Shown here: in pieces, positions 1 through 64,000 of the stretch
Numbering within the stretch: position 1 is the stretch's first letter
Layout: the number at the start of each line of letters is the position of its first letter
Assembly (NCBI GenBank): GCA_021808105.1
Contig: JAKBCC010000001.1
Location: 32,753-96,752, forward strand
From: Planctomycetota bacterium
Lineage (GTDB): Bacteria > Planctomycetota > Phycisphaerae > WQYP01
DNA: 64,000 nt
Direction: 5' to 3'
Translations under genes and position numbers: made by a program
The notes under the pieces: generated by a model
Told to the model about the DNA's origin: nothing
The model's input: the letters and a program-made list of their open reading frames with translations, nothing else
The model's database searches: none

Positions 1-232
1 CGGCCCCATGTGCGTTCACGAGTTTGAGTTCCTCGAAGCCATTGGCGGCGGAGGGAGAAGAATCGGGCGTCGGTAAAATTTCTGCCATTGCGTAATCCTC
101 CGGTCATTGATTTGCATTGCGGAATCCAGCCAACCGCTGTGCGGTCGACGACGTTCATATTTTCAACTCAAGCGGCAACTCGTGCAACCCCGCTGCACCG
201 AATTGTGCCAATTCCGTCTGCGGCCTGGGGAG

Positions 233-730
233 TTACGCGGTCCGGCGGTCGAGCACGAACTTGGCACGCTGGTTTCTCAACATTTGGTACGGACCGATAC
301 ATTTGATTTTCAGGCCAATGCAGACGGTTGGGATTTTGACGCGCTTTATACCATCACTGGCGATTTCGTGCGTCACCACCACGTGCTTGTGGGCTAGGGC
401 AAACGCTATCAGAAAATAATCTGTATCCTGCAGAAAGGCGTTAACAGCATCCGGCCGGTAATTCTGTTGTCGCACCCACTGGGCCGTGGTAGTCAGCGCA
501 GGAATCGTCGCGTCATCAGGCGGGAGAAAGAATTCTTTACCGTGCCGGCCGGCCCATAGCGCCAATTCGTCGTTACCGGCGAGCAGTTCGTCCCCGACTT
601 TTTCAACACTATAGAGTTCTCCGGCCTGGTTTGCGTCCGCCAGCCAATCCCAGAAGGCCGGGCAAAAGTCCATTCCATAGTGAAGATTCTTGGCTTGGAT
701 GAAAATATTTGCGTCCAGAAGATAAGCCAT
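233..730 (-). CDS. DUF4411-type PIN-like domain protein
   Basis: N-terminus MAYLLDANIFIQAKNLHYGMDFCPAFWDWL matches the DUF4411 signature (yLlDaNvfI...FWdWL). Its start overlaps the stop of the upstream ImmA/IrrE gene by 1 nt (ATGA). Confidence 0.7.
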   Translation of the reverse strand: MAYLLDANIFIQAKNLHYGMDFCPAFWDWLADANQAGELYSVEKVGDELLAGNDELALWAGRHGKEFFLPPDDATIPALTTTAQWVRQQNYRPDAVNAFLQDTDYFLIAFALAHKHVVVTHEIASDGIKRVKIPTVCIGLKIKCIGPYQMLRNQRAKFVLDRRTA

Positions 731-1872
731 CAGCCGACAACCTCCAGCTCCGCCCCAAGGGTGCGAAACGTCTGTTCTTTTTTGATCCCCAGCATCTGAA
801 AAGCGTCGCGATAAAGCGTTTGGCCTTCCAGCGTGCTGGTTACCACGGCGCGAGCGAATCGTCGGCTCAGGCGTGCCGCCTGGGTTAGATAGAAGTTGCC
901 GCCACCGGGTCGCTGTAGCTTCCTTAACCGCTCAACTTCGGCGTCGTATTTAATCTGAAATTGCCCGCGGCTGATGCACTCGGCATCCATAAGGCGGCGC
1001 AGGATGACCAGCGTACTGACCTTGAATACGCGAGCCAGGGCGTCCAACATGGAAAGAGCTTGTCCCGCACCGGTCACTTGCTTTCTCAATTCGACAAGCG
1101 GCACCAGCAGTTCGGCGGCGACTCTGTTACACCACACCTCAACGGCCTGCCCAGCCGGCACCGCCAAGCCTGCGTTGGAAACAGCCGATTCTCCCAGCCA
1201 CAGGTGGGCCAATTCATGCGCCAGCGTAAACATCTGGGCGGCTTTGGTGTCTGCTCCGTTGATGAATACCAGGGGCGCAAGCTTGTCCGCCAGGGCAAAG
1301 CCTCTAAATTCCTGCGGGTCAAGCTTCCGCGTGTTGTTGCTTCCCACGACACCGCTGACCATCACCAGGATGCCGGCGTCTTCGGCTCTCTGAATGAATA
1401 ACCGCAGGGCGTCGCTCCAAGTTGGACACTGCTTGCGGCTGCTGACTCCGAAGCCGAGGACATTTTCGATCTGGGAGGCGGCCTTTTCAGGAGCCGATCG
1501 CACCGTTAACGACCCGATGAAGTTCCGCGGCTCTTCCCCGTTTTCCTGGGCATATTCCTGATACCATGCTTGCCGCCGCTGGCAAAGGTAAACAGTATCC
1601 AGCAAATCCGGGCTGGGTATTGCTACGCCACGTCCCTGGAACGTCCGCAAGTCCGGGATGGGAAGATTTTCCTCAGGCGGTTCATTGAGAAACAGAAACC
1701 CCACGGGCACGCGCGATGCGCGGGCAAAATCCTCCAGTTGCCGAAGCGAAGGCGAAGCGTTTCCTGCCAGCCAGTCCTCCAGTCTTGCAAACTTTCGCTT
1801 AAGCGCGGAAGGATCGCCGGAGCGAATCAAAGCCCATTGCAGTACCTTCGGATTTATGGCGACGCTAGTCAC
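730..1872 (-). CDS. ImmA/IrrE family metallo-endopeptidase with N-terminal XRE-like HTH region
   Basis: HEXXH zinc motif in HELAHLWLGE. The N-terminal 70 aa resemble the HTH part of COG2856 proteins. Translationally coupled to the DUF4411 gene. Confidence 0.75.
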   Translation of the reverse strand: MTSVAINPKVLQWALIRSGDPSALKRKFARLEDWLAGNASPSLRQLEDFARASRVPVGFLFLNEPPEENLPIPDLRTFQGRGVAIPSPDLLDTVYLCQRRQAWYQEYAQENGEEPRNFIGSLTVRSAPEKAASQIENVLGFGVSSRKQCPTWSDALRLFIQRAEDAGILVMVSGVVGSNNTRKLDPQEFRGFALADKLAPLVFINGADTKAAQMFTLAHELAHLWLGESAVSNAGLAVPAGQAVEVWCNRVAAELLVPLVELRKQVTGAGQALSMLDALARVFKVSTLVILRRLMDAECISRGQFQIKYDAEVERLRKLQRPGGGNFYLTQAARLSRRFARAVVTSTLEGQTLYRDAFQMLGIKKEQTFRTLGAELEVVG

Positions 1873-2270
1873 GACGTTGCCCCTTTCAAGGGTTCGGGTT
1901 CAATCATTCTACGCGTTCCATATCGTCTGGGCCGCACTGCCGCGTTTCAATCATTTTTCGGCCTCGCCGATTCAATATGAGTTCAAGTTCAGATCTGGGA
2001 CTGGCCATAAGTGGAAATTGTACGGCAAATTTATTTTCCGGCTAGTGGCGGGAGGATCCCATTCGGGACTCGGCGAGTATCGGCGTATTTAAGGAACCAC
2101 CCGTATTTGTCGGTGCCACCGGCGACCTCAAGCCCAAGCTTGAGGCGTTCGTATTCCCGCCGTGCAAGGCCTAGGGCTTTGCCGACAAGCGGAATGTTAG
2201 CAGGCATAAGATCCGGTGTGGCTGGGCCGAGGTAGTCGATTGATTATCGGTAGATCGTCCACTGCGCGGA

Positions 2271-3197
2271 TTACACGGATGCAGATGCGTGGACGGTTCG
2301 GGCGGCTTGTTCGTCGGCGTGGTAGCTGGAGCGGACGAGGGGGCCGGATTCGACGACGGAGAAGCCGAGGTTAAGGGCTGTTGTTTTCCAGTCGGCGAAT
2401 TGTTCCGGGGTTACCCAGCGATCAATGGGCAGGTGTTCGCGGGTGGGTTGCAGATATTGCCCCAGGGTGAGGATGTCCACATTGACAGCGCGAATATCTT
2501 TCAGCGTTTGTTCGAGTTCCTCGTCGGTTTCGCCGATGCCGAGCATTAAGCCGGTTTTGGTGGTAAAGCCGCGATCCTTGGCACGGCACAGCAGTTCCAG
2601 GGAGCGGGCATATTTGGCCTGCGGGCGGACACGGAAATATTGGCTGGGAACCGTTTCTATGTTATGGTTCAGAATGTCCGGACGGGCGTCCAGTACGCGG
2701 TTCAGATCATCCCAGTGGCCGCAGAAATCTGGAATCAGCACTTCGATGGTGGTACCTGGCGAAGCTTCCCGCACGCCGAGGATGCTTTGCGCCCAGATGG
2801 TTGAGCCGCCGTCTTTGAGTTCATCGCGATTGACGGAGGTAATGACAATGTGCCGCAGTTTCATAATCGCTGCCGACTGGGCCACGCGGCGCGGTTCATC
2901 AAGGTCCAGGATGGGAGGTCGGCCGGTTTTAATATGACAGAATCCGCAACTGCGGGTGCAGACATCCCCTAAAATCATGATCGTGGCGGTGCCCCGGCCC
3001 CAGCATTCTCCCATGTTCGGGCACTTGGCGGATTCGCAAACGGTGTGCAGGCGATGCTCATCGATAATTTCCCGCACACGCGTGTAGCCGGGCCCGGCGG
3101 GGAGTTTCACTTTCAGCCAGGACGGCTTGCGGCCCGGCTGCATGTAATCGGGGCGGTTTTCCGCATTGGCTAACGGTAAAGAAAATGGAGCAGTCAC
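2271..3197 (-). CDS. lipA: lipoyl synthase
   Basis: Radical-SAM cluster CTRSCGFC plus auxiliary [13 protein letters not shown]; typical LipA length. Confidence 0.95.
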
Positions 3198-3263
3198 ACG
3201 CCTATCCTGTTCAAACCTATCCGGCAGCGGTACGGGCTGAACGGATACAAGTCGGCAATTATA

Positions 3264-3950
3264 TCACAGTCGAACAGCCCTGATAAATGCACGCATTCTG
3301 GTGTGATCTTTTATACCGGCTTGCCCCGCAACTTCCACGCCGCTGGAAACATCCACCGCCGCAGGATGCACCGTATTTATAACATGGGCGACATTTTCGG
3401 CGGTCAGGCCGCCGGCGAGGATTATGGGCGGAAGATTCCGTAATTCATCGGCTTTTTGCGCCTCAGAAAGCCAGGATAGATCAATTTGCTCACCGGTGCC
3501 GCCCTGGCCGCGCGTGGACCAGGCGTCCAGCAGGATGGTACTGGCGGAAACCGGAAGTTGCCGTAAGCCATCGTGAAGCGTGCGCAAATCCTCGCGTTGA
3601 GCGATGCGAAATACCGGCCAATACCGGGCGTCTTTGACAGATAGCGATTTTGCGGCGGCGAGGTTGCCATAGACCTGGAAGTTTCGCACGCCGAATTTCT
3701 CGGCCAACTGACTGGCAGTGGCAAAACCTTCAGGGCTGCTAAGGTCAACCAGTGCGACGACGTGGTGAATATTATTTATGCTGGGGAAAATTTCTGCCCC
3801 TTGCCGGATCGTCAGCTTCCGCGGACCGGCATAGAAGTTCAGACCGATAAAATCTGCCCCGTGTTCCAGCGCTGCCAGCGCGTCCTGGCGGCGCGTGATA
3901 CCGCATATTTTAATTTTTATCTCTGCTGCCTGTGTCATCAAATCTATCAC
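3264..3950 (-). CDS. trpF: phosphoribosylanthranilate isomerase
   Basis: KICGIT motif, GADFIG and ILAGGL...VDVSSGVE C-terminal motifs. Confidence 0.85.
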   Translation of the reverse strand: MIDLMTQAAEIKIKICGITRRQDALAALEHGADFIGLNFYAGPRKLTIRQGAEIFPSINNIHHVVALVDLSSPEGFATASQLAEKFGVRNFQVYGNLAAAKSLSVKDARYWPVFRIAQREDLRTLHDGLRQLPVSASTILLDAWSTRGQGGTGEQIDLSWLSEAQKADELRNLPPIILAGGLTAENVAHVINTVHPAAVDVSSGVEVAGQAGIKDHTRMRAFIRAVRL

Positions 3951-4047
3951 CGGAATTTTATCATACTACCCGGTGCATGGAGCTTCAATGCAATCGGGAC
4001 GATATAATAGAGAGTTAACTTATCGGAAGTGAAAGGAGGTACCTTAT

Positions 4048-4545
4048 ATGCACGCCAGACAGATCAAACGTATTTTCCCAGCGATGCTGCTTTGCATGGG
4101 GGCTATGGCCCTGGCCGGGTGCGACAGCTACTGGGCGGGCGGATACTGGCGGAGCGGGGTTGTCGTTGAGCAACCTGGTCCCTATGCCTATGAGTATTAT
4201 TATGACCCGCAGCTCCAGGCCTATTACTGCTATTACCCCAGCTACGGCTGGCGCTATTGCCCTTCGCCGCCACCGCCGGGTGCTGTGTTCTGGCGCGGTC
4301 CGGTGCCCCTGTATCTGCCCCGGCCGGCCCCAGTTATCGGATTCAATTATTATTTTGATCCTGATCGTCATGTTTACTATTACCGGGGTCCGGACGATCG
4401 GTGGCGCTATTATCCGGGACAGCCACCTCCGGAGGCGCGATTCTGGCATGGGGATCGTCCGGATGCTTTGCCCCGGCCGCCGCGCGATGCACCGGAATGG
4501 CACCCGCGCGGTGAGGATCGCGGACGGCGACGGGAGCGCCATTGA
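4048..4545 (+). CDS. Tyr/Pro/Arg-rich low-complexity lipoprotein
   Basis: Signal peptide with lipobox LAGC. AGGAGG ribosome-binding site 8 nt upstream. Body is dominated by Y, P, R and W runs. Confidence 0.6.
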   Translation: MHARQIKRIFPAMLLCMGAMALAGCDSYWAGGYWRSGVVVEQPGPYAYEYYYDPQLQAYYCYYPSYGWRYCPSPPPPGAVFWRGPVPLYLPRPAPVIGFNYYFDPDRHVYYYRGPDDRWRYYPGQPPPEARFWHGDRPDALPRPPRDAPEWHPRGEDRGRRRERH

Positions 4546-4565
4546 TCTGCAGGATCTGATTTAAC

Positions 4566-5798
4566 GTGTGTCCGAGGGCTGTAATGGCGGATTACGCACC
4601 GATACTTGCCTGGATTGACGCCCAGCAACCGCGCATGGAAAGTCTCGTGTCACGCTGGGCGGCCATTAACTCCGGCAGTTGCAACATCGCCGGTCTTGAC
4701 CGCATGGTGCAGGAACTCACCGATGCGTTCGCCGTATTGCGGCAACCCATCACGCGTATCCCACTGCCGCCCCGACAAATTATCAAGGCGGATGGGCGCA
4801 TGGCCGCAGAGCCGCTGGGGGTGGCGCTGTCGATAAAGGCGCGCCCGCAACTCCCGCGGCCGGTGTTGTTGGGGATTCATTTTGATACGGTGTACCCGGC
4901 GGATAGCACGTTTCAGCAGGCGCGCCGCATTGACCCGCAGACTCTCTGCGGCCCGGGTGTGGCGGATGCCAAGGGTGGATTGGCGGTTATGCTTATCGCG
5001 TTGGAGGCGCTGGAGCGGTCGCCGTATGCGGGCAATATCGGCTGGGAGGTGTTGCTGAATCCTGATGAGGAAATTGGTTCGCCCGGCTCGGCCCCGCTGT
5101 TTCTCTCCGCGGCCCAAGGCAAAATTCTAGGGTTGCTTTTTGAACCAGCGCTACCCGATGGCAGCCTGGTGGGGACACGGAAAGGCTCCGGGAATTTTGT
5201 TTTTGTCGTCAGGGGAAAAGCAGCGCACGCCGGCAGAGATTTCCACGCCGGCCGCAGTGCGATCGTTGCGTTGTCGCACATTATTCTGGCGTTAAATAAG
5301 CTCAACGACCGCGGGCCGGATATAACGGTGAACATTGGACGCATCGAAGGCGGCGGGGCATTAAACATTGTGCCGGATCTGGCGATAGCCCGCGTCAATA
5401 TCCGTTGTCGGTTGCCGGAACATCAGGGTCAAATTCACCGGGAGCTTGATGCCATTATCAAACAAGCCGCCCGAACGGACGGCATTACCGTTGAACTGCA
5501 TGGCGAATTTCATGCCCCACCCAGGATTTTTGATGAGGCCCATGCCCTGTGGTTTAAGCGCGCGGCCCAATGTTCAATGGAACTGGGTATACCCCTTACC
5601 TGGCGCGACAGCGGCGGAGCCTGTGATGGCAACCGCTTATCAGCTGCGGGCCTGCCGACCATTGACACATTGGGGCCGGTAGGCGTCGGCATTCACAGCT
5701 CAGCCGAGCAGATTTCGTTACCCACATTGGCGCAGCGCGCCAAACTGACCGCTTTATTGCTGTTGAAACTGGCTCATGGTGATCTTGGAAAACCTTAA
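4566..5798 (+). CDS. M20 family metallopeptidase (ArgE/DapE/CPG2-like hydrolase)
   Basis: GVADAKGGLAVMLIALEAL and NPDEEIGS metal-binding region typical of peptidase M20. Confidence 0.75.
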   Translation: MCPRAVMADYAPILAWIDAQQPRMESLVSRWAAINSGSCNIAGLDRMVQELTDAFAVLRQPITRIPLPPRQIIKADGRMAAEPLGVALSIKARPQLPRPVLLGIHFDTVYPADSTFQQARRIDPQTLCGPGVADAKGGLAVMLIALEALERSPYAGNIGWEVLLNPDEEIGSPGSAPLFLSAAQGKILGLLFEPALPDGSLVGTRKGSGNFVFVVRGKAAHAGRDFHAGRSAIVALSHIILALNKLNDRGPDITVNIGRIEGGGALNIVPDLAIARVNIRCRLPEHQGQIHRELDAIIKQAARTDGITVELHGEFHAPPRIFDEAHALWFKRAAQCSMELGIPLTWRDSGGACDGNRLSAAGLPTIDTLGPVGVGIHSSAEQISLPTLAQRAKLTALLLLKLAHGDLGKP

Positions 5799-6080
5799 TT
5801 CTCCATCACCCCCAGGGAGCCTGTCCAAGCCATGGCCGGGATTGCGATTACTCGGACGCGCGACTAAGCGCCTCCAACCGGTTGCGTTCCACCACCGGCA
5901 TAGCCGGCGGCTTGTGCGATATTTTTTCGGCCCGGTGTGGGGAGCGACCGGCGTGCCATGCCTGCTATCGTTATTTGCCAAGCTTATTTACTAAGCCGTG
6001 CTTTTTATTCGGGCGGTGGTTATTATACTACGCCGTGTCATCCATTGGGCGTCAATCGCCGGAATTCATGAGGAGCCATT

Positions 6081-8036
6081 ATGTCCGTTGGTGCAAATAT
6101 TGAATCGATCATGCATGAAAATCGCACGTTTGCTCCCCCGGCATCCTTTACTGCCAAAGCCAATATCAGCTCTCAGGAACAATATGAAAGCATGTACCGC
6201 AAGTCCATTGACCACCCCCAGGAATTCTGGGCGGAGATGGCGGGAGACCTGGCTTGGCTGACACCCTACAGCCATGTTCTTGATGACAGCAAGTCCCCTT
6301 TTGTGAAATGGTTCACCGGCGGGAAAATCAACATTGCGCAAAATTGTCTGGACCGGCATGTGGATGCGGGACGGGGCGACAAACCTGCCATTCTCTGGGA
6401 GGGCGAACCAGGTGATACCAAAACATTAACATATCTTGAATTGCTCAAGGAAGTCTGCCGCCTGGCCAATGCGCTGAAATCGCACGGCGTGCGGTCCGGC
6501 GATCGCGTAGCGATTTATATGCCCATGATTCCCCAGGCCGCCGTGGCCATGCTGGCTTGCGCCCGAATTGGAGCGGTACATACCGTTATTTTCGGCGGTT
6601 TTGCGGCTGAATCACTGGCGGATCGTATGAATGATGCGCAAGCTGTGGCATTAATCACAGCCGACGGCGGGTGGCGGCGCGGCAAAATTGTGGAACTGAA
6701 AAATAATGCCGATGCGGCGCTGGCCAAAGCCCCTTGTGTGCGACACTGTATTGTGGTTAAACGCACAGGCCAGAATATCACCATGCAGCCCGGAAGGGAT
6801 GTGTGGTACGAGGATTTTGTCTCGGGCAGCTCCGAACATTGCCCGCCCGCCGCACTGGACAGCGAGCACATGCTCTTTATTTTGTACACCAGCGGCACCA
6901 CCGGCAAGCCTAAGGGTGTGGTGCACACCACCGCCGGCTACTTGCTGGGCGCTTATCTGACATGTAAATATGTATTTGATTTAAGAAAAGAAGATATTTA
7001 CTGGTGTACCGCGGATATCGGCTGGGTAACGGGGCATACGTATATGGTCTACGGCCCGCTGGCCTGTGGGGCCAGTGTGGTTATGTATGAAGGCGCACCC
7101 AATCAGCCGGATATGGACCGGTTCTGGAGTATCGTTGAAAAGTACCGTGTGAGTGTGTTTTACACGGCCCCCACGGCCATCCGAGCCTTTGTAAAATGGG
7201 GTGATCAGTATCCGCAACGCCATGATTTATCAAGCCTCCGCTTGCTGGGAACCGTGGGCGAGCCGATCAACCCGGAAGCGTGGATGTGGTATTACCGCGT
7301 GATTGGTTCCCAGCGCTGCCCCATTGTGGATACCTGGTGGCAGACGGAAACCGGTTCTATTATGTGTACGCCCCTGCCGGGGATCACACCGGGCAAGCCG
7401 GGCAGTTGTGCCATCCCATTTTTTGGGGTGGATCTGGCTGTAGTAGATCGGGACGGGCAGGAAGTGGCCGCGGACACGGGGGGGTATCTGGTCATCCGCA
7501 AACCGTTGCCCAGCATGTTGCGCACGGTGTATGGAGACGATGAGCGTTTTAAGAAACAATATTACAGTGATATTCCCCCCTATTATTTCACGGGCGACGG
7601 AGCGCGGCGGGACAAAGACGGCTACTTCTGGGTCATGGGCCGCGTTGATGATGTGGTCAACGTTGCGGGCCATCGCTTGGGCACTATGGAAGTTGAAAGC
7701 GCGATTGTGGCCCACAGCAAAGTTGCGGAAGCTGCCGTGGTTGGCCGACCCGATGAGCTTAAAGGGCAGGCCCTGTGCGCGTTTGTAACTGTCAAGGCGG
7801 GAATTGCCACCGATGACGCGCTGAAACAGGAATTAAAAGCCTGGGTGACCAAGGAAATCGGTGCCATCGCGCGCCCGGATGAAGTGCGATTCACGGAAAT
7901 GCTGCCCAAAACCCGCTCGGGCAAGATCATGCGGCGCCTGCTGCGTGACATCGCCGCCGGGAAACAGGCCGTCGGGGACACCAGCACGCTGGAAGACTAT
8001 TCCGTTTTGGCCAAGTTGCGCGAAGATCAGGAGTGA
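6081..8036 (+). CDS. acs: acetyl-CoA synthetase (AMP-forming)
   Basis: 651 aa. [14 protein letters not shown]-binding motif, conserved Acs N-terminus, C-terminal [16 protein letters not shown] ribosome-binding site. Confidence 0.95.
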
Positions 8037-8076
8037 GGCGGGGGCCGGGATACGATCACAAACATTGTCCTGGTTA

Positions 8077-8616
8077 TTACTTGCGATTGCGGCGGTTTTT
8101 CCTTATACGATTTCGGACGTGCCATGAGGGAATATCCGAAATTTTCCTTCGTGGTTCGTACTCTAATTCGTCAAAATAGGGGCGAATTTTTTCGTGCAGG
8201 GGATGATGCCAGTTATTCACAACGTCCTTAAACATGGCGTAATGCCGCTCCAGTCGCTTGCAATAGTCGGAATCCATCAGGACCCGCTGCGTAAAAATAG
8301 CCAGCAGGTCTTCGGATAAATCAGACTGCCGATTCAGTGGATCAAGAAATGTCTGTTCCGAAACTGCGGATTTTTCTCCGGGGGGATCAAATGCGTGGCT
8401 GATGGTCGCGACATGCCGACCCAATCGCTTGGATACCACGTTGAACATTGCCCGTCGGCAGTCGCAGCTCGGCTCGGCGCAATATAATTCGAATAACGCA
8501 AATTCTTCTTCCTTCCCCTCACGCCGGTGCCAACGGCCGCCGGATTGCAAGATAATACATCGTGTCTCCGCGGCACCAAGTTCCGGGTACAAAACGGTAA
8601 ACATCACCATCGACAT
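8077..8616 (-). CDS. hypothetical protein (basic C-terminus)
   Basis: ORF only; convergent with acs; no recognisable motif. Confidence 0.35.
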   Translation of the reverse strand: MSMVMFTVLYPELGAAETRCIILQSGGRWHRREGKEEEFALFELYCAEPSCDCRRAMFNVVSKRLGRHVATISHAFDPPGEKSAVSEQTFLDPLNRQSDLSEDLLAIFTQRVLMDSDYCKRLERHYAMFKDVVNNWHHPLHEKIRPYFDELEYEPRRKISDIPSWHVRNRIRKNRRNRK

Positions 8617-9347
8617 TGCCGCACTCCAAAAGCCAGGACGATTATATGAAAGCTCGCCGTTGCGGGAAACCCGGAATCACGCTTGGATCTGCCGGTTGGT
8701 CCTGATTCTCTTGACGGTCATAATGATATTTTCCCGCGTTTGGACATTTTATTCGGCGTAAAAGTAGCTAACCTTATTTTCCGTGCCTGAGGAAAATGCT
8801 ATACCGTGAGACTGGACTGTCAAGTACACCGGCAATTCGTTTCCGCAATGCCCTTGCTTTGCAGATTGAACAATAAGGGAGAGAACCGCAGATTACGCGG
8901 ATAACGCGGATGCGGGGACGATTGGTTTGGGATCGTTGCGGTATTGGCGGCGGAAAAAAGTGGTTCTGATTGGCATGACAGGCGTCAAAACTGCGTTGTC
9001 AGCGGGGCATGTCGAGGTCCCGGAACACAGAAAACCAGCGTTGATCCGCGTAATCCCCGTAATCTGCGGTCTTTTTTACGGCCTATTTAGGCCGCCTACA
9101 GCGTGCCGAAATTTAAGACTGAATCCCCCTCAATCCGCAACGCCCTCTTGCCACGCGTTCTGATGACGTATCCTTGTTTACTGCAGTGGCAGAACACTCG
9201 ATCACTTTTATGGACGCACCAGAATTTTGGCGTAAAATTGCGTAAACACCAACTGGGTGCGGAACAGCGATTGGCCGTCCGCCCAGTTTGGAAATGCGAT
9301 CCGGAGTGGCGGTACATTCCTGGCGCGATTTTTACAACAGGTGCTTG

Positions 9348-9878
9348 ATGCTCATCAGTCTTATTTCCGCGATGACGCCGGAGCGTGTTATTGGCTGGAA
9401 AGGACAACTCCCATGGCATGTGCTTGAGGATCTTCAGCACTTCAAACGCCTAACCATGGGCCACTGTGTCTTGATGGGGCGAAAAACCTTTGACTCCATC
9501 GGCCGGCCGCTGCCCAGGCGTCGCAATCTGATACTTAGCCGCCGAATTCCAGATCCCACTCCTGCTGACACGCAGTGGTTTACGCAACTTCAGGAAGCTC
9601 TTGCGGCGGCCAAGCAAGCGGGCGAACAGGAACTATTTGTTGTGGGCGGCGCGGAAATTTACACCTTGGCGCTACCGCTGGCGGATCGCATGTATATCAG
9701 CATTATAAAGTGCCAGACCCAGGTCACAGGCGATACATGGTTTCCGAAATGGAATGAAGAAGACTGGCGGATAGCGGAAAGCCGCCAGTCACAGGGGGTA
9801 GACTTTTTGACGTATGATCGCATTTCGACGATCTCGCCGCACCACCGCATCTTGCCTGCGCATGAGCGAGGCCTTTGA
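9348..9878 (+). CDS. folA: dihydrofolate reductase
   Basis: MISLIAAM..RVIGWKGQLPW..DL..FK..T....VLMGRKTF.SIGRPLP.R.N.ILS. Start moved to the internal ATG at 9348 because the upstream 20 aa are not DHFR-like. Confidence 0.85.
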   Translation: MLISLISAMTPERVIGWKGQLPWHVLEDLQHFKRLTMGHCVLMGRKTFDSIGRPLPRRRNLILSRRIPDPTPADTQWFTQLQEALAAAKQAGEQELFVVGGAEIYTLALPLADRMYISIIKCQTQVTGDTWFPKWNEEDWRIAESRQSQGVDFLTYDRISTISPHHRILPAHERGL

Positions 9879-9905
9879 CCAATCCACGGGCACAGGCATA
9901 ATGGA

Positions 9906-11156
9906 GTGTCGGTCGGCAGGCCGCGGATCGTTGACCGGCGCGACGAACAGGAGATTCACATGGCCAGGGAATATTCACCTTTCACGCCGGGCGTGCCTGT
10001 TCCCATTGAATTTTTCGCAGGTCGAGAGCGGGAGATCACTGAAATTGTGGACCGCGTGGCAAAGTCCGCGTCAAAAAAAATGATCGAGCGTATCTTCATT
10101 TCCGGGGACCGCGGCATCGGCAAAAGCTCGCTATGCCGCATGGCATTGCGCATTGCGGAGGAGAAACATGAGGTGTTGGGTTTGCATGTATTTCTCGGCG
10201 GCGTGACGTCTTTAGAGGAAATGGTGCGCCGCATATTCGAGCGGCTCTTGCAGGTCAGTCAGGACCGGAGTTGGTTTGAGGGCGTCAAGAAATTTCTGGG
10301 CAATAATGTTCGTGAGGTCGGCCTGTTCGGCGTTTCGCTGGCTTTCGAGGCATCGCCGCGGGACCTGGCGCAAGCCGTAGGGACACTGGGGCCGACGCTG
10401 CAAAAGCTTCTGGCGCAGATCAGCTCTCATCGAAAAGGATTGATGATTGTATTGGATGACCTGAATGGTCTGGCGGCGGATAGAGCGTTCGCCAATTGGC
10501 TTAAAAGCTTTGTGGATGAATTGGCAACCGGCCGCGAGAATCTGCCCCTGACCCTGATACTGGCGGGTATGCCCGAGCGGCGGAGCCAGCTGATTCAGAA
10601 GCAGCCATCGCTCGATCGCGTATTTGATGTTATCAACATAACTGCCTTCAACGAAGCGGAGACGCGACAATTTTATCAACAGGCTCTGGCGAAGGTCAAT
10701 GTGCGTATTTTGCCCGGAGCGCTGGATTTGTTGTGGCGCTTTTCCGGCGGATACCCGGTGTTCCTCCACGAGATTGGTGACGCAGTATTCAAGACTGATA
10801 CCGACGGCGTCATTGACGAAAACGATGCCCTTGCCGGCATAGTCGCGGCGGCGAAGATCATCGGCGTAAAATACATCGAGCCGAAGGTGCTCGATGCCAT
10901 CTGGAGCAAGCGTTACCGGCGGATATTGAAACGGATGGTAATCGCGCCCTTGCAGTTGCATTTTTCCAAAGCTGAACTGGTGGACCGAGTCTCGTCCGAC
11001 GAAGCCAGAGTATTGGATAATTTTCTACAGAAGATGAAACAGTTGGGCGTGGTGCAGCAATCCTCGGAGATGGGACGTGGAAAATACCGCTTTGCCAGCC
11101 AAATTTATGCGTTGTATTTCTATTTGCAGTCAGCGCCCCATCCGACTGCGGACTAG
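9906..11156 (+). CDS. Arch_ATPase/ORC-Cdc6-like P-loop NTPase (orphan)
   Basis: FAGREREITEI followed by Walker A GDRGIGKSS and Walker B MIVLDDLNG. C-terminal alpha-helical region. Lies 28 nt downstream of folA. Confidence 0.65.
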   Translation: MSVGRPRIVDRRDEQEIHMAREYSPFTPGVPVPIEFFAGREREITEIVDRVAKSASKKMIERIFISGDRGIGKSSLCRMALRIAEEKHEVLGLHVFLGGVTSLEEMVRRIFERLLQVSQDRSWFEGVKKFLGNNVREVGLFGVSLAFEASPRDLAQAVGTLGPTLQKLLAQISSHRKGLMIVLDDLNGLAADRAFANWLKSFVDELATGRENLPLTLILAGMPERRSQLIQKQPSLDRVFDVINITAFNEAETRQFYQQALAKVNVRILPGALDLLWRFSGGYPVFLHEIGDAVFKTDTDGVIDENDALAGIVAAAKIIGVKYIEPKVLDAIWSKRYRRILKRMVIAPLQLHFSKAELVDRVSSDEARVLDNFLQKMKQLGVVQQSSEMGRGKYRFASQIYALYFYLQSAPHPTAD

Positions 11157-11218
11157 GCGGTGCTTGGAAGCCTGGCGATGCAGGATGCTCGCTATTATTT
11201 TAACTCGGAGATCATGCT

Positions 11219-12304
11219 TTGGTCCGAAGATTCGCTGCAAGCATACTGGTCGGCACAATCGTATGGAGTGTAACGGCGTTTGTATTAAACGTCAGCGGCA
11301 TGGGCAGCCCGCAGCGGCCGCTCACCCAGCGATTAGCACCGTTGCCGCCGCTGCATTATCCGATTTCCGGTGTGCCGCCCATCCGTGGTTTTTCAATGCA
11401 ATTGGATAATCCCCGCGGAATATCCGGATATCTGCGCTGCATCGTAAAGCTGCGAGCCATGGGTTGTACCTGGATTAACTTTGTCATCAACGCCCGGCAG
11501 CATGATGTCCATGCCGACAATATTCATATCGATCCGCAGGTTTCACTGACACCTCTGCAGATACATGAGGTACTTCTGGCGGCCCATCATCTGGGCATCC
11601 ACACGATGCTTATGCCTATCGTGTTATTGAATCATGCCACCGGCAACGATTGGCGCGGGGTCATAAAACCCAAAAGCTGGAGCCTCTGGTTTACCCGCTA
11701 CCGCGCCTACATTCTGGCGGCTGCCACCTGGGCGCAGCAAGCGCACGTGAATGTTTTCTGTGTGGGCAGCGAGTTGCTTTCCACCGAACCTTTTAACACA
11801 CAATGGCTGCGCATAATCCGACTGGTGCGGCTGCGCTTTACCGGCAAACTTACCTACAGCGCGAACTGGGATCATTATCAGTATGTTCATTTCTGGCCAC
11901 AGCTTAATTACATCGGTATGAATTCCTATTACGATCTTTCCGATTCCAAGGATCCTTCCGTCGCCGAAGTCGTCGCCCACTGGCAACGCATTAAAAATCG
12001 CATTTTGACGTTCGCCGCACGCGAACGAAAGCCGGTGCTGTTTACCGAAATCGGTTGGGATAATCTGGACAACACGTTGGCCAAGCCATGGGATTATGTT
12101 GGCACGGGGCTGATCAATCCGTCCAATCAGGCCATTGCCTATCAGGCGTTTGTACGCGTCTGGCGGAAATTGCCCGAAAGTTCTTTTGTGGGCGCTTTTA
12201 TCTGGGAATGGTATCCGGGCTGTAAACCAACCGACTACGGAGCCTACTCGCCACAAGGCGAACCCGTACTACCGCTGATCCGCCATTGGATTTCGGGCAA
12301 ATAA
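11219..12304 (+). CDS. putative TIM-barrel glycoside hydrolase (GH5/GH113-like), membrane-anchored
   Basis: Hydrophobic N-terminus. VLFTEIGWDN (candidate nucleophile Glu) and NWDHYQ/FWEWYPG motifs. TTG start in the ORF track; true start uncertain. Confidence 0.5.
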   Translation: MVRRFAASILVGTIVWSVTAFVLNVSGMGSPQRPLTQRLAPLPPLHYPISGVPPIRGFSMQLDNPRGISGYLRCIVKLRAMGCTWINFVINARQHDVHADNIHIDPQVSLTPLQIHEVLLAAHHLGIHTMLMPIVLLNHATGNDWRGVIKPKSWSLWFTRYRAYILAAATWAQQAHVNVFCVGSELLSTEPFNTQWLRIIRLVRLRFTGKLTYSANWDHYQYVHFWPQLNYIGMNSYYDLSDSKDPSVAEVVAHWQRIKNRILTFAARERKPVLFTEIGWDNLDNTLAKPWDYVGTGLINPSNQAIAYQAFVRVWRKLPESSFVGAFIWEWYPGCKPTDYGAYSPQGEPVLPLIRHWISGK

Positions 12305-13225
12305 GGCAACGGGCAGAACGCGGACGTTTTCGGGCAGATTGTGTCCAAGGGTTTCCGCTAAGGATTCGGCTTCGGCGGCTTGGTCGGACAGGATAAAAAA
12401 TGTTGAGCCGCTGCCGCTAAGATGCACGGGGCGATTGACTAACGCTGTGATTTTATCGCGTAAGGCGCGAAGAGCGGTCGTGACGGAAAATGCGGGGGCT
12501 TCAAGATCATTGCGAATCGCGGCACTGATTTCCGCAGCGCTCAAACGCGCTATTTCCTGCCAGCGGATTGGTGTGCTATCCACCGCTGCGGCTTGATGAT
12601 CAAATTCCTGATAGACATCGCGGGTGCTGGTACCGTAGGGGGGAATGATTAACACCGCAAATAAAGGGCGATGGAATGGCAACGGCTCGATAACTTCCCC
12701 GCGCCCGCGGCACACCGCCGACTGCCCATGAATAAAAAATGGCACATCACTGCCCAGCGACGCGGCGAGCTTTGACAATTCTGCCGTGGAAATCGGAAGA
12801 TTCCATAAGTGTTTCAATGCCAGCAAAGTCGTTGCGGCATCGGAACTTCCGCCCCCTAAACCACCTCCGGCGGGAATAAGCTTATGGAGATGAATCTGTG
12901 CGTGGGCGGCCACGCCGGCTGCGTCAGCCAACGCCAGCGCCGCGCGGCCCACGAGATTTTTTTCCGGCTCATCTGAAAGTTCCGCCGCCAAACCGGTGAG
13001 CTTCAGAGTCAGCGTTTCGGCCTTGCGGAATACCAGCGTGTCGCAGAGGGAAATGGGGACAAACCAGGATTCAATATCGTGAAATCCATCCGGGCGGCGT
13101 GGAAATATCCGCAGACCCAGATTTAATTTTGCCGGGGCATGAAATGTCAGCACATCCGCCGGGGCCGTTGCGGGCGTTACCGGCTGTTCGTTGCGCGGAT
13201 CAAGAGCCGAATTGTTGTGCACCAT
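12269..13225 (-). CDS. ispE: 4-diphosphocytidyl-2-C-methyl-D-erythritol kinase
   Basis: AKLNLGLRI N-terminus and GHMP kinase motif IPAGGGLGGGSSDAA. Confidence 0.9.
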   Translation of the reverse strand: MVHNNSALDPRNEQPVTPATAPADVLTFHAPAKLNLGLRIFPRRPDGFHDIESWFVPISLCDTLVFRKAETLTLKLTGLAAELSDEPEKNLVGRAALALADAAGVAAHAQIHLHKLIPAGGGLGGGSSDAATTLLALKHLWNLPISTAELSKLAASLGSDVPFFIHGQSAVCRGRGEVIEPLPFHRPLFAVLIIPPYGTSTRDVYQEFDHQAAAVDSTPIRWQEIARLSAAEISAAIRNDLEAPAFSVTTALRALRDKITALVNRPVHLSGSGSTFFILSDQAAEAESLAETLGHNLPENVRVLPVALFARNPMADQR

Positions 13226-13260
13226 CTTTTTAATTCCGTATTCCGTAACGCGTACCGATA

Positions 13261-14262
13261 TCAGCTTTCCAACGCATGATCAATAGCCTTCAACTCCTCG
13301 GCGGTAAAGGTGCGATTGCTAAGGGCTTTAACATTTTCCTGAATTTGCGACACCCGGCTGGCACCAATCAGTGCGGAGGTTACGCGCGCGTCGCGCAGCA
13401 CCCAGACCAGGGACATCTGGGCCAGGCTCTGGCCCCGGGCTAAGGCAATTTCATTGAGCGTTCGGATACGACTTTGCAATTGCGCGGTAATTCTGTCGGC
13501 CTTGAGAAAGCTGTACGATTTTGCAGCCCGCGAGTCTTCCGGAATATCCGTAAGATATTTATTGGTCAATAGCCCTTGCGCCAGCGGGCAGAACGCAATC
13601 GCTCCCACTCCTTGTTCCCCCAGCACATCCAGCAGTTCGCTTTCAACCCAGCGTTCAAGCATGGAATAGCGCGGCTGATGAATCAGACAGGGCGTACCGA
13701 GGGATTTCAAAATCGCAAACGCCCGTCGGGCCTCAGGGGGTTTATAGTTTGACAGCGCCACGTAAAGCGCTTTGCCCTGCCGCACGGCCGCGTCCAAAGC
13801 ACCCATGGTTTCTTCCAGGGGCGTTTCCGGATCGGGGCGATGGGAATAGAAAATATCCACATAATCCAGGCCCATGCGTTGCAGGCTCTGATCCAGGCTG
13901 GCCAGCAGATACTTGCGCGACCCCCAATCACCATACGGCCCGGACCACATCGTGTAACCGGCTTTGGTGGAGATAATCAGTTCATCCCGCCACGGATGCA
14001 GATCCTGCTGCAATAAGCGCCCGAAGTTTTCCTCGGCTGATCCGGGTGGTGGTCCATAATTATTAGCCAGATCGAAATGGGTAATGCCCAGGTCAAAGGC
14101 ACAACGCAGCATGGCGCGTTGATTTTCAAGCAGATCCACCCCGCCGAAGTTATGCCACAATCCCAAGGAAATTGCCGGCAGCTTAAGTCCGGATTTACCG
14201 CAGCGGTTGTATACCATTGCCTCATACCGGTTGGATGTCGGCACCCAGGGATTCATTTGCAT
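13261..14262 (-). CDS. aldo/keto reductase, L-glyceraldehyde-3-phosphate reductase (YghZ)-like
   Basis: YNRCGKSGLKLPAISLGLWHNFG closely matches the YghZ/Kv-beta AKR N-terminus. Confidence 0.85.
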   Translation of the reverse strand: MQMNPWVPTSNRYEAMVYNRCGKSGLKLPAISLGLWHNFGGVDLLENQRAMLRCAFDLGITHFDLANNYGPPPGSAEENFGRLLQQDLHPWRDELIISTKAGYTMWSGPYGDWGSRKYLLASLDQSLQRMGLDYVDIFYSHRPDPETPLEETMGALDAAVRQGKALYVALSNYKPPEARRAFAILKSLGTPCLIHQPRYSMLERWVESELLDVLGEQGVGAIAFCPLAQGLLTNKYLTDIPEDSRAAKSYSFLKADRITAQLQSRIRTLNEIALARGQSLAQMSLVWVLRDARVTSALIGASRVSQIQENVKALSNRTFTAEELKAIDHALES

Positions 14263-14408
14263 AAAAGCTCCAAAACAGTGTCACGTGGGCCGGCTCGTGC
14301 GGCCCACGGCAACCGCCATCACGACGAATTTATCCGTTCATGACCGGTTTGGGAAGTTCCAACCGGCACTCTGCTCCGCAACCTTGCAGTTCCAGTTCAA
14401 CGTCTAAG

Positions 14409-15767
14409 TTATGCAACAGGCGCAGCCGCCTGCCATTCGCGTGGTGTTTCCCAATGCCACATGGTAAATAATCCTACCGCCCAAAGTGCTAACGCGGAAT
14501 ACGTAACCAATCCCAGACCGCGAAGAATATAAAACGGCGGCGGCAGCACCGTCATAATGTGTGAGGCGGCAAAAAAAATCAGCACCCAGCCCAACGCCCC
14601 CCCCAGAGGAAGCATTCGGTCCTGTTCCCAGCGCGCCGCCAGAAGCGCTGTAATCAGGGGCAGCACCATACAGAAATAGTGCGGGTGACAAATGGGAATA
14701 ATCGGCATCATGATGGTGATCAGCACACCAAGGAACAGGTTGCGAAAAATCGGATCATCTTTTCGTCGCATAAATTCCACCAGCAGCGTGATGGCCACAA
14801 GGACAGCCGATATTCCCCAATGCGCCAATTTCATCCATTTTGCCGGGGCCGGGGCGTGGCGGCCAATGTAAAGCGTATGATCAATCATCGCTTCAAAGCT
14901 TGTTGAATCAGTCTTATTAATATCCAAAAGTTCCTTGTCACGGGAAGCGTTATGATTCAATCCAAACGCCGGCTCTAAAACCACTTGCGCAAAACGACGA
15001 TACCCGGCCACCATATGGTGCGGCCCCATGATAATCCCTGGGACAACCAGCAAGCCGGCAACCAACGCCGCCGCCATACCCAGAAGATAAGTTCCCCGCA
15101 GGCGCGATATTCCATAGAGAATTAAAAATCCGGGAAAAACTTTTAACGCTGCCGCCAGACCCGTGGCACATCCGGCCCAGAAGCGTTTTCGGGTGGCCAG
15201 AGCAGCCCCGGCAAAGCAAAACAGCATCAAAAGGACGCTATTGACCTGTCCGCGCACGACCGCCCGGCCAATGGCCGGAAGGCAGATCAATATAGGAATA
15301 ATACGAAGTGCCCACCACCTGCGGCAAAAGCGCGGCATGTTGCGCACGGCGGGATCGGTACACGTTTTTTCCAGGGCTTGCGCCAGCGCGTGGCTCCCCC
15401 ACCAGATACAGGCAATACTGATAAGAAACCAGACCGCCACGGAAACGGGATAGGGCAGTAACCCCGCGCGGCCGAATTTAGCCGGTGCGTCGGCCAGGGG
15501 ATACAAAAGCGTTGCCAGCAGAGGGGGATAATTGTAATGCCAGCCATTGGTATCGGTGACGTTGTAGGGATCTTTGTGCACACGCACGGCCCAGGCGGCG
15601 CGAAAATAGGTGTCAACATCCGTCATTCGTCGGCTAAGAAACGCGGACCGAACTTCCGTAACGCATCCGAAAGCCAGCACGCCGATCAGCAGCGCGATCA
15701 GACCCAAACGTTCAATTTTTGTCAGCGGGTCAAATGGGCCGATCTTCGTGGTGCTGGGTGTCTTCAC
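14409..15767 (-). CDS. DUF2029/GT87-like integral membrane glycosyltransferase
   Basis: About 11 predicted TM helices. An aromatic-rich cytoplasmic loop resembles mannosyltransferase-like GT-C enzymes. Family call is tentative. Confidence 0.45.
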   Translation of the reverse strand: MKTPSTTKIGPFDPLTKIERLGLIALLIGVLAFGCVTEVRSAFLSRRMTDVDTYFRAAWAVRVHKDPYNVTDTNGWHYNYPPLLATLLYPLADAPAKFGRAGLLPYPVSVAVWFLISIACIWWGSHALAQALEKTCTDPAVRNMPRFCRRWWALRIIPILICLPAIGRAVVRGQVNSVLLMLFCFAGAALATRKRFWAGCATGLAAALKVFPGFLILYGISRLRGTYLLGMAAALVAGLLVVPGIIMGPHHMVAGYRRFAQVVLEPAFGLNHNASRDKELLDINKTDSTSFEAMIDHTLYIGRHAPAPAKWMKLAHWGISAVLVAITLLVEFMRRKDDPIFRNLFLGVLITIMMPIIPICHPHYFCMVLPLITALLAARWEQDRMLPLGGALGWVLIFFAASHIMTVLPPPFYILRGLGLVTYSALALWAVGLFTMWHWETPREWQAAAPVA

Positions 15768-16375
15768 AACGGATCCTTATAGTGATTGAGCCGGTCGCTT
15801 CTGAAAAGCCGGCAAGTTTCCCGGCGCACGACACTGCGTGCGGCAACAGTTTTAGCTTGCCGGAGCCATTCCCGCAAATCTTAGAATTGCGCCCATGCGA
15901 TGTCAGGCGGAAGCAGGGCATTGCGTTGCGTATAAGCAGTCCAAGCTGCTACTGCACTAACTTTAGGCACGGGATTATCAGGATGTCGGCCCGCCGTACA
16001 TGCCTATTTTCAACGTCCTATTGATTCTTGAAGCGAGTCTGTCCAATAATCAGGCAAAACGTCCTGCTTTTTCCATATAAAATCCACTTCATAAAATTAT
16101 GGGCCGCAATTGTCCGGAGATTCTCCAAAAAAAATCCGCCGTATGTCGTACTGGCACGAGAGTTGCAATATATCTAACGTGCGGCAAGGACCGCGGGAGT
16201 GACAGAGAATGCAAGAACGTCGAGACCGAAAGAACGTGACGGTGCTCGAATGTGACAAGTAAATATGGATCGTGTATGGCGCAGGCCCGCCGCTTCCCGG
16301 GCACAACGTGGAGGTCTGTGCTGGTGAGATCTGCACCATACACTATCGCTTAAACTCGTTTCCTCCTCCGCCAGG

Positions 16376-16411
16376 CCGTGTGGACCTACCCTCCTCCACA
16401 CGGCTTTTTTA
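16376..16411 (+). terminator. intrinsic terminator-like hairpin (9 bp stem ccgtgtgga/tccacacgg, loop cctaccctcc, then CTTTTTTATT)
   Basis: Perfect 9 bp inverted repeat followed by a T-run on the + strand. No + strand CDS lies upstream within 600 nt. Confidence 0.5.
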
Positions 16412-16413
16412 TT

Positions 16414-16454
16414 GCGCTGAAAACTATTGTACTGAAAACGGCGCTGAAAACTAT
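16414..16454 (+). promoter_or_regulatory. direct repeats GCGCTGAAAACTAT x2 with a third CTGAAAAC, 60 nt upstream of citrate synthase
   Basis: Seen directly at 16414-16427, 16431-16439 and 16441-16454. Confidence 0.4.
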
Positions 16455-16513
16455 ACGATTCCACCCGCAGCGTGTATTATGAGCACCTCTGATGTGCGTT
16501 CAGGAGTAATCGT

Positions 16514-17653
16514 ATGACCCAGACCCCCCTGACTACCGTCGCCGCAACCAGCGGAGGCCTGCGCGACATCGTGGCGTTAAGCTCTTCGATTTGCTCAATT
16601 GAAAACGGCGTGCTCACCTATCGCGGTATTACCATCGACGAACTGGCGGAAAATTCCACGTTTGAAGAAGTGGTATTTTTGCTTTGGAACGCTCGGCTGC
16701 CCACGCGTGCGGAGCTGGACGATTTGCGACAATCGATCGCGGAGCAGGCACTCCTGCCTGAAGGTCTTCTGGCCATGATGAAGTCCTTTCCCCGTCGCAG
16801 CACACCGATGGAAGCTTTGCGCACCGCCGCCAGCGCCATGGCCATGTTTGACGCCGAATCAGAAGATATGTCCGCAGCGGCCAATCAGCGAAAATCCGTG
16901 CGGATTCTGGGCCAGATGGCCGGCGTCGTAGCGGCGTATGATCGTATCCGTAACGACCGCGAACCCCTGGCACCACGGCGCGACTTGAACCTGGCGGCCA
17001 ATTTTTTATACATGCTCACCGGACGTTCACCCGAACCATTGGCCACCCGTGCCCTGGACAAAGCCTATATTCTCCATGCCGATCACGAATTAAATGCCAG
17101 TACCTTCGCGGCGCGCGTCGCGGCGGGGACGCTGACCGATATGCACTCAGCACTGGTCGCCGCCATTTGCGCCTTAAAAGGCCCGCTGCACGGGGGAGCC
17201 AACGAGCAGGTCATGCGGATGCTTAATGAAATCGGCAACCCGGACACCGTGGACGCCTATATCCGGGCCAAGCTGGATAACCATGAAAAAATTATGGGTT
17301 TTGGACACGCGGTATATAAAAACGGTGATCCCCGCGCGCGGCACCTGAAGGAAATGTCACGCCAGCTCGGCACGCTGACCGGGCAGCAGCGCTGGTATGA
17401 AATGTCCGTGCGCATTGAAGACATGGTGGTACGAACCAAAAATCTAAAACCGAATGTCGATTTTTACAGCGCCTCGGTGTACCACTACCTGCACATACCG
17501 GCTGATCTTTTTACCCCGATTTTCGCCATCAGCCGCACCAGCGGATGGATTGCCCACATCCTGGAGCAATATTCGAATAACAAGCTTATCCGACCCCGCG
17601 CGGAATATATCGGGCCGCGCAATCAGCACTGGAAATCCTTTGAATCCCGCTGA
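16514..17653 (+). CDS. gltA: citrate synthase (or 2-methylcitrate synthase)
   Basis: GFGHAVYKNGDPRA and HEL active-site regions. AGGAG ribosome-binding site. Confidence 0.9.
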   Translation: MTQTPLTTVAATSGGLRDIVALSSSICSIENGVLTYRGITIDELAENSTFEEVVFLLWNARLPTRAELDDLRQSIAEQALLPEGLLAMMKSFPRRSTPMEALRTAASAMAMFDAESEDMSAAANQRKSVRILGQMAGVVAAYDRIRNDREPLAPRRDLNLAANFLYMLTGRSPEPLATRALDKAYILHADHELNASTFAARVAAGTLTDMHSALVAAICALKGPLHGGANEQVMRMLNEIGNPDTVDAYIRAKLDNHEKIMGFGHAVYKNGDPRARHLKEMSRQLGTLTGQQRWYEMSVRIEDMVVRTKNLKPNVDFYSASVYHYLHIPADLFTPIFAISRTSGWIAHILEQYSNNKLIRPRAEYIGPRNQHWKSFESR

Positions 17654-17698
17654 TGGGGTGCTTCTCACCAGGCCGCGAAATTAAATTCCGCAGCGCTT

Positions 17699-18403
17699 AT
17701 GGGGCTTGATGCTATGAACATTCTGGTAATTGGACCCCATCCCGACGATCAGGAACTCGCTATGGGCGCTACGATTGCACTGCTGACACGCCAGAAGCAT
17801 CACGTGACTTTGCTGGACATGACCAACGGGGAACCGACGCCTTTCGGTACGCCGGAAACGCGGGCCGCGGAATCCGCCGCGGCCGCCGGAATTTTGGGTG
17901 CCACGCGCCTGGCACTGGGCCTGAAAAATCGTGAAGTGACATGGAGCATTGCCGCCCGCCACGCGACCGCTTCGGTGTTTCGCCGCCTTCGACCGGATAT
18001 CGTATTTCTTCCCTACCCGAATGACGCTCATCCGGATCATCGTCAAGTGACGCAAATCGCGGAAGACGCGCGGTTTGACGCCAAGCTGACTAAATCCAAT
18101 ATTCCCGGTGAACCTTTTTATCCACCGCGATTAATCTACTATTTCTGTTCGCACCTGCGGTTTAATTTTCCGGCCTCTTTCTGCGTGGATGTTGCGGACA
18201 CCATGGATATAAAACGTCAGGCCGTGCGGTGTTACGCATCTCAGTTCAGTGCGGGAAGAGCCGTAGAAGCGCAATGGGAAATCCTCAAATACGTTGAGAA
18301 TATCAACGGATATTTCGGCGGGACCATTCGCCGCCCATTTGCGGAACCGTTTTTTGTACAGGAAACGCTGGGGTTAAAAACCCTGGATGGGCTGGCTTTT
18401 TAA
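17699..18403 (+). CDS. PIG-L/LmbE family deacetylase
   Basis: ILVIGPHPDDQELAMGATIA and HPDH motifs. Confidence 0.8.
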   Translation: MGLDAMNILVIGPHPDDQELAMGATIALLTRQKHHVTLLDMTNGEPTPFGTPETRAAESAAAAGILGATRLALGLKNREVTWSIAARHATASVFRRLRPDIVFLPYPNDAHPDHRQVTQIAEDARFDAKLTKSNIPGEPFYPPRLIYYFCSHLRFNFPASFCVDVADTMDIKRQAVRCYASQFSAGRAVEAQWEILKYVENINGYFGGTIRRPFAEPFFVQETLGLKTLDGLAF

Positions 18404-18452
18404 GTTAGGGTGTTGTAAGTTTTATTTTTTTAGCAACAAGGATAACGACCGC

Positions 18453-19586
18453 ATGACTAAAGAATCGCAAAGTGCAAAAGTAGAAGTCGCCGACTCCCCC
18501 CGCCGCGGAGGACCGCCGAAGATTCATAAATATTTTGAAGTTGTGACCAAGGTGGAGGGCAGCGATTTGCATATCAAGGCCGACGTACTGCCGCGGGTGC
18601 GCAAATCCGGACGTCTGGTTCCCACGACGGGCTCACCGATGACCAATGCGGAAATAGAAGCCATGGTCAAAGAAATGCTCACCGATGAGCAGTGGCATGA
18701 TTTCCTGCATCGCGGATCCCTGGATATCGCTTACGCTGTAACGCCCACCGAGCGATTCCGTGTCAACATTTTTCGCCAGCGCGGCATGGTCAGCATGGCG
18801 GCGCGGCGCATTAATCCGAAAATCCCCAATTTCGCGCAGTTGCACCTGCCCGAAGTTTTTGAAAAAATTGCGGAAAATGAACAGGGACTGGTCATGCTGG
18901 CGGGCATCACCGGCAGCGGCAAAAGCACCACGATTGCCGCAATGCTTCAACAGGTTAATGATCGGCGATCCTGCCATATTATCACCATTGAGGACCCCAT
19001 TGAATACACGTATGTAGATCAGAAGGCCTTCATTAACCAGCGCGAAGTCGGCCTGGATGTTGAAAGCTTTGAAATGGCGATTCGCTACATGATGCGTGAA
19101 GACCCCGATGTTATTCTGATCGGGGAAATGCGTGACCGCCTGACATTTCAGGCTGCGGTTCAGGCCACGGAAACCGGGCACATGGTTTTTTCCACCATTC
19201 ATGCCGCCAGCGCTCCGGGAGCGATCACACGCGTCCTGGAATTGTTTCCTCCGGATATGCACATGAACATGCGCCAGGCTATCGCCAACAATATGAAGGC
19301 GATTATTTTCCAGAAGCTTGTACCGGCCATTGATCCCGCCGTTGGCCGGGTACCGGTGGTGGAGGTCATGTTAAATTCACCTTCGGTCAGAAAATACATA
19401 CTTGAAGGCCGGGAAAATGAATTGACACAGGTCATCCGGTCGGAGCGCGGAGCCGGGATGATTGACTTTAATGATATGCTCTGCGAGCTGGTGGCCAGCG
19501 AAACCATTACCCATAAAGAGGCGTATATAGCCTCTCCCAATCCGGATGAATTGCGTATGCGCATGAAGGGTATTCGCACCAATTGA
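18453..19586 (+). CDS. pilT: type IV pilus retraction ATPase PilT/PilU family
   Basis: Walker A GITGSGKSTT, Asp box IEDPIE, Walker B ILIGEMRD, His box TGHMVFSTIHA. ATG at 18453 with AGGA ribosome-binding site. The longer ORF-track start adds a non-homologous extension. Confidence 0.9.
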   Translation: MTKESQSAKVEVADSPRRGGPPKIHKYFEVVTKVEGSDLHIKADVLPRVRKSGRLVPTTGSPMTNAEIEAMVKEMLTDEQWHDFLHRGSLDIAYAVTPTERFRVNIFRQRGMVSMAARRINPKIPNFAQLHLPEVFEKIAENEQGLVMLAGITGSGKSTTIAAMLQQVNDRRSCHIITIEDPIEYTYVDQKAFINQREVGLDVESFEMAIRYMMREDPDVILIGEMRDRLTFQAAVQATETGHMVFSTIHAASAPGAITRVLELFPPDMHMNMRQAIANNMKAIIFQKLVPAIDPAVGRVPVVEVMLNSPSVRKYILEGRENELTQVIRSERGAGMIDFNDMLCELVASETITHKEAYIASPNPDELRMRMKGIRTN

Positions 19587-19681
19587 CGCCCCCGGCGGAC
19601 TGGTTCCCGGGGATCAGGTACAGCGTCAAAGAGCATTCTGTATGGAAATCTCTGGCATAATTGGCCGGATCATGGTAAGTT

Positions 19682-21496
19682 TTGCATTTGGCGGCGCGCG
19701 GGATCAGTCCGATCCGGCGTGCGAAGGCAGGAATGATTGCTTTGATGTACGTAAATATAATTTATGTTGCGGCAGCGGTTGCGGTTCTGGTGCTGTGGGG
19801 CCGTTTTCTGGTCTGGATTGATAATGATCTTCCTAACATGCCCGAACAACCGGCGCAATTATGGAAAGGCGTGCTGCTGGCTTCGGTTGCCATCCTCCTG
19901 CTGATCTGGCTGCTGATTCCGAATTTCTGGTTTGCCCTGATATTAAACATATTTATTCCCGCAGCTTTGCTGGGTTATTATTGGCGGACGCGCGTGCAGG
20001 TGTTGGGATCCTCAGGGGACCTGCTGGGCGTTATATCCGGCCACATGGAGCAGTTTTCAGCCGGGCGGCAGGCAAAAAAATCTGTTTCACAACTGGGCTT
20101 GCGGTATGAAGGAAAGGGCGGACGGCCCCTGCCTCTGCCGGCGGTAGAAGACGCGGGCTACAACGGTGTCGTACTGCTGGATCAATTGCTGATACAGGGC
20201 CTGGAAAATCGGGCCCAGCGAATTGATCTGATGCCGTCGGATCAGGCTTATGAAATGTCGTTCAGCACCGACGGCGTGTCCTATCCACAATCCGGAATGC
20301 AGCGACCCAATGCCGAACCGCTGATTCAAGCCGTCAAACAGCTTACCGGCCTTTCGCTGGAAGAACGGCGGCGGCCGCAATCTGCGGTCTTTACCACCCG
20401 CGACGCGGACAATAATCCGGTACATTGGACCGCCAATACCAGCGGAACAACCGCCGGTGAACGGTTATGGCTTCAGATAAACGCCAAAGATAACTGGAAA
20501 ATGCCCCTGGATCATCTGGGCATGTCCTCCGAACAACTCACTGCGTTGCGTGAAGTGTTGCAGGGCAATGAAGGCCTGATTATCGTATCATCTCCCCCAC
20601 ACATGGGCCGAACAACCACGCTTTATTCCCTGCTGGCGAATCATGACGCGTATACCACCAGCATCAATACCTTTGAAATTAACCCCCGTGCAGATTTCGA
20701 ATCCATCTCCTTAACCCGATTCGACCCCGCGGCGGTCAATGCCAGTCACTCTAAAGCCTTGCAAAGCCTCATGCTGAAAGACCCGCATATTCTGATGGTG
20801 GCGCAATGCCCGGACGCGGCAACTGCGGAATTGATTGCGAAATATTCTCGTGAAGAGCATCGCGTTTACGTTGGCCTGCGAGCCAACGATGCCATTACCG
20901 CGCTGGAACTCTGGCGTAAGGTTTTGCCGGATAATCAGGTGGCGGCAGCGCCCTTGCGAGCGATCATCTCCCAGCGGTTGGTGCGGCTGCTTTGCCCGAC
21001 CTGTAAAATCGCCTATCAACCGGACGAGGCGATGCTGGCCAAGTTGAATTTACCAGTTGGCCGCGACCTCTCGGCATTTAAGGCCAATACGCAACCCGCG
21101 CGTGATCAAAAAGGGAACTTGATTAAGTGTCCGGATTGCGCCAGCCTGGGCTATCGCGGACAAAGCGGGATATTCGAAATCCTGGTAATCAATGACGAAA
21201 TCCGCAGGGCCATTGCCACCGGGCGGCCGGCTGAAGAACTCCGGACCTTGTCGCGTAAAAATAATATGATGTTCCTGGTGGAGCACGGATTCAGAAAATT
21301 TGCACTGGGGATTACCTCCATTCAGGAAGTGATTCGCGTATGCACCCCGGATAAAAAGCCGGCAGCCAGACCCAAAGCCGCTGGTTCAGGTGCTTCCCGC
21401 GCCGGTGCGGCGGGGAAGATGCCGGGGCAAAGCCAGGCCGGTGCCAGCAGTGCCGGTAATTCACGGGCCGGCGGATCGTCCGCTGGAAACAGTTAA
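19682..21496 (+). CDS. membrane-anchored GspE/PilB-like pseudo-ATPase (catalytic motifs degenerate)
   Basis: Three N-terminal TM helices. The GspE-like core has its Walker A replaced by SSPPHMGRTTT, Walker B by MVAQCPD and His box by EEHRVYVGL. The C-terminal CPTC...CPDC zinc motif is retained. Gly/Ala/Ser-rich tail. Confidence 0.7.
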   Translation: MHLAARGISPIRRAKAGMIALMYVNIIYVAAAVAVLVLWGRFLVWIDNDLPNMPEQPAQLWKGVLLASVAILLLIWLLIPNFWFALILNIFIPAALLGYYWRTRVQVLGSSGDLLGVISGHMEQFSAGRQAKKSVSQLGLRYEGKGGRPLPLPAVEDAGYNGVVLLDQLLIQGLENRAQRIDLMPSDQAYEMSFSTDGVSYPQSGMQRPNAEPLIQAVKQLTGLSLEERRRPQSAVFTTRDADNNPVHWTANTSGTTAGERLWLQINAKDNWKMPLDHLGMSSEQLTALREVLQGNEGLIIVSSPPHMGRTTTLYSLLANHDAYTTSINTFEINPRADFESISLTRFDPAAVNASHSKALQSLMLKDPHILMVAQCPDAATAELIAKYSREEHRVYVGLRANDAITALELWRKVLPDNQVAAAPLRAIISQRLVRLLCPTCKIAYQPDEAMLAKLNLPVGRDLSAFKANTQPARDQKGNLIKCPDCASLGYRGQSGIFEILVINDEIRRAIATGRPAEELRTLSRKNNMMFLVEHGFRKFALGITSIQEVIRVCTPDKKPAARPKAAGSGASRAGAAGKMPGQSQAGASSAGNSRAGGSSAGNS

Positions 21497-21564
21497 GTGA
21501 CACAGGTGTACGAATTGCTTGCCGGATTGCGATTCAAACGCCATAGCACATTGGAAGATCCTAG

Positions 21565-23199
21565 ATGATTCTTCAATTCATCGTACTGTTGTTCATCATC
21601 CTGTTTGCGCTTTATATGGCCAATGAGGGGCCGCTGTCCGCATTGCTCCTGTTGTGCGCCAGCTTCTTTGCTTCTACGTTGGCGATGGGTGTTTATCAGG
21701 CGTGGGCGAATCCGATTCTGAATCATCGTCCTGATTTTGCCTATGGTGTTACCTTTTTACTGGTGTTTTTTCTGGCGTTTTCGCTCATTCGAACGGCCTT
21801 TGACTACCTGATTCGCGGCGATGTGGAATTACCGCTCTGGCCCGGGCGAATCGTCGGGGGCGCGTTTGGCTTTTTTACGGCCATGATTTTAGTTGGCACG
21901 GTCATGGCGGGCGTGCAGATGCTGCCGCTGCCCAGCAGTATTCTGGGATACTCCCGGTACGACACCGCCGCAGATTTGGCCAGTAATTCCCCCAGTGGAC
22001 TGTGGCTGGACCCGGATGGCTTTGTGACCAGCTTGTGGGGCATGGTCAGCGGCCGCAGTATGGGCGGACATTCATTCAGCAAGTATAACCCGCAACCGTT
22101 GCGGCAATGGTTTGGCGACCGCTATACCGTTCAATACGCCGGTGCCAAAGCCCTTCCACCGAGTCTGTTGCATGTTCCTTTTGCCGGGCCGCTGCCGGCC
22201 GCAATGATTACGCGCTACGGCATTCCCGCCGCTGGAAAGCAGGCTATTTTGGTCCGCACGGAAGTCAATCATGGCAGCGCGCAGCCTGATGTAAGCTCCG
22301 ATCAGGGCTATTTTCGCCTGACACCTGCAGAGGTGCAGTTGGTCACATCCGGCGGAATGTATTTTCCCAGCGGTTATCTTGTAGATGGCCGCCGCTACGC
22401 GCCTCTGAAGCCGAATACCGCCCTGGTCGATGACTTCCGAACCGTGCATGGTCATCGGCGCGTGGTGCAAGACTGGATTTTCCTTATTCCCGCCAACGAC
22501 CAGCCCGTGGCATTGCACATGAAGCAGACGGCTACGGTGGACCTCACGGGCATGACCAGTGAAAAACTTGAGCCTCTGCGAGCCTCGGCTTATCCGCAAC
22601 TGCCTTACAACAACTCTTCTCTGACCGTGCACTTAGCCGCAGGGAATCTTTCATCCGCTCCGGTCGATATGTGGATTATTCCCGCCGGTACTCGCATGGC
22701 CGATGTTCGGTTTGTCATGCAACCCGCTTCCTCCAGACTCGGACGAATTCGCCGCGCCATTAGAGCCGGCAAACCGCCCTGGTCATCAGCCAATATCACC
22801 GGGACACCCAATACGTCCATGACCACCATGTATCACCAAAATGCCTTGAATCTCCGGCTGCAACATGATGCGGCGTGGGCGCAGATATTACCGGTATTAT
22901 TTGCATCGCAGGTTGGCACCAACACCAATAATTCACTCACACGCATGCGCAGCTACTTCCGCAGCAGCATCAAGCCGCTGCTGGCCGGTCAGCGCGTGGC
23001 GGCTAGGACGCTCAACGCACAGGGTTCGCTGAATAAGGCCATTAAAATTGGACCGGGCCAATATGACGTTATCATCTGGACGCACACCGCCGCACAAATG
23101 CGCGTCTGGCTCAAATCCGTCACTGTGCATGAGGGTGGCAAAGCCGCCGTACAGGTTTCATCAGGTGACAAAATTGTGAACTATTCAATAGCGCAATAA
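21565..23199 (+). CDS. CvpA-like membrane domain protein with large C-terminal extracytoplasmic domain
   Basis: The N-terminal 4 TM region resembles the colicin V production protein CvpA. The remaining 400 aa have no recognisable motif. Confidence 0.5.
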   Translation: MILQFIVLLFIILFALYMANEGPLSALLLLCASFFASTLAMGVYQAWANPILNHRPDFAYGVTFLLVFFLAFSLIRTAFDYLIRGDVELPLWPGRIVGGAFGFFTAMILVGTVMAGVQMLPLPSSILGYSRYDTAADLASNSPSGLWLDPDGFVTSLWGMVSGRSMGGHSFSKYNPQPLRQWFGDRYTVQYAGAKALPPSLLHVPFAGPLPAAMITRYGIPAAGKQAILVRTEVNHGSAQPDVSSDQGYFRLTPAEVQLVTSGGMYFPSGYLVDGRRYAPLKPNTALVDDFRTVHGHRRVVQDWIFLIPANDQPVALHMKQTATVDLTGMTSEKLEPLRASAYPQLPYNNSSLTVHLAAGNLSSAPVDMWIIPAGTRMADVRFVMQPASSRLGRIRRAIRAGKPPWSSANITGTPNTSMTTMYHQNALNLRLQHDAAWAQILPVLFASQVGTNTNNSLTRMRSYFRSSIKPLLAGQRVAARTLNAQGSLNKAIKIGPGQYDVIIWTHTAAQMRVWLKSVTVHEGGKAAVQVSSGDKIVNYSIAQ

Positions 23200-23218
23200 G
23201 TGTTACGGCATCAGGGTC

Positions 23219-23245
23219 TTGACCTGTGCGGAATTGTGCTACAAT
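23219..23245 (+). promoter_or_regulatory. candidate sigma70 promoter of sod (TTGACC-N15-TGcTACAAT)
   Basis: -35 TTGACC at 23219; extended -10 TGCTACAAT ending at 23245; about 70 nt upstream of the sod ATG. Confidence 0.35.
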
Positions 23246-23316
23246 AACAATACTGAACTGGCTGCCGCAGGTAAGTGGCTCATTGAATGGGTAAATTGTT
23301 TTTCAGGAGTACCGTC

Positions 23317-23952
23317 ATGGCTTTTCAACTTCCTTCGTTACCGTATGATTTCAGCGCTCTGGAACCTGTTATTGATACGCAAACCATGCAGATTCACCAT
23401 GGCAAGCATCACGGCGCGTATGTGACCAATCTTAACAATGCCATCGCCGGCAAGCCCGCATTAGAAGCCAAAAGCCTGGACGCGCTTATCGAAGATATCG
23501 CTTCGGTGCCCGAAGATATCCGCACAGTAGTGCGTAACAATGGCGGCGGCCATGCCAATCACAGCATGTTCTGGCAAATCCTGGCACCCAAGGGCAAAGG
23601 CGGCGGCGGCGAGCCGACCGGCGACCTTGCCGCCGCAATTAACTCCGCCTTTGGATCCTTCGCGGATTTCAAGACCCGCTTCGGGGAAGCCGCGACCAAG
23701 CGCTTTGGCTCCGGCTGGTCTTGGCTGGTTGTGAAGAATGGCAAACTGGCCATTGGTTCAACCGCCAATCAAGATAATCCACTGATGGGCGAAGCGGTTT
23801 GCGGCCTGTCCGGCAAGCCGATTCTGGGGCTGGATGTATGGGAACACGCCTATTACCTCAAATATCAAAATCGCAGGCCTGAGTACATCACCAATTGGTG
23901 GGAAGTGGTCAACTGGGCTAAAGTTGCCGAGCTGTATCAGGCCGCTAAATAG
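23317..23952 (+). CDS. sodA: Fe/Mn superoxide dismutase
   Basis: LPYDF..LEP, HHGKHH and DVWEHAYY motifs. AGGAG ribosome-binding site. Confidence 0.95.
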
Positions 23953-24305
23953 TCGCGGGGGACACAAGCACTTGACAGCTTTTTCATTACCTTTTTCCTA
24001 CCGCCTCCAGCTTGCGGCTGTGCTGGTTGTTTACATACTCTGTGCGGCATGTTTCCTGTGCATACTGCCGACGTCTGGGTCTATCCAATATCCCGGTTGC
24101 GGAAGAGCGGCAACGCAAATGCCGCCCCGAACGGACTCCAGAATTGACGCCACCAGTGTCGGCTTTGCATGGAACGGCGGCGGCTGCGATGGGAAGACGG
24201 ATATAAAAGTATTTAACCGGCAAGCTCCTGGCGACAGGCGCTCTTCTGTCAACAACCCGTAACTGGAACCTGCCCAACCTCCCCTTGTTTTTGGCTATGG
24301 AGGCC

Positions 24306-24314
24306 TGCTATAAT
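24306..24314 (+). promoter_or_regulatory. extended -10 element TGCTATAAT upstream of the GT2 gene
   Basis: Perfect TGnTATAAT at 24306-24314. Confidence 0.3.
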
Positions 24315-24430
24315 AGGTGGGGCTTGACGTGGAACACAGCAATCAGGTCGGCACCGTTTGGTTTCTTCCGAACAGTGCGGCACTGCGATTGCTCGCATAG
24401 GCGACGGTAGTCGGTGGTTGTCAGGCGTGT

Positions 24431-25480
24431 TTGCGGGAGTATTTCGTGGGACCGCGTATATCGGTTTGTATCCCGACGCATAACCGTTCGGGTTTACTGC
24501 AGAAGACGCTGAAGAGTCTGGCTGCGGTGGAACCGTGCCCTGATATAACTTGGGAAATCATTGTCGTCGCGAATTGCTGCACAGATGATACGCTGCACGT
24601 CGTCGATGCACTCAAAGAGCACGTACCTGTTAAGTTGTTGATAATCGAAGAAGCGGACCTTGGTGTGGTGGCAGCGCGAAACCGGGCGTTGCGACATGCA
24701 CGCGGCGAGATCATCGCCTTTTTGGATGATGATGTGCTCGTTCGTCCGCTGTGGTTGTGTGAACTTGTAAAAGCTTTTGACTCCCAACCTGATATGCTTG
24801 TGGGCCGGGTTTATCTGGACTGGCATACATTGTCCCGTCCTACTTGGTTTGATGCCGGTATGGGCCAGTATCTCGCGCAGGTTGATCTCGGTGATGTCCC
24901 CATGCTTTTGCAGAATCCATTGGGGGCGGGGGCTAATCTGGCGATTACCCGGGACATGCTGCAACGTATTGGAGGATTCTGCTGTCCGTTGGAGCGCACG
25001 GGTAAACGCACGGCCGGGGAAGATACTGACTTGATAGCTCGAGCGATGCGCGCCAAGGGGCGTGTGCTGTATGCCCCAACCGTGACGGTGGATCACTATG
25101 TAGCGGCGGCAAGATTGACAGTCCGATATCTGAGAGGGGTCGCGTTTGATGTGGGCATGGCGGAGTACCTGATCGCGCCGAGTATCAGCGCAGGTGAACT
25201 GGCGGCAAATCTGGGCAAGAAAATTCCGCGTTTGCTTCAACGATCGGTCCGCTGGCTGCTGGTAGTGCCATTTAATCAGCGGGCGGCGGCTTGTTTGCGC
25301 GTCAGCTTGGCAAAAACACGCGGAAATATTGGGGGAATCATGCTTTGTGCCTGGCGTAGTATGTTGGGGCGCTCGGTGAGGCCGCCCGTTTTCGGAGACT
25401 TGCCCGAGTTGTCGGCCACCATTGCTTCCGGAAATTCAGCGGCTCCGGCGGACCAATTAATGGCCGGTACGCATGGTTAA
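24431..25480 (+). CDS. family 2 glycosyltransferase
   Basis: SVCIPTHNRSG..L..L.S....P......EIIVV.N...D.T and FLDDDVL (DXD). Confidence 0.85.
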   Translation: MREYFVGPRISVCIPTHNRSGLLQKTLKSLAAVEPCPDITWEIIVVANCCTDDTLHVVDALKEHVPVKLLIIEEADLGVVAARNRALRHARGEIIAFLDDDVLVRPLWLCELVKAFDSQPDMLVGRVYLDWHTLSRPTWFDAGMGQYLAQVDLGDVPMLLQNPLGAGANLAITRDMLQRIGGFCCPLERTGKRTAGEDTDLIARAMRAKGRVLYAPTVTVDHYVAAARLTVRYLRGVAFDVGMAEYLIAPSISAGELAANLGKKIPRLLQRSVRWLLVVPFNQRAAACLRVSLAKTRGNIGGIMLCAWRSMLGRSVRPPVFGDLPELSATIASGNSAAPADQLMAGTHG

Positions 25481-25583
25481 TTCGGACGCGGCCGCTTGAG
25501 AATTACCAATGGTTCCGGGAAAATGAGGTTCTGCTCGATACAGCGGCCAACGCCGCACGGTCAGAAATGCCTGGAATTCTTTT

Positions 25584-27887
25584 ATGACCTCAACAACCTG
25601 CACCGGTCATTGTAGTTTGCCCGTCCCAATTGGCGGGGCGTATGGTAAGGCGCGAGTGTGTATCGCATCACCCGATATTTCCGGCCCGATTAAAAACGGT
25701 GGGATTGGCAGCGCTTACACCGCACTGGCAATGGCACTGTCCCGCGGCGGACACGACGTAACTATTTTGTATCCGCATGGCACGCATAGCGAAGATGGCC
25801 CGATTACTCAATGGGTTGAATTTTATGCCGCGCATGGAATAAGATTTATCCCGCTTTCCTTACCGACCTGTACCACACTGGCAGGCAGCAAAGCCATGAT
25901 ACTTAGTTACACCGTTTTTGAGCATTTTCGCACGTGTGCTGCGCGCTATGATGTTATTCATTTTCCGGAATGGCTGGCTTTGGGTTACTACAGTATTCTG
26001 GGAAAAAAGCAGGGGCTGATCCTGCAAAACAGCACGATTGTCCTGGGCTTGCACAGCCCGCACCTGTGGAATATGCGGTACAACAATGAACCCGTACTCG
26101 ATGCAAATATCTTAACTCTGGATTTTATGGAACGCCAATGCGCAGCGTTGGCTGATGTGGTCGTCAGCCCCAGCGCATACATGATTCAGTGGTGCCAGGG
26201 GCAGGGGTGGACGTTTCCGCCTGATACGTATGTACAACCTTATGTGGTGCCTGTGGCGAAAGGGGCAACGAATCCAAACGCGGCGGCTCAAAATAAAATC
26301 ACGGAAATGGTCTTTTTTGGACGCCTGGATATCCGCAAGGGGTTGCACCTGTTCTGCGACGCGGTGGATCAATCCCGGCTATGCGACAGGCAGGATGTTG
26401 CCATCGTATTTCTGGGCCGGTCTGTGGACGTCAACGGATTAAACTCTACCGAGGTCATTCGCCGGAGAAGTAAAAACTGGCGGTGCCCGGTGAAGCTGAT
26501 AACGGACTTTGGCCGCGATGAGGCGGTAGAGTATTTGCGCCAGCCGGGGCGGTTGGCGGTTATTGCATCCTTGGCGGACAACTCCCCCAATACCGTTTAT
26601 GAATGTCTTTCCAACAGGATTGCCTTTATTGCCGTGCGTACCGGCGGCATTCCGGAAGTTATCGCACGCGAGGATTGGCCGCACGTGCTTTGCGATCCGG
26701 ACGTTTCCGCGTTGGCCACGCATCTGGAACATGCAGTGGAAAATCCCCCCGCTTGCGCGCATCCCGCCATGGACTTTGCGGCCAATGAACAGACTTGGAA
26801 TCGGTGGCACGCGCATTTTGCGGAGGCGGACACCGTGCGTGAAAAAGCGGTGGCCAGCGGTGCCTACATCGCTGCCGGCTCTGCCGGCGGTGGGGCGCGT
26901 CGAGCATCCGCAGGGCACGTGCCCGACCGCAGCGAAATGGGCGATGGCGATCCAGCCGCGGAAACATCTGCGCAAGCTCCGCTGCTAACCGTGTGCTTGG
27001 TGCAACAAGGTACGGGGACCCAGACCCTGCGCGCCATCCACAGCCTCCAAACCCAGGATTATTCCTCCACGCAGGTTATTCTGCTGCTTAAATCAACCGG
27101 TGGGGCCGATACGGGCAGCCTGCCGCCGCAAGAGAAAATGCAACTCATTAACCGCGGTTGGAAAATTATTTGCTTTGCCGGGTCGGATGGCAAATCTCCC
27201 TATGATTCAGCAGTGCAATATGCTCAAGGCACGGTGCTGCTGCTGATGGATGACAGCGGCAGTCTGGTGCCCCATGCGGTGCGCACGCTGGTAAACGCGA
27301 TGCGGGCAAGTGCCGTGGATATTCTGACCGGTGCCCAGGGCCTGTTTGATGAGGCCCCCACACCGGATTACAGTTCTGCACCGCGGAAAATTCAGTTATT
27401 TTCCGGCTGTCCGGCGGCGGGATTGTTCAGAAATGTTTTCGGCGGCCATGCGGTATTAATAACATCGGCAGCATTTAAGGAGCTGGGCGGATTTAGCGCG
27501 ACAACACAGGAATCGCAGGAAATTTCAAATTCTGCCGCCTGGTGGGCGTTCTACGCGCGGGCAGCCCTGTCCCCCTTGAGGATGCAGTGTTTGCCGATGC
27601 CGGTGCTGTGGGCTTGCGTGGCGGAACAGCCCGATACGGGGGCACCGGGGATTGACTATTTATTGGCGGATATTTACCGGGAACAACTGGATCCGAAAAT
27701 CTCTCTTCTGGCGCTGTTTGCCCGTGGTGTGAAGCTCAAGGCCGATATCGCCCTGCCCCATTGGAAGGGAGATGGGCCTGTGCGTATCGGGTTGTTGCGG
27801 GAGATAGCCCAGACAATGAAGGACCTTCGCAGAAAAACCCGGCGAATTCGCTATATGTTCAAGGGAAAATCGCCGCCTGGGAATTAA
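25584..27887 (+). CDS. two-domain glycosyltransferase (GT4-like N-terminal, GT2-like C-terminal)
   Basis: GGIGSAYTALAMALSRGGHDVTIL (GT4 N-terminal subdomain) and a later LLTVCLVQQ...LLMDDSG GT2-like region. Confidence 0.7.
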   Translation: MTSTTCTGHCSLPVPIGGAYGKARVCIASPDISGPIKNGGIGSAYTALAMALSRGGHDVTILYPHGTHSEDGPITQWVEFYAAHGIRFIPLSLPTCTTLAGSKAMILSYTVFEHFRTCAARYDVIHFPEWLALGYYSILGKKQGLILQNSTIVLGLHSPHLWNMRYNNEPVLDANILTLDFMERQCAALADVVVSPSAYMIQWCQGQGWTFPPDTYVQPYVVPVAKGATNPNAAAQNKITEMVFFGRLDIRKGLHLFCDAVDQSRLCDRQDVAIVFLGRSVDVNGLNSTEVIRRRSKNWRCPVKLITDFGRDEAVEYLRQPGRLAVIASLADNSPNTVYECLSNRIAFIAVRTGGIPEVIAREDWPHVLCDPDVSALATHLEHAVENPPACAHPAMDFAANEQTWNRWHAHFAEADTVREKAVASGAYIAAGSAGGGARRASAGHVPDRSEMGDGDPAAETSAQAPLLTVCLVQQGTGTQTLRAIHSLQTQDYSSTQVILLLKSTGGADTGSLPPQEKMQLINRGWKIICFAGSDGKSPYDSAVQYAQGTVLLLMDDSGSLVPHAVRTLVNAMRASAVDILTGAQGLFDEAPTPDYSSAPRKIQLFSGCPAAGLFRNVFGGHAVLITSAAFKELGGFSATTQESQEISNSAAWWAFYARAALSPLRMQCLPMPVLWACVAEQPDTGAPGIDYLLADIYREQLDPKISLLALFARGVKLKADIALPHWKGDGPVRIGLLREIAQTMKDLRRKTRRIRYMFKGKSPPGN

Positions 27888-27952
27888 TTATCCGCCTTGT
27901 GAACCGGGCCAACGCAATGTATACTACTGGTGTATACATTGGAGGTCGCGCG

Positions 27953-28186
27953 ATGGTGCGAACGCAACTCTATCTGACACGGCAGGAACGCCAGGGTTTG
28001 GCTGAGCTGTCACGAGCAACGGGGCGGAACCAAAGTGATTTAATGCGGGAGGCTGTAGATCGCCTGATCGAGCAATTTGGCGCACAGCGGAAGACAATGG
28101 TATTGGATCAAGCTGCTGGGATATGGGCAAAACGCAGAGATTTGCCGAACCTTCGCCGCCTGCGTTCCCAATGGGACCGGGGTTGA
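27953..28186 (+). CDS. ribbon-helix-helix (CopG/RHH) antitoxin-like protein
   Basis: MVRTQLYLTRQERQGLAELSRATGRNQSDLMREAVDRLIE is a typical RHH fold signature. GGAGG ribosome-binding site 7 nt upstream of the ATG at 27953. Confidence 0.7.
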   Translation: MVRTQLYLTRQERQGLAELSRATGRNQSDLMREAVDRLIEQFGAQRKTMVLDQAAGIWAKRRDLPNLRRLRSQWDRG

Positions 28187-28190
28187 AGCT

Positions 28191-28277
28191 GTGACCGAGC
28201 GGATTCTTGTCGATACTGATGTGATGGTTATTCATCCCACGGTGGCGGGGATCAGACCCGCCTATATCAAGAAATAG
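28191..28277 (+). pseudogene. truncated PIN-domain (VapC-like) toxin remnant, 28 codons
   Basis: GTG start 4 nt after the RHH stop. VTERILVDTDVMVI matches the VapC N-terminal strand and catalytic Asp region, then stops. Confidence 0.5.
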
Positions 28278-28380
28278 CGCAACCGTTTCCGTCTACTTTA
28301 ATCAATGCCTGCCGTGTTCACGAAGATGGACCCGTAACGTTTCTGATCTCTGCCGCCTGCTTACCAGAGGGGCATAACTT

Positions 28381-28389
28381 TGCTATAAT
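28381..28389 (+). promoter_or_regulatory. extended -10 element TGCTATAAT upstream of the ABC exporter gene
   Basis: Perfect TGnTATAAT, 34 nt before the ATG at 28423. Confidence 0.35.
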
Positions 28390-28422
28390 CCGGTATTATT
28401 GGATGGTAATCGGGAAACCTTA

Positions 28423-30588
28423 ATGAAACCATTTTGGCGATTAATGCGGGGCGCATGGCCCTACCGGTGGCAGATCGTATTCTCGTTTTTGTGTGCCATC
28501 GGCGTGAGCTTGTCTTACGCCTCGGGGGTAGCCACGCTTTATCCCGTCATGAAAATATTCATGGGGGCCGAGGGGGTGCATGGCTGGCGGGATCAGACCA
28601 TTGCCCAGCAACGCCTGCATATTCAAACATTGGGGCTAAACGCCAGCGCGCGCAAGGGAAAACTCGCCATCAGCATTCTTGGCGTTGGTGCCAAGGCCCA
28701 GACGCCTTTGCATAGCATTCAAATTGGCGATCAAATTCGTAGCGTGCAAATTGTGTCTCCTACCGGGCAGACAATGGGGTCAGCTGATTCCTGGCTCAAA
28801 ATGATGTCTCTATTAGCCAACGCCAAGCCCGGCAGCACCGCGCAATTAACCGTAACCGCCAATGATGGCGCTGCACCGCGAACCCTGGCCGCCACACTTC
28901 CGCCGCTGAAATGGAATACACGCCTCTGGGCGTCCGCGGTGGCGGCTATGCCGCATCGCCGAATCTGGAGCCTGTTTTGGGTGGTGATGGTCTTTATCGG
29001 TTTGTGCATTGTGGGCAGCACGTTCCGGTATCTTCAGAGTTTCATAAGCGGTGTGGTCGCCAATAAAGTCATTATTGATTTGCGCCGCAGGCTCTTTAAT
29101 CACATCCTGGACTTGCCACTGTCTTATACCGCCAACCGAGGCACGCATGACCTAGTTAGCCGGGTTACCCTTGATACAGAGTTTGTCGCTGGTGGGCTGG
29201 GGACGGTGCTGGGAAAAGCGATTTTGGAGCCAACAAAATCGCTTGGCGTCGCGATTCTGGCGGTCATGGTGGATTGGCAGATGTTTCTGGCCATGCTGAT
29301 TGTATTGCCCACGATGGGCGTGGTGATCCGCAAATATGGCAAAAAAATGATGACCATGGGGGGCATGCAACTGCTGGGCTGGTCGGGAGTGGTGGATATC
29401 AGCAGCGAAGCCTTGGGTTCCATTCGGGTGGTCAAGGCGTATTCCGGCACCGGCTACGAGCGGCGCCGCTTTGCCACGGTGAACCGGGATCTGTTTCGGC
29501 ACATTCGGTATATTCAACATTACACGTCTCTTTCGCGTCCGCTGTTTGAGACACTTTCCATTATTCTCGTAAGCATTCCTCTGATGTGGGCGGCGGAACT
29601 GACATTCCATCATTTCATTGGGCGGGAGCAGTTCTTCCTTATGCTCGCTTGCCTCATTGCCATTTTCGAGCCCATGCGCAAACTCAACGATATCAACAGC
29701 CAAGTGCAAATGGCCAACGCGGGTGCTAGCCGCTGCTTTGAAATTTTGGATTTGCCTAAGGAACCGAATCTTTCCCCGAATTTGCCGAAGCTCGCGAGGC
29801 ACAGCCAGACCGTTCAATTTGAGCATGTCTCGTTTAAATATCCTGGCCACGATGAATGGGTCTTGCAAGATATTGACCTGAACGTCGTACGCGGAAAAAT
29901 GGTGGCGGTGGTTGGGAGCAATGGTTCGGGTAAAACCACGCTGCTTTCGCTTTTGCCGCGGCTGTATATTCCCACCGAAGGGCGAATTCGCATTGATGGC
30001 GTGGATACGGCCACGGTATCAGTAAATTCTCTGCGCCGGCAGATTGGCCTGGTCACCCAAGAAGCAGTTTTATTTTCCGATACCATCTATAACAACATCG
30101 TGTACGGGATGAGGCAGGCCACCAATGAGCAGGTCATGGAAGCCGCCCGGCGCAGTTATACCGATGAATTTGTCCGCGACTTGCCGCAGGGCTATCAGAC
30201 GCAGGTGGGGCAGGGCGGCACCCGGCTTTCGGGCGGGCAGCGGCAGCGGGTTGTGCTGGCACGAGCGATCCTGCGTAATCCATCAATTCTGATTTTGGAT
30301 GAAGCCATGAGCCAGGTGGATTCGGACAGCGAAGCGAAAATTGCCTCAGCGCTGGAGGACTTTATGCAAGATCGCACGACGTTTATTATCGCCCATCGTT
30401 TCAGCACAGTGATGTCGGCGCATGTGGTGGTATGTCTGGAAGCCGGCCGGATCGTGGGCTATGGCACGCATCAGGAACTCTTTGCGAGCTGCGTGCCTTA
30501 TCGGCGGTTGTATGATACGCAGCTTCTGGTTCGCGATGGCGCGCCGCTTGAAAAAGCACTACCGTATGCCGTTGGCGCACTGGAATAG
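28423..30588 (+). CDS. ABC exporter, fused TMD-NBD (MsbA/PglK-like) with a large TM1-TM2 loop insertion
   Basis: Six TM helices then an NBD with Walker A GSNGSGKTT, signature LSGGQRQR and Walker B ILILDE. About 130 aa inserted between TM1 and TM2. Confidence 0.85.
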   Translation: MKPFWRLMRGAWPYRWQIVFSFLCAIGVSLSYASGVATLYPVMKIFMGAEGVHGWRDQTIAQQRLHIQTLGLNASARKGKLAISILGVGAKAQTPLHSIQIGDQIRSVQIVSPTGQTMGSADSWLKMMSLLANAKPGSTAQLTVTANDGAAPRTLAATLPPLKWNTRLWASAVAAMPHRRIWSLFWVVMVFIGLCIVGSTFRYLQSFISGVVANKVIIDLRRRLFNHILDLPLSYTANRGTHDLVSRVTLDTEFVAGGLGTVLGKAILEPTKSLGVAILAVMVDWQMFLAMLIVLPTMGVVIRKYGKKMMTMGGMQLLGWSGVVDISSEALGSIRVVKAYSGTGYERRRFATVNRDLFRHIRYIQHYTSLSRPLFETLSIILVSIPLMWAAELTFHHFIGREQFFLMLACLIAIFEPMRKLNDINSQVQMANAGASRCFEILDLPKEPNLSPNLPKLARHSQTVQFEHVSFKYPGHDEWVLQDIDLNVVRGKMVAVVGSNGSGKTTLLSLLPRLYIPTEGRIRIDGVDTATVSVNSLRRQIGLVTQEAVLFSDTIYNNIVYGMRQATNEQVMEAARRSYTDEFVRDLPQGYQTQVGQGGTRLSGGQRQRVVLARAILRNPSILILDEAMSQVDSDSEAKIASALEDFMQDRTTFIIAHRFSTVMSAHVVVCLEAGRIVGYGTHQELFASCVPYRRLYDTQLLVRDGAPLEKALPYAVGALE

Positions 30589-30688
30589 AACTGACGTGTC
30601 CGTTGGAAATCCTGTGTCGGCTCTGGCAGCTTGCGTTTCTGTGTATTCGGGGAAATTATTAACTTGCAACACCTTTGGAGAATCGTTC

Positions 30689-33600
30689 ATGGCCGGCAAT
30701 ACTGAACTACCGTTCACCGGAGAGCGCTACGTCCCGAGTCTTCATGGTTATGTCGAACTTGAACACCGCCACCGATACCACCTCGCCAGCCGATTGGCTG
30801 CCGGAAAGCGCGTGCTCGATATTGCCTGCGGGGAAGGCTACGGCTCTGCAATATTGGCTCAAACGGCCCGACATGTGGTGGGAGTTGACATAGAAGAATC
30901 AGTGGTCGCCCACGCGCATGCTAAATACGCCAGCGAAAACACAATGTTTCGCGTTGGGAGATGCGAGAATATCCCCGTTCCGGATCATTCAATTGATTTG
31001 GCGGTGAGTTTTGAAACGCTTGAGCACACCCGCGACCAGGACCAGATGCTCGCAGAGTTTCGACGTGTGCTCGAGCCGGGAGGTGTATTGATTCTATCCA
31101 GTCCAAACCGATCTTATTTCCTCAATGCCAACGCGCCACCAAATCCTTTTCACGTGAAGGAACTTGGATTATTCGAGCTGGATAGTCTCATGCGAAATAA
31201 CTTTAAACATGTGCGAATTCTCGGCCAGCGCGTGGCTTACGGTTCCGTGGTTGCTCCACTGCAGGAGAAACTCACCCAGATTGAGTTGTTTGACACCAAC
31301 GGACGTCCGATCTACGAGCACGAGAGTATGGAGCATTGGTGGATATATTTTATTGTGATTGCTTCCGATGGCGTACTTCCGGAATCGGTTTCGGGAATGC
31401 TCGGTTCCGCACTCCGCGAGGAATATTTCGACGGGCTCATCGGCCAACTGCAACGCGAGGTTGCTGAAAGTCATGCGTCGATTGCGACACTGCAGGCGGA
31501 ACCTGGACGGATGACCGACGATCGCGATTCGGCCATTAAATCCCTTGAAGGGCAGGTAGCATTATCCAGATCAAACGAGCAGCAGCGAGCGGCCGAGCTT
31601 GAAACTGCGCGGTCAGAGCTTGCTGACATCAAACGCCATTTGGCCGCTTCGCAGACTTTGGCCTCCGATCGCGATTCGGCCGTTAAATCTCTGGAAGCAC
31701 AGTTGGCATTATCCAGATCAAATGAGCAGCAGCGAGCGGCTGAGCTTGAGACTGCGCGGTCAATGTTTGCTGAACTCAATCGCCAGTTGACCGCTGCGCA
31801 GGCGCTGTCCGGCCAGCGTAATTCGGTGATCAAGTCCCTGGAGGCATTATTGACCGCCTCGGAAAAGCTGTCATCCGATCGTGATTCGGCGATCAAATCT
31901 CTGGATGCGCTTTTAGGTGCCTCTAAGGCCAATGAGGAGAGGCAAAAGGCCGAAATCCATGCGTTGAATTCACGGTTCGCTGACCTTGCGGGGCAGTTGG
32001 CTGTGTCCAATCTAAATGGGGAGCAATATGCCAGGGAACTCGCAAAAATTAATCGGCGATGGACCGAGAAATTGCGACTGCGAATCAGGGCCTTGCGGAA
32101 GCAAACAAAGCCTTTACGTTATTTCCTGATGGGAAAACAGTTTCTAGCAGACGGGTCGCGTGATTCTTGGTATACCCCTGCCGCTTCCCAAAAGACCGAA
32201 GTGCGGTCGGTCGTAGGGTTCATCAAAGCCATCCGCCGGAAGACCCGGCCGGTGCGGCACCTGCTGATGGGAAAACCAGTTAAGTTGAAAAATGCCCGGT
32301 CGAATATTACTCCACCACAATTTAACATCGAAGATAGAATTGCGACGCAACCGACGTCCGAAATAATAAAGCACCCAGTGCCATCGACCTTGATAGGTCG
32401 GCGGCGTGCTGCCCTTGCAAGCGATGTTGAGCGCCGGATTAAAGATGCCCAGAAGCCCGTGCCGATTGGCACGAGAAGCGTCGTCGGCCCCACGATATCT
32501 ATCGTCATGCCGGTTTACAATACGCCTCCGGCTCTGCTGGATCTGACAATTCTTTCAGTACGCGCTCAGGAGTACCCTAACTGGGAGTTATGTATTTGCG
32601 ACGACGGGTCCAATTCCGGAGATGTCGCGGACACTGTTGAGCGACACGCGAAACAAGACCGGCGTATCAGGTTCCTACGCCAGGAAGTAAATAAGGGAAT
32701 AAGCGCGGCCAGCAACACGGCACTGGCATTGGCCAGCGGTGAGTTTGTCGGCCTCCTGGATCATGACGATGTTCTCTTACCCGATGCAATGGCACAGGTG
32801 CAAGCCGCCATTGCCGAATTTCCCGACGCCGATATGCTCTACACCGATGAGGCCATTATTAATGAGGATGGCTCGGTCCAGCGTGTATTTATCAAGCCGG
32901 ACTGGAGTCCGGCGCTCTTGACCTCCGTCATGTATACGGGCCATTTCTCGGTGTATCGAAAATCCCTTTTGGAGGGGGTCGGCGCATTTCGTTCCCGGTT
33001 CGACTTCTCCCAGGATTATGATCTCGCACTCCGGGCCAGCGAGGCGGCGCACCACATCGTACACGTGCCTCATATCGCTTATGCCTGGCGGGCGATCAGT
33101 GGATCGGCGGCGGCTGGGGGGAAGCCCTTTGCCAGAGCGACAAATATTGCAGCCCTTACCGACGCCCTGCAGCGACGTTCATTGCCAGCGCACGGCGACG
33201 CGTTGCCATACTCAAACCGCGCCTTCTTTGATAGAAAATCTCTCTCGGATTTCCTATCCATTATTATCCCTTCGGACAACGACCAGATGATAATCGAAAC
33301 CCTGGATCTGATTCGGGGCCTTTCAACTTATAAAAATTATGAAATACTTGTGGTTACCAAATCCGCGATAGTCGGCCGCATACAGTCACCTGGCGGCGGC
33401 CCAAATATTCGGTATGTGAAGTATGATAAACCGTTCAACTTTTCCGACAAATGCAATGCTGGAGCCGCTCAAGCGCGAGGCAATGTTTTGGTCTTCTTTA
33501 ACGACGATGTGCGAGTGATAACCCCGGACTGGATTGAAACGCTTTTGGAGTGTCTGCACCTTGGAGGCGTGGGAGCAGCGAGTCCCAAGATGATTTATGA

Positions 33601-35182
33601 CAACGGCCTGATTCAGCATGCCGGAATGGTTGCCGGCGTACGCCGGCTTGTCGGTACCGCATTCCACTGTCTGCCCAGCGATAGCGGCGAATATTTTAAT
33701 ATGGCACAATCGACACGGGAGGTCTCCCTGCTCTCGGGTGCGTGTCTGGCAATTCCAGCCGATGTATTCCGTGATGTTGGCGGCTTTGACGCAAAAAACA
33801 CGCCCGTAGCCCATTCGGACGTTGACTTATGCTTACGCATACGTGCTCGGGGGCTGCGATGCGTATACACACCTCACGCAACCCTGCGGCATACCGGGCA
33901 CGTATCCATCGGTTCGGTTGAGAAAGCGGCAACCAGGAAACACGTGCGGGATAAAGCGGACATCTTTCTGCTTCGCCGCTGGTGCCGTGAAATCAGCTAC
34001 GATCCGTTCTTTACAAAGCATATGCGGGACCTTGTTTACCTTGATTCGCCGGAGAACTACCAGGTTCACGCGCCCCTGATCGCTGCCGAGCATGGCGGAA
34101 CTGATATCTTGCTTATCGCTCACGATCTCTCGCAAAGTGGCGCTCCCCGGGCACTGGTAGATATGGCCCGGATATTGAAGGAGGCTGGAAATTTCGTTGT
34201 GGTCACCTCTCCGACGGATGGTCCCCACCGAGATACTCTTCTGGGTATGGGGATTCCCGTAATCATCGATGCGCACGTATTAACCGGCCACGATACGGTG
34301 GTCGATTTCGGAAAAAATTTTGATATTGTGATTGGCAATACCGTGCTGAGCTGGCGGGATATTAAGCGTTTATCTGAATATACCCGCACATATCTCTATA
34401 GCCTGGAGTCTAATTTGATTCCCCAACAATTCTTGCCACTTCCGGGTTTCACCGACGCGATACGGGGGGCCAGTGGGGTCTGGTCGGTAACTGAGCGGAC
34501 CGCACGGCATCTGCGTACGTCTCGTGATGATATCGATATCCTGCCCAATCCGGCAGCAGTGATAGGATCTATCAAGGGCGACCGGCCTCCGGGCTACAGG
34601 GAACAAGTTCGAATTGTGTTGATTGGGTCGCTGGAGTCACGAAAGGGACAGGATATAGCAGTAGAGGCGATAATGCGAATGAGTGAGCAACAGCGCCGGC
34701 AAATGACCTTGGCGATGTTCGGGCGGCGGCATGACCCAGATTTTGTTGCAAGTCTGATGCAGAGGATTGAAGGGGTTTCAGGTATTGAATTGGGGCCCGA
34801 ACTCGCCCCTTCAGATTGCCTGAAAGAAATCCGACAAGCGGATATTGTCTTACTTGCATCACGTGACGACACCCTGCCACTTGTATCACTGGACTGTCTC
34901 GCTCTGGGGCGGGTATTGGTATGCACGCGCGAGACTGGAACAAGCGAATTTTTAGAGGACGGACTATCAGGTTTCATTGCTGAAAATGCTTCCCCTGAGG
35001 CTATTGCGGACGCCCTCACAAGGGCGTTGGCCCAGCGACAGCACTGGGCGGATATCGGCCGGCGAGGTCGTGAGATTTGTGAGCGAAATTTTACATACGA
35101 GATATTCCAAAAACGATTGCTTGGCTACATTGGCTGCCCCGATGCTCTGTCAAGCCTGCAAACGGGGGTTGATCGGCCATAA
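30689..35182 (+). CDS. giant multidomain glycan synthase: class I SAM methyltransferase, coiled coil, 2x RKxTRPxRYxxMxK motif, GT2, GT2, GT4
   Basis: The ATG at 30689 has a GGAGA ribosome-binding site; the upstream in-frame stretch overlaps the ABC gene. MT motif I VLDIACGEGYGS. GT2 domains start at ISIVMPVYNTP and LSIIIPSDND. GT4-like C-terminus. Confidence 0.8.
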   Translation: MAGNTELPFTGERYVPSLHGYVELEHRHRYHLASRLAAGKRVLDIACGEGYGSAILAQTARHVVGVDIEESVVAHAHAKYASENTMFRVGRCENIPVPDHSIDLAVSFETLEHTRDQDQMLAEFRRVLEPGGVLILSSPNRSYFLNANAPPNPFHVKELGLFELDSLMRNNFKHVRILGQRVAYGSVVAPLQEKLTQIELFDTNGRPIYEHESMEHWWIYFIVIASDGVLPESVSGMLGSALREEYFDGLIGQLQREVAESHASIATLQAEPGRMTDDRDSAIKSLEGQVALSRSNEQQRAAELETARSELADIKRHLAASQTLASDRDSAVKSLEAQLALSRSNEQQRAAELETARSMFAELNRQLTAAQALSGQRNSVIKSLEALLTASEKLSSDRDSAIKSLDALLGASKANEERQKAEIHALNSRFADLAGQLAVSNLNGEQYARELAKINRRWTEKLRLRIRALRKQTKPLRYFLMGKQFLADGSRDSWYTPAASQKTEVRSVVGFIKAIRRKTRPVRHLLMGKPVKLKNARSNITPPQFNIEDRIATQPTSEIIKHPVPSTLIGRRRAALASDVERRIKDAQKPVPIGTRSVVGPTISIVMPVYNTPPALLDLTILSVRAQEYPNWELCICDDGSNSGDVADTVERHAKQDRRIRFLRQEVNKGISAASNTALALASGEFVGLLDHDDVLLPDAMAQVQAAIAEFPDADMLYTDEAIINEDGSVQRVFIKPDWSPALLTSVMYTGHFSVYRKSLLEGVGAFRSRFDFSQDYDLALRASEAAHHIVHVPHIAYAWRAISGSAAAGGKPFARATNIAALTDALQRRSLPAHGDALPYSNRAFFDRKSLSDFLSIIIPSDNDQMIIETLDLIRGLSTYKNYEILVVTKSAIVGRIQSPGGGPNIRYVKYDKPFNFSDKCNAGAAQARGNVLVFFNDDVRVITPDWIETLLECLHLGGVGAASPKMIYDNGLIQHAGMVAGVRRLVGTAFHCLPSDSGEYFNMAQSTREVSLLSGACLAIPADVFRDVGGFDAKNTPVAHSDVDLCLRIRARGLRCVYTPHATLRHTGHVSIGSVEKAATRKHVRDKADIFLLRRWCREISYDPFFTKHMRDLVYLDSPENYQVHAPLIAAEHGGTDILLIAHDLSQSGAPRALVDMARILKEAGNFVVVTSPTDGPHRDTLLGMGIPVIIDAHVLTGHDTVVDFGKNFDIVIGNTVLSWRDIKRLSEYTRTYLYSLESNLIPQQFLPLPGFTDAIRGASGVWSVTERTARHLRTSRDDIDILPNPAAVIGSIKGDRPPGYREQVRIVLIGSLESRKGQDIAVEAIMRMSEQQRRQMTLAMFGRRHDPDFVASLMQRIEGVSGIELGPELAPSDCLKEIRQADIVLLASRDDTLPLVSLDCLALGRVLVCTRETGTSEFLEDGLSGFIAENASPEAIADALTRALAQRQHWADIGRRGREICERNFTYEIFQKRLLGYIGCPDALSSLQTGVDRP
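31517..31990 (+). repeat. in-frame tandem repeats, period 147 nt (49 aa), encoding the coiled coil
   Basis: Copies at 31520-31666 and 31667-31813 are about 90% identical over the first 100 nt. Further degenerate copies reach about 31990. Peptide unit DRDSA[IV]KSLE.Q.ALSRSNEQQRAAELETARS. Confidence 0.8.
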
Positions 35183-35411
35183 AAGAGCCGAAGGGTCGGT
35201 TGCATATTTTCCGAATTGAGCCGATACAATCAATTTTTTAACCGCCCTCTGGCGCGGTAATAAATGTTGTAATGCTAGGGTTTGGAATTGATGGTTTGGA
35301 ATTGATGGCAACGCAGTTTGGGATTAAGTTGGTAGTTTCGGTTGTTGCCGCGTCCAATTATCGCGGGTGTTCCGAAATTAAATTTCGTGCCGGCCGCTTG
35401 GATTTAATCGG

Positions 35412-36170
35412 TTGCGGGGTCTTGAACTTAGGATGCGTATTGACATGATTACCTGTTCGGTCGGCGGCGGCGACAAATTTACTGAAACAGTTGTGCTGTG
35501 GGATTCTCTGGCATCTCAATGGCAGCTGGCTCCAAACGAGGGGGCATACGTCGACAGGCAGCAGGGTACGTCGTGCGCCAATTGCGGATCAAACCTGCGT
35601 TCAATCGCATTGGCTGACGCCATTCGCAGCGCAGTAGGAACGGATTTGACGCTGCAGGCCTATGTAACGCAACCCGAGGCACGCACCTTGTCCGTTCTGG
35701 AAATCAACGAGGCGGGGCACCTAAGCCCGACGCTACGGCAACTGACTGGGCATGTGTTGGCCGCGTACCCCGCTGTCGACACGCACGCACTGCCAGTAAC
35801 ACCTTTGATATCGTGGTTCATTCTGACACTTTAGAGCATGTAACAAACCCGGTACATGCCCTTATGGAGTGCCACCGGGTGCTCCGCCCGTGCGGCTGGC
35901 TGTGCTTCACAGTGCCAACGATCATTGGACGCCTTTCCCGCAGCCGCAGCGGCTTGGCGAAAACTTTTCATGGCACCCCCCCATACAGCGACCGATGATT
36001 TCGTGGTTCATACCGAATTTGGTTCCGACATGTGGACGTATGTTCTTCAGGCGGCCTTTTCTTCCGTCACCGTCAACACCGTTGACTTTCCCGCAGCCCT
36101 CGCCCTGTCCGCACGAAAAAGCGGCCCCCAGTGTTGTTCGGATGCCGCGTCATGGCTGTGGCCGCAATAA
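35412..36170 (+). pseudogene. frameshifted Zn-ribbon class I methyltransferase (decayed paralog of the 46679 gene)
   Basis: The motifs FDIVVHSDTLEHV..RVLRPCGWLCFTVP are split across at least two reading frames (35412-35834, 35813-35998, 35856-36170). Confidence 0.5.
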
Positions 36171-36189
36171 GTTATGATATACTCTTGGC

Positions 36190-36330
36190 ATGGCTAAAGT
36201 TTACGTTGAGACAAGTTTTTTCAGCGCGTGCGTCACCGATCGGTCAAGTGAAAAGATTATCGGATGGCGAGCTTCGAGCAACGAATGGTGGATGACACGT
36301 TATTACGCCAGATATGTTACAGGAGTTTGA
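36190..36330 (+). pseudogene. N-terminal fragment of a PIN-domain protein (46 codons)
   Basis: MAKVYVETSFFSACVTDRSSEKIIGW resembles the VapC/PIN N-terminus; it ends after 46 aa. Confidence 0.35.
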
Positions 36331-36332
36331 AG

Positions 36333-36611
36333 ATGCCCCGGATTAAAAACATCAATGTTGTTTCGGAAAAAACGCCGGTTGACGATGTCCGCGCTGTCCG
36401 CGAGCGATTGAACCGCGAAGCAGGCGGTGATATTCATTTATTGATACAACAGTCACGTGCGGCTACCGAGAAATTTAGTGCCAGGCTTGGGCTTAAAATG
36501 ACATCGGCGGCGGCTCGCCCGGCTCGCTACCAGCGGGCCTGCCGGACCAACCGTATTATTTCATCGCGTGTTCGCACGCGCAGACCTGGCCGGACATCGG
36601 CCAAGCCGTAA
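36333..36611 (+). CDS. small hypothetical protein with Arg-rich C-terminus
   Basis: ATG with AGGAG ribosome-binding site 8 nt upstream; no family recognised. Confidence 0.35.
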   Translation: MPRIKNINVVSEKTPVDDVRAVRERLNREAGGDIHLLIQQSRAATEKFSARLGLKMTSAAARPARYQRACRTNRIISSRVRTRRPGRTSAKP

Positions 36612-36877
36612 GCCGCAAAAGCTGGGAGAAGCGAAACGGGGACGCAGCTAGTTTTTGAGGATAGCAAGACAAAACGGCCGCCCGAATTTGGCATTGGCAG
36701 CATCCGAAGCAGCGTCCGAAGCTTGAGACCATTGGTTATAGCTTCTACACTTTCACGAATTATTTTGGCTTCAACTACGCCATATTTTTTAGCGGTGGTT
36801 AAAAACAATCCGTTCAATGGCTGAAATTCCACCACACAGTGGTTGATATTCAACCGGTTAACGGATATAATTCCAGC

Positions 36878-38125
36878 ATGTTGGTTCAACGATACATAAC
36901 ACCGCTTGTCGAAATCGCACTGCTTGATACACCTGCCGTTTATATCCAAGGGCCTCGGCAGGCCGGCAAAAGTACGCTTGTGCAAATGCTTTCGGAAAAG
37001 ACGGGGCGGCGTTATCTGTCGCTTGATGATGCTGCCACGCTCGCCGCTGCCCGTACTGATCCGGGCGGCTTTCTCGCACGATTTGACGGGCCGATCGCGA
37101 TTGACGAAGTGCAGGCGGCACCCGAACTGGGCCGCGCGATTAAAGCCGCTATAGACCGGGACCGCAAACCGGGGAAATTTTTGCTGACCGGCTCTGCCGG
37201 CATCATGGTTATTCCTGAGCTGGCTTTACAGCTTGTGGGGCGGATGGAACTGCTTACTCTCTGGCCGTTGGCGCAACGCGAAATCACCGGCACGCACGGT
37301 TCGATGATTGATGAACTATTGGCCGAAGCGTTTGTCGGTCTGCCCATTAACAGCGAAGGGCGGCAAAAGTTGCTTTCACGCCTGATCGCCGGCGGTTATC
37401 CCGAGCCGCTGCAACGCACAACTCCGGAATCAAAATCGCGGTGGTTTGATTCCTATGAAACCACCATTCTCCAGCGCGATGTGCGTGACTTGGCCAATGT
37501 GGAAAACCTGGGCATATTTCCCAACCTGCTGCGACTGCTGGCAGGCCGCGACATGTCCATTCTGAATGTTGCCGATGTGGCGCGAACGCTTTCACTTCCA
37601 CAAACTACGGTGAAGCGATATTTGGCGGTACTGTCCGGTTTGTTTTTGACCGGTTCGCTTCCCGCCTGGCACCGCAATGCCACAGCACGGCTGGCCAAAG
37701 CCCCGAAGGCCATGCTGGTAGATACCGGCTTGGCCTGTCACCTTATGGATTTGGATATGGATCGGCTGGAGGCCAATTCGACCATGGCCGGTCACCTGGT
37801 GGAAAATCTGGCGGCCATGGAACTGATCAAGCAGGCGGGATGGGCAAAAACAAGATCTGAATTTTTTCATTTTCGCACGCTTTCAGGGGCAGAAGTGGAC
37901 CTCGTGCTGGAAGATCGCCGGGGAAGGGTTGTCGGCATAGAGGTAAAATTTTCCCAGACCCTTTCCAAAACAGATTTGCGCGGTATGGAGGTACTTCGCC
38001 AAGCCGCCGGCCAAAATTTTTTACGCGGCATTATTTTTTACAGCGGTCATGAAACGCTTCCCTTCGGTCCGGATTGCTGGGCGGTTCCGATAGATGCACT
38101 TTGGAACGGCGTTAAATCATCCTGA
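36878..38125 (+). CDS. AAA_14/DUF4143-type ATPase
   Basis: Walker A GPRQAGKSTL and C-terminal SGAEVDLVLE..VVGIEVKFS motif. Paralog of 47683-48954. Confidence 0.8.
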   Translation: MLVQRYITPLVEIALLDTPAVYIQGPRQAGKSTLVQMLSEKTGRRYLSLDDAATLAAARTDPGGFLARFDGPIAIDEVQAAPELGRAIKAAIDRDRKPGKFLLTGSAGIMVIPELALQLVGRMELLTLWPLAQREITGTHGSMIDELLAEAFVGLPINSEGRQKLLSRLIAGGYPEPLQRTTPESKSRWFDSYETTILQRDVRDLANVENLGIFPNLLRLLAGRDMSILNVADVARTLSLPQTTVKRYLAVLSGLFLTGSLPAWHRNATARLAKAPKAMLVDTGLACHLMDLDMDRLEANSTMAGHLVENLAAMELIKQAGWAKTRSEFFHFRTLSGAEVDLVLEDRRGRVVGIEVKFSQTLSKTDLRGMEVLRQAAGQNFLRGIIFYSGHETLPFGPDCWAVPIDALWNGVKSS

Positions 38126-38167
38126 TCGGGAATGTTTTTGGCGCGGTAATTAAGTTCGCACGCATCC

Positions 38168-38515
38168 CTATTGATCAAGAATTACGACGATCGCGTCAAG
38201 GAGTCGCTGCGCGTGAATCGACGCGACCTGCCAGAGAACATCCGGATTCACGCTTCCATAGTCGTGGGCGAGGATATGGCGAGTTGCAATAATTTTTCGC
38301 CATTCAATTTCAGGGTGGACTTTCTGGAATTGGGGCGACACCGCTCTGGCGGCTTCGCCGATCGTTTCGATCCAGCGCTCAACTGCGGCGCGGAATACCT
38401 CATCATCATCCAAAGCCACTCTTTCTCGTCCCACAGCGTTACGAATAAGCTGCGTGACCGCGTGCCGCATGTCTTCGAGTCGAGCGCGATCATAAACATC
38501 AGGACTCATAGACAA
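38168..38515 (-). CDS. hepT: HepT (HEPN/DUF86) toxin
   Basis: Rx4HxY HEPN motif in RHILAHDY. Overlaps the mntA stop by 17 nt. Confidence 0.8.
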   Translation of the reverse strand: MSMSPDVYDRARLEDMRHAVTQLIRNAVGRERVALDDDEVFRAAVERWIETIGEAARAVSPQFQKVHPEIEWRKIIATRHILAHDYGSVNPDVLWQVASIHAQRLLDAIVVILDQ

Positions 38516-38807
38516 CCCTTTGTGTCCTTAGAATTTCCTGGCGGCGATAGGGATTGGTAATAAACCTGTCCTCCACAAGATCAACCGCACGACCCGCGAA
38601 AACCGCGGATGCCTCCTCCATCATTTCAGGAAGATTGTCAAAGGTCATGGCTCCGCCATGATCAAATTCCAATAACAGATCCACATCGCTGGTCGGCGAG
38701 AAGTCGTTGCGTAATATCGACCCGAAAACAGACAATTTACGAATCTTCCAGTGCCGACAATAGGTTGCAATCTTTTGCGTATCCACCGGTATTGCAAATG
38801 TCTCCAC
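38499..38807 (-). CDS. mntA: MntA minimal nucleotidyltransferase antitoxin
   Basis: GSx9DxD motif in GSILRNDFSPTSDVDLLLEF. Confidence 0.8.
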   Translation of the reverse strand: METFAIPVDTQKIATYCRHWKIRKLSVFGSILRNDFSPTSDVDLLLEFDHGGAMTFDNLPEMMEEASAVFAGRAVDLVEDRFITNPYRRQEILRTQRVVYES

Positions 38808-38990
38808 GGTTCACCTCTTCAACTGGTCGGACCCTTGCTTGAAACAAAGACCCAACGATACAATTATGGCAGAGATTATAACCGCCCCGCGTTCAGGAGC
38901 GAAGCACCCACAAAGCGAAACCGGCGTGCCGGTTATTCGCCAGCCTGCAGGGCCGAAAATGTTTTATGCGGTGCTATTTTCCACCATCCA

Positions 38991-41900
38991 TCATGCCCCG
39001 GCATGCATCAACCCCAGGGCTGGAATTTTGGATTTATGGGCACTGCCGTTGTCTGCATTATGTCGGTGGGGAGGCTCAAGGACATCGGCCAGATCAGGGT
39101 GCCGGCGGTAGTCAGGGTAATCACCCGTGTGAAGGGATAACATCTGGTAGGTTGACTGGCGCACCATCTCTATCATGGATTGCGTGTGCGCATCCACGGG
39201 AAGTTTTTGAAGCCAGAACATTTGCACTTTCAGAACCTCACGAAATAGATTGATCGCCCTGGCTTTAAGCGTCACGCTTTGGCTGTGACGGCGGTGATGA
39301 TTCAGCGGATCGGGCACGAAACAAATCCAGCCGTCCTGCAGGAGATTCAGATAAAACATCCAATCGCCGGCATGCCGGAGGTCCTGCATCATCGGACGTA
39401 ATTCCGCAGTGATGGGTTTGCGGAACAACACCGCGCTGGCGTTAGGAATGGTGTTTTTGATAATCAGCGAATCCATGATTTCCAGAGGTCCGGGGCGTAA
39501 ATAGGCGCTTTGCCATTTATCCGCATGAACCTCCCGCGTGTACTGAAGATAGTCATTGCCCAGGATGGCACCCCGCTCATCCATCATCTTTGATTGTGCG
39601 TAACTCAACACGGCGTCGGGATGACGGAACCCGTCTACCAGGCGGCCCAACAATGTCGGCTCACACAGATCATCCGCTTCCGCTATCCAGATAAGTTCCG
39701 ATGCGCATTCATCAATTCCGCGCAGCCATTGTGCAAAGACCCCCTGGTTTTGACGGTTTTCAATAATACGGAAAGGAACAGTGCCGCGGGAAAGAATCTC
39801 GCGCGCCACTTCCACGCTGTTATCTTCCGAGGCATCATCGAGAAAAATAATTTCCGCCGGGCGATAGGTCTGCTGCAGAATGCTTTCCAGGCGTTGGGGA
39901 AGGTAATGGGCGTAATTATAGTTAGGCACTACTACGCTGACGGCTGGAAATGTGCAACCCAGTTCTTTTGCCAGGTCACAGGCATAGATAGTGTGGTCAA
40001 AATGCTCCTTAATTAAAAGCGGACCCGCCTGGGCCACGTAGCGTCGGCCTGCGGAATCAGCCAGGAAGTCAATAACGGCCCGACCCATGGTGCGGGTATC
40101 CTCATAGGGCACCAGACGTCCCAGCCGGGGTGTGACGATTTGCGTAAATCCGCCCGCGGAAGCAAATCCAATCACCGGCAGGCCCGCATGAAATGCTTCC
40201 AGGACCACACTGGGAAAAGGATCTTCACGCGAGGTCATCAAGTACAGATCAGCCGCGGCAAAATACCGGCTGACATCGCGCGTGCGCGGAACAAAATGAA
40301 AATGCTCCGGAGTGGGTGCCGCGCGAAGCAGTCGTTTCACGATAATCTCAAAATCCTGGTGCAGGTCGCCTACCCATACCAGATGAATAGCGGGATTCCC
40401 CGCCAGAGCGGCATTACCGGCCTGGATGAATAAATCCGGTCCCTTGCGCCGGTCTCCAAAACCGGCGGCCAGCACCAGAGGGGCATCTGCCGGAATGCCC
40501 AGTTCTGCCCGTACATCTTGGCGAATCGTATGGCGGTCCTTCAGAAATTCATTGGGCGTATACATTCCCTGCGCCTTGATGAGCACTTTTTCCGGCGGAA
40601 TTTCCGACAGCGACAGAAAAGAGTCGCGCACAATCGTGGAGGCGAAAACCACGCGATCCACAGCCTTGGCCGTTATGCCTAAATTCTCGGCCTCGCCAAA
40701 TTGCCGAATCACTCCGGCCATTTCATGCACCAGCCAGAGTACTTTAAATCCGTGCCCCTTTAAGTCACGGGCGATTTCGCCGGACACCACCGTGTTACAA
40801 ATGGCTCCGAAGTAAGATTGCGATTTCAGTTCTGCCAAGAGCGCCGTACGCTGCTGGCTGGATAGCTGCCACCAGCGATAAATTTCTCCGCATTGGGCGA
40901 ACTGGTCTTCCAGATCACCTTCACCCAGCGTGATGATCGCAAGAGTGCAACCCAGTTGTCGGGAAAGATCTCGGCATACATTAAGAATGATAAGTTGCGC
41001 ACCATGCGGATGACAGTCGTGCGTCACCACCACGAGTTTGCGCGGCAGTTGCCCGGCGGGGAATTGTTGCAACGCCTCAGCGGTGGCCTGCAGCCAAGCA
41101 TACCCATAGCGCCGATCCGGCTCAAGATACGCACCTTCCGCCCATTCATTCCAGGCGTTGATAAAAACAAATTGTTCCCCGGCTGGAAGGTTTTTGGAAG
41201 TATATTCGCACGCACTATTGAGCCATTGGCGGTACAGGGCAGGTGTTGCGCCGGCATAGGTTACGCCATGGCCTGGTTTGCGGGATTCATTATCCCATCC
41301 CGGGCAAACGCCGCGGAACAGACGATAAGGTGGCTGAGGCAGCTCCTGACATTTTTCGATCAGATTAGGGTAGTCGTATACCGTTCCGGCATAGTTTGAA
41401 TTCAGGCCCTGAATGTCGGATGTGATAATCCGCGTGTCAATATTGTTGGGGGGAAATTCAATGGCATAATCAAAACCGATGGCAGCGGGATCGATGCGGT
41501 CAAAGGACTGGGTATAGGCGATAACTATTTCACCTATGCCGCAGTCCCGGCAATATTGCCGCCAGCGCCGCGCCGTGGCCGCCGGATCAGGCAGAAGGGA
41601 GGGGCGATAAACAACCAGCAAGGGACGCCCCTCAACGCGGATGTAACGGGAATCTGTAAAAAGCGAAGTAACTTCGTGGATAAACGCGAGGTCATCTTCG
41701 GCGCTGTGCTGCTGTTGGATCAGAACGTCGTTCTCCAGGCCATCCCAGCACCGCGACCAGGATTCATTGGCCCAGCAGATACAGAACGGAAAATCCAATT
41801 CCGGACGCCTAAGCATTTGCTCCAGTGGATGTTCCAACAGTTTTCGTCCATTAAACCAATAATAGTAGTAACAGAAGCCCTGGATGCCGTATTGCCGCGC

Positions 41901-43790
41901 CAGTTCAATCTGCCGCTTCTGAACATCCAGCACACGCAGATCATAAAATCCCAATTCCCCGGGCAGGTGCGGCTGATAATGCCCCGCAAACTGCGGCTGG
42001 GTTTTAGATACGTTGGTCCATTCTGTAAATCCTTTTCCCCACCAGACATCGTTTTCGTGAATGGGATGAAACTGCGGCAAATAAAAGGCGATGGCCCGGA
42101 TGCGCGTATCAACGGCCATCCATTGGGATTCATTCACATAGTCCGCGGTGGCCCCGGACATTCTGGTCGGTGCCACCGTGCCTGTTGGGCGCATCCGGGC
42201 AGGCGCTTCGGGAGCAGCGGCAAAGGAAGAGGATCGCGGCAGTTCGGTGTGCGGAAGCGGCTTTCTCATGATCCAGTAACGCAAGGGGCGGGTTTTTTTA
42301 CGCAGTTGTCGTAGCGATTCAAGGAACGTCAGAGTTTTCCGTGCTGGGAAATTACTGGCTTGATCGCATTGCTCCATGCGTGCCGCCGCCAGGGATTTGT
42401 TCATGAAGAAATAACGTATCGGGCGCGTTCTTTGGCGCAATATTTTGAGCCGCCCGCGCAAGGTTCGAGCTTCGCGCACGCGAACCAGCTCGGCGATCCG
42501 CAGTTGACGCTCTGTCAACGCCGCCTGGAGTCCGGCGATCGTTTCGTCGCGGTGTGACAACTGTGCGGCGATTTCTGACACCTGCGTTTGCAACATGGCA
42601 ATACGATTGTTGCGTTCGGTTAAATCCTGTGTGAGCGCTGCGGCAGATTGCCGGGTGCCGGCGAGAAGATCGGTGAGTTCAACGATATGATGCGATCCAT
42701 CCGCTACCGCCGCGTTCAGGCTGCCGAGGGCCTCCTCGCACTGGGCCAGGTTTTCGGTGCTTTCAGCCACCTGTTTTTGCAACGTGGAAAGATCGTGTTC
42801 GCGCTGGGCCACCTGGCCGGCAAGCACGGCGGCGATCTGATCCCGCTGGGCAACCTCCAGTCGAAAATGAGTGGCTTGTGTGTCCGAAACATCCAAGGCT
42901 CGCCGCACGTTCATAAACCGTTGATTGCGTCCACGGATCATTTGGGCGGCTTTAAGTGCGGTATCGATGTGCCCGCGCTCAAGGCTCACATTTTCCGCGG
43001 GCAGCCCAAAAGGATAGTCGAAGGCCATGAAATCGACGGCGTAAAGTTTGCGAAGAAGCTCGATGCTGCGGGCGGAAAAAAATAGGGGGGAATAGGGGAG
43101 CAGACTCTCGTTGTATTTCTGCTGTGCGGGATTCCTAAAGGCCGCCGGGCCGATACGATCAGCGAGATTTTTCCAGAGGCTTTCCGGGTCTTCCATTTTG
43201 GCAATTTGTGAGTAACGCACCTTGCCAATGCGGAGAACGTGGCTCTGGGGTGTCCAATGCGGGTCAATAATATCAGGCCATTGTGTCGCATGCAGATATT
43301 CCAGAAAGCTCTGAATATTGTGTGCAATATCGTCAACGGATTGAATTTCCTGACGATAAAAATCAGCGTTGATGAATGGATCTGCCTGCAAGGGCTCGCG
43401 CAACAGAATTTTAGATTGCCAGGCGGAAAAGATTCTTGTATAGGGATTACGCACCAGAGCAAAGCGAAAAAAATCCGGTGAAAGCACTATTTTTTTCAGG
43501 TCCACAGGGTCCAGGCCGGTCACGTTTGGACAGGCTTTATAAAAACTGTCATGAATGGTCAGACGGGGGTCGGTTTCATAACTGCGCAGACTGTCGTAAT
43601 TGAAAAATTCCGGCGCATCAAGCTCCGCAAACCACCATTTCAGGGATGTACAGGCCACCTTTGGGGTGGAAACATAATGCAGCAGATACCGGTAAGATAC
43701 CAGAGATCCCACCGACAAACTGGTCCAATCCGTATCGGTCATGGTATCAAATAATTCGCTATGAAAATTATCCATCTGAACACGCCCCAT
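38991..43790 (-). CDS. giant multidomain glycan synthase: sulfotransferase-like domain, coiled coil, 2x RKxTRPxRYxxMxK motif, WbsX-like GT, GT4, GT2
   Basis: N-terminal RNPYTRIFSAWQSK (sulfotransferase-like). Coiled coil at about aa 300-440. Motifs LRQRTRPIRYFFMNK and LRKKTRPLRYWIMRK. WbsX-like GFCYYYYWFNG. GT2 VSVVVPNYNYAHYL...FLDD. Confidence 0.75.
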   Translation of the reverse strand: MGRVQMDNFHSELFDTMTDTDWTSLSVGSLVSYRYLLHYVSTPKVACTSLKWWFAELDAPEFFNYDSLRSYETDPRLTIHDSFYKACPNVTGLDPVDLKKIVLSPDFFRFALVRNPYTRIFSAWQSKILLREPLQADPFINADFYRQEIQSVDDIAHNIQSFLEYLHATQWPDIIDPHWTPQSHVLRIGKVRYSQIAKMEDPESLWKNLADRIGPAAFRNPAQQKYNESLLPYSPLFFSARSIELLRKLYAVDFMAFDYPFGLPAENVSLERGHIDTALKAAQMIRGRNQRFMNVRRALDVSDTQATHFRLEVAQRDQIAAVLAGQVAQREHDLSTLQKQVAESTENLAQCEEALGSLNAAVADGSHHIVELTDLLAGTRQSAAALTQDLTERNNRIAMLQTQVSEIAAQLSHRDETIAGLQAALTERQLRIAELVRVREARTLRGRLKILRQRTRPIRYFFMNKSLAAARMEQCDQASNFPARKTLTFLESLRQLRKKTRPLRYWIMRKPLPHTELPRSSSFAAAPEAPARMRPTGTVAPTRMSGATADYVNESQWMAVDTRIRAIAFYLPQFHPIHENDVWWGKGFTEWTNVSKTQPQFAGHYQPHLPGELGFYDLRVLDVQKRQIELARQYGIQGFCYYYYWFNGRKLLEHPLEQMLRRPELDFPFCICWANESWSRCWDGLENDVLIQQQHSAEDDLAFIHEVTSLFTDSRYIRVEGRPLLVVYRPSLLPDPAATARRWRQYCRDCGIGEIVIAYTQSFDRIDPAAIGFDYAIEFPPNNIDTRIITSDIQGLNSNYAGTVYDYPNLIEKCQELPQPPYRLFRGVCPGWDNESRKPGHGVTYAGATPALYRQWLNSACEYTSKNLPAGEQFVFINAWNEWAEGAYLEPDRRYGYAWLQATAEALQQFPAGQLPRKLVVVTHDCHPHGAQLIILNVCRDLSRQLGCTLAIITLGEGDLEDQFAQCGEIYRWWQLSSQQRTALLAELKSQSYFGAICNTVVSGEIARDLKGHGFKVLWLVHEMAGVIRQFGEAENLGITAKAVDRVVFASTIVRDSFLSLSEIPPEKVLIKAQGMYTPNEFLKDRHTIRQDVRAELGIPADAPLVLAAGFGDRRKGPDLFIQAGNAALAGNPAIHLVWVGDLHQDFEIIVKRLLRAAPTPEHFHFVPRTRDVSRYFAAADLYLMTSREDPFPSVVLEAFHAGLPVIGFASAGGFTQIVTPRLGRLVPYEDTRTMGRAVIDFLADSAGRRYVAQAGPLLIKEHFDHTIYACDLAKELGCTFPAVSVVVPNYNYAHYLPQRLESILQQTYRPAEIIFLDDASEDNSVEVAREILSRGTVPFRIIENRQNQGVFAQWLRGIDECASELIWIAEADDLCEPTLLGRLVDGFRHPDAVLSYAQSKMMDERGAILGNDYLQYTREVHADKWQSAYLRPGPLEIMDSLIIKNTIPNASAVLFRKPITAELRPMMQDLRHAGDWMFYLNLLQDGWICFVPDPLNHHRRHSQSVTLKARAINLFREVLKVQMFWLQKLPVDAHTQSMIEMVRQSTYQMLSLHTGDYPDYRRHPDLADVLEPPHRHNADNGSAHKSKIPALGLMHAGA

Positions 43791-44117
43791 TCAAAAATTC
43801 AGATTCCTGCCGACAGAGCGGCAAGCTGGTGTCGCACTGCACTGTAACAGTTCGGCAAGTGGTGGGATGCGAAGCTAAAAGCCGCTTCATTCCCGGTTTA
43901 TCAACGTATGCGAATGGGGGCCACCACTTATGCCTCACGGCATCTACTGTTATTTTAGCCCATGTTGCCCCTCGGGTCAAATTGTCAAAGTATTTTTTGA
44001 CCTTTGGTTTTTACCGGCCTAAGATGCAGCAGGGGACACAACGTTTTTCGCATTTGGCAGGTGCCTTTGGCGCCGGATTCGGTGGCGCTGATGTCTTTCT
44101 AACATAGTGGGGTCATC

Positions 44118-46547
44118 ATGTATAAGTGTGCGCCAACATTTTCTTCAGCGCGGCGTGGTAAAGCCAAGGTAGTGCTCTTGTTGCTTTCAGCCTTCGGAGT
44201 CATCAGTGCTGGGGGGCAATCGGGTTTGGTCATTGCCAATACCGTAACAGTAAATGGGTCACCGGGCACCAGCACAACCACGAGCGGTGGCCAAGCCATC
44301 GCCGTTGCCAACGCGACTACCGACGCTAGCCATACCGCCCACGCGTATGGCGGTAGCGCTTTCGATTCGGGCGCTGGCGGTTACGCCCATGCCACAGCGA
44401 CCGATGGAGCCACCGGCAGTTTCTCGCCCAGTGCCGGTTCCTATACTGTGTCGCTGGGCGGCGCTGCCGGCATTGATGCCAGTAATACCGGTGCCTCGGC
44501 GGTAAGCACATCCAGCACCAGCAATAGTGCGGGTAAGGCCACTGCCACAGGTTATTCTCGTGGCGGAAGCGGATCGGCCAGTTACGGTCCGTCGAATGTA
44601 TCGGCAGCCAACGGCGGCAATGGCGGTTCGAGTAATACCAGTGCCACGGCCAGCACGTCCGGCGCCAATGGCGCTTATGCCACGGCGGTGGCGCAAGGCG
44701 GTGCAGGCGGTCTGTTTGATTCCATCTTCACACCGCCGGCCAATAGCGGACTCGGTGGCAGTTCACAAGCGTCGGCCAGCGCAACGGCTGCCGGCAGTGG
44801 AACCGCACAAGTGTACGGCATATCTTACGGCGGTTCGGGCGGCACGTTTGCCGGTTCTAATGGTAATGGTGTCGGTGGCAACGGCGGAGCGGGTTCCCTG
44901 GGAACGGTTTCAGCGAGTTCCAATGGTGGTTATGTGTTTGTCGAAGGCGCGGAAATCGGTGGTGCCGGTGGCGGCTTTTCACACGGGGGCGGCACCGTTA
45001 CCGGCGGCGGTGGTGCCGACGTCAGCCTCACCAACGCGGTCAGTGGGACCACGTCAGGACATTCGGAACTCATCCAAATTTCTGAGGGGGGTGCCGGCGG
45101 CGGCGGATCAGGTTCAGGTACCGCCGGGGCGGCGGGGGCGGGGTATTCTTCGCTTACCAGCAATATCACCAGCGGCGCAGTGAACAACGCCGGCATTGAA
45201 GCTTACGCCTCCGGCGGTGCCGGTGGATACTTTGATGCGCTAAGCGGAACACACGGTACCGGTTCCACCGGAGGTGCGGCAACCTCGGTGGGCACGGGAG
45301 CCAATAATACTGGAGCTTCAGGGGTAGCGGCGTATTCGATCGCCGGTATCGGGGGTCTGGGCGTGACGGGAGCTACCAGCGGCATGGGCGGCGCGGCCAA
45401 CGCCACGGCCACATCAAGCACCACGCTGGTCGGCGGCGCGGTTACCGCTATTGGTTATGCCGTAGGCGGCAATGGCGGAGGGACAGCCGCTACATCCAGC
45501 GATGCGGCCGGCGGAAGTGCGATCGCTAAAGCCACCGCCAATCTTGCCGGCGGTTATGTCAACGCTTACGCCCAGGCCGTCGGTGGTACACCCGGTAATG
45601 GCACCGCGGGCGTAGATAATTCCGCTACCGCTCTGGCGGACGCTTATGCCAAGGGGGCCGGGGCCGGGGCGGTCAACGCCCAAGCCGGCATGATGGATAG
45701 CTACAATGGCCAGAGTGCTAATATTCAATCCAATTTTCCGGTTACCCTTGACGGCCCGCAACTGCACACCGAATCCTATATCAATGCCGGACAGGCCCCT
45801 CGTGCTATTTCCGCTGCGGCTGGTGCCAACGTTGCCACGCTGTTAACGCAGGATCCCACCAATGCCCTGGTCACCAGTGTGTTGGCGGCCAATCCACAGG
45901 CCGCACAGAACTGGAACATCGGCGGTGCCAATACCTCACAACCTGCCAGCAGCGTCGCGGATTATAATCAGATTTCATTTATCTCCGCAGGCACATCCTC
46001 CGGTACTTCACAGTATCACAGTTCCCTGACGGTCACGACAGCCAACGTTAATCTCAGTACCTCCCATGATGCCATCATGAGCTTTCTGGGCGGTACATCC
46101 ACGGGTAGCGGCTCGGTGATCATTCAGGTCACCAATCTGGAGAATCACAATACGCTGTTACTGAATAACGGCTACGGAACCTTAGCCCTGGCAGATGCGG
46201 CCACCTCCAACACCACCTTTGATCTGGGCAGCATTTCCAGTCTGGTAAGCTCCAGTAATGCTCTAAGCCTCCAATTTGACATGTATCTATTTACCACCGA
46301 CGCCAGCGCGGGCTTCCAGACCAGCTTTATCTTCGGCAGCAGCGTGATGGGATCAGGCCCCTCGGGCGGCCCCTTGCTGTCAACGACGAATTTCATGCGT
46401 TCCTCCGCCACGCGGTTCAGGGCCATGGAGGCGATACGCAGCGCGCCTGTTCCGGAGCCTGCAGCGCTGGTGCTTTTGGCCTTGGGTACTCTGGGATTGC
46501 TGCTAAAACCACGGCGCAGCGCGGCCCGCGTTAGAACACCATGGTGA
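44118..46547 (+). CDS. PEP-CTERM sorting domain secreted protein, Gly/Ser/Ala/Thr-rich
   Basis: N-terminal signal peptide. About 600 aa of low-complexity GGxG/SGS repeats. C-terminal VPEPAALVLLALGTLGLLLKPRRSA (PEP motif, TM helix, basic cluster). Confidence 0.85.
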   Translation: MYKCAPTFSSARRGKAKVVLLLLSAFGVISAGGQSGLVIANTVTVNGSPGTSTTTSGGQAIAVANATTDASHTAHAYGGSAFDSGAGGYAHATATDGATGSFSPSAGSYTVSLGGAAGIDASNTGASAVSTSSTSNSAGKATATGYSRGGSGSASYGPSNVSAANGGNGGSSNTSATASTSGANGAYATAVAQGGAGGLFDSIFTPPANSGLGGSSQASASATAAGSGTAQVYGISYGGSGGTFAGSNGNGVGGNGGAGSLGTVSASSNGGYVFVEGAEIGGAGGGFSHGGGTVTGGGGADVSLTNAVSGTTSGHSELIQISEGGAGGGGSGSGTAGAAGAGYSSLTSNITSGAVNNAGIEAYASGGAGGYFDALSGTHGTGSTGGAATSVGTGANNTGASGVAAYSIAGIGGLGVTGATSGMGGAANATATSSTTLVGGAVTAIGYAVGGNGGGTAATSSDAAGGSAIAKATANLAGGYVNAYAQAVGGTPGNGTAGVDNSATALADAYAKGAGAGAVNAQAGMMDSYNGQSANIQSNFPVTLDGPQLHTESYINAGQAPRAISAAAGANVATLLTQDPTNALVTSVLAANPQAAQNWNIGGANTSQPASSVADYNQISFISAGTSSGTSQYHSSLTVTTANVNLSTSHDAIMSFLGGTSTGSGSVIIQVTNLENHNTLLLNNGYGTLALADAATSNTTFDLGSISSLVSSSNALSLQFDMYLFTTDASAGFQTSFIFGSSVMGSGPSGGPLLSTTNFMRSSATRFRAMEAIRSAPVPEPAALVLLALGTLGLLLKPRRSAARVRTPW

Positions 46548-46613
46548 TAGCCCGGTGATGGGTTGGCGATACTGGATCAACCACCGGATTAACCATCCGG
46601 TGCGCGCGGAGGA
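46544..46613 (+). repeat. intergenic structured repeat, copy 1 (GGTGATARCCCGGTG...ATCAACCACCGGATTAAYCATCCGGTG)
   Basis: About 88% identical to 47520-47589. Contains a conserved CCGGAT-N5-ATCCGG hairpin. Starts at the stop codon of the PEP-CTERM gene. Confidence 0.75.
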
Positions 46614-46678
46614 ATTATTTTAGGAATTATTTTTGTGCTGTTCTTAAACGGAACTCACGTTAGGATAAGCCGTATTAT

Positions 46679-47422
46679 GTGCAGTGGAGGCAACGTATGG
46701 CGTTATTCAGCAATCCGGGATATTGCAACATTTGCATGGAAGACACCACATTTACCGCTGAGCAGACGTGGTTGCGCGATCACTATTTCTGTCAGCGTTG
46801 CCGCACGATTCCGCGTCAACGGGCACTCGTTGAAGTATTAACAACTTTGCGCCCGGCCTGGCGGACACTGACCATTCACGAAAGTTCGCCGTCGATCGGC
46901 TTTTTTTTCAAACAGTGCCCCGCCTACAGCGCGTCCCAGTTCTTCGAGGATGTTCGACCAGGCGAGTATCGCAATGGATTCCGCTGCGAAAATCTTGAGC
47001 ACATGACCATCGCTTCCGAATCGTTTGATATTTTCATCACACAAGATGTTTTTGAGCATGTATTCAATCCCGAACTGGCCATGCCGGAGATCATGCGCGT
47101 GCTGCGCCCGGGCGGCATTCATATTTTCACAGCACCGAAACACAAAACGCTGCTTAAGTCCGTTCGTCGCGCGCGCCTGAACAACGGTGCCGTTGAGCAT
47201 CTCCTGGAACCTGCCTACCATGGCAATCCCATTGGCGATGGGCGCAGCCTGGTCACATTTGATTATGGCGCGGATTTTGACGATCTCATTCAGTTGTGGT
47301 CCGCCTACCGGACCAGCAATTACATGATCCGCAACCGCCATCTGGGCATTGACGGCGAATTTCTTGATGTGTTTGTCACGATCAAAGACACGGCCAATTA
47401 TGTCCCCGGCGAAAATTGCTGA
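46679..47422 (+). CDS. class I SAM-dependent methyltransferase with N-terminal Zn-ribbon
   Basis: CNIC...CQRC zinc ribbon. FDIFITQDVFEHV and RVLRPGGIHIF motifs. Confidence 0.8.
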   Translation: MQWRQRMALFSNPGYCNICMEDTTFTAEQTWLRDHYFCQRCRTIPRQRALVEVLTTLRPAWRTLTIHESSPSIGFFFKQCPAYSASQFFEDVRPGEYRNGFRCENLEHMTIASESFDIFITQDVFEHVFNPELAMPEIMRVLRPGGIHIFTAPKHKTLLKSVRRARLNNGAVEHLLEPAYHGNPIGDGRSLVTFDYGADFDDLIQLWSAYRTSNYMIRNRHLGIDGEFLDVFVTIKDTANYVPGENC

Positions 47423-47519
47423 CTTCTTCTCCCATTCACGTCGGAAAGGCTCCTCGGGTGCATGGTATCATTGTGTGTTGCGGGATCCATTCGGCTGGCG
47501 GGCGACAGGCCGCTTTTGC

Positions 47520-47589
47520 GGTGATAACCCGGTGGTTGGTTGGCGGCACTGGATCAACCACCGGATTAATCATCCGGTGCTCGCGGGGA
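47520..47589 (+). repeat. intergenic structured repeat, copy 2, with a partial third copy at 47607-47629
   Basis: Includes a 10 bp inverted repeat CCGGTGGTTG/CAACCACCGG plus the CCGGATTAATCATCCGG hairpin. Confidence 0.75.
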
Positions 47590-47682
47590 GTGTCGCGTAG
47601 AAAACCGTGGCGATAAGCCGGTGGTGAGGCTCATTTTATTGCGGTTGTGGGCGGCAGCGGAGTGCCGGCATAATTACGTTAC

Positions 47683-48954
47683 CTAAACACTGTCCCATGG
47701 CAGGCAGTAATCATTTTCGGATACCTGCTCCATGCGTTCCACCGGTGCAATAATTAATCCGGGGGCAATTTTTAGATCAGGATAGTTTTCGCGAAAGGAG
47801 GCGATCCCCCTTGTATCCTTCCGCGATGGCTGTGAAGATAATTTGACCTCGATCGGATAAAACCTGCCGTCACGCTCCAGCAACACATCAACTTCAGCAC
47901 CGCTGTGGCTTCGCCAATGGTAGATGTTCGGCGGGGTTGAGAGCGTGGCGGAAAGTTTTCGAATTTCACCCGCGACGGCGGTTTCAAAAAGCGCCCCCGT
48001 CAACGGATGGCCGGATAATGTCGATGCGGCTGAAATTTTCTGGAGACTGCAGGCGAATCCGGTATCGGCGAGGTATCCTTTGGGTTTGCCGCTGATTCTT
48101 TTGATCGTGTTGCCGTGATAAGCCGGCGTCTCAAAACATTGGAATGTCGCGCGCAGTGTCGCCAGCCAGCGCTGGGCGGTCTGCGGCGTCATGCCCAGAT
48201 CACGTCCAAGCTGCGAGTGATTGATCTCCTGGGCGGTTAATGCGGCGGCAAGTTGGACAAACCGTCCGAATTGCTGCCAGTCGGCTAAGTCTGTTAATAA
48301 GCGAACATCTCGTTCTATATAGGTTCGCAGATAGGCGCGGTAAAACTCAGGTATCCACGTGTGCTCCAAAGTATCGGCCTCAGGCAAAAATCCGCGCCAT
48401 AACTGCTCATTGACGGTTCTGACCATCCCAAGCCGGTTTGGTTGTGCGGCAACAAATCGCTCCGGATCATTCAGATAACGCTGCACCCAATGGTCTTCGA
48501 CTCCGGCGTCGGCGATTTCGGCAAGACAAAAACCTTCCATATCCAGAAACGCCGCACGCCCGGCCAGAGACTCGCTGGCGGATTTCAGAACAGACCACTG
48601 CTGCGATCCGGTAAGAACGTACATCCCCGCATTTTCATTGGCTGATGTGCTATTGGAATTAGCAGATGCCCGGGCCAGATCAACGCGACGCTTTATGGCT
48701 CCCACAAGTTCCGGAGCGTATTGGATTTCGTCCAAGATTAACGGCGGGGGATGATTATTTAAAAATAAATCCGGGTCACGCCGCGCATTGCCGACATCCA
48801 CCGCCGGATCGAATACCACCGTATCCCAACCGGCCAATTCGTTACGCAAAAGCGTGCTTTTTCCCACCTGGCGGCTGCCGCTGACGATAACCACGGAAAA
48901 GCGATGAATCATTCGCTGGAGCTTGGAGGCGAGGATGCGACGTTTATAGATCAT
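47683..48954 (-). CDS. AAA_14/DUF4143-type ATPase (paralog)
   Basis: Walker A GSRQVGKSTL. C-terminal SGAEVDVLLERDGRFYPIEVKLS. Confidence 0.8.
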   Translation of the reverse strand: MIYKRRILASKLQRMIHRFSVVIVSGSRQVGKSTLLRNELAGWDTVVFDPAVDVGNARRDPDLFLNNHPPPLILDEIQYAPELVGAIKRRVDLARASANSNSTSANENAGMYVLTGSQQWSVLKSASESLAGRAAFLDMEGFCLAEIADAGVEDHWVQRYLNDPERFVAAQPNRLGMVRTVNEQLWRGFLPEADTLEHTWIPEFYRAYLRTYIERDVRLLTDLADWQQFGRFVQLAAALTAQEINHSQLGRDLGMTPQTAQRWLATLRATFQCFETPAYHGNTIKRISGKPKGYLADTGFACSLQKISAASTLSGHPLTGALFETAVAGEIRKLSATLSTPPNIYHWRSHSGAEVDVLLERDGRFYPIEVKLSSQPSRKDTRGIASFRENYPDLKIAPGLIIAPVERMEQVSENDYCLPWDSV

Positions 48955-49061
48955 CCTTGAATTTTAATGACATAATCATTAAAAATCAAGTAAATAACGA
49001 TTCCTGTTCGACTTGTTTTTTGCTGATACGTATTTTTATGCTTAACTGAATTTTACCCCCA

Positions 49062-51281
49062 TCACGCCCGCGGGCAGCGGCGACGGGGAGGAATTGCGCC
49101 CGTGGCGCACTGGGCGTCGGCGACGGTTTGCACAACTATCGGCGGCTCGCCGGCCCGGCCACGAAACCAGCGGTTTAATAGGCGAATGTTGCGCCAGCGG
49201 CTGGCCGCTCTTTTTGCCGCCACGCCGGTATACAGGCGTTGATTTTCCAGCATCACCGGGATCAAATCCCGCAGTTCGGGATGTATTGCATTGAGGTAGG
49301 GCTGAATACTGCAGGCGCGGTTGGCGTTCCAGTTTTGATCCGTGCTGCGTGAAACGCTGGTTTTGCTGATGCGGTAAAACAGCAGCGATTGGGGAATCAG
49401 TTCCAGCTTATGCCCGGCCAGAACCGCCCGCGCAAAAAATTCCCAGTCTTCCTGATACCCGCTGAAGCGCTCTGCAAAACCGCCCAGCGATTCAAACATA
49501 CTTCTCTTCATCAGGCAGTGCACATCGCCAAAGACGTTGATAAATGCCCCAGCCGCAGCCGCCGGTCCCAAGGGCACCCACATGGGAAAAGGTACGCTGG
49601 GAGCAGGCGGGGACTGGCCTTCAAAAAGTGTCATTGTGGAAGTTACCACGTCGGCATGGGTTCTTTGCGCCACTTGCATGGCGCAGGCCAGCCAGTGCGG
49701 TGTTGCAATATTATCATCATCCATAAAGGCCAGATAATCGCCGCGGGCCACTCGGGCGGCGTTATTTCGCGCCCGCCACATGTATTGATTGTCCTGCCGG
49801 ATAATGCGCCACCCGCGCGAGGCAAATTCCTTTTCCAATGTTTTTAAAAGTGCCTGGGCCTCCGGTGATGGGCTGCCGTCATCAATCAGGATAACTTCAT
49901 AATTCCGGTAGCTTTGCGATTTAAGAGAATCCACAGCCTGCCGCAGTGTTTCCGGGCGATTGTAATGCACCAGACATACGCTGATCATGGGCATTGCGGC
50001 ATCGGCGGGAGGCGTATCGTCTGCGCCAAGCGGAATCACCGCGTTCCCGCTTGGTGGTGGTTTTGCACATACGAGGGCCTTGATCAGGAGTTGCCACTGT
50101 TCTGCGGTATTGGATGCCTCCAGGTGATAGGCCAATGGACTAATGCCATTTTGAATTGCGGATTGGATCTTCTGCGATAATGCCGGTGCGGTGGGGGTGA
50201 AGCAGAGTTTCTCACACACTTCATTTGTAACAAAATCCCGAATACCGCAGTGCTCCGGAATCAAAACCGGAATGTTGTCCGCCACACAATTTATAAGTAA
50301 TTGCGGTAGGCTTCCGGATCCTGGAGCAAAAATGGCAATGCGACCGGCACCGCGCAGATAGGCCAATTGCCGCTCCAGGTCCGCCTCCGCCAGAATGCTG
50401 AATCTACAGTCTGATCGGCGCAGTGTCTTGCGAACATACCAGTCGCCGGCCAGTTGCCTGACTTCCCCGATTGCACCGATAAAGGTGATCTTTAATTTTT
50501 TACAAAGCGGGGCGGGCAGCATTTTGATGGCATGGCAAAATAATTCCACGCCCTCGGCGGAATCCATTGCACCGGCAAAAACCAGCTCTGCCAGCGGTTG
50601 GGCGGCAGGGCCGGCCGGCAGGGGGGGCAGTGTTGCCTTTGCATCTTCAGATGGGCTGTATGAGATGGCCCGGGGCGTCGGCAATGGCGGAAGCACGGAA
50701 GTGTTGGCCGGCAAGATCCATCCATCGCTTTTAAGCCAGTCGCGTAATCCGGAGGTGCACACCACGGCCGCATCAGCCCGACGCACCATGTCGCGTTCCA
50801 TAAACATGACTTCAAGGGTCTCAACACTTGTGGGCATGGATTGCCGGGCGTGGTAGCGCCATTGCGTGGGAGCGGTTAAATACGTGACAAATTGTGTTTT
50901 TTCAAAGGCGATTCCCTGCTGCCGCGCAAGAACTGCGTAATAGGCTATGCCCTGCCAGGCGGGTGAAATCACGCAGTCATACGCAGTGGGGTGAAATTTA
51001 AGCCAGCGGAAAAATTCATAGCTGCGTCTGCGAAACCAGCCCCCGATAACCTGCGTTTCTGTAAGCCAGTCAAGCGTTATGACGTGCACGCCGGGCGGCG
51101 TGACCACTCCGGTGCGATGACCATGATCTGATTTTAAGGCCCCATCCCCGGAGATACACAAGGTAACGTCATGGCCGCCCGCAGCTAATACGCTGGCGGC
51201 ATTGATGCACGCCTGTGGGGCGTCATCGGAGTTGGCTCCCGCCGACACTGCGGGTATTGCGATGCAAATTTTTAAGTTCAT
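49062..51281 (-). CDS. two-domain glycosyltransferase (GT4-like N-terminal, GT2 C-terminal)
   Basis: Same architecture as 25584-27887. The GT2 region starts at ISVCLVHYNRPE with DD motifs. Confidence 0.75.
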   Translation of the reverse strand: MNLKICIAIPAVSAGANSDDAPQACINAASVLAAGGHDVTLCISGDGALKSDHGHRTGVVTPPGVHVITLDWLTETQVIGGWFRRRSYEFFRWLKFHPTAYDCVISPAWQGIAYYAVLARQQGIAFEKTQFVTYLTAPTQWRYHARQSMPTSVETLEVMFMERDMVRRADAAVVCTSGLRDWLKSDGWILPANTSVLPPLPTPRAISYSPSEDAKATLPPLPAGPAAQPLAELVFAGAMDSAEGVELFCHAIKMLPAPLCKKLKITFIGAIGEVRQLAGDWYVRKTLRRSDCRFSILAEADLERQLAYLRGAGRIAIFAPGSGSLPQLLINCVADNIPVLIPEHCGIRDFVTNEVCEKLCFTPTAPALSQKIQSAIQNGISPLAYHLEASNTAEQWQLLIKALVCAKPPPSGNAVIPLGADDTPPADAAMPMISVCLVHYNRPETLRQAVDSLKSQSYRNYEVILIDDGSPSPEAQALLKTLEKEFASRGWRIIRQDNQYMWRARNNAARVARGDYLAFMDDDNIATPHWLACAMQVAQRTHADVVTSTMTLFEGQSPPAPSVPFPMWVPLGPAAAAGAFINVFGDVHCLMKRSMFESLGGFAERFSGYQEDWEFFARAVLAGHKLELIPQSLLFYRISKTSVSRSTDQNWNANRACSIQPYLNAIHPELRDLIPVMLENQRLYTGVAAKRAASRWRNIRLLNRWFRGRAGEPPIVVQTVADAQCATGAIPPRRRCPRA

Positions 51282-51708
51282 TATCCTGTCCCCGTTTTCA
51301 GGAAATCTCTTCTCCCCCCGATACTATACCGCCCGCATGACGGTTAGGGTAACAGCGCAGCAATCCACACCGCATGTTAGCGGGCGTGGCAATATTTCCG
51401 GGCCACGCGCCGTGCGGGAAAACTTCACAAAGCCGCCGGCTCTGCCGGTGGTGGAACACCGGATAAAAGAATCTCTGGCGGGATCTTGGCGCGCCGGTAA
51501 ATAATGGTGTGCTTTCCGCCTGATTTGGCGTTAATGCGACCATGCCCGGAAAAATTGCAACCCCCATGTTAGCCGGCACAGTCATGTGCCGATGGAACGT
51601 GCCCGCTGTCACAGTAAGAAATAAGTGTTGATTGGCGAATCCTTGCTTTTCAGCGATAGTTGAAGATAATGTTAAATTCGTCAATGGAGCCGGGAAGCAC
51701 ATTGACAT

Positions 51709-51782
<74 letters not shown>

Positions 51783-52235
51783 TTTTTGCCGCAGGCAAAA
51801 ATAGAGCAGATGTTTGGAGAGTGAGTACAGAGTAGAGCACATAAGGCTGGGGCAAAAGGGTAGCTGTCGCTGAAACACAAACCCAGCTGGGGTCTACAGT
51901 CTATTTTGACAGTCTATTTTTATTGGCACGTCCCGGGGCTTCGATGAGGCCGGTATCCGGATGAGGCGTCGGCTCAAAGCATCCGCGAAATGCGATTCGA
52001 TGACACGATGTGTACAAGGAATCTTGCTTAGCGGCGCGTGCGTCCGCGATGGCTCCTGCCGACGGCGCTTTCCGGAATCATGTCGCGTGGCAGTCCGTGA
52101 CGCCCGGCCCTGCGGGATAATCAATTGAAATCAGGCCGTGTTGGCGCAACGCCTGAAGCAGTCCGCACGCCAGGAAATTGCGGCAGCGAGCGGAACCGAT
52201 TATGGCTTAAACTGTCCGGTAAAAGACCCGGCCTG

Positions 52236-52763
52236 TTATTCCGAAGCTGGTTCGCCACTATCGGCGGCCGGTGTCGCTGCGGACGATTCGTCGGAAGCGG
52301 CGGCTTGGCCTTCGGCGGATTTTTCGCGGACGACCCAAATCTTGATTTGGCATTTCAGGTCGCCGGCTAATTGAACGGGAACCTGGAAGGTGTCAATGCG
52401 GCGTAATGGCTCATCCAATCGCACGTCATCCGCTTGTACTGCGTGTCCAAGCTTCTGAAGTTCCTCGGCAATATCGCGGCGGGAAACGGATCCAAAAAGA
52501 TGTCCCTCTTCATTGGAGGCGCGGGCAATGGTGATTTCCAGGCCTTCCATGGCCAGAACCAGTTTTTCCTTCTGTTCGCGCAACAGCTTGAGCTTGGCGT
52601 CGTATTCTTTACGGGCGGCTTCATAGCGTTTGATGTTGCCGTCAGTCGGAGCCAGAGCCAGGTTGCGGGGCAACAGATAGTTGCGGGCATAGCCGTCGCG
52701 GACGTCCACGACTTCGCCAACGGTGCCGATGTTGTTAATGGTGTCGGTTAATAAAACTTTCAT
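52236..52763 (-). CDS. rplI: 50S ribosomal protein L9 with acidic C-terminal extension
   Basis: MKVLL..I..G..GEVV.V..GYARNYLLP N-terminus. Confidence 0.9.
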   Translation of the reverse strand: MKVLLTDTINNIGTVGEVVDVRDGYARNYLLPRNLALAPTDGNIKRYEAARKEYDAKLKLLREQKEKLVLAMEGLEITIARASNEEGHLFGSVSRRDIAEELQKLGHAVQADDVRLDEPLRRIDTFQVPVQLAGDLKCQIKIWVVREKSAEGQAAASDESSAATPAADSGEPASE

Positions 52764-52824
52764 AGTGTACCTCGATTATTTTAAATTTCTCTAACTTCTT
52801 GCAATTCCAAAATCATTCCTATGG

Positions 52825-53328
52825 TCAAAACGGGATGTCATCATCCCGAATGGGCGGAGCATCAACTTCCGGCGGCGGTTCGTCCGCTGGGGCGGGCCGG
52901 GCCGGTGCGGTGCGAGCTGCCGGGCGATAGGGCGGCCGAGGGGCCGGGGCACCACCGGATTCATCATCCGGGGCGGCGGAATCACCACCTCCGGCGGGAC
53001 GGCTGTCGATAAATTGGAATCCCTCGATGATCACCCGCATTCGGCTGCGTTTGGTGCCATCCTGGGCTTCCCATTGGTCGAGCTTCAGGCGTCCCTCGAT
53101 GAATACAGGTTTACCCTTGCGGAGGTATTTAGAAAGTGTTTCCGCCTGTCGGCCATAGGAAACACAATCGACAAAGGTGACTTCTTCGCGCGGCTGACCG
53201 TCCTGGCCGTTCCAGCGGCGATTGACGGCCAGGCCCATTTCACAAACGGGCGTCTGGCTGGGGAGAAAGCTTAACTGCGGATCGCGCGTTAAATTACCCA
53301 TCAGAAACACTTTGTTTAAGTTGGCCAT
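52825..53328 (-). CDS. ssb: single-stranded DNA-binding protein
   Basis: OB-fold N-terminus, Gly/Pro-rich linker, C-terminal DDDIPF tail. Confidence 0.9.
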   Translation of the reverse strand: MANLNKVFLMGNLTRDPQLSFLPSQTPVCEMGLAVNRRWNGQDGQPREEVTFVDCVSYGRQAETLSKYLRKGKPVFIEGRLKLDQWEAQDGTKRSRMRVIIEGFQFIDSRPAGGGDSAAPDDESGGAPAPRPPYRPAARTAPARPAPADEPPPEVDAPPIRDDDIPF

Positions 53329-53416
53329 ACCTGCTCCTGCTTATGCACCCGCGCCCGGGCGAGTGATTTTAGGATCACGTTCATACCGCCGTAATACCGC
53401 CGTGCAGCATAAGATG

Positions 53417-53890
53417 TTACTTGCCATCCGCAATATCAACGACCGTGTCTTCGATCGCATCGACGACCGGTTCTGCCGCCTCAGCGTGAGGCGCACGATC
53501 CCGATCGGGCCGGCGCGGCGACGTGTGGCGTCCGAAGTGATCTTCGATAATCGGTTGCTGGGGCACCATGGCCTCAACGTCCTTCAACGCCAGGTGTTCA
53601 GCCTTGATCACCAGTACCCGGAGAATATTTTCCGATAACTGGGAATCACGTTCAATGCCGGCGATCTTCGGGCCTTCGGCCTTGAAAAATACCAGAACAT
53701 ACACGCCGCGCTTGTTGCCCTTTACGGGAAAAGCCAGCCGCCGTTCATCCCATTTTTTAAGGTGTAAAATTTCAGCATTGGCACGGTGAAGAATATGTTC
53801 CACCTCTGCTTTTGCCGCATCCCAATTCCCGCTGGCGTAGCCCGCGTTGAGAAGAAACATTGCCTCGTACTGCCGGATATGCGTAGCCAT
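53417..53890 (-). CDS. rpsF: 30S ribosomal protein S6
   Basis: YEAMFLL and LAFPV S6 motifs. Start trimmed to the internal ATG (the ORF track adds a 23 aa non-homologous extension). Confidence 0.8.
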   Translation of the reverse strand: MATHIRQYEAMFLLNAGYASGNWDAAKAEVEHILHRANAEILHLKKWDERRLAFPVKGNKRGVYVLVFFKAEGPKIAGIERDSQLSENILRVLVIKAEHLALKDVEAMVPQQPIIEDHFGRHTSPRRPDRDRAPHAEAAEPVVDAIEDTVVDIADGK

Positions 53891-53974
53891 AAACGCTCCA
53901 AATCGCTCCAGACGGCGAGCAGCGCAACACGCGCCGCCATGGGTTTCACCGCCGGGCACAAAAATTCACTTCTC

Positions 53975-54565
53975 TCAGCCCTCGTTGCCGACGTTAAAGC
54001 GACGCATCGCTTTTTCCACGCCATGCAAAGCCCAATATTGTACCGCGTCCGCAGCCTGGCTCAAAGCGGTCTGCATCTCCGCCCATTGCCCGGGTGAAAA
54101 TGCCGACAGCACATAGGCCTCCAGCGGCACGCGGCCCGGCTCACCAACGCCGATTCGCAGGCGGGCATATTGCGTCGGCGGCTGGGCTGCGGCATCCGCA
54201 AACTGCCCCATGTGTCGTTGCACATCCGACAGGCCGTTATGTCCGCCGCTTGAGCCGCCGGCCCGCATACGAATCTTGCCGCAGGGCAGATATATATCAT
54301 CCACCACCACCAGCAGATCGGCCATGCTCAACGCATGAAATCGCATGGCCGCCGCCACCGATTGCCCACTGCGGTTCATAAACGTCGCGGGCTTCAGCAG
54401 CAGTATTTTCTCTTCGCCGACCATCTGGCAGCATAATCCGTCAAAGCCTGATTTCCAGCGCTGGCCGGCCTGCTGGGCCAGAATATCCAGCACCATAAAG
54501 CCCGCGTTATGCCGGGTGCGGGCATATTCCGCACCCGGATTCCCTAAACCGGCAACCAGTTTCAT
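53975..54565 (-). CDS. pth: peptidyl-tRNA hydrolase
   Basis: MKLVAGLGNPGAEYARTRHNAGF N-terminus. Confidence 0.9.
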   Translation of the reverse strand: MKLVAGLGNPGAEYARTRHNAGFMVLDILAQQAGQRWKSGFDGLCCQMVGEEKILLLKPATFMNRSGQSVAAAMRFHALSMADLLVVVDDIYLPCGKIRMRAGGSSGGHNGLSDVQRHMGQFADAAAQPPTQYARLRIGVGEPGRVPLEAYVLSAFSPGQWAEMQTALSQAADAVQYWALHGVEKAMRRFNVGNEG

Positions 54566-54685
54566 GCCGTCCTGCCTGTTGTTGTTTACCGGACTATTTC
54601 CGTATCTGGTATCCGCACCAGGTGCCGGCAAATCATGCGGCCAAGCCGGACACAATTAACCGGTACCTTGCGTATGTTCCAACAC

Positions 54686-55393
54686 TTATTTTTTCGCCGG
54701 TGCGTCCTTTTTGGCGGCCGGTGCGGCCTTCCCGCCGGCGGCTGCAGGCGCGGCGCCTTCTTCCGCCGGTTTCTTGCCAATAACTTCCGGTTCCGCCACA
54801 CCGGCAGCCACGGTGACTTCCGGTGTGACTTCCTTGACGGTCCGCACCTGACAGAGAATCTGGTCCGCCGGGTTCAGCAATCGGACGCCTGCGGGCAAGG
54901 GAATTTCTTTGGCATGGACCAAGCCGTGAATTTCCAGATGCTCCACATCAAAGCGAATCTTATCGGGAATTTCCAGCGGCAGAACTTCCACTTCCAGTTC
55001 GGAAATCTGCACTTCCAGGATGCCGCCTTCTTTGGCACCTTTGGGGGTGCCGCGGAATTCCACCGGCACTTTAACCCGGACCTTATGAGTAGGATCAATG
55101 CGCATGAAATCAACATGCTCAATAACCGACTGCAGATAATCATATTGCACATCCTGAATCAGGACGTGTTCAACCGATCCATTGAGTTTAATATCCACCA
55201 GATGCGCACCGGAGTGAATGGCGCGTTCGGCTTCCTTAGCGCCAAGTTCGATGGGCAGGTTCTCTTTGGCCAGTCCATAAACCACGCCGGGAATTTTTCC
55301 ATTTTCCCGCAAGTGCACAGCACCCTTGCGCCCCGGGGCGCTGCGGATATTGACTTCCAGTGTATGACGTTTGTGTTCAGTTGCTGCCACCAT
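54686..55393 (-). CDS. rplY: 50S ribosomal protein L25/general stress protein Ctc
   Basis: L25 N-terminal beta-barrel region, C-terminal Ala/Lys-rich tail. Gene order prs-ctc-pth as in Bacillus subtilis. Confidence 0.8.
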   Translation of the reverse strand: MVAATEHKRHTLEVNIRSAPGRKGAVHLRENGKIPGVVYGLAKENLPIELGAKEAERAIHSGAHLVDIKLNGSVEHVLIQDVQYDYLQSVIEHVDFMRIDPTHKVRVKVPVEFRGTPKGAKEGGILEVQISELEVEVLPLEIPDKIRFDVEHLEIHGLVHAKEIPLPAGVRLLNPADQILCQVRTVKEVTPEVTVAAGVAEPEVIGKKPAEEGAAPAAAGGKAAPAAKKDAPAKK

Positions 55394-55458
55394 GGCTGAT
55401 TCTCCTGATAAATGAGTAGTTGTTAACAAAACTTTCCGTTACATTCATTGAGCTATTT

Positions 55459-56442
55459 TTACCGCTTCCCGCCGTTACCGCCGTTATCAAACAATATGGA
55501 CACCGACTGATTCAGGTGAATGCGCTTAATCGCTTCACCCAGTAAATCCGCAACCGACAGCACCACCAGACGGTCACGTATGGGATCCAGTCGTGAATCC
55601 AGCGGAACCGTATCCGTGATAACAATTTTTTCGATGGAGCTTTTGGCCAGGCGTTCGATGGCGTTGCCCGCAAAGATGCCGTGCGTCGCGGCAATGTGCA
55701 CGGCCCGGGCACCGTGATCCTTGAGTATTTTGCTGGCTTCCGATACGGTTCCACCGGTGGTGATCATGTCATCAAACATCAGCACGGTTTTATCTTTTAC
55801 GTCGCCGACAATGGCGGACATCGTCACTTTGGTGCTCGAGTGCCGGCGCTTATCAATAAAGGCCAGATCGCCGCCGAGGACTTCCGCGTAATAACTGGCG
55901 GCTTTCAGATTTCCCGGATCAGGCGAGACAATCGCAATGCGCCCGAGCTCGGGCAGTTGTTTTCTATACCAGGCTACAAACACCGGCGAGGCCAGCAGAT
56001 GATCCACCGGCAGATCAAAAAATCCCTGTACCTGCGCCGCATGAAGATCCATGGCAATCACCCGGTCTACTCCGGCGGCGGTGATAATGTTGGAGACCAT
56101 CTTCGCGGTAATCGGTGTGCGCCCCTCACTTTTGCGATCCTGCCGGGCATAACCAAAATAAGGCACCACCGCGGTGATCCGCATGGCCGAGGCCCGCATC
56201 AGGCAGTCCACCCAGATCAGCAATTCAATAAGTGTGTCATTGACCGGCTGGCAGGTGGGCTGAACGATAAAACAATCGCGCCCGCGCACGTCTTCATCAA
56301 GTTTGACGATCAACTCGCCGTCGGGAAAACTTTCCGTGCGGGCTTTGCCCAGCGGAATGCCGATATGATCGCAAATGTTTTTCGTCAGGACCGGATTGGA
56401 CCGGCCGGCGAAAATTTTCAGCCCATGTTGCAGATCACTCAT
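55459..56442 (-). CDS. prs: ribose-phosphate pyrophosphokinase
   Basis: KIFAGRSNP..L...I....G.......FPDGE and the PRPP-binding loop DDMITTGGT. Confidence 0.95.
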   Translation of the reverse strand: MSDLQHGLKIFAGRSNPVLTKNICDHIGIPLGKARTESFPDGELIVKLDEDVRGRDCFIVQPTCQPVNDTLIELLIWVDCLMRASAMRITAVVPYFGYARQDRKSEGRTPITAKMVSNIITAAGVDRVIAMDLHAAQVQGFFDLPVDHLLASPVFVAWYRKQLPELGRIAIVSPDPGNLKAASYYAEVLGGDLAFIDKRRHSSTKVTMSAIVGDVKDKTVLMFDDMITTGGTVSEASKILKDHGARAVHIAATHGIFAGNAIERLAKSSIEKIVITDTVPLDSRLDPIRDRLVVLSVADLLGEAIKRIHLNQSVSILFDNGGNGGKR

Positions 56443-56599
56443 TGACAAACACCCGGGCGAATTATTTTTCGCCGTTCTCAAAACAAAACTTCCCCGGTGG
56501 CGCGTCGCCGCGCCATACCGAGTTTTTCTTCCATGACGCAAGGGCCTGTCGCACAGACACTTGAAATCCTTCGCGAATTTATGCGCTCAAATCCGCCCG

Positions 56600-57529
56600 T
56601 TACTCCGCAGGAAATTTCCCGCCACGGCCAATTACCGTCGAGGCCGCCACATGGCTGGCGGGTTCAATTTCCGCCCCGGCGCCGACCCATGCAAACGCCT
56701 CGAGCACAGTATCTTGACCGATTTTCGCCCCAAATTCAATCCAAGTGTTGTCCGGACTGACAATTGTTACGCCCGACTCCATCACGGACGCCTGAATTCG
56801 CCTCTGCATGACCCGGCTTACCAGGGCCAATTCCAGCCGCGAATTGATGCTTAAAATGTCCTCCGCAGGCACCGCCGCCAAGGCTGTGACCGTTCGGCCC
56901 GCGTGGCGCAAAATGGCCAATGTATCCGTCAAATAATATTCGCCTTTCTGATTATTGGGCTTAATATCATCTAATGACCTGAAAAGCGCGGTCGAATCAA
57001 ACAAATAATAGGACGGATTTACTTCATGGATTTCGCGTTGCTCAACAGATGCATCTTTTTCTTCCACAATGCCCAGAATTTCACCTGCACCATCACGGAT
57101 AATCCGCCCATAACCCTGTGGGTTATCAATCACGCTGGTGGCCAACGTCATGGCAGCGTTTTTGGCACGATGCGCTTCCAGGATTTGCGTTAGAGTCTGG
57201 GCACGAATCAGCGGACCGTCACCGGCGAGCACAAATACTTCGCCAACAAAATCATGAAACGCCGCCCGGCACATTTGCACAGCGTGTCCCGTGCCTTTCT
57301 GTTCCGACTGATGAACCCACACAATATCGCTTTGCCCCGCAAATTCCCGCATGACCGATTCCCGATCATGGCCCACCACCACAACGATTCGCTGCACACC
57401 GGATTGCCGTGCGGCATCCAACACATACGCCAGCATGGGTCGCCCGCATATTTCATGCAGGACCTTGACCCGTTGACTTTTCATACGCGTAGATTTACCG
57501 GCAGCGAGGATAATAGCGGCTAAGGGCAT
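56600..57529 (-). CDS. glmU: GlmU-like sugar nucleotidyltransferase, truncated LbetaH region
   Basis: AIILAAGKSTRMKS..PKVLH..G.PML N-terminus of the pyrophosphorylase domain. Only about 70 aa of the hexapeptide-repeat domain are present before the stop. Confidence 0.7.
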   Translation of the reverse strand: MPLAAIILAAGKSTRMKSQRVKVLHEICGRPMLAYVLDAARQSGVQRIVVVVGHDRESVMREFAGQSDIVWVHQSEQKGTGHAVQMCRAAFHDFVGEVFVLAGDGPLIRAQTLTQILEAHRAKNAAMTLATSVIDNPQGYGRIIRDGAGEILGIVEEKDASVEQREIHEVNPSYYLFDSTALFRSLDDIKPNNQKGEYYLTDTLAILRHAGRTVTALAAVPAEDILSINSRLELALVSRVMQRRIQASVMESGVTIVSPDNTWIEFGAKIGQDTVLEAFAWVGAGAEIEPASHVAASTVIGRGGKFPAE

Positions 57530-57613
57530 TCAGCACCAACAAGTAGTCATGAACAGTACGGCTGTTTTACCGATTGGGATATCCAGTAATGTACGGTTAA
57601 AAGATCGCATGAT

Positions 57614-58045
57614 TTAATTTGAAGTAGCACCCTTGTTTTCCGAGTGTCGCTCAAACAGGTTGGGCACCGGGGGTTCGATAGCAACGACGTATTCACCGAG
57701 GCTCTCTTCCCTCGGAGTTTCCAGGGAAAACCTTAGTTCGCCATGGGTGGCCAATACAAGATTTCCCAGATCCGCCACGATACGCGCCATGCGCTGCCCG
57801 GCGAAGCTAACCGATCCCGGCGATGACGCCAGAACAGCGCCATTCAATCGCACCGTTACATTCGCTGGAAAAGTATCCTCGTCGCCATTTCGCTTCTCAA
57901 GCACTGCCAGGACCATCAGACCCGGTAAAACCGCAGGCACACTGGCCAGTGTGAGCGAGTCTAATATCCCGATTGCAGAAGCGGCGTTGGAAAACGTATC
58001 CACAAGAACCTGTCGGCAAGCGACCAATAAGCGTACATCAGGCAT
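57614..58045 (-). CDS. hypothetical protein (third gene of the NlpC/P60-led operon)
   Basis: Start overlaps the upstream stop by 8 nt. Confidence 0.4.
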   Translation of the reverse strand: MPDVRLLVACRQVLVDTFSNAASAIGILDSLTLASVPAVLPGLMVLAVLEKRNGDEDTFPANVTVRLNGAVLASSPGSVSFAGQRMARIVADLGNLVLATHGELRFSLETPREESLGEYVVAIEPPVPNLFERHSENKGATSN

Positions 58046-58463
58046 TCGCCGCTCCCCAATGGCTGGCTGGCAATTGTGTTGCCACGATCTGCGGAGAGTG
58101 GAGCAATTCTTGAGGACTCCGCGTCTGTGATGACGGCACTATTCGGCTAAGCATGTAACCTTTGACAGCGCCAACCCAATGTAGGTCATCCGGTCCGCAG
58201 CGCCGGAGGGCACGGACGGCATCGGGGGTCTGCTTAATCCATAACGCAGCCATGATCAGGTAGAGCTTCGCGAGGTCGATTGGCTGGTCGGTGGTGCGGA
58301 TAGCCTCAAATTGGCCAATCAATGCCTCTACCGATTGCTCGTGCGCAAGCCTTTGAACCAATGCCAACGGTCGCAGGTACCGTGCAATGTAGCCCGGCGT
58401 ATTGGCATGAAGCACAATACTTCGCGCGTGCCCTAATTCCTCGGATTCATCAAGTACTTTCAT
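58038..58463 (-). CDS. hypothetical protein (second gene of the operon)
   Basis: Start overlaps the stop of 58450-59013 by 14 nt. Confidence 0.4.
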   Translation of the reverse strand: MKVLDESEELGHARSIVLHANTPGYIARYLRPLALVQRLAHEQSVEALIGQFEAIRTTDQPIDLAKLYLIMAALWIKQTPDAVRALRRCGPDDLHWVGAVKGYMLSRIVPSSQTRSPQELLHSPQIVATQLPASHWGAANA

Positions 58464-59013
58464 CTTTCACCCTGAAGAATTTCACCTTCGATTGGTTGTA
58501 TGGGCAGTCGTAAACACGGTGCAAAGCCTCCGAACCGGCTCCCCATTTACTGAATATCCATATTTCCGCCAAACGGCCCTGGCCATTCGCGGGTTTCACG
58601 TCAGCAACGACGCCGGAATGTTCCGCCTCGCCTTCAGCCGTTAAGTATAGTATGACATCACCGGGAAGTATATCCGGAAAAGGTATTTCGTGGAATCCAT
58701 CATCTTTCAATATCGTTGTTATCGACGCCGAATCACTCACGTTCGTGCGCCGCCCCGCAAATGTAAGGCCATGGCAATTATAAACCGGCGATCCCTGGGT
58801 GGTCCGCCATCGCACGTTGACCCATTTTTTATCGGCAATTACTTGACGGTTTTGACTCGCGATAAAAGGGGATAGATGCCAATCCTGCTGGTTTGGAATA
58901 TCCGTACCCTTCCGCGTGTGCAGCGTAATTCTCGAGCATGGCGGATTTCCAGATTGGTTAAGGATTATTGACACAGCCCGGTATTTCTCCCAAAATTCTC
59001 TTTGTTGAGCCAC
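58450..59013 (-). CDS. NlpC/P60 (papain-fold) cysteine hydrolase-like protein, no signal peptide
   Basis: Order and spacing YNCHGLTFAG (Cys), PGDVILY, HSGVVADV (His) match NlpC/P60/CHAP-like enzymes. Confidence 0.5.
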   Translation of the reverse strand: MAQQREFWEKYRAVSIILNQSGNPPCSRITLHTRKGTDIPNQQDWHLSPFIASQNRQVIADKKWVNVRWRTTQGSPVYNCHGLTFAGRRTNVSDSASITTILKDDGFHEIPFPDILPGDVILYLTAEGEAEHSGVVADVKPANGQGRLAEIWIFSKWGAGSEALHRVYDCPYNQSKVKFFRVKDEST

Positions 59014-59143
59014 CGCAAAGGCACGGCTCCCGCCGGTATCTCGGATGTCTGATCAACTGGAATCGAGTAGGCTCCGCTCCCGTCAACGCCAGAAAAATCC
59101 GATGGGACGACAGGTAACGCAGAGCAGTAGACCGCAGGAGGAA

Positions 59144-59420
59144 TTTTCCCGCTTCGGCGACAGCCACGCTTATGTCCCGGCCTTATGTGCTCTACTCTCT
59201 ACTTTCTCCTGTCTCCTGCTCTATCGGGCCGCCGCCCGATTCTCCTGCTCTGTTTTGGCCTTCGGCCAAAACTGCGTTGAACAGGTGATCAGGTGAACAG
59301 GTGACCGCAGGTGGGATTTTCACGCTCCGGCGACAGCCACTCTTACGACCCAACCTTATGTGCTCTACTTCTCACCTGCTCTAAATTCACCTGCTCTGTT
59401 CTGGCTTTTAGCCAAAACTG
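59144..59420 (-). repeat. two tandem ~130 nt units downstream of tRNA-Gln, each ending in a hairpin
   Basis: Units 59144-59274 and 59315-59420 share CGGCGACAGCCAC, CCTTATGTGCTCTACT, CCTGCTCTGTT and terminal GGCC-loop-GGCCAAAACTG hairpins. CAGGTGA x3 lies between them. Confidence 0.7.
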
Positions 59421-59488
59421 GGGGATCTGGATTCGAACCAGAACAAGCAGAACCAAAATCTGCTGTGCTACCGTTACACCATCCCCCA
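59418..59488 (-). tRNA. tRNA-Gln (anticodon TTG)
   Basis: Hand-folded on the minus strand: acceptor TGGGGGA/TCCCCCA, U8, short D arm, anticodon stem GCAGA/TCTGC with loop TTTTGGT, T-loop TTCGAAT, discriminator G. CCA is not encoded. Confidence 0.75.
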
Positions 59489-59619
59489 AAAAGGGCTTTG
59501 CCACCTGTGATTCGCCCGTGCTCTTCGGCGTAGGCAATCGACCGCGACAAGTCCATTAGTTTATCCGACACGCCCGCTTGGGGTCAAACCGCAACTTCCG
59601 CCGACGAACCCAGGTCGTG

Positions 59620-61212
59620 CTAAGGCAGAAGCCGCCAGAGTGAGGACCAGAATCCGTGAGCAGCTTCGTAACGTTCGGCCAGTACGGTTTTTGCGTCCGC
59701 ATTTCCTTCCGCCGCTGCTTTATGCCACCAAATAAAGGCAAGTCGTCGGCTCCGGTGGACGCCCTTGCCGTTATCATAAAGATACCCAAGCCCGTACATC
59801 GCCTCACTGTCTCCGGCGGCTGCGCCTCTTTTCCACCATGCTGCAGCCGTCTGATATTTCTTGGCAACGCCCCATCCATTCTGATAGAGCAATCCAATAG
59901 CGTACATCGCGGAGGGGCTCCCGGCTGCCGCGGCCTTCGTGTACCACTTCATTGCCTTCGCATAGCTTCGGGGTATACCCCGGCCGCTCCGGTACGAGGA
60001 GCCAACGGCGTACATTCCATCAGCGCTTCCCGCGTATGCAGCTTTTCGTGCCCAAGCCAGCGTTTTTCTTCGACTCTTCGGGACGCCCCAGCCGTGGTGG
60101 AAAAGGAACGAGATGGCATACATCGCGTCGCTGTTGCCGGATGAGGCTGCCATTCGATACCACGTCATCGCCTTCTGGTAACTCGTTTTTGCGCCCCATC
60201 CACGCAGATACAGGTTTCCCATAATGTACATTGCGGCGGCGTCGCCCGCCGCCGCCGCACGCCGGCATCGCTGCTTAGCCTTTCGATACCAGAACATTGC
60301 CTTGCTGCGGCTCTTCGCCACGCCCAATCCCTTCAGGTGGAGATACCCTACAACGACTGGAGCTTCGGGACTGCCCACGGCGCTCGCCTTCCGGCACCAC
60401 GTCATTGCCTTCTGGTAATTTTTGGGGACACCCCAGCCACGCTGATAGCACACGCCAATCATGCACATTCCAGTCCCACTTCCCGCCTCCGCTGCCCGAC
60501 GGTACCACCCCATCGCCTCGTGGGGATTCCGCGCCACGCCTAACCCTTTTTGATAAAGATGGCCGATGTAATTCAGCCCGTTGAGGCTGCCTCCCCTCGC
60601 CGCTTTTTTATACCAGAACATCGCCACGTGATAGTTGCGGGCAACGCCCCACCCCCGCTGGTAAAGAAATCCTACCGCGCACATCGCGTTAGCACTTCCC
60701 GCGTCAGCCGCATGCCGAAAGTACACCATTGCTTTTTTGTAATCCCGCGGCACACCCCATCCCATCGCGTAAACGGTACCCTTTGCCATTCCATCTCCCG
60801 CCGCCGATGATTTCTGCCACCACGCCCTCATTTTCCGATAGCTTAGCGGCACGCCCCAGCCGCGACGGTAAAGTGCGCCGAGGTGCCACATCGCCGCAGC
60901 ATTTCCAGCCGTAGCGGCTTTCCGTAAGAGCTTTGCCGCCCTACTGTAATTGTGGCCACGCAGGGCGGAAAGGGCCGCCATGTAGTCGCGCCTATCGACG
61001 GAATCGATGGGTTTTTCCAGGGTTGCGCCCGGGGCGATTCCCATAGCGGGCATCGCCCACAATGTGGCGATAAGAGAACAAGCTAAGGCCAGCACCAAAA
61101 GCGACCGGCTGTTACGGAAATATCCCAAAGGGGTATCCGTTTGTCGCGCGTGCCCGTTGTACACCGTGATGCGGCTAGTTGAGAAAGAGTCTGCCAATTT
61201 TTCAACCTCCAT
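59620..61212 (-). CDS. Sel1-like repeat (SLR) protein with N-terminal signal/anchor
   Basis: More than 12 repeats of A..W...AA.QG.A.AQ..LG..Y..G.GV..D. Hydrophobic N-terminus. Confidence 0.85.
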   Translation of the reverse strand: MEVEKLADSFSTSRITVYNGHARQTDTPLGYFRNSRSLLVLALACSLIATLWAMPAMGIAPGATLEKPIDSVDRRDYMAALSALRGHNYSRAAKLLRKAATAGNAAAMWHLGALYRRGWGVPLSYRKMRAWWQKSSAAGDGMAKGTVYAMGWGVPRDYKKAMVYFRHAADAGSANAMCAVGFLYQRGWGVARNYHVAMFWYKKAARGGSLNGLNYIGHLYQKGLGVARNPHEAMGWYRRAAEAGSGTGMCMIGVCYQRGWGVPKNYQKAMTWCRKASAVGSPEAPVVVGYLHLKGLGVAKSRSKAMFWYRKAKQRCRRAAAAGDAAAMYIMGNLYLRGWGAKTSYQKAMTWYRMAASSGNSDAMYAISFLFHHGWGVPKSRRKTLAWARKAAYAGSADGMYAVGSSYRSGRGIPRSYAKAMKWYTKAAAAGSPSAMYAIGLLYQNGWGVAKKYQTAAAWWKRGAAAGDSEAMYGLGYLYDNGKGVHRSRRLAFIWWHKAAAEGNADAKTVLAERYEAAHGFWSSLWRLLP

Positions 61213-61477
61213 CGGAAGGGGGTACGAATGATTGAATGATCCACGTGCCTGCGCCTATCGGAAGAATTTTTCGGCGAGGCGAGATCTAATTTGCCCCTCG
61301 TTCTCGTGCGCGAAATTCGCCTCGCTTGAGGTGGCAGATCCCGCCCGCTTCGTCCGAAATCGCTTGTACTGGGATGAGTATAAGCGGTTGCCCGCACCAT
61401 AGCAAAAGGTTTTGCTGGATCGCTGCTGTGCTTAAACGCTGCCGCATTGAGCTATTTACGTGTGCGCGGTATGTGCG

Positions 61478-62992
61478 TCACACGCCGGCGGCCCGTTGCC
61501 GCACGGTGTGCCAAAGCGCCAGAAGCTCTGTATTATAAAACCATATAGATAAAGCTGTGTAAATCAGTAAGAACGAAACGGTCCCGCATACGATATTCTC
61601 CCATACGGGAAGCGTAATGGGGGCCGCCAGAAGCCTTACACCGATCCACGGTGCGGCCGCGGCCATCGCCATGGCCGCCGGACGCAGAAATAATGCCGCC
61701 ACATCGCCCCAAGTTCCGCCGCCCGGCCCAATGGCTTGTCGCACCAGCAGGGGGGCGGCAACGGCCCAGAAAATACTCACCGCAAGGGCGAGAATCACGG
61801 CACCCCCGGCCCACGCGGCAAACAACGCCAGCGGTAGATACACCAGGGCACTGCCTGTGGCCCAGGCGAGTTGGAATCTGAAGCGGCCTTGCGCCAAAAT
61901 GAAATTCAACGATGGCTCCACCAGTAGCATAAACGCTGCGCCTAACGACAGGACTTCCAGCGGCAGAATCGCCGCGTGCCATTTGTTGCCATAAACCAAT
62001 GTCAGCAGAGGCCGGGCCAGCAGTGATTCCAGCACGCACAGCGGCATACCGGCCAATGCCACAAGGTTGGCAGCCCGGAGAAACGCGGCGGTCTGCCGAT
62101 TGATCTGATTCTCCATGGACGTAAGAGCCGGATACAGCACTCCGGCAACATTGGTCGAAAATACCTGACTGATCTGCGTGGATAAATTGGACGCGAAAAA
62201 ATAATCGCCGACGATTGTCACGGAAGCAAAGGCCCGCAGACACGACATTTCGGCAATTCGGCTTACAGTTTGAAATACTACCGCGCCCATCAGCAGGCCC
62301 GACTTTTCAATCAGGTAAGGCCAGCGGCGAAAGTGTGCATGGAGCTTAATGCGCGTAGGAGCCGCCATCCACAGGGCAATCGCCCGCAGCGCTCCCACCA
62401 CGGGCAGGGGAATGACAAAACTGTAGACTCCCCAGCCCAGCGCCGCCAGCACAATGCTAAGTACCATGGCGATGATGTTATAACCCAGGCCAATCATGGC
62501 CAATTCGCGGAATCGCATATCCTGCATGAGCCGTGCGGTGGGCACCGCGAATAACGCGGTGATGGCGACGCCGGGCGCAATGATGTCCATAATGGGAATT
62601 AACTGCGGCGCGTGAAAGGCCGCCGCTGCGTAGGGTGCCGCCAGCAGCATCAGCAAGCCGGCGGCCATTCCCAGCGCGATTTCCATCCAGAATGCTGGTG
62701 TAGCCCAACGTTTGAAACTTCGCCGCTTTTGCACCAGGATTTGCGGCATGCCGGATTGCCGAAGAATATTAGGAATCGCTGCGGCCGCATACGCCAGCCC
62801 GACCAGCCCGAAATCGTGCGGCACCAGCAGACGCGCCAGAATAATCTGGCCGATGAAACCAAAGCTTTTGGATGCCAGCGTCTGAAAAATCATCCATGCC
62901 ACGCCGCCGAGGCTGCGTCGCGCAATGGGCGAAGCCGTTGCCGGACCGTCGCCAGCGGGGGACTGTGCCTTGTTTTCAGGTGTGTGCATCAC
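61478..62992 (-). CDS. MOP-superfamily polysaccharide flippase (Wzx-like)
   Basis: About 12 to 14 TM helices. N-terminal GFIGQIILARLL resembles PST/Wzx family proteins. Confidence 0.6.
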   Translation of the reverse strand: MMHTPENKAQSPAGDGPATASPIARRSLGGVAWMIFQTLASKSFGFIGQIILARLLVPHDFGLVGLAYAAAAIPNILRQSGMPQILVQKRRSFKRWATPAFWMEIALGMAAGLLMLLAAPYAAAAFHAPQLIPIMDIIAPGVAITALFAVPTARLMQDMRFRELAMIGLGYNIIAMVLSIVLAALGWGVYSFVIPLPVVGALRAIALWMAAPTRIKLHAHFRRWPYLIEKSGLLMGAVVFQTVSRIAEMSCLRAFASVTIVGDYFFASNLSTQISQVFSTNVAGVLYPALTSMENQINRQTAAFLRAANLVALAGMPLCVLESLLARPLLTLVYGNKWHAAILPLEVLSLGAAFMLLVEPSLNFILAQGRFRFQLAWATGSALVYLPLALFAAWAGGAVILALAVSIFWAVAAPLLVRQAIGPGGGTWGDVAALFLRPAAMAMAAAAPWIGVRLLAAPITLPVWENIVCGTVSFLLIYTALSIWFYNTELLALWHTVRQRAAGV

Positions 62993-63113
62993 ATTTCAGA
63001 CCCATCGCAATCCCGGCCATCACTCGGACAGGCTTTTAGTGCTCGCATCGGATAGTATCATAAACCAGTCCGGTTGGCTTGGGGAATTTCCGTGGTATCC
63101 TGCCGATGAAATC

Positions 63114-64000
63114 ATGGAGTGTTTTGGTGTGAAAGCGGCGACGTATTTCTTTCGGCAGATGACAGGCTGGCTTTTGGCCCTGGCGCTGATCGTTGCGCCC
63201 TGGGCGTGGGGAACCGTAAAGCCTGCCGGATTATTCATCGCGGAGGTGATTCTCTCGCTGGCGTGCGGTTGCTGGTTGTTGGCCATGTTGACTCCCGCGT
63301 TTCGTCCCAAGTTGCCGCGATTGTTGGTGGTGTGTGTCGTGCTGTTGCTGGTGCAAGGGTGGTTCATGACGATCAATGCCCATCGCACGTACAACACCGT
63401 TACGCATCGTTTTTCCCCAGTGCATCCGCCAATGCCGCTGTTGCCCGGTGCGACAGACCAAATCATGGCCGCCGGGGCTATGGTGCATGTGACAGCGGTT
63501 TTGCTGGCGTTATTAATGATGTGTGATTTTGCCCAATTTCCCCCATGGCGCATGGGGCTGTGGAAGGCCCTGGCCATCACCGGTGCATCCATTGCGGGCT
63601 ATGGTTTGGGAGCCAAGGCAGGAATATTTTCTCCGATGTTCACTGTGCCTGGAGACCAGGCGAGCGTGTTTGGTTCGTTTGTCTACCACGGCGTTGCCGG
63701 CGCGTATTTAAATTTAGCGATTCCCGCGCAAATTGGTTTGGCGCTGCTGTATTTTGGCCAATCGCGACGCAAGGCTGGCGGGCTGTTTTGGGCGGCCACA
63801 GCGATCATCACAATCATTGGCGTGATGGTGAACATTTCGCGCGGGGCGGCCCTGATTTTCGTCGGGGAGCTGACCGTGCTGACGGTTCTGGTGATCTGGA
63901 ATTTTCGGCATGATGCGCGATTCCGCGCCGCATTAACGGGGTGGAAATGGGTGCTATTAACGGCGGCATGTTTGCTGCTTCTGGGCGTGGAATATGCGGT
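63114..64000 (+). CDS. O-antigen ligase/polymerase-like membrane protein (partial; runs off the window)
   Basis: ATG at 63114, open to the end of the window (absent from the ORF track, presumably for lack of a stop). Multi-TM, with NISRGAALIFVGE resembling the Wzy_C/WaaL loop. Confidence 0.45.
   Translation, partial: MECFGVKAATYFFRQMTGWLLALALIVAPWAWGTVKPAGLFIAEVILSLACGCWLLAMLTPAFRPKLPRLLVVCVVLLLVQGWFMTINAHRTYNTVTHRFSPVHPPMPLLPGATDQIMAAGAMVHVTAVLLALLMMCDFAQFPPWRMGLWKALAITGASIAGYGLGAKAGIFSPMFTVPGDQASVFGSFVYHGVAGAYLNLAIPAQIGLALLYFGQSRRKAGGLFWAATAIITIIGVMVNISRGAALIFVGELTVLTVLVIWNFRHDARFRAALTGWKWVLLTAACLLLLGVEYA

Follow-up and report, generated by a model that had tools for sequence, protein, structure and literature searches.

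The gene pair and its genomic setting

Within the stretch of Planctomycetota DNA analysed here (64,000 nucleotides, hereafter the window), the minus strand carries a gene for a protein combining a helix-turn-helix (HTH) domain with a metallopeptidase domain of the ImmA/IrrE type, followed directly by a gene for a DUF4411 family protein. That such a pair is present had been proposed in a preliminary description made from the sequence; a Pfam search for the two families, named there beforehand as a point at which the proposal might fail, placed both proteins above the respective cutoffs. In routine NCBI annotation the members of such pairs are named ‘ImmA/IrrE family metallo-endopeptidase’ or ‘XRE family transcriptional regulator’ and ‘DUF4411 family protein’. 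The features of the locus are as follows.

1..88, minus strand: next island gene, not part of the module; its ATG is at 88 and it runs past the window edge
233..730, minus strand: gene for the DUF4411 protein, a predicted PIN-like nuclease and presumed toxin (165 aa, ATG start; Pfam)
728..732, minus strand: gene junction TGATG, in which the stop (732..730) and the start (730..728) have one base in common
730..1872, minus strand: HTH–Peptidase_M78 gene (ImmA/IrrE, COG2856; hereafter the ImmA gene), 380 aa (open reading frame list and Pfam); GTG start at 1872..1870 and TGA stop at 732..730, read from the sequence
733..915, minus strand: highly conserved C-terminal tail of the 380-aa protein, residues 320-380 (GGxFYLTQ…RLSRRFARA…STLEGQTLYRDAFQMLG)
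741..745, minus strand: GGAGG, Shine-Dalgarno site of the DUF4411 gene, 10 nt 5′ of its ATG and within the 3′ end of the ImmA gene
988..1386, minus strand: Peptidase_M78 catalytic domain, residues 163-295 (Pfam envelope)
1557..1671, minus strand: conserved linker, predicted to be disordered, approximately residues 68-105 (invariant columns; pLDDT 33-49)
1675..1872, minus strand: N-terminal Xre-type HTH domain, approximately residues 1-66 (AF2 and Foldseek)
1873..2030, minus strand: conserved 158-nt leader (comparison with the related locus L003)
2031..2262, minus strand: frameshifted pseudogene remnant, corresponding to the ~70 final codons of a gene for a 316-aa protein and abutting the lipA stop at 2271

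The two proteins

The 380-aa protein, whose homologues are nearly all 377-384 aa long, matches Peptidase_M78 (PF06114) across the entire profile (positions 1-123 of 123; E 2.1e-14, 53.8 bits versus a cutoff of 22), and 24 of 24 homologues match this family too. The HEXXH motif is formed by H219-E220-L-A-H223 (HELAH; nt 1218..1204, minus strand), which aligns with HEISH of IrrE, and the third zinc ligand is E245 (nt 1140..1138), which aligns with E113 of IrrE, the active-site residues of the latter being 82, 83, 86 and 113 (PMC6868357). All four residues (H219, E220, H223 and E245) are invariant in the alignment of homologues at 60-97% identity. In an AF2 model of moderate confidence (pLDDT 62) the protease domain takes an IrrE-like fold, with Foldseek returning IrrE (3dti, E 3.8e-4) and the PprI-ssDNA structure (8sln, E 1.1e-3), both with prob 1.00.

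The N-terminus is modelled as five short helices (AF2 pLDDT ~77-91), and in Foldseek searches this part of the model matches the Xre antitoxin 3omt (prob 0.99, TMt 0.66, rmsd 2.0) and also the restriction-modification (R-M) controller protein 4jqd. Pfam gives no HTH match in the window protein itself, and weak HTH_3 matches in 10 of its 24 homologues. Between the HTH and the protease domain, the linker region holds the invariant P65-P66, P71, D74 and R76-T77 (‘PIPDLRT’), together with the motif LCQxRQxWY, and may be a segment for cleavage or for binding of the partner. The C-terminal tail has many invariant columns, yet it is modelled at pLDDT 24-43 in the monomer; it is our candidate for the segment that neutralizes the toxin. 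The whole protein is presumed to serve as antitoxin, repressor and sensor. NCBIfam adds no meaningful match (the spr1629 antitoxin model scores 15 bits versus a cutoff of 335). No separate Xre gene adjoins the pair, either in the window or in its source contigs; the only candidate substrate of the protease is the HTH or the linker of the 380-aa protein itself.

The DUF4411 protein is a single-domain protein that matches the whole family profile (PF14367, positions 1-159 of 159; E 5.4e-50, 169.7 bits versus a cutoff of 23.5). The PIN-like acidic signature that had been noticed at its N-terminus is borne out by MAYLLD6ANIFI, with D6 invariant in 22 homologues. In the same homologues E48 and E122 likewise do not vary, and an acidic tetrad is completed by D104, with conservation of at least 90%; four conserved, negatively charged active-site residues are the criterion given for the DUF4411.1 group (Matelska, Steczkiewicz & Ginalski 2017, PMC5499597). 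A full-length family match, four acidic residues and a single domain encoded 3′ of a fused HTH–DUF955 gene are all found here. The AF2 model, built on a 22-sequence alignment, reaches a pLDDT of only 50.6, too low for independent confirmation of the PIN fold, which is predicted from sequence through the Pfam match and through matches to chains of known structure (below). We presume the protein to be a PIN-like nuclease, its activity being predicted from sequence. Nothing among the PADLOC models matches it, those of Rosmer toxins included.

Homologues of both proteins occur together in PDB entry 9vzy, which comprises three chains of the HTH protein and six chains of DUF4411 and was, like 9vzz, deposited in 2026. 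Homology to the window pair extends over nearly the full length of both proteins. The match to 9vzy_A, named ‘HTH cro/C1-type domain-containing protein’ (profile E 2e-27), spans residues 6-344, whereby it further backs the HTH assignment and reaches into the C-terminal tail, while the DUF4411 protein matches 9vzy_D and 9vzz_A, both named ‘DUF4411 family protein’ (profile E 9e-10 and 2e-9). The relationship is distant (phmmer E of the single window proteins 1.6e-15 and 1.6e-8). The window protein and 9vzy_A have in common the HEXXH and the Glu at the place of E245; E254, invariant in the subfamily of the window protein, is Ala in 9vzy_A. The deposition of both partners in one entry supports the formation of a physical complex by the homologous pair and, indirectly, by the window proteins. 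The module had been described as functionally uncharacterised, and literature searches found neither a paper on its function nor one accompanying 9vzy/9vzz; the structures themselves, though, are now available.

Gene junction and leader

The two genes are adjacent, with that of the presumed antitoxin first and with overlapping stop and start codons, which is the gene layout of toxin-antitoxin (TA) systems of type II. An overlap of 1 nt had been noted correctly, but as an ATGA junction; the junction is TGATG, and ATGA would be an overlap of 4 nt. Among 85 relatives, the 1-nt overlap (TGATG or TAATG) is found in 64, the 4-nt overlap in nine, and abutting genes in six. In most of them the junction strings also contain GGAG or GGGG at the place equivalent to the Shine-Dalgarno site of the DUF4411 gene, and the ImmA gene is preceded by a site of its own (AAGGGG, 1885..1880), 7 nt 5′ of the GTG.

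The leader upstream of the ImmA gene is nearly identical to that of L003, clearly above the level of the coding DNA (~91% across the 2,043-nt match). It includes a candidate -10 element, TACAAT (2022..2017), inside TTGCCGTACAATTT; L003 and L006 have TACAAT as well. Possible operators are a pair of 15-nt direct repeats in the leader (1899-1913 and 1946-1960, 47 nt spacing; minus-strand CG[TA]A[GA]AATGATTGAA). Any function of the leader is putative, because a generic sigma-70 promoter scan gave no promoter in 1-2400; terminator-like matches there are at chance level, and Rfam gives no RNA near the locus.

Pairing, spread and selection

The arrangement was rightly held to be recurrent. An ImmA gene lies directly upstream of the DUF4411 gene and on the same strand in 85 of 85 related loci, so that the pairing is far beyond chance, and a library with one genome per species contains at least 568 confirmed matches. 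Protein clusters number more than 6,400 for DUF4411 and more than 8,000 for ImmA. The pair has spread horizontally, being found in more than 20 phyla, including one archaeon, as well as on plasmids and in defence loci. Of 46 plasmid records with the pair, 25 are conjugative; there it stands in arrays of classical addiction TA pairs and is adjoined by true VapBC pairs. One DUF4411 homologue, from an Enterobacter IncF record (NZ_CP056782.1), is ~45% identical to the window protein. Phage genomes nearly lack it, with two weak matches.

Both genes are under strong purifying selection. When compared with relatives at 79-94% identity, dN/dS ranges overall from 0.08 to 0.16, with values of 0.13 and 0.16 for the ImmA gene and of 0.08 and 0.10 for the DUF4411 gene, and an identical DUF4411 protein is encoded on 13 independent contigs.

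Four loci with frameshifted ImmA genes (L051, L064, L074 and L077) were considered as natural ‘toxin-only’ loci and discarded: all four are metagenome-assembled genomes with isolate names starting ‘MFD’, and the frameshifts are suspected to be sequencing errors of long-read assemblies. Separately, locus L034 seems to retain DUF4411 with almost no ImmA gene, which does not sit easily with a lethal toxin, unless this copy is inactive.

Neighbourhood of the pair

The preliminary description placed the pair in isolation between lipA and the contig edge, and neither part of this picture holds. Position 1 is the edge of the window only: a minus-strand gene starts at 88, and the contigs continue for at least 10 kb, a variable, R-M-rich island extending leftward in public contigs with identical proteins. 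The gene at 1..88 encodes a 156-aa Bro-N protein with a C-terminal remnant of a type III methyltransferase (full gene L086:10643-11113; Pfam Bro-N 3.5e-7, PADLOC PDC-S13 7e-30, MTase_III positions 502-545 of 575), and R-M remnants lie beside the pair in the source contig.

On the lipA side, the pseudogene remnant aligns with residues 249-316 of the 316-aa protein at 62% identity (tblastn), with a 4-nt indel in the alignment, and the DNA match to L003 covers window positions 224-2262. An intact 316-aa gene precedes the pair in its two closest relatives. The former boundary of the island is marked by the remnant, which ties the pair to a DISARM-like one; in the closest relative, the pair adjoins a DrmD-like helicase in a DISARM-like locus. 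As a third component of the module the 316-aa gene was rejected, being present only in the two closest relatives out of more than 85 loci and having no Pfam or PADLOC match; a 58-aa open reading frame at 2031-2207, considered as a small antitoxin gene, belongs to the pseudogene remnant.

Elsewhere, the pair is embedded in type I R-M operons, between hsdS and hsdR, in ~23% of relatives (the neighbour directly upstream has Methylase_S in 17 of 77, and the one directly downstream has HSDR_N in 18 of 79). L014 and L020 are examples of the order hsdM–hsdS–pair–hsdR. No hsd genes lie beside the pair in the window or its source contigs, and the composition of the module gives no sign of recent transfer (56% GC versus 55% for the window). 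Relatives without the whole island exist. In this genome the module survives, under continued selection, as part of a defence island beside lipA that is otherwise eroding.

Comparison with known systems

A fused HTH–COG2856 protein encoded with a PIN protein has been predicted to form a TA system (Makarova, Wolf & Koonin 2009, PMC2701414; Matelska, Steczkiewicz & Ginalski 2017, PMC5499597), and the TA or abortive-infection function suggested in the preliminary description is the published prediction for this very architecture. Both papers offer predictions only, with the switch assumed to be the protease-mediated removal of the HTH. The architecture found here is identical to that of the predicted ‘three-component’ HTH-DUF955(COG2856)/DUF4411.1 system, with HEXXH retained and four acidic nuclease residues; there is no essential difference, and the window pair is one more instance. 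The same function fits the RosmerTA class, in which a Zn-peptidase antitoxin is combined with a toxin (Millman 2022 preprint; Ernits 2023, PMC10440598), and is further supported by 9vzy, by the plasmid TA arrays and by the placement of the pair in R-M and DISARM surroundings.

With RosmerTA the pair shares a Zn-peptidase (ImmA-like) antitoxin, often with an N-terminal HTH, in a two-gene operon with interchangeable toxins, and published work has linked an ImmA antitoxin node to PIN-like toxins. The rmrA deletion mutant of RosmerTA was not transformable, possibly through toxicity. Among the PADLOC models, 14 RmrA HMMs match the 380-aa protein at E ≤ 0.001 (best 2.7e-11), one of them, PDLC03948, near full length (residues 24-306), and capP matches slightly better (1.4e-13, the best PADLOC match). 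The toxins differ: here it is PIN-like, whereas the RmrT of phage Kita depolarizes membranes, and DUF4411 matches no RmrT model. PADLOC would not call the pair RosmerTA, because none of its toxin models matches DUF4411.

VapBC systems resemble the pair in having a toxin of the PIN superfamily with an N-terminal hhhD motif, an overlapping antitoxin gene that comes first, and a DNA-binding antitoxin. However, DUF4411 forms a PIN-like family of its own, and instead of the small labile antitoxin typical of type II systems, a protein of ~80 aa degraded by Lon or Clp, the window encodes one of 380 aa with its own conserved, apparently active metalloprotease domain.

A likely model for signal-activated cleavage in the present pair is provided by the protease–repressor switches ImmR/ImmA, DdrO/IrrE(PprI) and CapH/CapP, which share with it an M78 domain with HEXXH and a Glu ligand, an Xre-type HTH partner, the IrrE/PprI fold and, for CapP, the best PADLOC match. 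In contrast to these switches, HTH and protease are here joined in one polypeptide, with no separate repressor gene, and a co-translated nuclease is the output where theirs is an integrative and conjugative element (ICE), a DNA-repair regulon or a CBASS operon. Furthermore, the GAF-like C-terminal domain of IrrE is replaced by an unrelated conserved tail.

The anticodon nuclease PrrC is a latent RNase encoded within a type I R-M locus, EcoprrI, between hsdS and hsdR. In the R-M-embedded relatives the pair takes the same slot, but the proteins are unrelated to PrrC, and the window pair has no flanking hsd genes.

Proposed mechanism and alternative explanations

We lean towards reading the pair as a two-gene, translationally coupled TA-type module that belongs to the RosmerTA-like class with HTH–Zn-peptidase antitoxins and has a PIN-like DUF4411 effector; judging from the conserved residues, the catalytic sites of both proteins are intact. 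The most likely mechanism combines sequestration and repression with a trigger-activated protease step that frees an RNase. Both proteins would be made together, and a DUF4411 dimer would be bound by the 380-aa protein, probably via the unstructured C-terminal tail and/or the linker, and so be kept inactive, while the N-terminal HTH would repress the promoter of the operon itself. A phage- or damage-derived cue, comparable to ssDNA or Zn for PprI/IrrE and CapP, would then activate the M78 domain to cut the antitoxin itself, or its HTH or neutralizing segment, in cis or in trans; the complex would dissociate, and the PIN-like enzyme could cleave RNA (tRNA, rRNA or mRNA). The ensuing growth stop would amount to abortive infection or post-segregational killing. 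Toxicity, RNA target, trigger and proteolysis are what we infer, since literature searches returned no published experiment on any member of the family.

There is a sizeable minority chance that the pair works mainly as an addiction (post-segregational killing) or island-stabilizing module, not in phage defence, and persists because its loss kills the cell. Its occurrence in arrays of classical addiction pairs on plasmids, many of them conjugative, its integrity here while the flanking island genes decayed, and its near absence from phage genomes all point this way, against which must be set the precise insertion into type I R-M operons seen in roughly one relative in four, the DISARM-like locus of the closest relative and the anti-phage activity shown by other members of the ImmA-antitoxin class. 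The two roles are not mutually exclusive.

We regard it as unlikely that the HTH–M78 protein acts purely as a transcriptional switch, that is, as a repressor that cleaves itself as LexA does (ImmR and ImmA fused in one protein) and sets the level of DUF4411, and of hsdR too in the embedded loci, with no stoichiometric neutralization. Matelska (2017, PMC5499597) proposed this mechanism and Makarova (2009, PMC2701414) suggested it, and the HTH, the conserved leader with its direct repeats and the position of the pair directly upstream of hsdR in R-M-embedded relatives are consistent with it. The 1-nt overlap, however, enforces co-translation from one mRNA, so that toxin would be made whenever repressor is made; moreover, homologous proteins were deposited together in one PDB entry, and the long invariant tail, which belongs neither to the HTH nor to the protease, is left unexplained.

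An equally doubtful proposal concerns the protease step itself: the M78 domain might be a non-proteolytic sensor or binding scaffold, as in Rir/Crh, with the toxin freed by competitive binding of the trigger and no cleavage. Rir/Crh offer a precedent for non-cleaving COG2856 proteins (PMC6868357), and no cleavage site can be identified from the sequence of the 380-aa protein, but the invariance of its HEXXH and Glu residues, and their retention in the far more distant 9vzy_A, argue for catalysis.

It is also conceivable, if rather improbable, that the pair is a ‘guard’ of restriction-type immunity, whose HTH–M78 protein would check whether the R-M or DISARM complex encoded alongside is intact, or sense anti-restriction proteins of phages, and whose RNase would be released as a second-line abortive response, on the same logic as PrrC though with unrelated proteins. 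This suggestion arises from the exact insertion of relatives between hsdS and hsdR and, in the closest relative, from the position next to the DrmD-like helicase; if it were true, the guard in the window would have outlived the system that it guarded.

That the pair is a dead relic of island decay, no longer functional in this genome, is very improbable: although upstream a mere pseudogene remnant is left, downstream a C-terminal trace is all that persists of the methyltransferase, and relatives have lost the whole island, both open reading frames retain their full length and every catalytic residue, dN/dS is ~0.1, the identical toxin protein recurs on independent contigs, and the leader, both Shine-Dalgarno sites and the overlap have stayed intact.

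Significance

The locus is an intact copy of a very common and already catalogued module, real but ordinary, and in itself it adds little, being one of thousands of copies of the module predicted in 2009 and 2017. It does exemplify the persistence of such modules beyond the defence islands with which they arrived. The family is what matters: it is extremely widespread, and the literature searches found no published account of what activates its protease-bearing antitoxin or of what DUF4411 would cleave. The recurrent insertion of the pair between hsdS and hsdR provides a concrete, testable link between TA modules and restriction systems.

The gene pair and its products

The presumed antitoxin and toxin genes lie next to each other on the minus strand, preceded by a short leader (1873..2030).

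Features of the pair and its leader (window coordinates)
2017-2022: TACAAT within TTGCCGTACAATTT, directly after the stop of an upstream gene remnant
1946-1960 and 1899-1913, minus: two 15-nt direct repeats, CG[TA]A[GA]AATGATTGAA, 47 nt apart, in the leader
7 nt 5' of the antitoxin GTG, minus: AAGGGG (sequence)
1872..730, minus: antitoxin ORF, 380 aa, GTG start
1557-1671, minus: conserved linker, antitoxin residues 68-105 (…PPEExLPIPDLRT…LCQRRQAWY)
733-915, minus: conserved C-terminal tail, antitoxin residues 320-380 (alignment and AF2)
10 nt 5' of the toxin ATG, minus: GGAGG (sequence)
730..233, minus: toxin ORF, 165 aa, ATG start, directly after the antitoxin ORF

The antitoxin TGA stop occupies 732..730 and the toxin ATG 730..728, so that a single base is shared and the junction reads TGATG. 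The preliminary description was thus right about the 1-nt overlap and wrong about its ATGA, which would mean an overlap of 4 nt; with this and a second small correction, concerning the contig edge, the pair is present as it had been described.

A Pfam search, the check by which that description could have been overturned, bears out both family assignments. DUF4411 matches the toxin over its full length (E 5.4e-50; 169.7 bits versus a cutoff of 23.5), and Peptidase_M78 covers antitoxin residues 163-295 (E 2.1e-14; 53.8 bits versus a cutoff of 22). Among 22 DUF4411 homologues, D6 (in MAYLLDANIFI), E48 and E122 of the toxin show no variation and D104 almost none; judged by sequence, these four positions correspond to the four acidic residues described as the site of the family (Matelska et al. 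2017, PMC5499597). The antitoxin residues H219-E220-L-A-H223 and E245 do not vary among 24 homologues of 60-97% identity. When profiles are aligned to solved structures, HELAH falls on HEISH of IrrE, and E245 on the Glu of IrrE 'IETLCN', namely E113, the third active-site residue of that enzyme (PMC6868357). The modelled protease domain also matches IrrE/PprI structures (3dti, E 3.8e-4; 8sln, PprI with ssDNA).

The N-terminal HTH has no Pfam match in the window antitoxin itself. It is recognized from weak HTH_3 matches in 10 of the 24 homologues, from an AF2 model in which five confident helices (pLDDT about 77-91) superpose on the Xre-family antitoxin 3omt (prob 0.99, TMt 0.66), and from PDB chain 9vzy_A, entitled 'HTH cro/C1-type domain-containing protein', which matches residues 6 to 344 (profile E 2e-27). 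The linker and the C-terminal tail hold many invariant residues, yet are modelled with very low confidence in the monomer, and we infer that they are candidate partner-binding or cleavage segments. Within the predicted-disordered linker, D-L-R-T is invariant; DdrO is cut by IrrE at an L/R bond (PMC6868357), and, speculatively and by analogy, the antitoxin motif might be a site of self-cleavage or of toxin binding.

Between the window and its closest relative (locus L003), the leader is nearly identical, and better conserved than the coding DNA. Its direct repeats and TACAAT may represent putative operators and a promoter; a similar TACAAT-containing motif precedes the ImmA gene in the two closest relatives (L003 and L006) and the methyltransferase gene in L003. 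A generic promoter scan was negative, calling neither the repeats nor TACAAT.

Recurrence and coupling of the two genes

That the arrangement recurs, as had been proposed, is borne out by the 85 loci examined, each of which has an ImmA homologue immediately upstream of the toxin gene and in the same orientation; the two genes, obligatorily coupled, overlap by 1 nt in 64 loci and by 4 nt in nine, and abut in six. Where the gap between the genes seems large, in four MAGs with isolate names beginning 'MFD', the ImmA gene is frameshifted; these are suspected long-read assemblies, and the frameshifts suspected sequencing errors. At one further locus (L034:7855-8480) the DUF4411 ORF is intact and the ImmA gene is reduced to its last 46 codons, an orphan 'toxin' not expected if the DUF4411 protein is lethal.

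The toxin has more than 6,400 clusters in the protein database, and the antitoxin more than 8,000 among the matches listed, nearly all of 377-384 aa. Searching one genome per species yielded at least 568 confirmed matches, the best 80 of which include Acidobacteriota, Planctomycetota, Verrucomicrobiota, Chloroflexota, Actinomycetota, Nitrospirota, many Proteobacteria, Myxococcota, Omnitrophota, WOR-3, Latescibacterota and one Methanobacteriota archaeon, among others, most of these 80 at just 57-64% identity. The pair is mobile across phyla and also across replicons: there are 46 toxin matches on plasmids, 25 of them conjugative, and two weak ones among more than 50,000 phage records.

A probably eroding island beside lipA

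The contig edge formerly placed beside the pair is only the edge of the window; the source contigs continue leftward with an island. Thirteen public contigs (e.g. GCA_027326345.1) encode a toxin protein identical to that of the window. LipA falls in one cluster, at 90% or more, with a protein labelled 'Phycisphaerae bacterium', which makes a planctomycete the probable host. The variable island runs past window position 1 (L086:10643-20498, on a source contig), the first 88 nt of the window (minus strand) being the start of its first gene.

Genes of the island, from the source contigs
ATG at window 88, minus: Bro-N protein whose C-terminus is a type III methyltransferase trace
Left of the window: 81-aa ORF
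Left of the window: SLFN_AlbA_2/HATPase_c_4/Fic-like_C protein, 507 aa in contigs L086 and L088, 495-503 aa in L087 and L089
Left of the window: type II N6/N4 methyltransferase (PADLOC MTase_II, E 4e-133)
Left of the window, after this methyltransferase: 222-aa unknown protein, possibly its restriction partner
Left of the window: protein exceeding 900 aa, matching no family
Left of the window: several unknown proteins
2031-2262, minus: frameshifted remnant of a 316-aa gene, comprising its final ~70 codons (alignment with relatives)

The 316-aa gene, whose product has no Pfam or PADLOC match, is intact only in L003 and L006, upstream of the pair. A 58-aa ORF at 2031-2207 was rejected as a gene, being part of its remnant. 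The DNA match to L003 (91%) spans exactly 224 to 2262, that is the pair, leader and remnant, and ends 9 nt short of the lipA stop. The M20–PRAI–lipA synteny is retained in close relatives of the host, which lack the island and have GH43 and Ldh genes following lipA; a fainter trace of the remnant (~105 nt; L093:6930-7035) follows lipA in such island-less relatives. On the simplest interpretation, an old island adjoining lipA is eroding, and the toxin–antitoxin-like pair is the part still intact and selected in this lineage. The module (56% GC) does not stand out in composition from the window (55%).

At 4048-4545 (plus strand), the window encodes a protein of 165 aa that is rich in Tyr, Trp and Pro, has a lipoprotein-like signal (…MLLCMGAMALAGC…) and matches no Pfam family; an ORF of 165-185 aa, likewise without a Pfam match, occupies the same place in related contigs, flanked by the genes for the M20 peptidase and PRAI.

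In L003 (2891-9264; 94% identical proteins), a DrmD-like SNF2 helicase (PADLOC E 6e-204) and the 316-aa gene flank one side of the pair; on the other is a type III-like methyltransferase in two fragments, of 78 aa and 132 aa. This DISARM-like setting is itself partly broken. Neighbours elsewhere include AbiEii-type AAA_21, GmrSD, RhuM, methyltransferases, relaxase and T4SS genes, and ordinary housekeeping genes.

Relation to known systems

The pair belongs to an already known and heavily catalogued module. Fused COG2856–Xre genes were found often in operons with PIN or RelE toxins, and a three-component toxin–antitoxin system was proposed for them (Makarova, Wolf and Koonin 2009, PMC2701414). 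DUF4411.1 genes were then placed downstream of fused HTH–DUF955 genes, self-cleavage of the HTH protein activated by stress was suggested, and PIN-like genes were found coupled to type I R-M subunits (Matelska et al. 2017, PMC5499597). The preliminary prediction of a toxin–antitoxin or abortive-infection role agrees with these proposals and is supported. The configuration of a Zn-peptidase antitoxin and a toxin has been named RosmerTA, and an rmrA deletion mutant could not be transformed, possibly owing to toxicity (Millman et al. 2022, citing Matelska for the configuration). An ImmA antitoxin node adjoins PIN-like toxins, and phage defence has been shown for one RosmerTA system (Ernits et al. 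2023, PMC10440598). The PADLOC models for RmrA and capP match the window antitoxin, whereas none of PADLOC's models matches DUF4411. A homologous pair has been co-deposited in one structure, PDB 9vzy (three chains of the HTH protein and six of the DUF4411 protein), and 9vzz holds the DUF4411 protein alone; 9vzy is recent, being absent from a structure library ending 2026-04-08, and a literature search found no paper on either entry.

Proposed mechanism and alternatives

A DUF4411 dimer would be sequestered by the 380-aa protein, through whose HTH the operon would be autorepressed; a cue would activate the M78 domain, by analogy with the activation of PprI/IrrE and CapP by ssDNA or Zn, and cleavage of the antitoxin would free the nuclease to cut RNA. 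The pair might serve addiction, not defence, a tentative reading that is compatible with this mechanism. Two plasmid copies sit within arrays of classical addiction modules: on Sphingomonas pCADAB1 (L097, 2064-5489), RES–Xre and VapBC are followed by ImmA–DUF4411, and on the Enterobacter IncF plasmid p1 (L096, 1688-4501), DUF1778–GNAT by XRE–DUF4411, with a toxin 45% identical.

A purely transcriptional LexA-like switch is improbable, and there is little likelihood that the antitoxin is a non-cleaving scaffold like Rir; the catalytic residues of the pair are intact. A PrrC-like 'guard' of restriction systems is suggested by insertions between hsdS and hsdR, and appears decidedly unlikely. The gene immediately upstream is HsdS (Methylase_S) in 17 of 77 relative loci, and that immediately downstream HsdR (HSDR_N) in 18 of 79 or ResIII in 21 of 79, so that about a quarter of copies occupy one precise slot.

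The restriction slot in relatives
Pair at about 6850-8490: hsdM–hsdS–[ImmA–DUF4411]–hsdR in loci L001, L013, L014, L020, L025, L047, L053, L058, L063, L071, L082, L083 and others

At these loci a few tens of nt at most separate the DUF4411 stop from the hsdR start. Finally, that the pair is a dead relic is scarcely credible: both genes are under purifying selection, since comparison with relatives whose proteins are 94% and 79% identical gives dN/dS values of 0.13 and 0.16 for the antitoxin gene and of 0.08 and 0.10 for the toxin gene. For the family, the Enterobacter IncF copy would provide a convenient experimental model.

Follow-up and report, generated by a model that had tools for sequence, protein, structure and literature searches.

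A conserved structured RNA with anti-Shine-Dalgarno motifs behind a sigma-54-type promoter, a candidate trans-acting small RNA of Phycisphaerae

The gap upstream of the citrate synthase gene (gltA) in a planctomycete genome appears to carry a stand-alone, structured, non-coding gene of ~234 nt. On balance, we favour the reading that this gene encodes a sigma-54-dependent, probably trans-acting small RNA (sRNA), whose C/U-rich motifs would serve as anti-Shine-Dalgarno seeds. The window referred to below is the whole stretch of DNA that was analysed (64,000 nucleotides, G+C 55%). The gene is kept, from its predicted transcription start to its terminator, in eight distinct Phycisphaerae contigs. 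It has its own promoter motif and an intrinsic terminator. Two of the eight loci have no gltA downstream of it.

Results

A conserved unit between GT87 and gltA

A gap of 746 nt (15768-16513) separates two divergent genes, GT87 and gltA. The features of this region are as follows.

14409-15767, minus strand: GT87-family membrane glycosyltransferase
16040-16059, plus strand: conserved motif TGTCCAATAAT-CAGGCAAAA, ~110-135 nt upstream of the promoter
16127-16134, plus strand: A8 tract, ~20 nt upstream of the -24 element
16152-16167, plus strand: sigma-54-type (-24/-12) promoter TGGCACGAGAGTTGCA, with GG at 16153-16154 and GC at 16165-16166
16177-16411, plus strand: predicted primary transcript, ~234 nt (roughly 235), non-coding, delimited by conservation from the start to the T-run in eight loci
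16181-16194, plus strand: P1 hairpin, GCGG-CAAGGA-CCGC, stem present in 8/8
16195-16211, plus strand: purine-rich, Shine-Dalgarno (SD)-like tract GGGAGUGACAGAGAAUG (GGGAG...AGAG), predicted partner of the linker CCUCCUCC
16220-16249, plus strand: P2 hairpin, UCGAG-ACCG ... CGGU-G-CUCGA, two columns with double compensatory changes
16250-16267, plus strand: A/U-rich single-stranded junction AUGUGACAAGUAAAUAUG, near-invariant in 8/8
16268-16347, plus strand: P3, an 80-nt irregular rod formed by an inverted repeat, with CUUCCC and GGAGG motifs
16348-16372, plus strand: linker with anti-SD motif 1 (UUUCCUCCUCCGCC; UUUCCUCCUCC), CCUCCUCC at 16362-16369
16373-16411, plus strand: intrinsic terminator, 12-bp stem and U6, whose 10-nt loop carries anti-SD motif 2
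16390-16397, plus strand: CCUCCUCC of anti-SD motif 2 (ACCCUCCUCC) in the terminator, spanning loop and stem
16414-16440, plus strand: 27-nt tandem duplication yielding three CTGAAAAC copies, outside the RNA
16451-16480, plus strand: gltA promoter-like motif CTATACGA-N12-CGTGTATTAT, between the terminator and the start codon
16502-16506, plus strand: gltA SD sequence AGGAG, with the ATG at 16514
16514-17653, plus strand: citrate synthase (gltA)

The nearest citrate synthase loci belong to Planctomycetota / Phycisphaerae MAGs (one-genome-per-species GTDB contigs). Amino-acid identity of citrate synthase to that of the window is 97-98% for L001-L003, 83% for L004 and 75-76% for L005 and L006. 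Judged from these relatives, the host is a planctomycete of the class Phycisphaerae and no Firmicute. Homologues of the element were gathered by walking outward from protein relatives of citrate synthase and of GT87. The eight RNA loci are the window itself, L001, L002, L003, L201, L205, L214 and L218. On the citrate synthase side, the element is also found in L201/L202 and L205 (87% and 97% identity). On the other side, it sits divergently upstream of GT87 in L214 and L218 (82-83% identity of GT87), and GT87 adjoins the RNA in every locus. The element is absent from L004. More generally, gltA relatives at 75-83% identity have different neighbours and lack it, as do GT87 relatives at 63-70% identity. 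In the citrate synthase relatives at ~80% identity (L207-L212), a short gap of ~90-150 nt beside miaA is found, without the element.

Alignment of the gap with L001-L003, then with L201 and L205, delineated a nearly invariant block at 16178-16411, the remainder of the gap being poorly conserved or unalignable. With the promoter included, the conserved unit extends from 16152 to 16411. The sequence-only reading that had first drawn attention to this region placed the element at 16290-16460, which captures the 3' half of the unit but not its full extent. Neither nhmmer nor a covariance model built on the 3' domain turned up another copy when the window and 22 related loci were searched. Over ~214 kb of related sequence, the hits of the covariance model are the eight known copies and no others. 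Querying metagenomes with the pattern CCTCCTCC-N14-26-CCTCCTCC-N4-12-TTTTT returned no related locus among the at least 120 listed, in which CCT low-complexity repeats dominate. As far as seen in the sequences examined, the RNA appears restricted to a narrow clade of uncultured Planctomycetota.

A single canonical terminator and repeated C/U-rich motifs

The sequence-only reading had pointed to a strong plus-strand hairpin followed by a T-run, with no plus-strand gene upstream. This observation is correct, the upstream neighbour (14409-15767) being encoded on the minus strand. The stem GCCGTGTGGA/TCCACACGGC (16375-16384 / 16395-16404) has 10 perfect base pairs, and G-U and A-U pairs lengthen it to 12 bp (16373/16406). 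It encloses the loop CCTACCCTCC (CCUACCCUCC) at 16385-16394 and is followed by T6 at 16405-16410. The calculated dG of the hairpin is -19.9 kcal/mol. With both strands of the 64 kb scanned, no other perfect stem of at least 9 bp precedes a T5 run, and 50 shuffles yielded none. The hairpin is the only canonical terminator within the 64 kb. A standard terminator scan missed 16373-16410 because the loop limit of the scan is 8.

C/U-rich, anti-SD-like motifs had also been noticed before the hairpin and in its loop, and these have held up well. CCUCCUCC is present twice within 36 nt, starting at 16362 and at 16390, and both copies are invariant in 8/8 loci. The first copy belongs to TTTCCTCCTCCGCC (16359-16372), and the linker sequence AAACUCGUUUCCUCCUCCGCCA is invariant in 8/8 as well. 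As for CCTCCTCC, three copies are found in the window against 1.28 expected, two of them 28 nt apart (16362, 16390). In the terminator loop ACCCUCC is invariant; the first two loop bases vary, being CC or UA. Ensemble calculations show the loop ACCCUCC 100% unpaired in 8/8 folds and the linker motif merely 18-35% unpaired. The RNA has three C-rich motifs, two CCUCCUCC and one CUUCCC, all invariant, and the terminator-loop copy is the only one predicted to be accessible.

A -24/-12 promoter motif ahead of the conserved block

TGGCACGAGAGTTGCA is the sole zero-mismatch match to TGGCAC-N5-TTGCW in the 64 kb (0.17 expected). It displays the canonical spacing of the -24 GG and -12 GC upstream of the non-coding unit (CTGGCACG-AGAG-TTGCA, 16151-16167). 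CTGGCA(C/T)-N5-TTGC is retained in all eight lineages within flanks that cannot be aligned. It is in place in seven of them and displaced in L001, where a MITE-like insertion of ~280 nt lies between promoter and RNA. From the position of the -12 GC at 16165-16166, transcription is predicted to start at ~16177-16179, near 16178. Sequence conservation begins at this predicted start, 11-17 nt 3' of the promoter. The sequence-only reading had expected a transcript of 100-130 nt. This length does not agree with the primary transcript of ~234 nt predicted from the sigma-54 promoter; a processed 3' fragment of 100-130 nt from the ~234-nt RNA is possible.

Two further elements are found upstream, the motif at 16040-16059 and the A8 tract. 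Within the former, GTCCAATAAT is found in the window, L001-L003, L201 and L205 and is degenerate in L214/L218, the surrounding spacer having diverged. This motif could be an enhancer site for a bacterial enhancer-binding protein (bEBP), or it could belong to the promoter of GT87 on the opposite strand. An A-rich tract occurs at the equivalent place in the window, L001, L002, L201 and L205, and a weaker one in L214/L218. The tract might bend the DNA intrinsically or serve as an IHF-type region.

Neither in the window nor in the related loci examined did we find rpoN or a gene for an enhancer-binding protein (GAFTGA, RpoN-box). The presence of sigma-54 in the host is therefore taken from the literature on the class, sigma-54 promoters having been predicted in Planctomycetota, Phycisphaerae included (PMC12316311). 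From the promoter motif, we infer that the RNA gene is transcribed by the sigma-54 holoenzyme.

Strong conservation without a common reading frame

The 3' domain (156 nt) is 90-98% identical to the window among the homologues and the 5' domain 59-94%. At four-fold degenerate sites of GT87, identity to the window is 37-61%. Because identity in the RNA is far above that at the GT87 four-fold sites, this non-coding sequence is, by that yardstick, under strong purifying selection.

All six frames were inspected, with four and then with eight homologues, and no open frame common to all was found on either strand. A minus-strand ORF of 96 aa (16174-16464) was rejected, since a 1-nt deletion in L003 shifts its frame. 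On the plus strand, a 17-codon ORF (MQERRDRKNVTVLECDK, ATG at 16209) could make the element a small-protein gene or a dual-function RNA. GGGAG stands 9 nt before this ATG, a good SD-like spacing, and the ORF length is retained in the window, L001-L003 and L205. However, the start is ATG in only two sequences and GTG in four, and L214 and L218 have AGG at this position and thus no start codon. In L201, an in-frame TAA follows nine codons. Moreover, the variable positions of the ORF are accounted for by compensatory changes in P2. These alignments leave the small-protein reading with hardly any probability, and we consider it already essentially refuted.

A shared fold from P1 to the terminator

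The RNA consists of a variable 5' domain (P1, SD-like tract and P2) and an almost invariant 3' domain (P3, linker and terminator). One fold plan, from P1 through the terminator, is shared by all eight sequences. In a MAFFT alignment of the eight homologues, 96.6% of the cells at paired positions can pair, compared with 32-48% in slid controls. At 0.103, the covariation score exceeds that of shuffles (0.080), 4/500 of which reach it, and three pairs show double changes. The support from covariation is genuine but limited, since little of the RNA varies and the homologues are only eight and fairly close.

In P1, one compensatory change from C-G to U-A is seen (L214), and the loop is variable. 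The sequence of the P2 stem has been replaced in L201, L205, L214 and L218, where a hairpin of -12 to -19 kcal/mol still forms at the same position. The A/U-rich junction that follows (16250-16267) may be a processing site. The 3' half folds with z = -3.4. In P3, 29 pairs are 97-99% paired; changes are one-sided only (G-U/A-U/G-C) and the sequence is almost invariant. This near-invariance over 80 nt exceeds what seeds or the upkeep of a helix would need and hints at protein recognition.

A long-range helix between the GGGAG tract and the linker CCUCC is found in the minimum free energy fold of 8/8 homologues and also in consensus folds. It shows no covariation in the eight-sequence alignment. 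In L201, the module carrying the purine-rich tract is duplicated. According to these folds, the 5' GGGAG tract is predicted to self-mask the linker CCUCC motif.

The same data bear on whether the conserved block could be a DNA element, either regulatory DNA shared with GT87 or a remnant of mobile DNA, with no functional RNA. The adjacency to GT87 is constant, and two loci have mobile DNA close by (L001 a MITE-like insertion, L214 an IS66), as this reading would have it. However, a promoter-to-terminator architecture would not be expected of such an element, nor would conservation running from the predicted start to the T-run. Equally unexpected would be the compensatory changes in P1 and P2 and the strand specificity of the helices, in which five G-U positions suit the plus strand only. 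In ~214 kb of related sequence, no second copy was found. We hold a DNA element without an RNA product to be very improbable.

Evidence for independence from citrate synthase

In six of the eight loci, the RNA lies directly upstream of gltA and in the same orientation. Conservation of the CCUCC elements upstream of gltA in relatives had been proposed as a check of the sRNA idea; the elements proved invariant in 8/8 loci, six of which have gltA downstream. Downstream of the RNA, L214 has an IS66-type transposase gene, and L218 has ~1.1 kb without ORFs and then an OEP gene; gltA is in neither place. As gltA is not 3' of the RNA in L214/L218, and as the element is absent from gltA relatives, the RNA appears to be a stand-alone gene, which lies beside citrate synthase by incidental synteny in a narrow clade.

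The motif at 16451-16480 recurs upstream of gltA in L004, L207, L210 and L211, all of which lack the RNA. In the form CTAYRCGA-N12-16-TGTGTATTAT, it is kept ahead of gltA whether or not the RNA is there. This distribution suggests that the promoter-like motif is gltA's own promoter.

It had been proposed that the element is a leader or attenuator of gltA. For this to be the case, sigma-54 transcripts would, in certain conditions, have to read through the terminator and so add a second regulated input to gltA. Partial read-through is possible at any intrinsic terminator, and the RNA is immediately 5' of a co-oriented gltA in most of the loci. However, L214 and L218 have the RNA without a downstream gltA, gltA genes at 75-83% identity do without the element, and the promoter-like motif 3' of the terminator is common to relatives devoid of the RNA. 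In addition, the strong terminator stem is invariant, and we noticed no competing antiterminator pairing. The leader or attenuator proposal is distinctly improbable and we have abandoned it.

The direct repeats described between the hairpin and gltA do exist, as three CTGAAAAC-containing repeats at 16410-16451. They result from the 27-nt tandem duplication, which is unique to the window. All seven relatives have a single copy, and one GCGCTGAAAACTAT is found in L001, L002, L003, L201 and L205. A regulator-binding role had been attributed to these repeats; it was dropped because the triple repeat occurs only in the window. The proposal of a candidate sRNA fared better, since the locus presents an independent, conserved, non-coding transcription unit with a terminator and a promoter motif of its own.

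Proposed action of the RNA

In the reading that we favour, an enhancer-binding protein would activate the sigma-54 holoenzyme and transcription would start near 16178, to halt at the hairpin and U6 (16373-16410). By analogy with known sRNAs, the C/U-rich motifs would then pair in trans with ribosome-binding sites of the GGAG type and block translation initiation. sRNAs with anti-SD motifs are known to occlude ribosome-binding sites (PMC4615179, PMC10746234, PMC6158497). The terminator loop would be a constitutively exposed seed. The linker seed would stay hidden in its helix with the 5' GGGAG tract and become available only upon remodelling or processing of the RNA. Trans-pairing, the use of the motifs as seeds and a possible processing step are the parts of this scheme that we infer from such analogies.

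Targets were sought among the 47 initiation regions of the window. The initiation region of gltA has no special complementarity to the RNA, ranking 18th with the linker and 31st with the loop, and the RsaE-like targeting of citrate synthase that had been suggested finds no backing in these ranks. Pairing with the GT87 mRNA (31st and 45th of 47) was likewise discarded. None of the 47 stands out as a target, the best-scoring region being that of a DUF4411 gene with no apparent bearing on the RNA. Whole-length duplex prediction gave meaningless long duplexes and was set aside.

The main rival to a trans-acting sRNA is an RNA that binds or sequesters a protein, as decoy or scaffold, P3 and the C/U-rich motifs being recognised by an RNA-binding protein or by the 30S subunit. 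It keeps this rank because of the extreme sequence conservation of P3. In line with it, the 90-98% conservation of the 3' domain in primary sequence is far above the needs of helices, and SD-like motifs (GGGAG, GGAGG) occur alongside anti-SD-like ones. P3 is also almost without covariation, a feature explained by the fact that P3 hardly varies. On the other hand, no repeated protein-binding motif is evident, no gene for a partner protein is linked to the RNA, and the two identical CCUCCUCC copies are typical seeds for base pairing. A CsrA-type sponge, suggested by the GGA in the P1 loop, was rejected because the homologues do not keep this GGA (CAAGGA / CGAAGA / CAGCGA). Overall, we rate a decoy or scaffold as unlikely.

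A bolder proposal, and quite an unlikely one, sees in the RNA a self-masked imitation of the 3' end of 16S rRNA that would titrate strong-SD mRNAs globally upon a sigma-54 signal. If so, its two anti-SD cores would be restrained by the internal GGGAG (16195) and by the GGAGG of P3, and remodelling, or processing at the A/U-rich junction, would expose them. Such an RNA would be a switch acting on a class of translation and not a gene-specific regulator. In the host genome, a strong SD sequence is found at only ~1/3 of crude gene starts.

Discussion

Returning to the trans-acting sRNA that we prefer, the RNA has no counterpart in Rfam 15. The Rfam scan, which had been proposed as a check, gave no family match at gathering thresholds for the window and the seven homologous loci. 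Under permissive settings, sub-threshold matches were obtained with ar14 (RF02344; 15.4 bits, gathering 58.8), sX13 (RF02232; 16.1 bits, gathering 50) and the trpB motif (21.1 bits, gathering 59); they are due to the C-rich terminator. For RsaE (RF01820), no match was found in 15600-16700 even at E<=10.

A close design is that of the cuckoo/alpha-r14 RNAs (CcsR/RSs0680, SmelC397 = NfeR1; RF02344), which are trans-encoded sRNAs of Alphaproteobacteria. These have two to four adjacent hairpins, each with CCUCCUCCC in its loop (PMC4615179), and occlusion of ribosome-binding sites has been proposed or shown for them (PMC4615179, PMC10746234). Common points are the repeated anti-SD motif CCUCCUCC(C), which is their sole strongly conserved feature, the presence of at least one motif copy in a hairpin loop and the intrinsic terminator at the end. 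The Phycisphaerae RNA differs by an unrelated 5' body of 180 nt and by one motif lying in a predicted-paired linker. Only its terminator hairpin carries a motif, which is partly in the loop and shared with the stem. Its motif, compared with CCUCCUCCC, continues after CCUCCUCC with a G or an A. The sub-threshold match to RF02344 covers the terminator alone, and the phylum is different. Finally, NfeR1 is driven by sigma-70 and LsrB and repressed by NtrC, whereas the Phycisphaerae RNA has a sigma-54-type promoter.

The sequence-only reading had compared the element with RsaE/RoxS, a family of Firmicutes (PMC4409812, PMC6158497). RsaE lowers TCA-cycle mRNAs, and its unpaired C-rich motifs pair with G-rich SD regions (PMC6158497, PMC4409812). 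As a mechanistic analogy between sRNAs with several C-rich motifs, the comparison is reasonable. It does not extend to a family link, given the lack of an Rfam match and the planctomycete host, RsaE/RoxS being from Bacillales. The Phycisphaerae RNA is also about twice as long and is not predicted to favour the mRNA of the adjacent citrate synthase as a pairing partner. RsaE/RoxS are controlled by ResD/SrrA/Rex, whereas the promoter motif here points to sigma-54. In sX13 of Xanthomonadaceae, C-rich loop motifs on stem-loops target G-rich mRNA leaders in a comparable manner. However, sX13 presents CCCC in the loops of three hairpins and is an RNA of another size from another phylum.

Qrr1-5, GlmY and CrcZ are sigma-54-dependent sRNAs of Proteobacteria. 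NrsZ is another, dependent on sigma-54 and NtrC (PMC4253122), and is processed into shorter active units. With these, the Phycisphaerae locus has in common a stand-alone non-coding gene, a -24/-12 promoter and an intrinsic terminator. It shares no sequence or structure similarity with them and belongs to another phylum, and sigma-54 is here deduced from the promoter sequence. By analogy, we regard the RNA as a new sRNA family of familiar design, which would resemble cuckoo/alpha-r14 and RsaE/RoxS in its action and is a member of neither.

For annotation, the tempting view that this element regulates the adjacent citrate synthase is corrected. Regulatory RNAs of Planctomycetota are almost uncharted, and no published sRNA from this phylum came to light in our literature search. 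The locus provides a clean, testable candidate for an sRNA gene, with a rare canonical terminator and a readily recognised putative seed, and its sigma-54-type promoter implies signal-dependent expression. The anti-SD-seed design, found in Alphaproteobacteria, Xanthomonas and Firmicutes, may thus have arisen in a further, distant phylum.

Conserved and rearranged elements around the RNA

The spacer separating the predicted sRNA from the divergent GT87 gene contains a conserved motif, and a genome-specific repeat lies on the other side of the RNA.

15958-15968, (A/T)TTAGGCA motif of the GT87-RNA spacer
16414-16440, 27-nt tandem duplication (GCGCTGAAAACTATTGTACTGAAAACG)

The (A/T)TTAGGCA motif is kept in this spacer in all lineages, including L214 and L218 (TTTAGGCATTGCAAT), two Phycisphaerae loci where the RNA homologue is not followed by gltA. 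It is a candidate promoter element of GT87 or an enhancer site. The 27-nt duplication is found only in this genome, relatives having a single copy. Its source is part of the stretch directly 5' of the promoter-like motif of gltA.

In L214, the homologue of the RNA is directly followed by IS66-family-like transposase ORFs (locus positions 991-2036, minus strand), on a contig with runs of N. This may account for the lost adjacency to gltA in that lineage. In the related locus L201, the 5' domain of the RNA carries an additional 20-nt copy of the purine-rich module (CAGAGUGAUAGAGGGUGUUA; 2691-2710). This suggests that duplication of the SD-like tract, the purine-rich 5' part of the RNA, is tolerated with the gene retained.

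A further rearrangement was observed in L001 (MAG WY1.bin60), where an insertion of ca 280 nt (1985-2263) is positioned exactly between the predicted sigma-54 promoter and the RNA, the latter being still intact 3' of it. The insertion is bordered by terminal inverted repeats of 36 nt (83%). Its ends have two matches in the window, at 62991-63034 and 5813-5848 (one with 91% over 44 nt, the other with 85%), one of which corresponds to the start of a polysaccharide-biosynthesis gene. The insertion resembles a repeat family, MITE-like or REP-like, belonging to this genus.

Other features of the window

233-1872, minus strand, Peptidase_M78 (ImmA/IrrE-type metallopeptidase) gene, then DUF4411 gene
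9906-11156, plus strand, STAND/AAA_16 NTPase (nSTAND1-like) gene
24378-24393, sigma-54-like site CGGCACTGCGATTGCT with one mismatch, 38 nt 5' of a family-2 glycosyltransferase gene (24431-25480)

The Peptidase_M78 and DUF4411 genes form a toxin-antitoxin-like or defence-like pair. The initiation region of DUF4411 (GGGGCGGAGCUGGAGG) is the top in-window match to the linker seed of the RNA, its anti-SD motif 1 (-22 kcal/mol); this match is probably due to chance. The STAND/AAA_16 NTPase is a possible component of a conflict system, and the sigma-54-like site may be a second sigma-54 promoter.

With a single example in the whole 64 kb, intrinsic terminators of the canonical type are very rare, and GGAG, GAGG or AGGA precedes only about one third of the crudely called gene starts of the window. 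Both the rarity of terminators and the scarcity of SD motifs bear on the way in which an anti-SD RNA would work in this bacterium.

Follow-up and report, generated by a model that had tools for sequence, protein, structure and literature searches.

In a Phycisphaerae (Planctomycetota) genome, three consecutive plus-strand ORFs code for a PilT ATPase, a membrane-anchored pseudo-ATPase derived from PilB/GspE and a CvpA-like membrane protein, and this trio represents an operon-like module specific to Planctomycetota. We found no earlier description of a deeply conserved, membrane-anchored and catalytically dead PilB/GspE copy beside PilT and a CvpA-like protein: a full-text search of the literature, including a 2024 PilB-cofactor review, recovered no account of either the pseudo-ATPase family or the gene trio, and no curated family, defence model or solved structure describing the pseudo-ATPase was found, in keeping with the original prediction that it has no characterised equivalent. 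PilB is the extension ATPase of type IVa pili and GspE the ATPase of type II secretion; together with PilT and their relatives they are described as soluble catalytic hexamers that alternately dock on a PilC/GspF platform. Our literature search turned up no deeply conserved pseudoenzyme of this secretion-ATPase superfamily that is itself an integral membrane protein. Table 1 places the features of the module in the window, i.e., the whole 64-kb stretch of DNA that was analysed.

Table 1. Features of the three-gene module, with nucleotide positions in the window; residue numbers (aa) are those of the respective protein.
Feature	Position	Strand	Remarks
PilT/PilU-family hexameric ATPase gene	18453..19586	+	377 aa, all catalytic motifs intact
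Membrane-anchored PilB/GspE-derived pseudo-ATPase gene	19745..21496	+	583 aa from ATG 19745
Three TM helices (aa 2-25, 42-58, 61-80)	19748..19984	+	Predicted from hydropathy; followed by cytoplasmic Arg81/Arg83
N2-like domain (aa 137-245)	20153..20479	+	Limits from AF2; arginine-finger positions substituted: T229, Q244
Degenerate Walker A VSSPPHMGRTTT (canonical xTGPTGSGKTTT)	20585..20620	+	Lys -> Arg at aa 289
Degenerate Asp box TFEINPRADF (canonical TIEDPIEY)	20669..20698	+	Mg-coordinating Glu position aa 315 = Arg
Degenerate Walker B/catalytic Glu DPHILMVAQCPD (canonical DPDVIMVGEIRD)	20780..20815	+	Glu -> Gln at aa 354
Degenerate His box EEHRVYVGLRAND (canonical TGHLVLSTLHTND)	20852..20890	+	Gamma-phosphate His aa 379 = Arg
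Tetracysteine Zn motif C417, C420, C462, C465, intact	20993..21139	+	3' of invariant QRLVR (R414)
Disordered Gly/Ala/Ser-rich C-terminal tail (aa 551-583)	21395..21493	+	pLDDT <50
CvpA-like membrane protein gene	21565..23199	+	544 aa, invariant downstream partner
Predicted CvpA-type 4-TM domain (aa 1-125)	21565..21939	+	Pfam match just below the gathering threshold; conserved D80/D86, G98-G99-x-x-G102
Orphan C-terminal domain (aa 131-544, ~410 aa)	21955..23196	+	Putatively periplasmic

The likely start of the pseudo-ATPase gene is ATG 19745, corresponding to M22 of the reading from TTG 19682, and the homologues open with MYVNIIY; ATG 19733 and TTG 19682 are alternative starts. On the evidence of the homologue N-termini, the protein, originally predicted to have 604 residues, is likely to have 583. 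The spacing from pilT, given earlier as 96 nt, is 95 nt with the TTG start and 158 nt with the likely one, and the 69 nt preceding the CvpA-like gene become 68 nt on recount. Across loci the genes are separated by short intergenic gaps, with some stop/start overlaps (e.g., 9629/9626 in L003), and a promoter and terminator scan, whose signals were at or below chance, gave no terminator above chance between the genes. An Rfam scan for regulatory RNAs in positions 16000-24500 returned only sub-threshold matches lying inside coding sequence.

The first gene encodes a bona fide PilT/PilU-family member, for which a role in pilus retraction is predicted. Its product matches the TIGR01420 (pilT_fam) model over positions 2-343 of 343 with 390.8 bits (cutoff 319.1), and an alignment of the window protein with six distant orthologues displays intact GITGSGKSTT, IEDPIEY, IGEMRD and TGHMVFSTIHA motifs; by alignment, the motifs are intact in all module-linked PilT partners. 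Its best relatives in the PDB, all matched at full length, are PilT2 of T. thermophilus (5fl3), PilT4 of Geobacter (6ojx) and PilU (9n32). Public gene callers use the start at 18453, and the exact 377-aa product is present in public collections under the name PilT. The helix equivalent to the AIRNLIRE motif of PilT reads SVRKYILE and is only partly conserved. Against the PADLOC defence models, PilT yields weak generic P-loop matches (mad8 23.5 bits, HerA 22 bits), while the pseudo-ATPase and the CvpA-like protein have no match; none of the three proteins fits a PADLOC model, and no membership in a known anti-phage defence system was found.

The ancestry of the pseudo-ATPase lies among the secretion ATPases of the PilB/GspE clade. 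Its residues 165-552 match PF00437 with 153.9 bits (gathering threshold 24.9) across profile positions 11-370 of 370, and its AF2 model (pLDDT 89) has PilF (5oiu_B) as the top Foldseek match (E 5e-38, TM 0.87); the matches to PilF, PilB and EpsE range from E 1e-38 to 1e-33 (TM 0.72-0.88), as compared to 1e-19 for PilT and DotB. With PilB/GspE (PDB 5tsh, 5oiu, 1p9w) it has in common the fold of the N2 and C-terminal ATPase domains (TM up to 0.88), along with the tetracysteine Zn motif, the QRLVR signature and the inter-chain Arg, at about 25% identity over roughly 400 residues. In contrast to them, it does not reach a third of the score required by the NCBIfam equivalog models (194.6 versus 630.25 for GspE, TIGR02533; 174.9 versus 675.65 for PilB, TIGR02538), is not encoded beside PilC/GspF or pilins, has three TM helices in lieu of the N1/MshEN domain, and lacks the Walker A Lys, the Mg-binding Glu of the Asp box, the catalytic Glu, the His of the His box and the arginine fingers. 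The tetracysteine motif, which is limited to the PilB/GspE and BfpD clades (PMC5424180), is intact in the window protein (CPTC...CPDC), and 150/150 family members have all four Cys; likewise invariant across the family are QRLVR and R414, the equivalent of the inter-chain R455. The pseudo-ATPase keeps the zinc-binding and inter-subunit scaffold, and these few retained residues suggest that it may also be oligomeric. The C-terminal tail, predicted by AF2 to be disordered, varies in length across the family, whose members are 540-600 aa long.

The loss of the catalytic motifs was traced in three ways, namely a phmmer alignment to T. thermophilus PilF, a 121-sequence MAFFT alignment, and a comparison of 150 family members with 31 canonical PilB/GspE proteins at the columns that the latter conserve to at least 90%. 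All three return the same substitutions: GPTGSGKS has become SPPHMGRT in Walker A, IEDPVE has become FEINPR in the Asp box, VGEIRD has become VAQCPD in the Walker B/catalytic Glu motif and TGHLVIATLHTND has become EEHRVYVGLRAND in the His box, such that the catalytic set of the window protein reads R289, R315, Q354, R379, T229 and Q244. Among the 150 members the losses are family-wide, encompassing G/T/G/S/K of Walker A, D/P/E of the Asp box, G/E/R of Walker B, T/G/H of the His box and the N2 arginines; the position of the Walker A Lys is occupied by R (84), L (20), M (13), V (9), Q (9) or A (4), and the arginine-finger columns, lost in the family, are 97-100% Arg in canonical PilB/GspE. The lost positions correspond by spacing to R271, R286, E357, E395 and H420 of Geobacter PilB, and these catalytic residues are reported as necessary for PilT-like ATPases and as conserved in all of them (PMC5424180). 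We rejected misalignment as the source of the apparent loss, since the three independent alignments agree and the model superposes on PilB/PilF; the Walker residues are thus missing even after proper alignment. The pseudo-ATPase is devoid of every residue needed for ATP hydrolysis. The loss exceeds the three motifs named in the original prediction by the arginine fingers and the Mg-binding Glu, making even nucleotide binding doubtful, and ATP binding has probably been lost too. It could be argued that the protein is still an ATPase via a non-canonical site, e.g., with Arg replacing the Walker A Lys, given that the P-loop/Asp-box region still has conserved G288, T291, T292 and E311 and that members of the Phycisphaerae clade commonly carry 'GRTTT'. 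However, this is highly improbable: the residue at the 'Lys' position is free to vary within the family, and the catalytic Glu, Mg-binding Glu, gamma-phosphate His and both arginine fingers have been lost together, these being the very residues required in PilT-like ATPases (PMC5424180).

At the N-terminus of the pseudo-ATPase, three TM helices have taken the place of the soluble N1/MshEN domain. There is no match to PF05157, and residues 1-91 are instead taken up by the TM helices, while canonical PilB neighbours of some of the loci do carry MshEN. Hydropathy and the AF2 model (helices at 5-31, 37-57 and 61-91) agree on this anchor, in which Pro59-Asn60 marks the turn of a TM2-TM3 hairpin. 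Conservation within the family reaches at least 90% at W18, W40, P59 and R83. By hydropathy, nearly all of the ~105 short members of the family have the same TM segments, and no canonical PilB has them. The architecture foreseen in the original prediction is therefore upheld in its main elements: a canonical PilT with all ATPase motifs is followed by a protein of GspE fold with three N-terminal TM helices, destroyed Walker A, Walker B and His box motifs, and a retained tetracysteine zinc motif and Gly/Ala/Ser tail.

We recovered about 150 intact full-length homologues of the pseudo-ATPase with 28-95% identity, every named one of which is from Planctomycetota, and which are cleanly set apart by score from canonical GspE (at least 514 bits versus at most 283 bits). 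A genome scan with a narrower alignment reached only the closer Phycisphaerae clade, alongside canonical GspE from other phyla, and the spread of the distant clade among taxa is therefore judged from metagenome names; all genomes in the sample are uncultured MAGs. The dN/dS of the pseudo-ATPase is 0.036-0.071 at dS 0.7-1.3 (0.05-0.07 for SOD in comparison), and the column comparison additionally identifies G234, Y375 and W390 as conserved residues specific to the family. A dN/dS of 0.04-0.07 argues for a maintained pseudoenzyme, evidently under strong purifying selection, rather than a relic. While the loss of catalytic motifs is what the decay of a non-functional pilB/gspE duplicate would produce first, the ~150 intact full-length homologues, the low dN/dS, the family-specific invariant residues with the conserved TM anchor, and the confident AF2 model all speak against such decay; its probability is practically nil, and we ruled it out on the dN/dS and the family-specific residues.

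The third protein appears to have in common with E. coli CvpA (162 aa) a 4-TM Colicin_V-type domain with a conserved Asp and a Gly-rich helix, and a variable, predicted-periplasmic C-terminus. Unlike E. coli CvpA, it adds an orphan domain of ~410 aa, and its gene is strictly coupled to that of the pseudo-ATPase. Residues 5-125 of the window protein match PF02674 (Colicin_V) with 24.8 bits, slightly below the gathering threshold of 29.3, and 16/16 aligned homologues match the same model with E <= 0.01 (best 1.5e-10), several of them being named 'CvpA family protein' by NCBI. AF2 predicts four helices in this domain (2-21, 23-47, 56-82 and 95-119), with low model confidence there and an overall pLDDT of 66 for a model that is confident in part only; together with the Pfam matches, this agrees with the CvpA-like 4-TM neighbour that had been postulated. 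Within the orphan domain, the stretch 200-340 is rich in beta structure and the stretch 350-544 combines alpha and beta, and a Foldseek search of the PDB returned nothing below E 0.04 for its fold. Among 1.84 billion clusters it has 58 representatives, nearly all with the same architecture. The C-terminus of CvpA is predicted to be periplasmic, and for the protein, whose function is unknown, a role as a channel or in periplasm sensing has been suggested (bioRxiv 10.1101/2020.09.25.314492); by this predicted topology, the orphan domain would also lie in the periplasm.

The partner that accompanies the pseudo-ATPase without exception is the CvpA-like protein and not PilT: the CvpA-like gene is immediately downstream at 46/46 non-redundant loci, whereas pilT is upstream at 38/45 evaluable loci. 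This linkage spans 28-95% pseudo-ATPase identity with varying flanking genes, and the synteny on which the original cluster of three genes was to stand or fall is hence conserved. At seven loci (L016, L029, L031-L034, L049) no pilT was found within 5 kb of the pseudo-ATPase/CvpA-like pair, and therefore PilT may be dispensable or supplied in trans. Some of these genomes have canonical PilB/PilC genes at separate places, so the dead copy does not replace PilB. Other recurrent neighbours are restricted to individual clades: genes for SOD (25/46), PIG-L deacetylase (23/46) and citrate synthase (18/46) occur in one clade only, and HisF/MurD in another, where the module adjoins murD. Being clade-limited, these were not accepted as module parts and are treated as inherited gene order.

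We tentatively propose, with confidence a little short of even, that an inner-membrane platform, built from the pseudo-ATPase and the CvpA-like protein, docks PilT as the sole motor. The cytoplasmic, ring-competent dead ATPase domain of such a platform would dock the PilT hexamer, which would be the only catalytic subunit of the assembly; the ATP-driven movements of PilT would be tethered to the membrane and either passed to, or gated by, the periplasm-facing partner. The earlier suggestion that the pseudo-ATPase might act on PilT as a regulator or scaffold is compatible with the data. Going further, the trio might be a self-contained, pilus-independent machine, in which a PilT hexamer sits on a membrane-anchored dead-PilB ring serving as stator/transmission, with the TM helices carrying ATP-driven movements through the inner membrane to the putatively periplasmic orphan domain of the CvpA-like protein. 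This version we regard as improbable; if true, it would constitute a new mechanotransmission class built from pilus-motor parts and limited to Planctomycetota, in which the biology of the envelope and of division is unusual.

Two other readings relate the components differently. As a type IV pilus accessory, the module would put a dead PilB at or near the pilus base and bias pili towards retraction, either as a placeholder in the PilB docking site or as a PilT tether there, with the CvpA-like protein coupling it to a periplasmic cue. The bona fide PilT/PilU membership of the ATPase and the PilB/GspE origin of the pseudo-ATPase fit this reading, as do the canonical MshEN-PilB genes 2-3 kb downstream in L036, L042 and L044 and the PilB and PilC genes ~5 kb upstream in L008. 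However, an unrelated SOD gene stands between the module and the neighbouring PilB genes, most loci, including the 64-kb window, have neither pilin nor PilC, PilM/N/O or secretin genes within 5-10 kb, and the pseudo-ATPase is without the N1/MshEN domain, with which PilB/GspE contacts PilM/GspL. On balance, we consider a pilus accessory somewhat unlikely. Alternatively, the functional unit might be just the pseudo-ATPase and CvpA-like pair, e.g., a sensor or a regulator of a CvpA-type channel, with the order relative to pilT merely inherited. The pair is universal, PilT being absent beside it in 7/45 loci, the stop/start overlaps are mainly at the pseudo-ATPase/CvpA-like junction, and the proposals of a channel or periplasm sensor for CvpA (bioRxiv 10.1101/2020.09.25.314492) are in line with such a unit. 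Yet PilT adjacency is kept from 95% down to ~28% identity while other neighbours change, and the PilT-to-pseudo-ATPase gaps are often only 10-40 nt, rendering a unit without PilT unlikely.

Besides PilB/GspE and CvpA, the closest known systems are PilT-PilU pairs, the archaellum motor and the tethers of GspE/PilB. In PilT-PilU pairs, PilU depends on PilT. Such pairs are likewise adjacent secretion-ATPase paralogues, one of them presumably activity-dependent on the other; PilU is a soluble, active member of the PilT clade, in contrast to the membrane-anchored, catalytically dead pseudo-ATPase of the PilB/GspE clade (see also PMC13584747). In the archaellum motor FlaI-FlaH-FlaJ (ArlI/ArlH/ArlJ), an active ATPase of the secretion superfamily is similarly combined with a polytopic membrane protein and with a nucleotide-fold partner that does not hydrolyse (PMC5019145). 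FlaH, however, is RecA/KaiC-like, still binds ATP and is not a PilB paralogue, and FlaJ is a PilC homologue unlike the CvpA-like partner; the archaellum is an analogy only. GspL and PilM-PilN tether the hexameric secretion ATPases GspE/PilB to the membrane, docking them through a cytoplasmic domain and extending into the periplasm, which is the role that we propose for the pair of pseudo-ATPase and CvpA-like protein; their folds are unrelated (actin-like in GspL/PilM), and the tether here would be the dead ATPase itself.

If the pseudo-ATPase docks PilT, there would be a second way of attaching and controlling the PilT motor. To our knowledge, the CvpA-domain family is widespread and without known function; the proposed platform, if true, would give a CvpA-domain protein its first proposed functional partner. 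The trio also presents a defined, testable target in Planctomycetota, whose envelope machines are poorly understood. Current pipelines label the pseudo-ATPase genes 'GspE/PulE family', 'T2SS/T4P ATPase' or 'TadA', and secretion and pilus ATPases are therefore over-counted in planctomycete MAGs.

Three consecutive ORFs on the plus strand of the window code for a PilT/PilU-family ATPase, a membrane-anchored PilB/GspE paralogue (hereinafter the pseudo-ATPase) and a CvpA-like protein, an arrangement that confirms the trio noted in the original prediction with minor corrections to its coordinates. The first protein scores 390.8 bits against TIGR01420 (cutoff 319.1), retains intact Walker A, Asp-box, Walker B/catalytic Glu and His-box motifs, and has T. 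thermophilus PilT2, Geobacter PilT4 and a PilU as its nearest solved relatives. The pseudo-ATPase aligns to the full length of the T2SSE domain (153.9 bits), scoring less than one-third of what the curated GspE and PilB models require. Its homologues begin at the equivalent of M22 (MYVNIIY...) of the longer version, and the product of the ATG start, from which residues are numbered here, is precisely what public gene calling yields. The gap between the first two genes is hence 158 nt (95 nt with the TTG start), and that between the second and third is 68 nt. No terminator-like or promoter-like signals above chance occur between the trio genes, and an Rfam scan found no elements.

Features of the window, with pseudo-ATPase segments from the AF2 model in residues (aa)
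Feature	Position	Strand	Description	dN/dS
IrrE/M78-peptidase-domain gene	730-1872	-		
STAND/AAA_16 NTPase gene	9906-11156	+		
PIG-L-family deacetylase gene	17699-18403			
PilT/PilU-family ATPase gene	18453-19586	+	377 aa, full-length; TIGR01420	0.018-0.052
Pseudo-ATPase gene	ATG 19745 start (583 aa); listed as TTG 19682 (604 aa)	+	PF00437	0.036-0.071
N-terminal long helices	aa 5-31, 37-57, 61-91			
Linker helix	aa 93-116			
N2-like domain	aa 137-245			
ATPase-fold domain	aa 262-533		C-terminal	
Gly/Ala/Ser tail			C-terminal, disordered	
CvpA-like gene	21565-23199	+	544 aa; CvpA/Colicin_V-type 4-TM domain, residues 5-125	0.07-0.13
Fe/Mn superoxide dismutase (SOD) gene	23287-23952			0.05-0.07
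Polysaccharide-synthesis region	24431-51281 and 61478-62992		GT2 and GT4 genes included	
ABC exporter	28399-30588		polysaccharide-synthesis region	
Giant methyltransferase+GT2+GT2+GT4 protein	30422-35182	+	1586 aa	
AAA_14 + DUF4143 ATPase gene	36839-38125	+		
Giant sulfotransferase+WbsX+GT1+GT2 protein	38991-43790	-	1598 aa	
ORF	44118-46547	+	809 aa	
AAA_14 + DUF4143 ATPase gene	47683-48954	-		
Wzx-type flippase	61478-62992	-	polysaccharide-synthesis region	

Alignment with phmmer to T. thermophilus PilF reproduced the motif substitutions earlier read from the middle gene. They extend beyond this genome: of 120 database homologues aligned with MAFFT, all ~105 with lengths of 540–600 aa have degenerate motifs, the forms GPTGSGKTTT, IEDPIEY, VGEIRD and TGHLVLSTLHTND being seen only in ~1000-aa PilB matches. 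Comparing 150 family members with 31 canonical PilB/GspE proteins at columns at least 90% conserved in the latter, we found the loss of Walker A (G283, T285, G286, S287, K289), Asp-box (D312, P313, E315), Walker B (G353, E354, R356) and His-box (T370, G371, H379) residues, along with arginines 172, 174, 196, 229, 244 and 389. The family retains D176, G177, K198, Q212, G259, G288, T291, T292, E311, D346 and P347, the QRLVR motif (R414 in 150/150), all four zinc cysteines (150/150) and the C-terminal G522, T524, E528 and R531; G234, Y375 and W390 are invariant and its own. The spacing 229-244-315-354-372-379-414 equals that of R271-R286-E357-E395-H413-H420-R455 in Geobacter PilB, and together with the alignment offsets suggests that these residues correspond. 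In Geobacter PilB, McCallum et al. (PMC5424180) assign R271 and R286 as arginine fingers, E357 to Mg coordination, E395 to catalysis, H413 and H420 to the His box and R455 to a contact between chains. Taken with this mapping, the losses indicate that everything needed for catalysis is gone, and that residues linked to the zinc module and subunit packing are kept.

The AF2 model, computed on an alignment of 58 family sequences, has high confidence (pLDDT 89, pTM 0.74). In Foldseek it falls among PilF, PilB and EpsE (E 5e-38 to 1e-33, TM as high as 0.88), with PilT and DotB lying far off (E about 1e-19). The protein encoded between PilT and the CvpA-like one is a genuine pseudo-ATPase descended from PilB/GspE. 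By hydropathy, nearly all family members, and no canonical PilB, share an N-terminal pattern of one hydrophobic segment followed by a double-length hairpin, a region in which W18, W40, P59 and R83 are at least 90% conserved. Given Arg81/Arg83 after TM3 and the necessarily cytoplasmic ATPase-fold domain, the predicted topology is N-out/C-in. While sharing the fold of PilB/GspE, the window protein differs from them in score, catalytic residues and N-terminal domain, and it is a T2SSE superfamily member only in a broad sense. PilT–PilU pairs, the archaellum FlaI–FlaH–FlaJ set and GspL/PilM tethers offer functional analogies to the module, but none of them includes a dead PilB with a TM anchor, nor a CvpA protein. 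No specific model for the pseudo-ATPase exists in NCBIfam, Pfam or PADLOC. Its genes are publicly annotated as GspE/PulE, T2SS/T4P ATPase or even TadA, and we found no description of the family or the trio in full-text literature searches or a recent PilB-cofactor review.

A profile of distant members cleanly separates the family (at least 514 bits) from canonical GspE (at most 283 bits). All homologues with an organism name come from Planctomycetota, predominantly from MAGs of Phycisphaerae or Phycisphaerales; a reference-genome scan places the closer clade in 41 species-level genomes, and distant members (28–36% identity) come from other planctomycete MAGs. We examined 54 homologous loci (L-numbers; 46 non-redundant in clustering plus three later wide views, L091 re-reading the L038 contig), and at every one a CvpA-like homologue lies directly 3′ of the pseudo-ATPase, with BLAST E-values to the window protein of 1e-10 to 1e-151, the most distant loci included. 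Among 39 loci with a canonical GspE/PilB in other phyla, none has a PilT or a CvpA-like neighbour. Gaps within the module are short, with stop and start codons sometimes overlapping (e.g., L003 9629/9626). The flanks differ between clades, one having citrate synthase, PIG-L and SOD, another HisF and MurD, and other loci transposases, flagellar genes or a tRNA synthetase; hence, the trio, or at least its last two genes, is the conserved unit.

The window CvpA-like protein falls just under the gathering score of the CvpA/Colicin_V model (24.8 bits), and all 16 homologues in the alignment are hit by that model. Its TM domain is followed by a further ~410 residues. An exhaustive HMMER search of 1.84 billion cluster representatives recovered only 58 relatives of this extracytoplasmic region, nearly all 540–600 aa long with the domain starting right after the TM domain: it is an orphan. 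Its AF2 model is confident only at residues ~200–235, 300–330 and 350–544, and a Foldseek search of the PDB gave no relative (best E 0.04). The function of CvpA has been described as unknown, and its C-terminal part, predicted to be periplasmic, differs from species to species and could interact with partners in the periplasm (bioRxiv 10.1101/2020.09.25.314492); by analogy, the orphan domain probably faces the periplasm.

The trio combines an intact PilT-type motor, a TM-anchored, catalytically dead PilB paralogue retaining the ring scaffold, and a CvpA-like membrane protein whose linkage is obligate; purifying selection acts on all three, and they have been inherited together across a phylum. 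We tentatively favor, at somewhat short of even odds, a reading in which the pseudo-ATPase and CvpA-like protein would build a platform, PilT, the sole subunit capable of ATP hydrolysis, would dock on the dead ATPase domain, and the periplasmic domain would serve as output or input. An unlikely but serious alternative is that the module serves the base of the type IV pilus as an accessory: a canonical MshEN-PilB lies 2–3 kb away in L036, L042 and L044, and PilB and PilC about 5 kb away in L008, so that these organisms have a normal PilB besides the dead one. Pilus-machinery genes are absent from the 64-kb window and do not recur across loci; they are outside the conserved unit.

It is slightly less probable that only the last two genes form a functional pair, the adjacency of PilT being historical. 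Seven loci (L016, L029, L031-L034, L049) have no pilT within 5 kb, and in 38/45 evaluable loci a PilT-type gene with intact motifs lies directly 5′ of the pseudo-ATPase. Residual non-canonical ATPase activity is very improbable: the Walker 'Lys' position varies freely in the family (R, L, M, V, Q, A), arguing against a conserved alternative nucleotide site. The column comparison and dN/dS against close orthologues (dS 0.66–1.3) essentially exclude it, and likewise the least probable reading of all, a dead relic; the pseudo-ATPase is maintained by selection. The interpretation in the original prediction is partly supported. Its descriptive part is correct and stronger than first stated, the scaffold role that it suggested for the pseudo-ATPase toward PilT is plausible, and the CvpA-like protein is a tighter partner than PilT.

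Around the module, SOD lies directly downstream in 25/46 loci and PIG-L directly upstream in 23/46; both persist at 42–95% identity in the Phycisphaerae clade though other neighbors change (L001, L036, L042, L044, L092, L093). We treat this as inherited gene order, with a functional link conceivable. In three genomes of a distant clade (L003, L005, L090) the order is HisF-like, PilT, pseudo-ATPase, CvpA-like and MurD. MurD is a peptidoglycan ligase, and its adjacency could hint at an envelope or cell-wall connection, or simply reflect shared ancestry. The MAG MAS4.bin39 has two pairs without adjacent pilT, L034 (JAJZNX010000086) and L049 (JAJZNX010000012), which could represent duplication or strain mixing in the bin. 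At L093 alone, a PilZ-domain (c-di-GMP receptor type) gene (14244-14696) lies just past the downstream SOD, and flagellar rod genes lie upstream of the trio.

Elsewhere in the window there is a large polysaccharide-synthesis region, which other genomes do not have linked to the module. Its glycosyltransferase genes enclose two paralogous AAA_14 + DUF4143 ATPases, and the 809-aa ORF, which has no Pfam match, sits where the GC content of the window is highest (0.61 vs. about 0.55). The STAND/AAA_16 NTPase and IrrE/M78-peptidase-domain genes are unrelated to the module.
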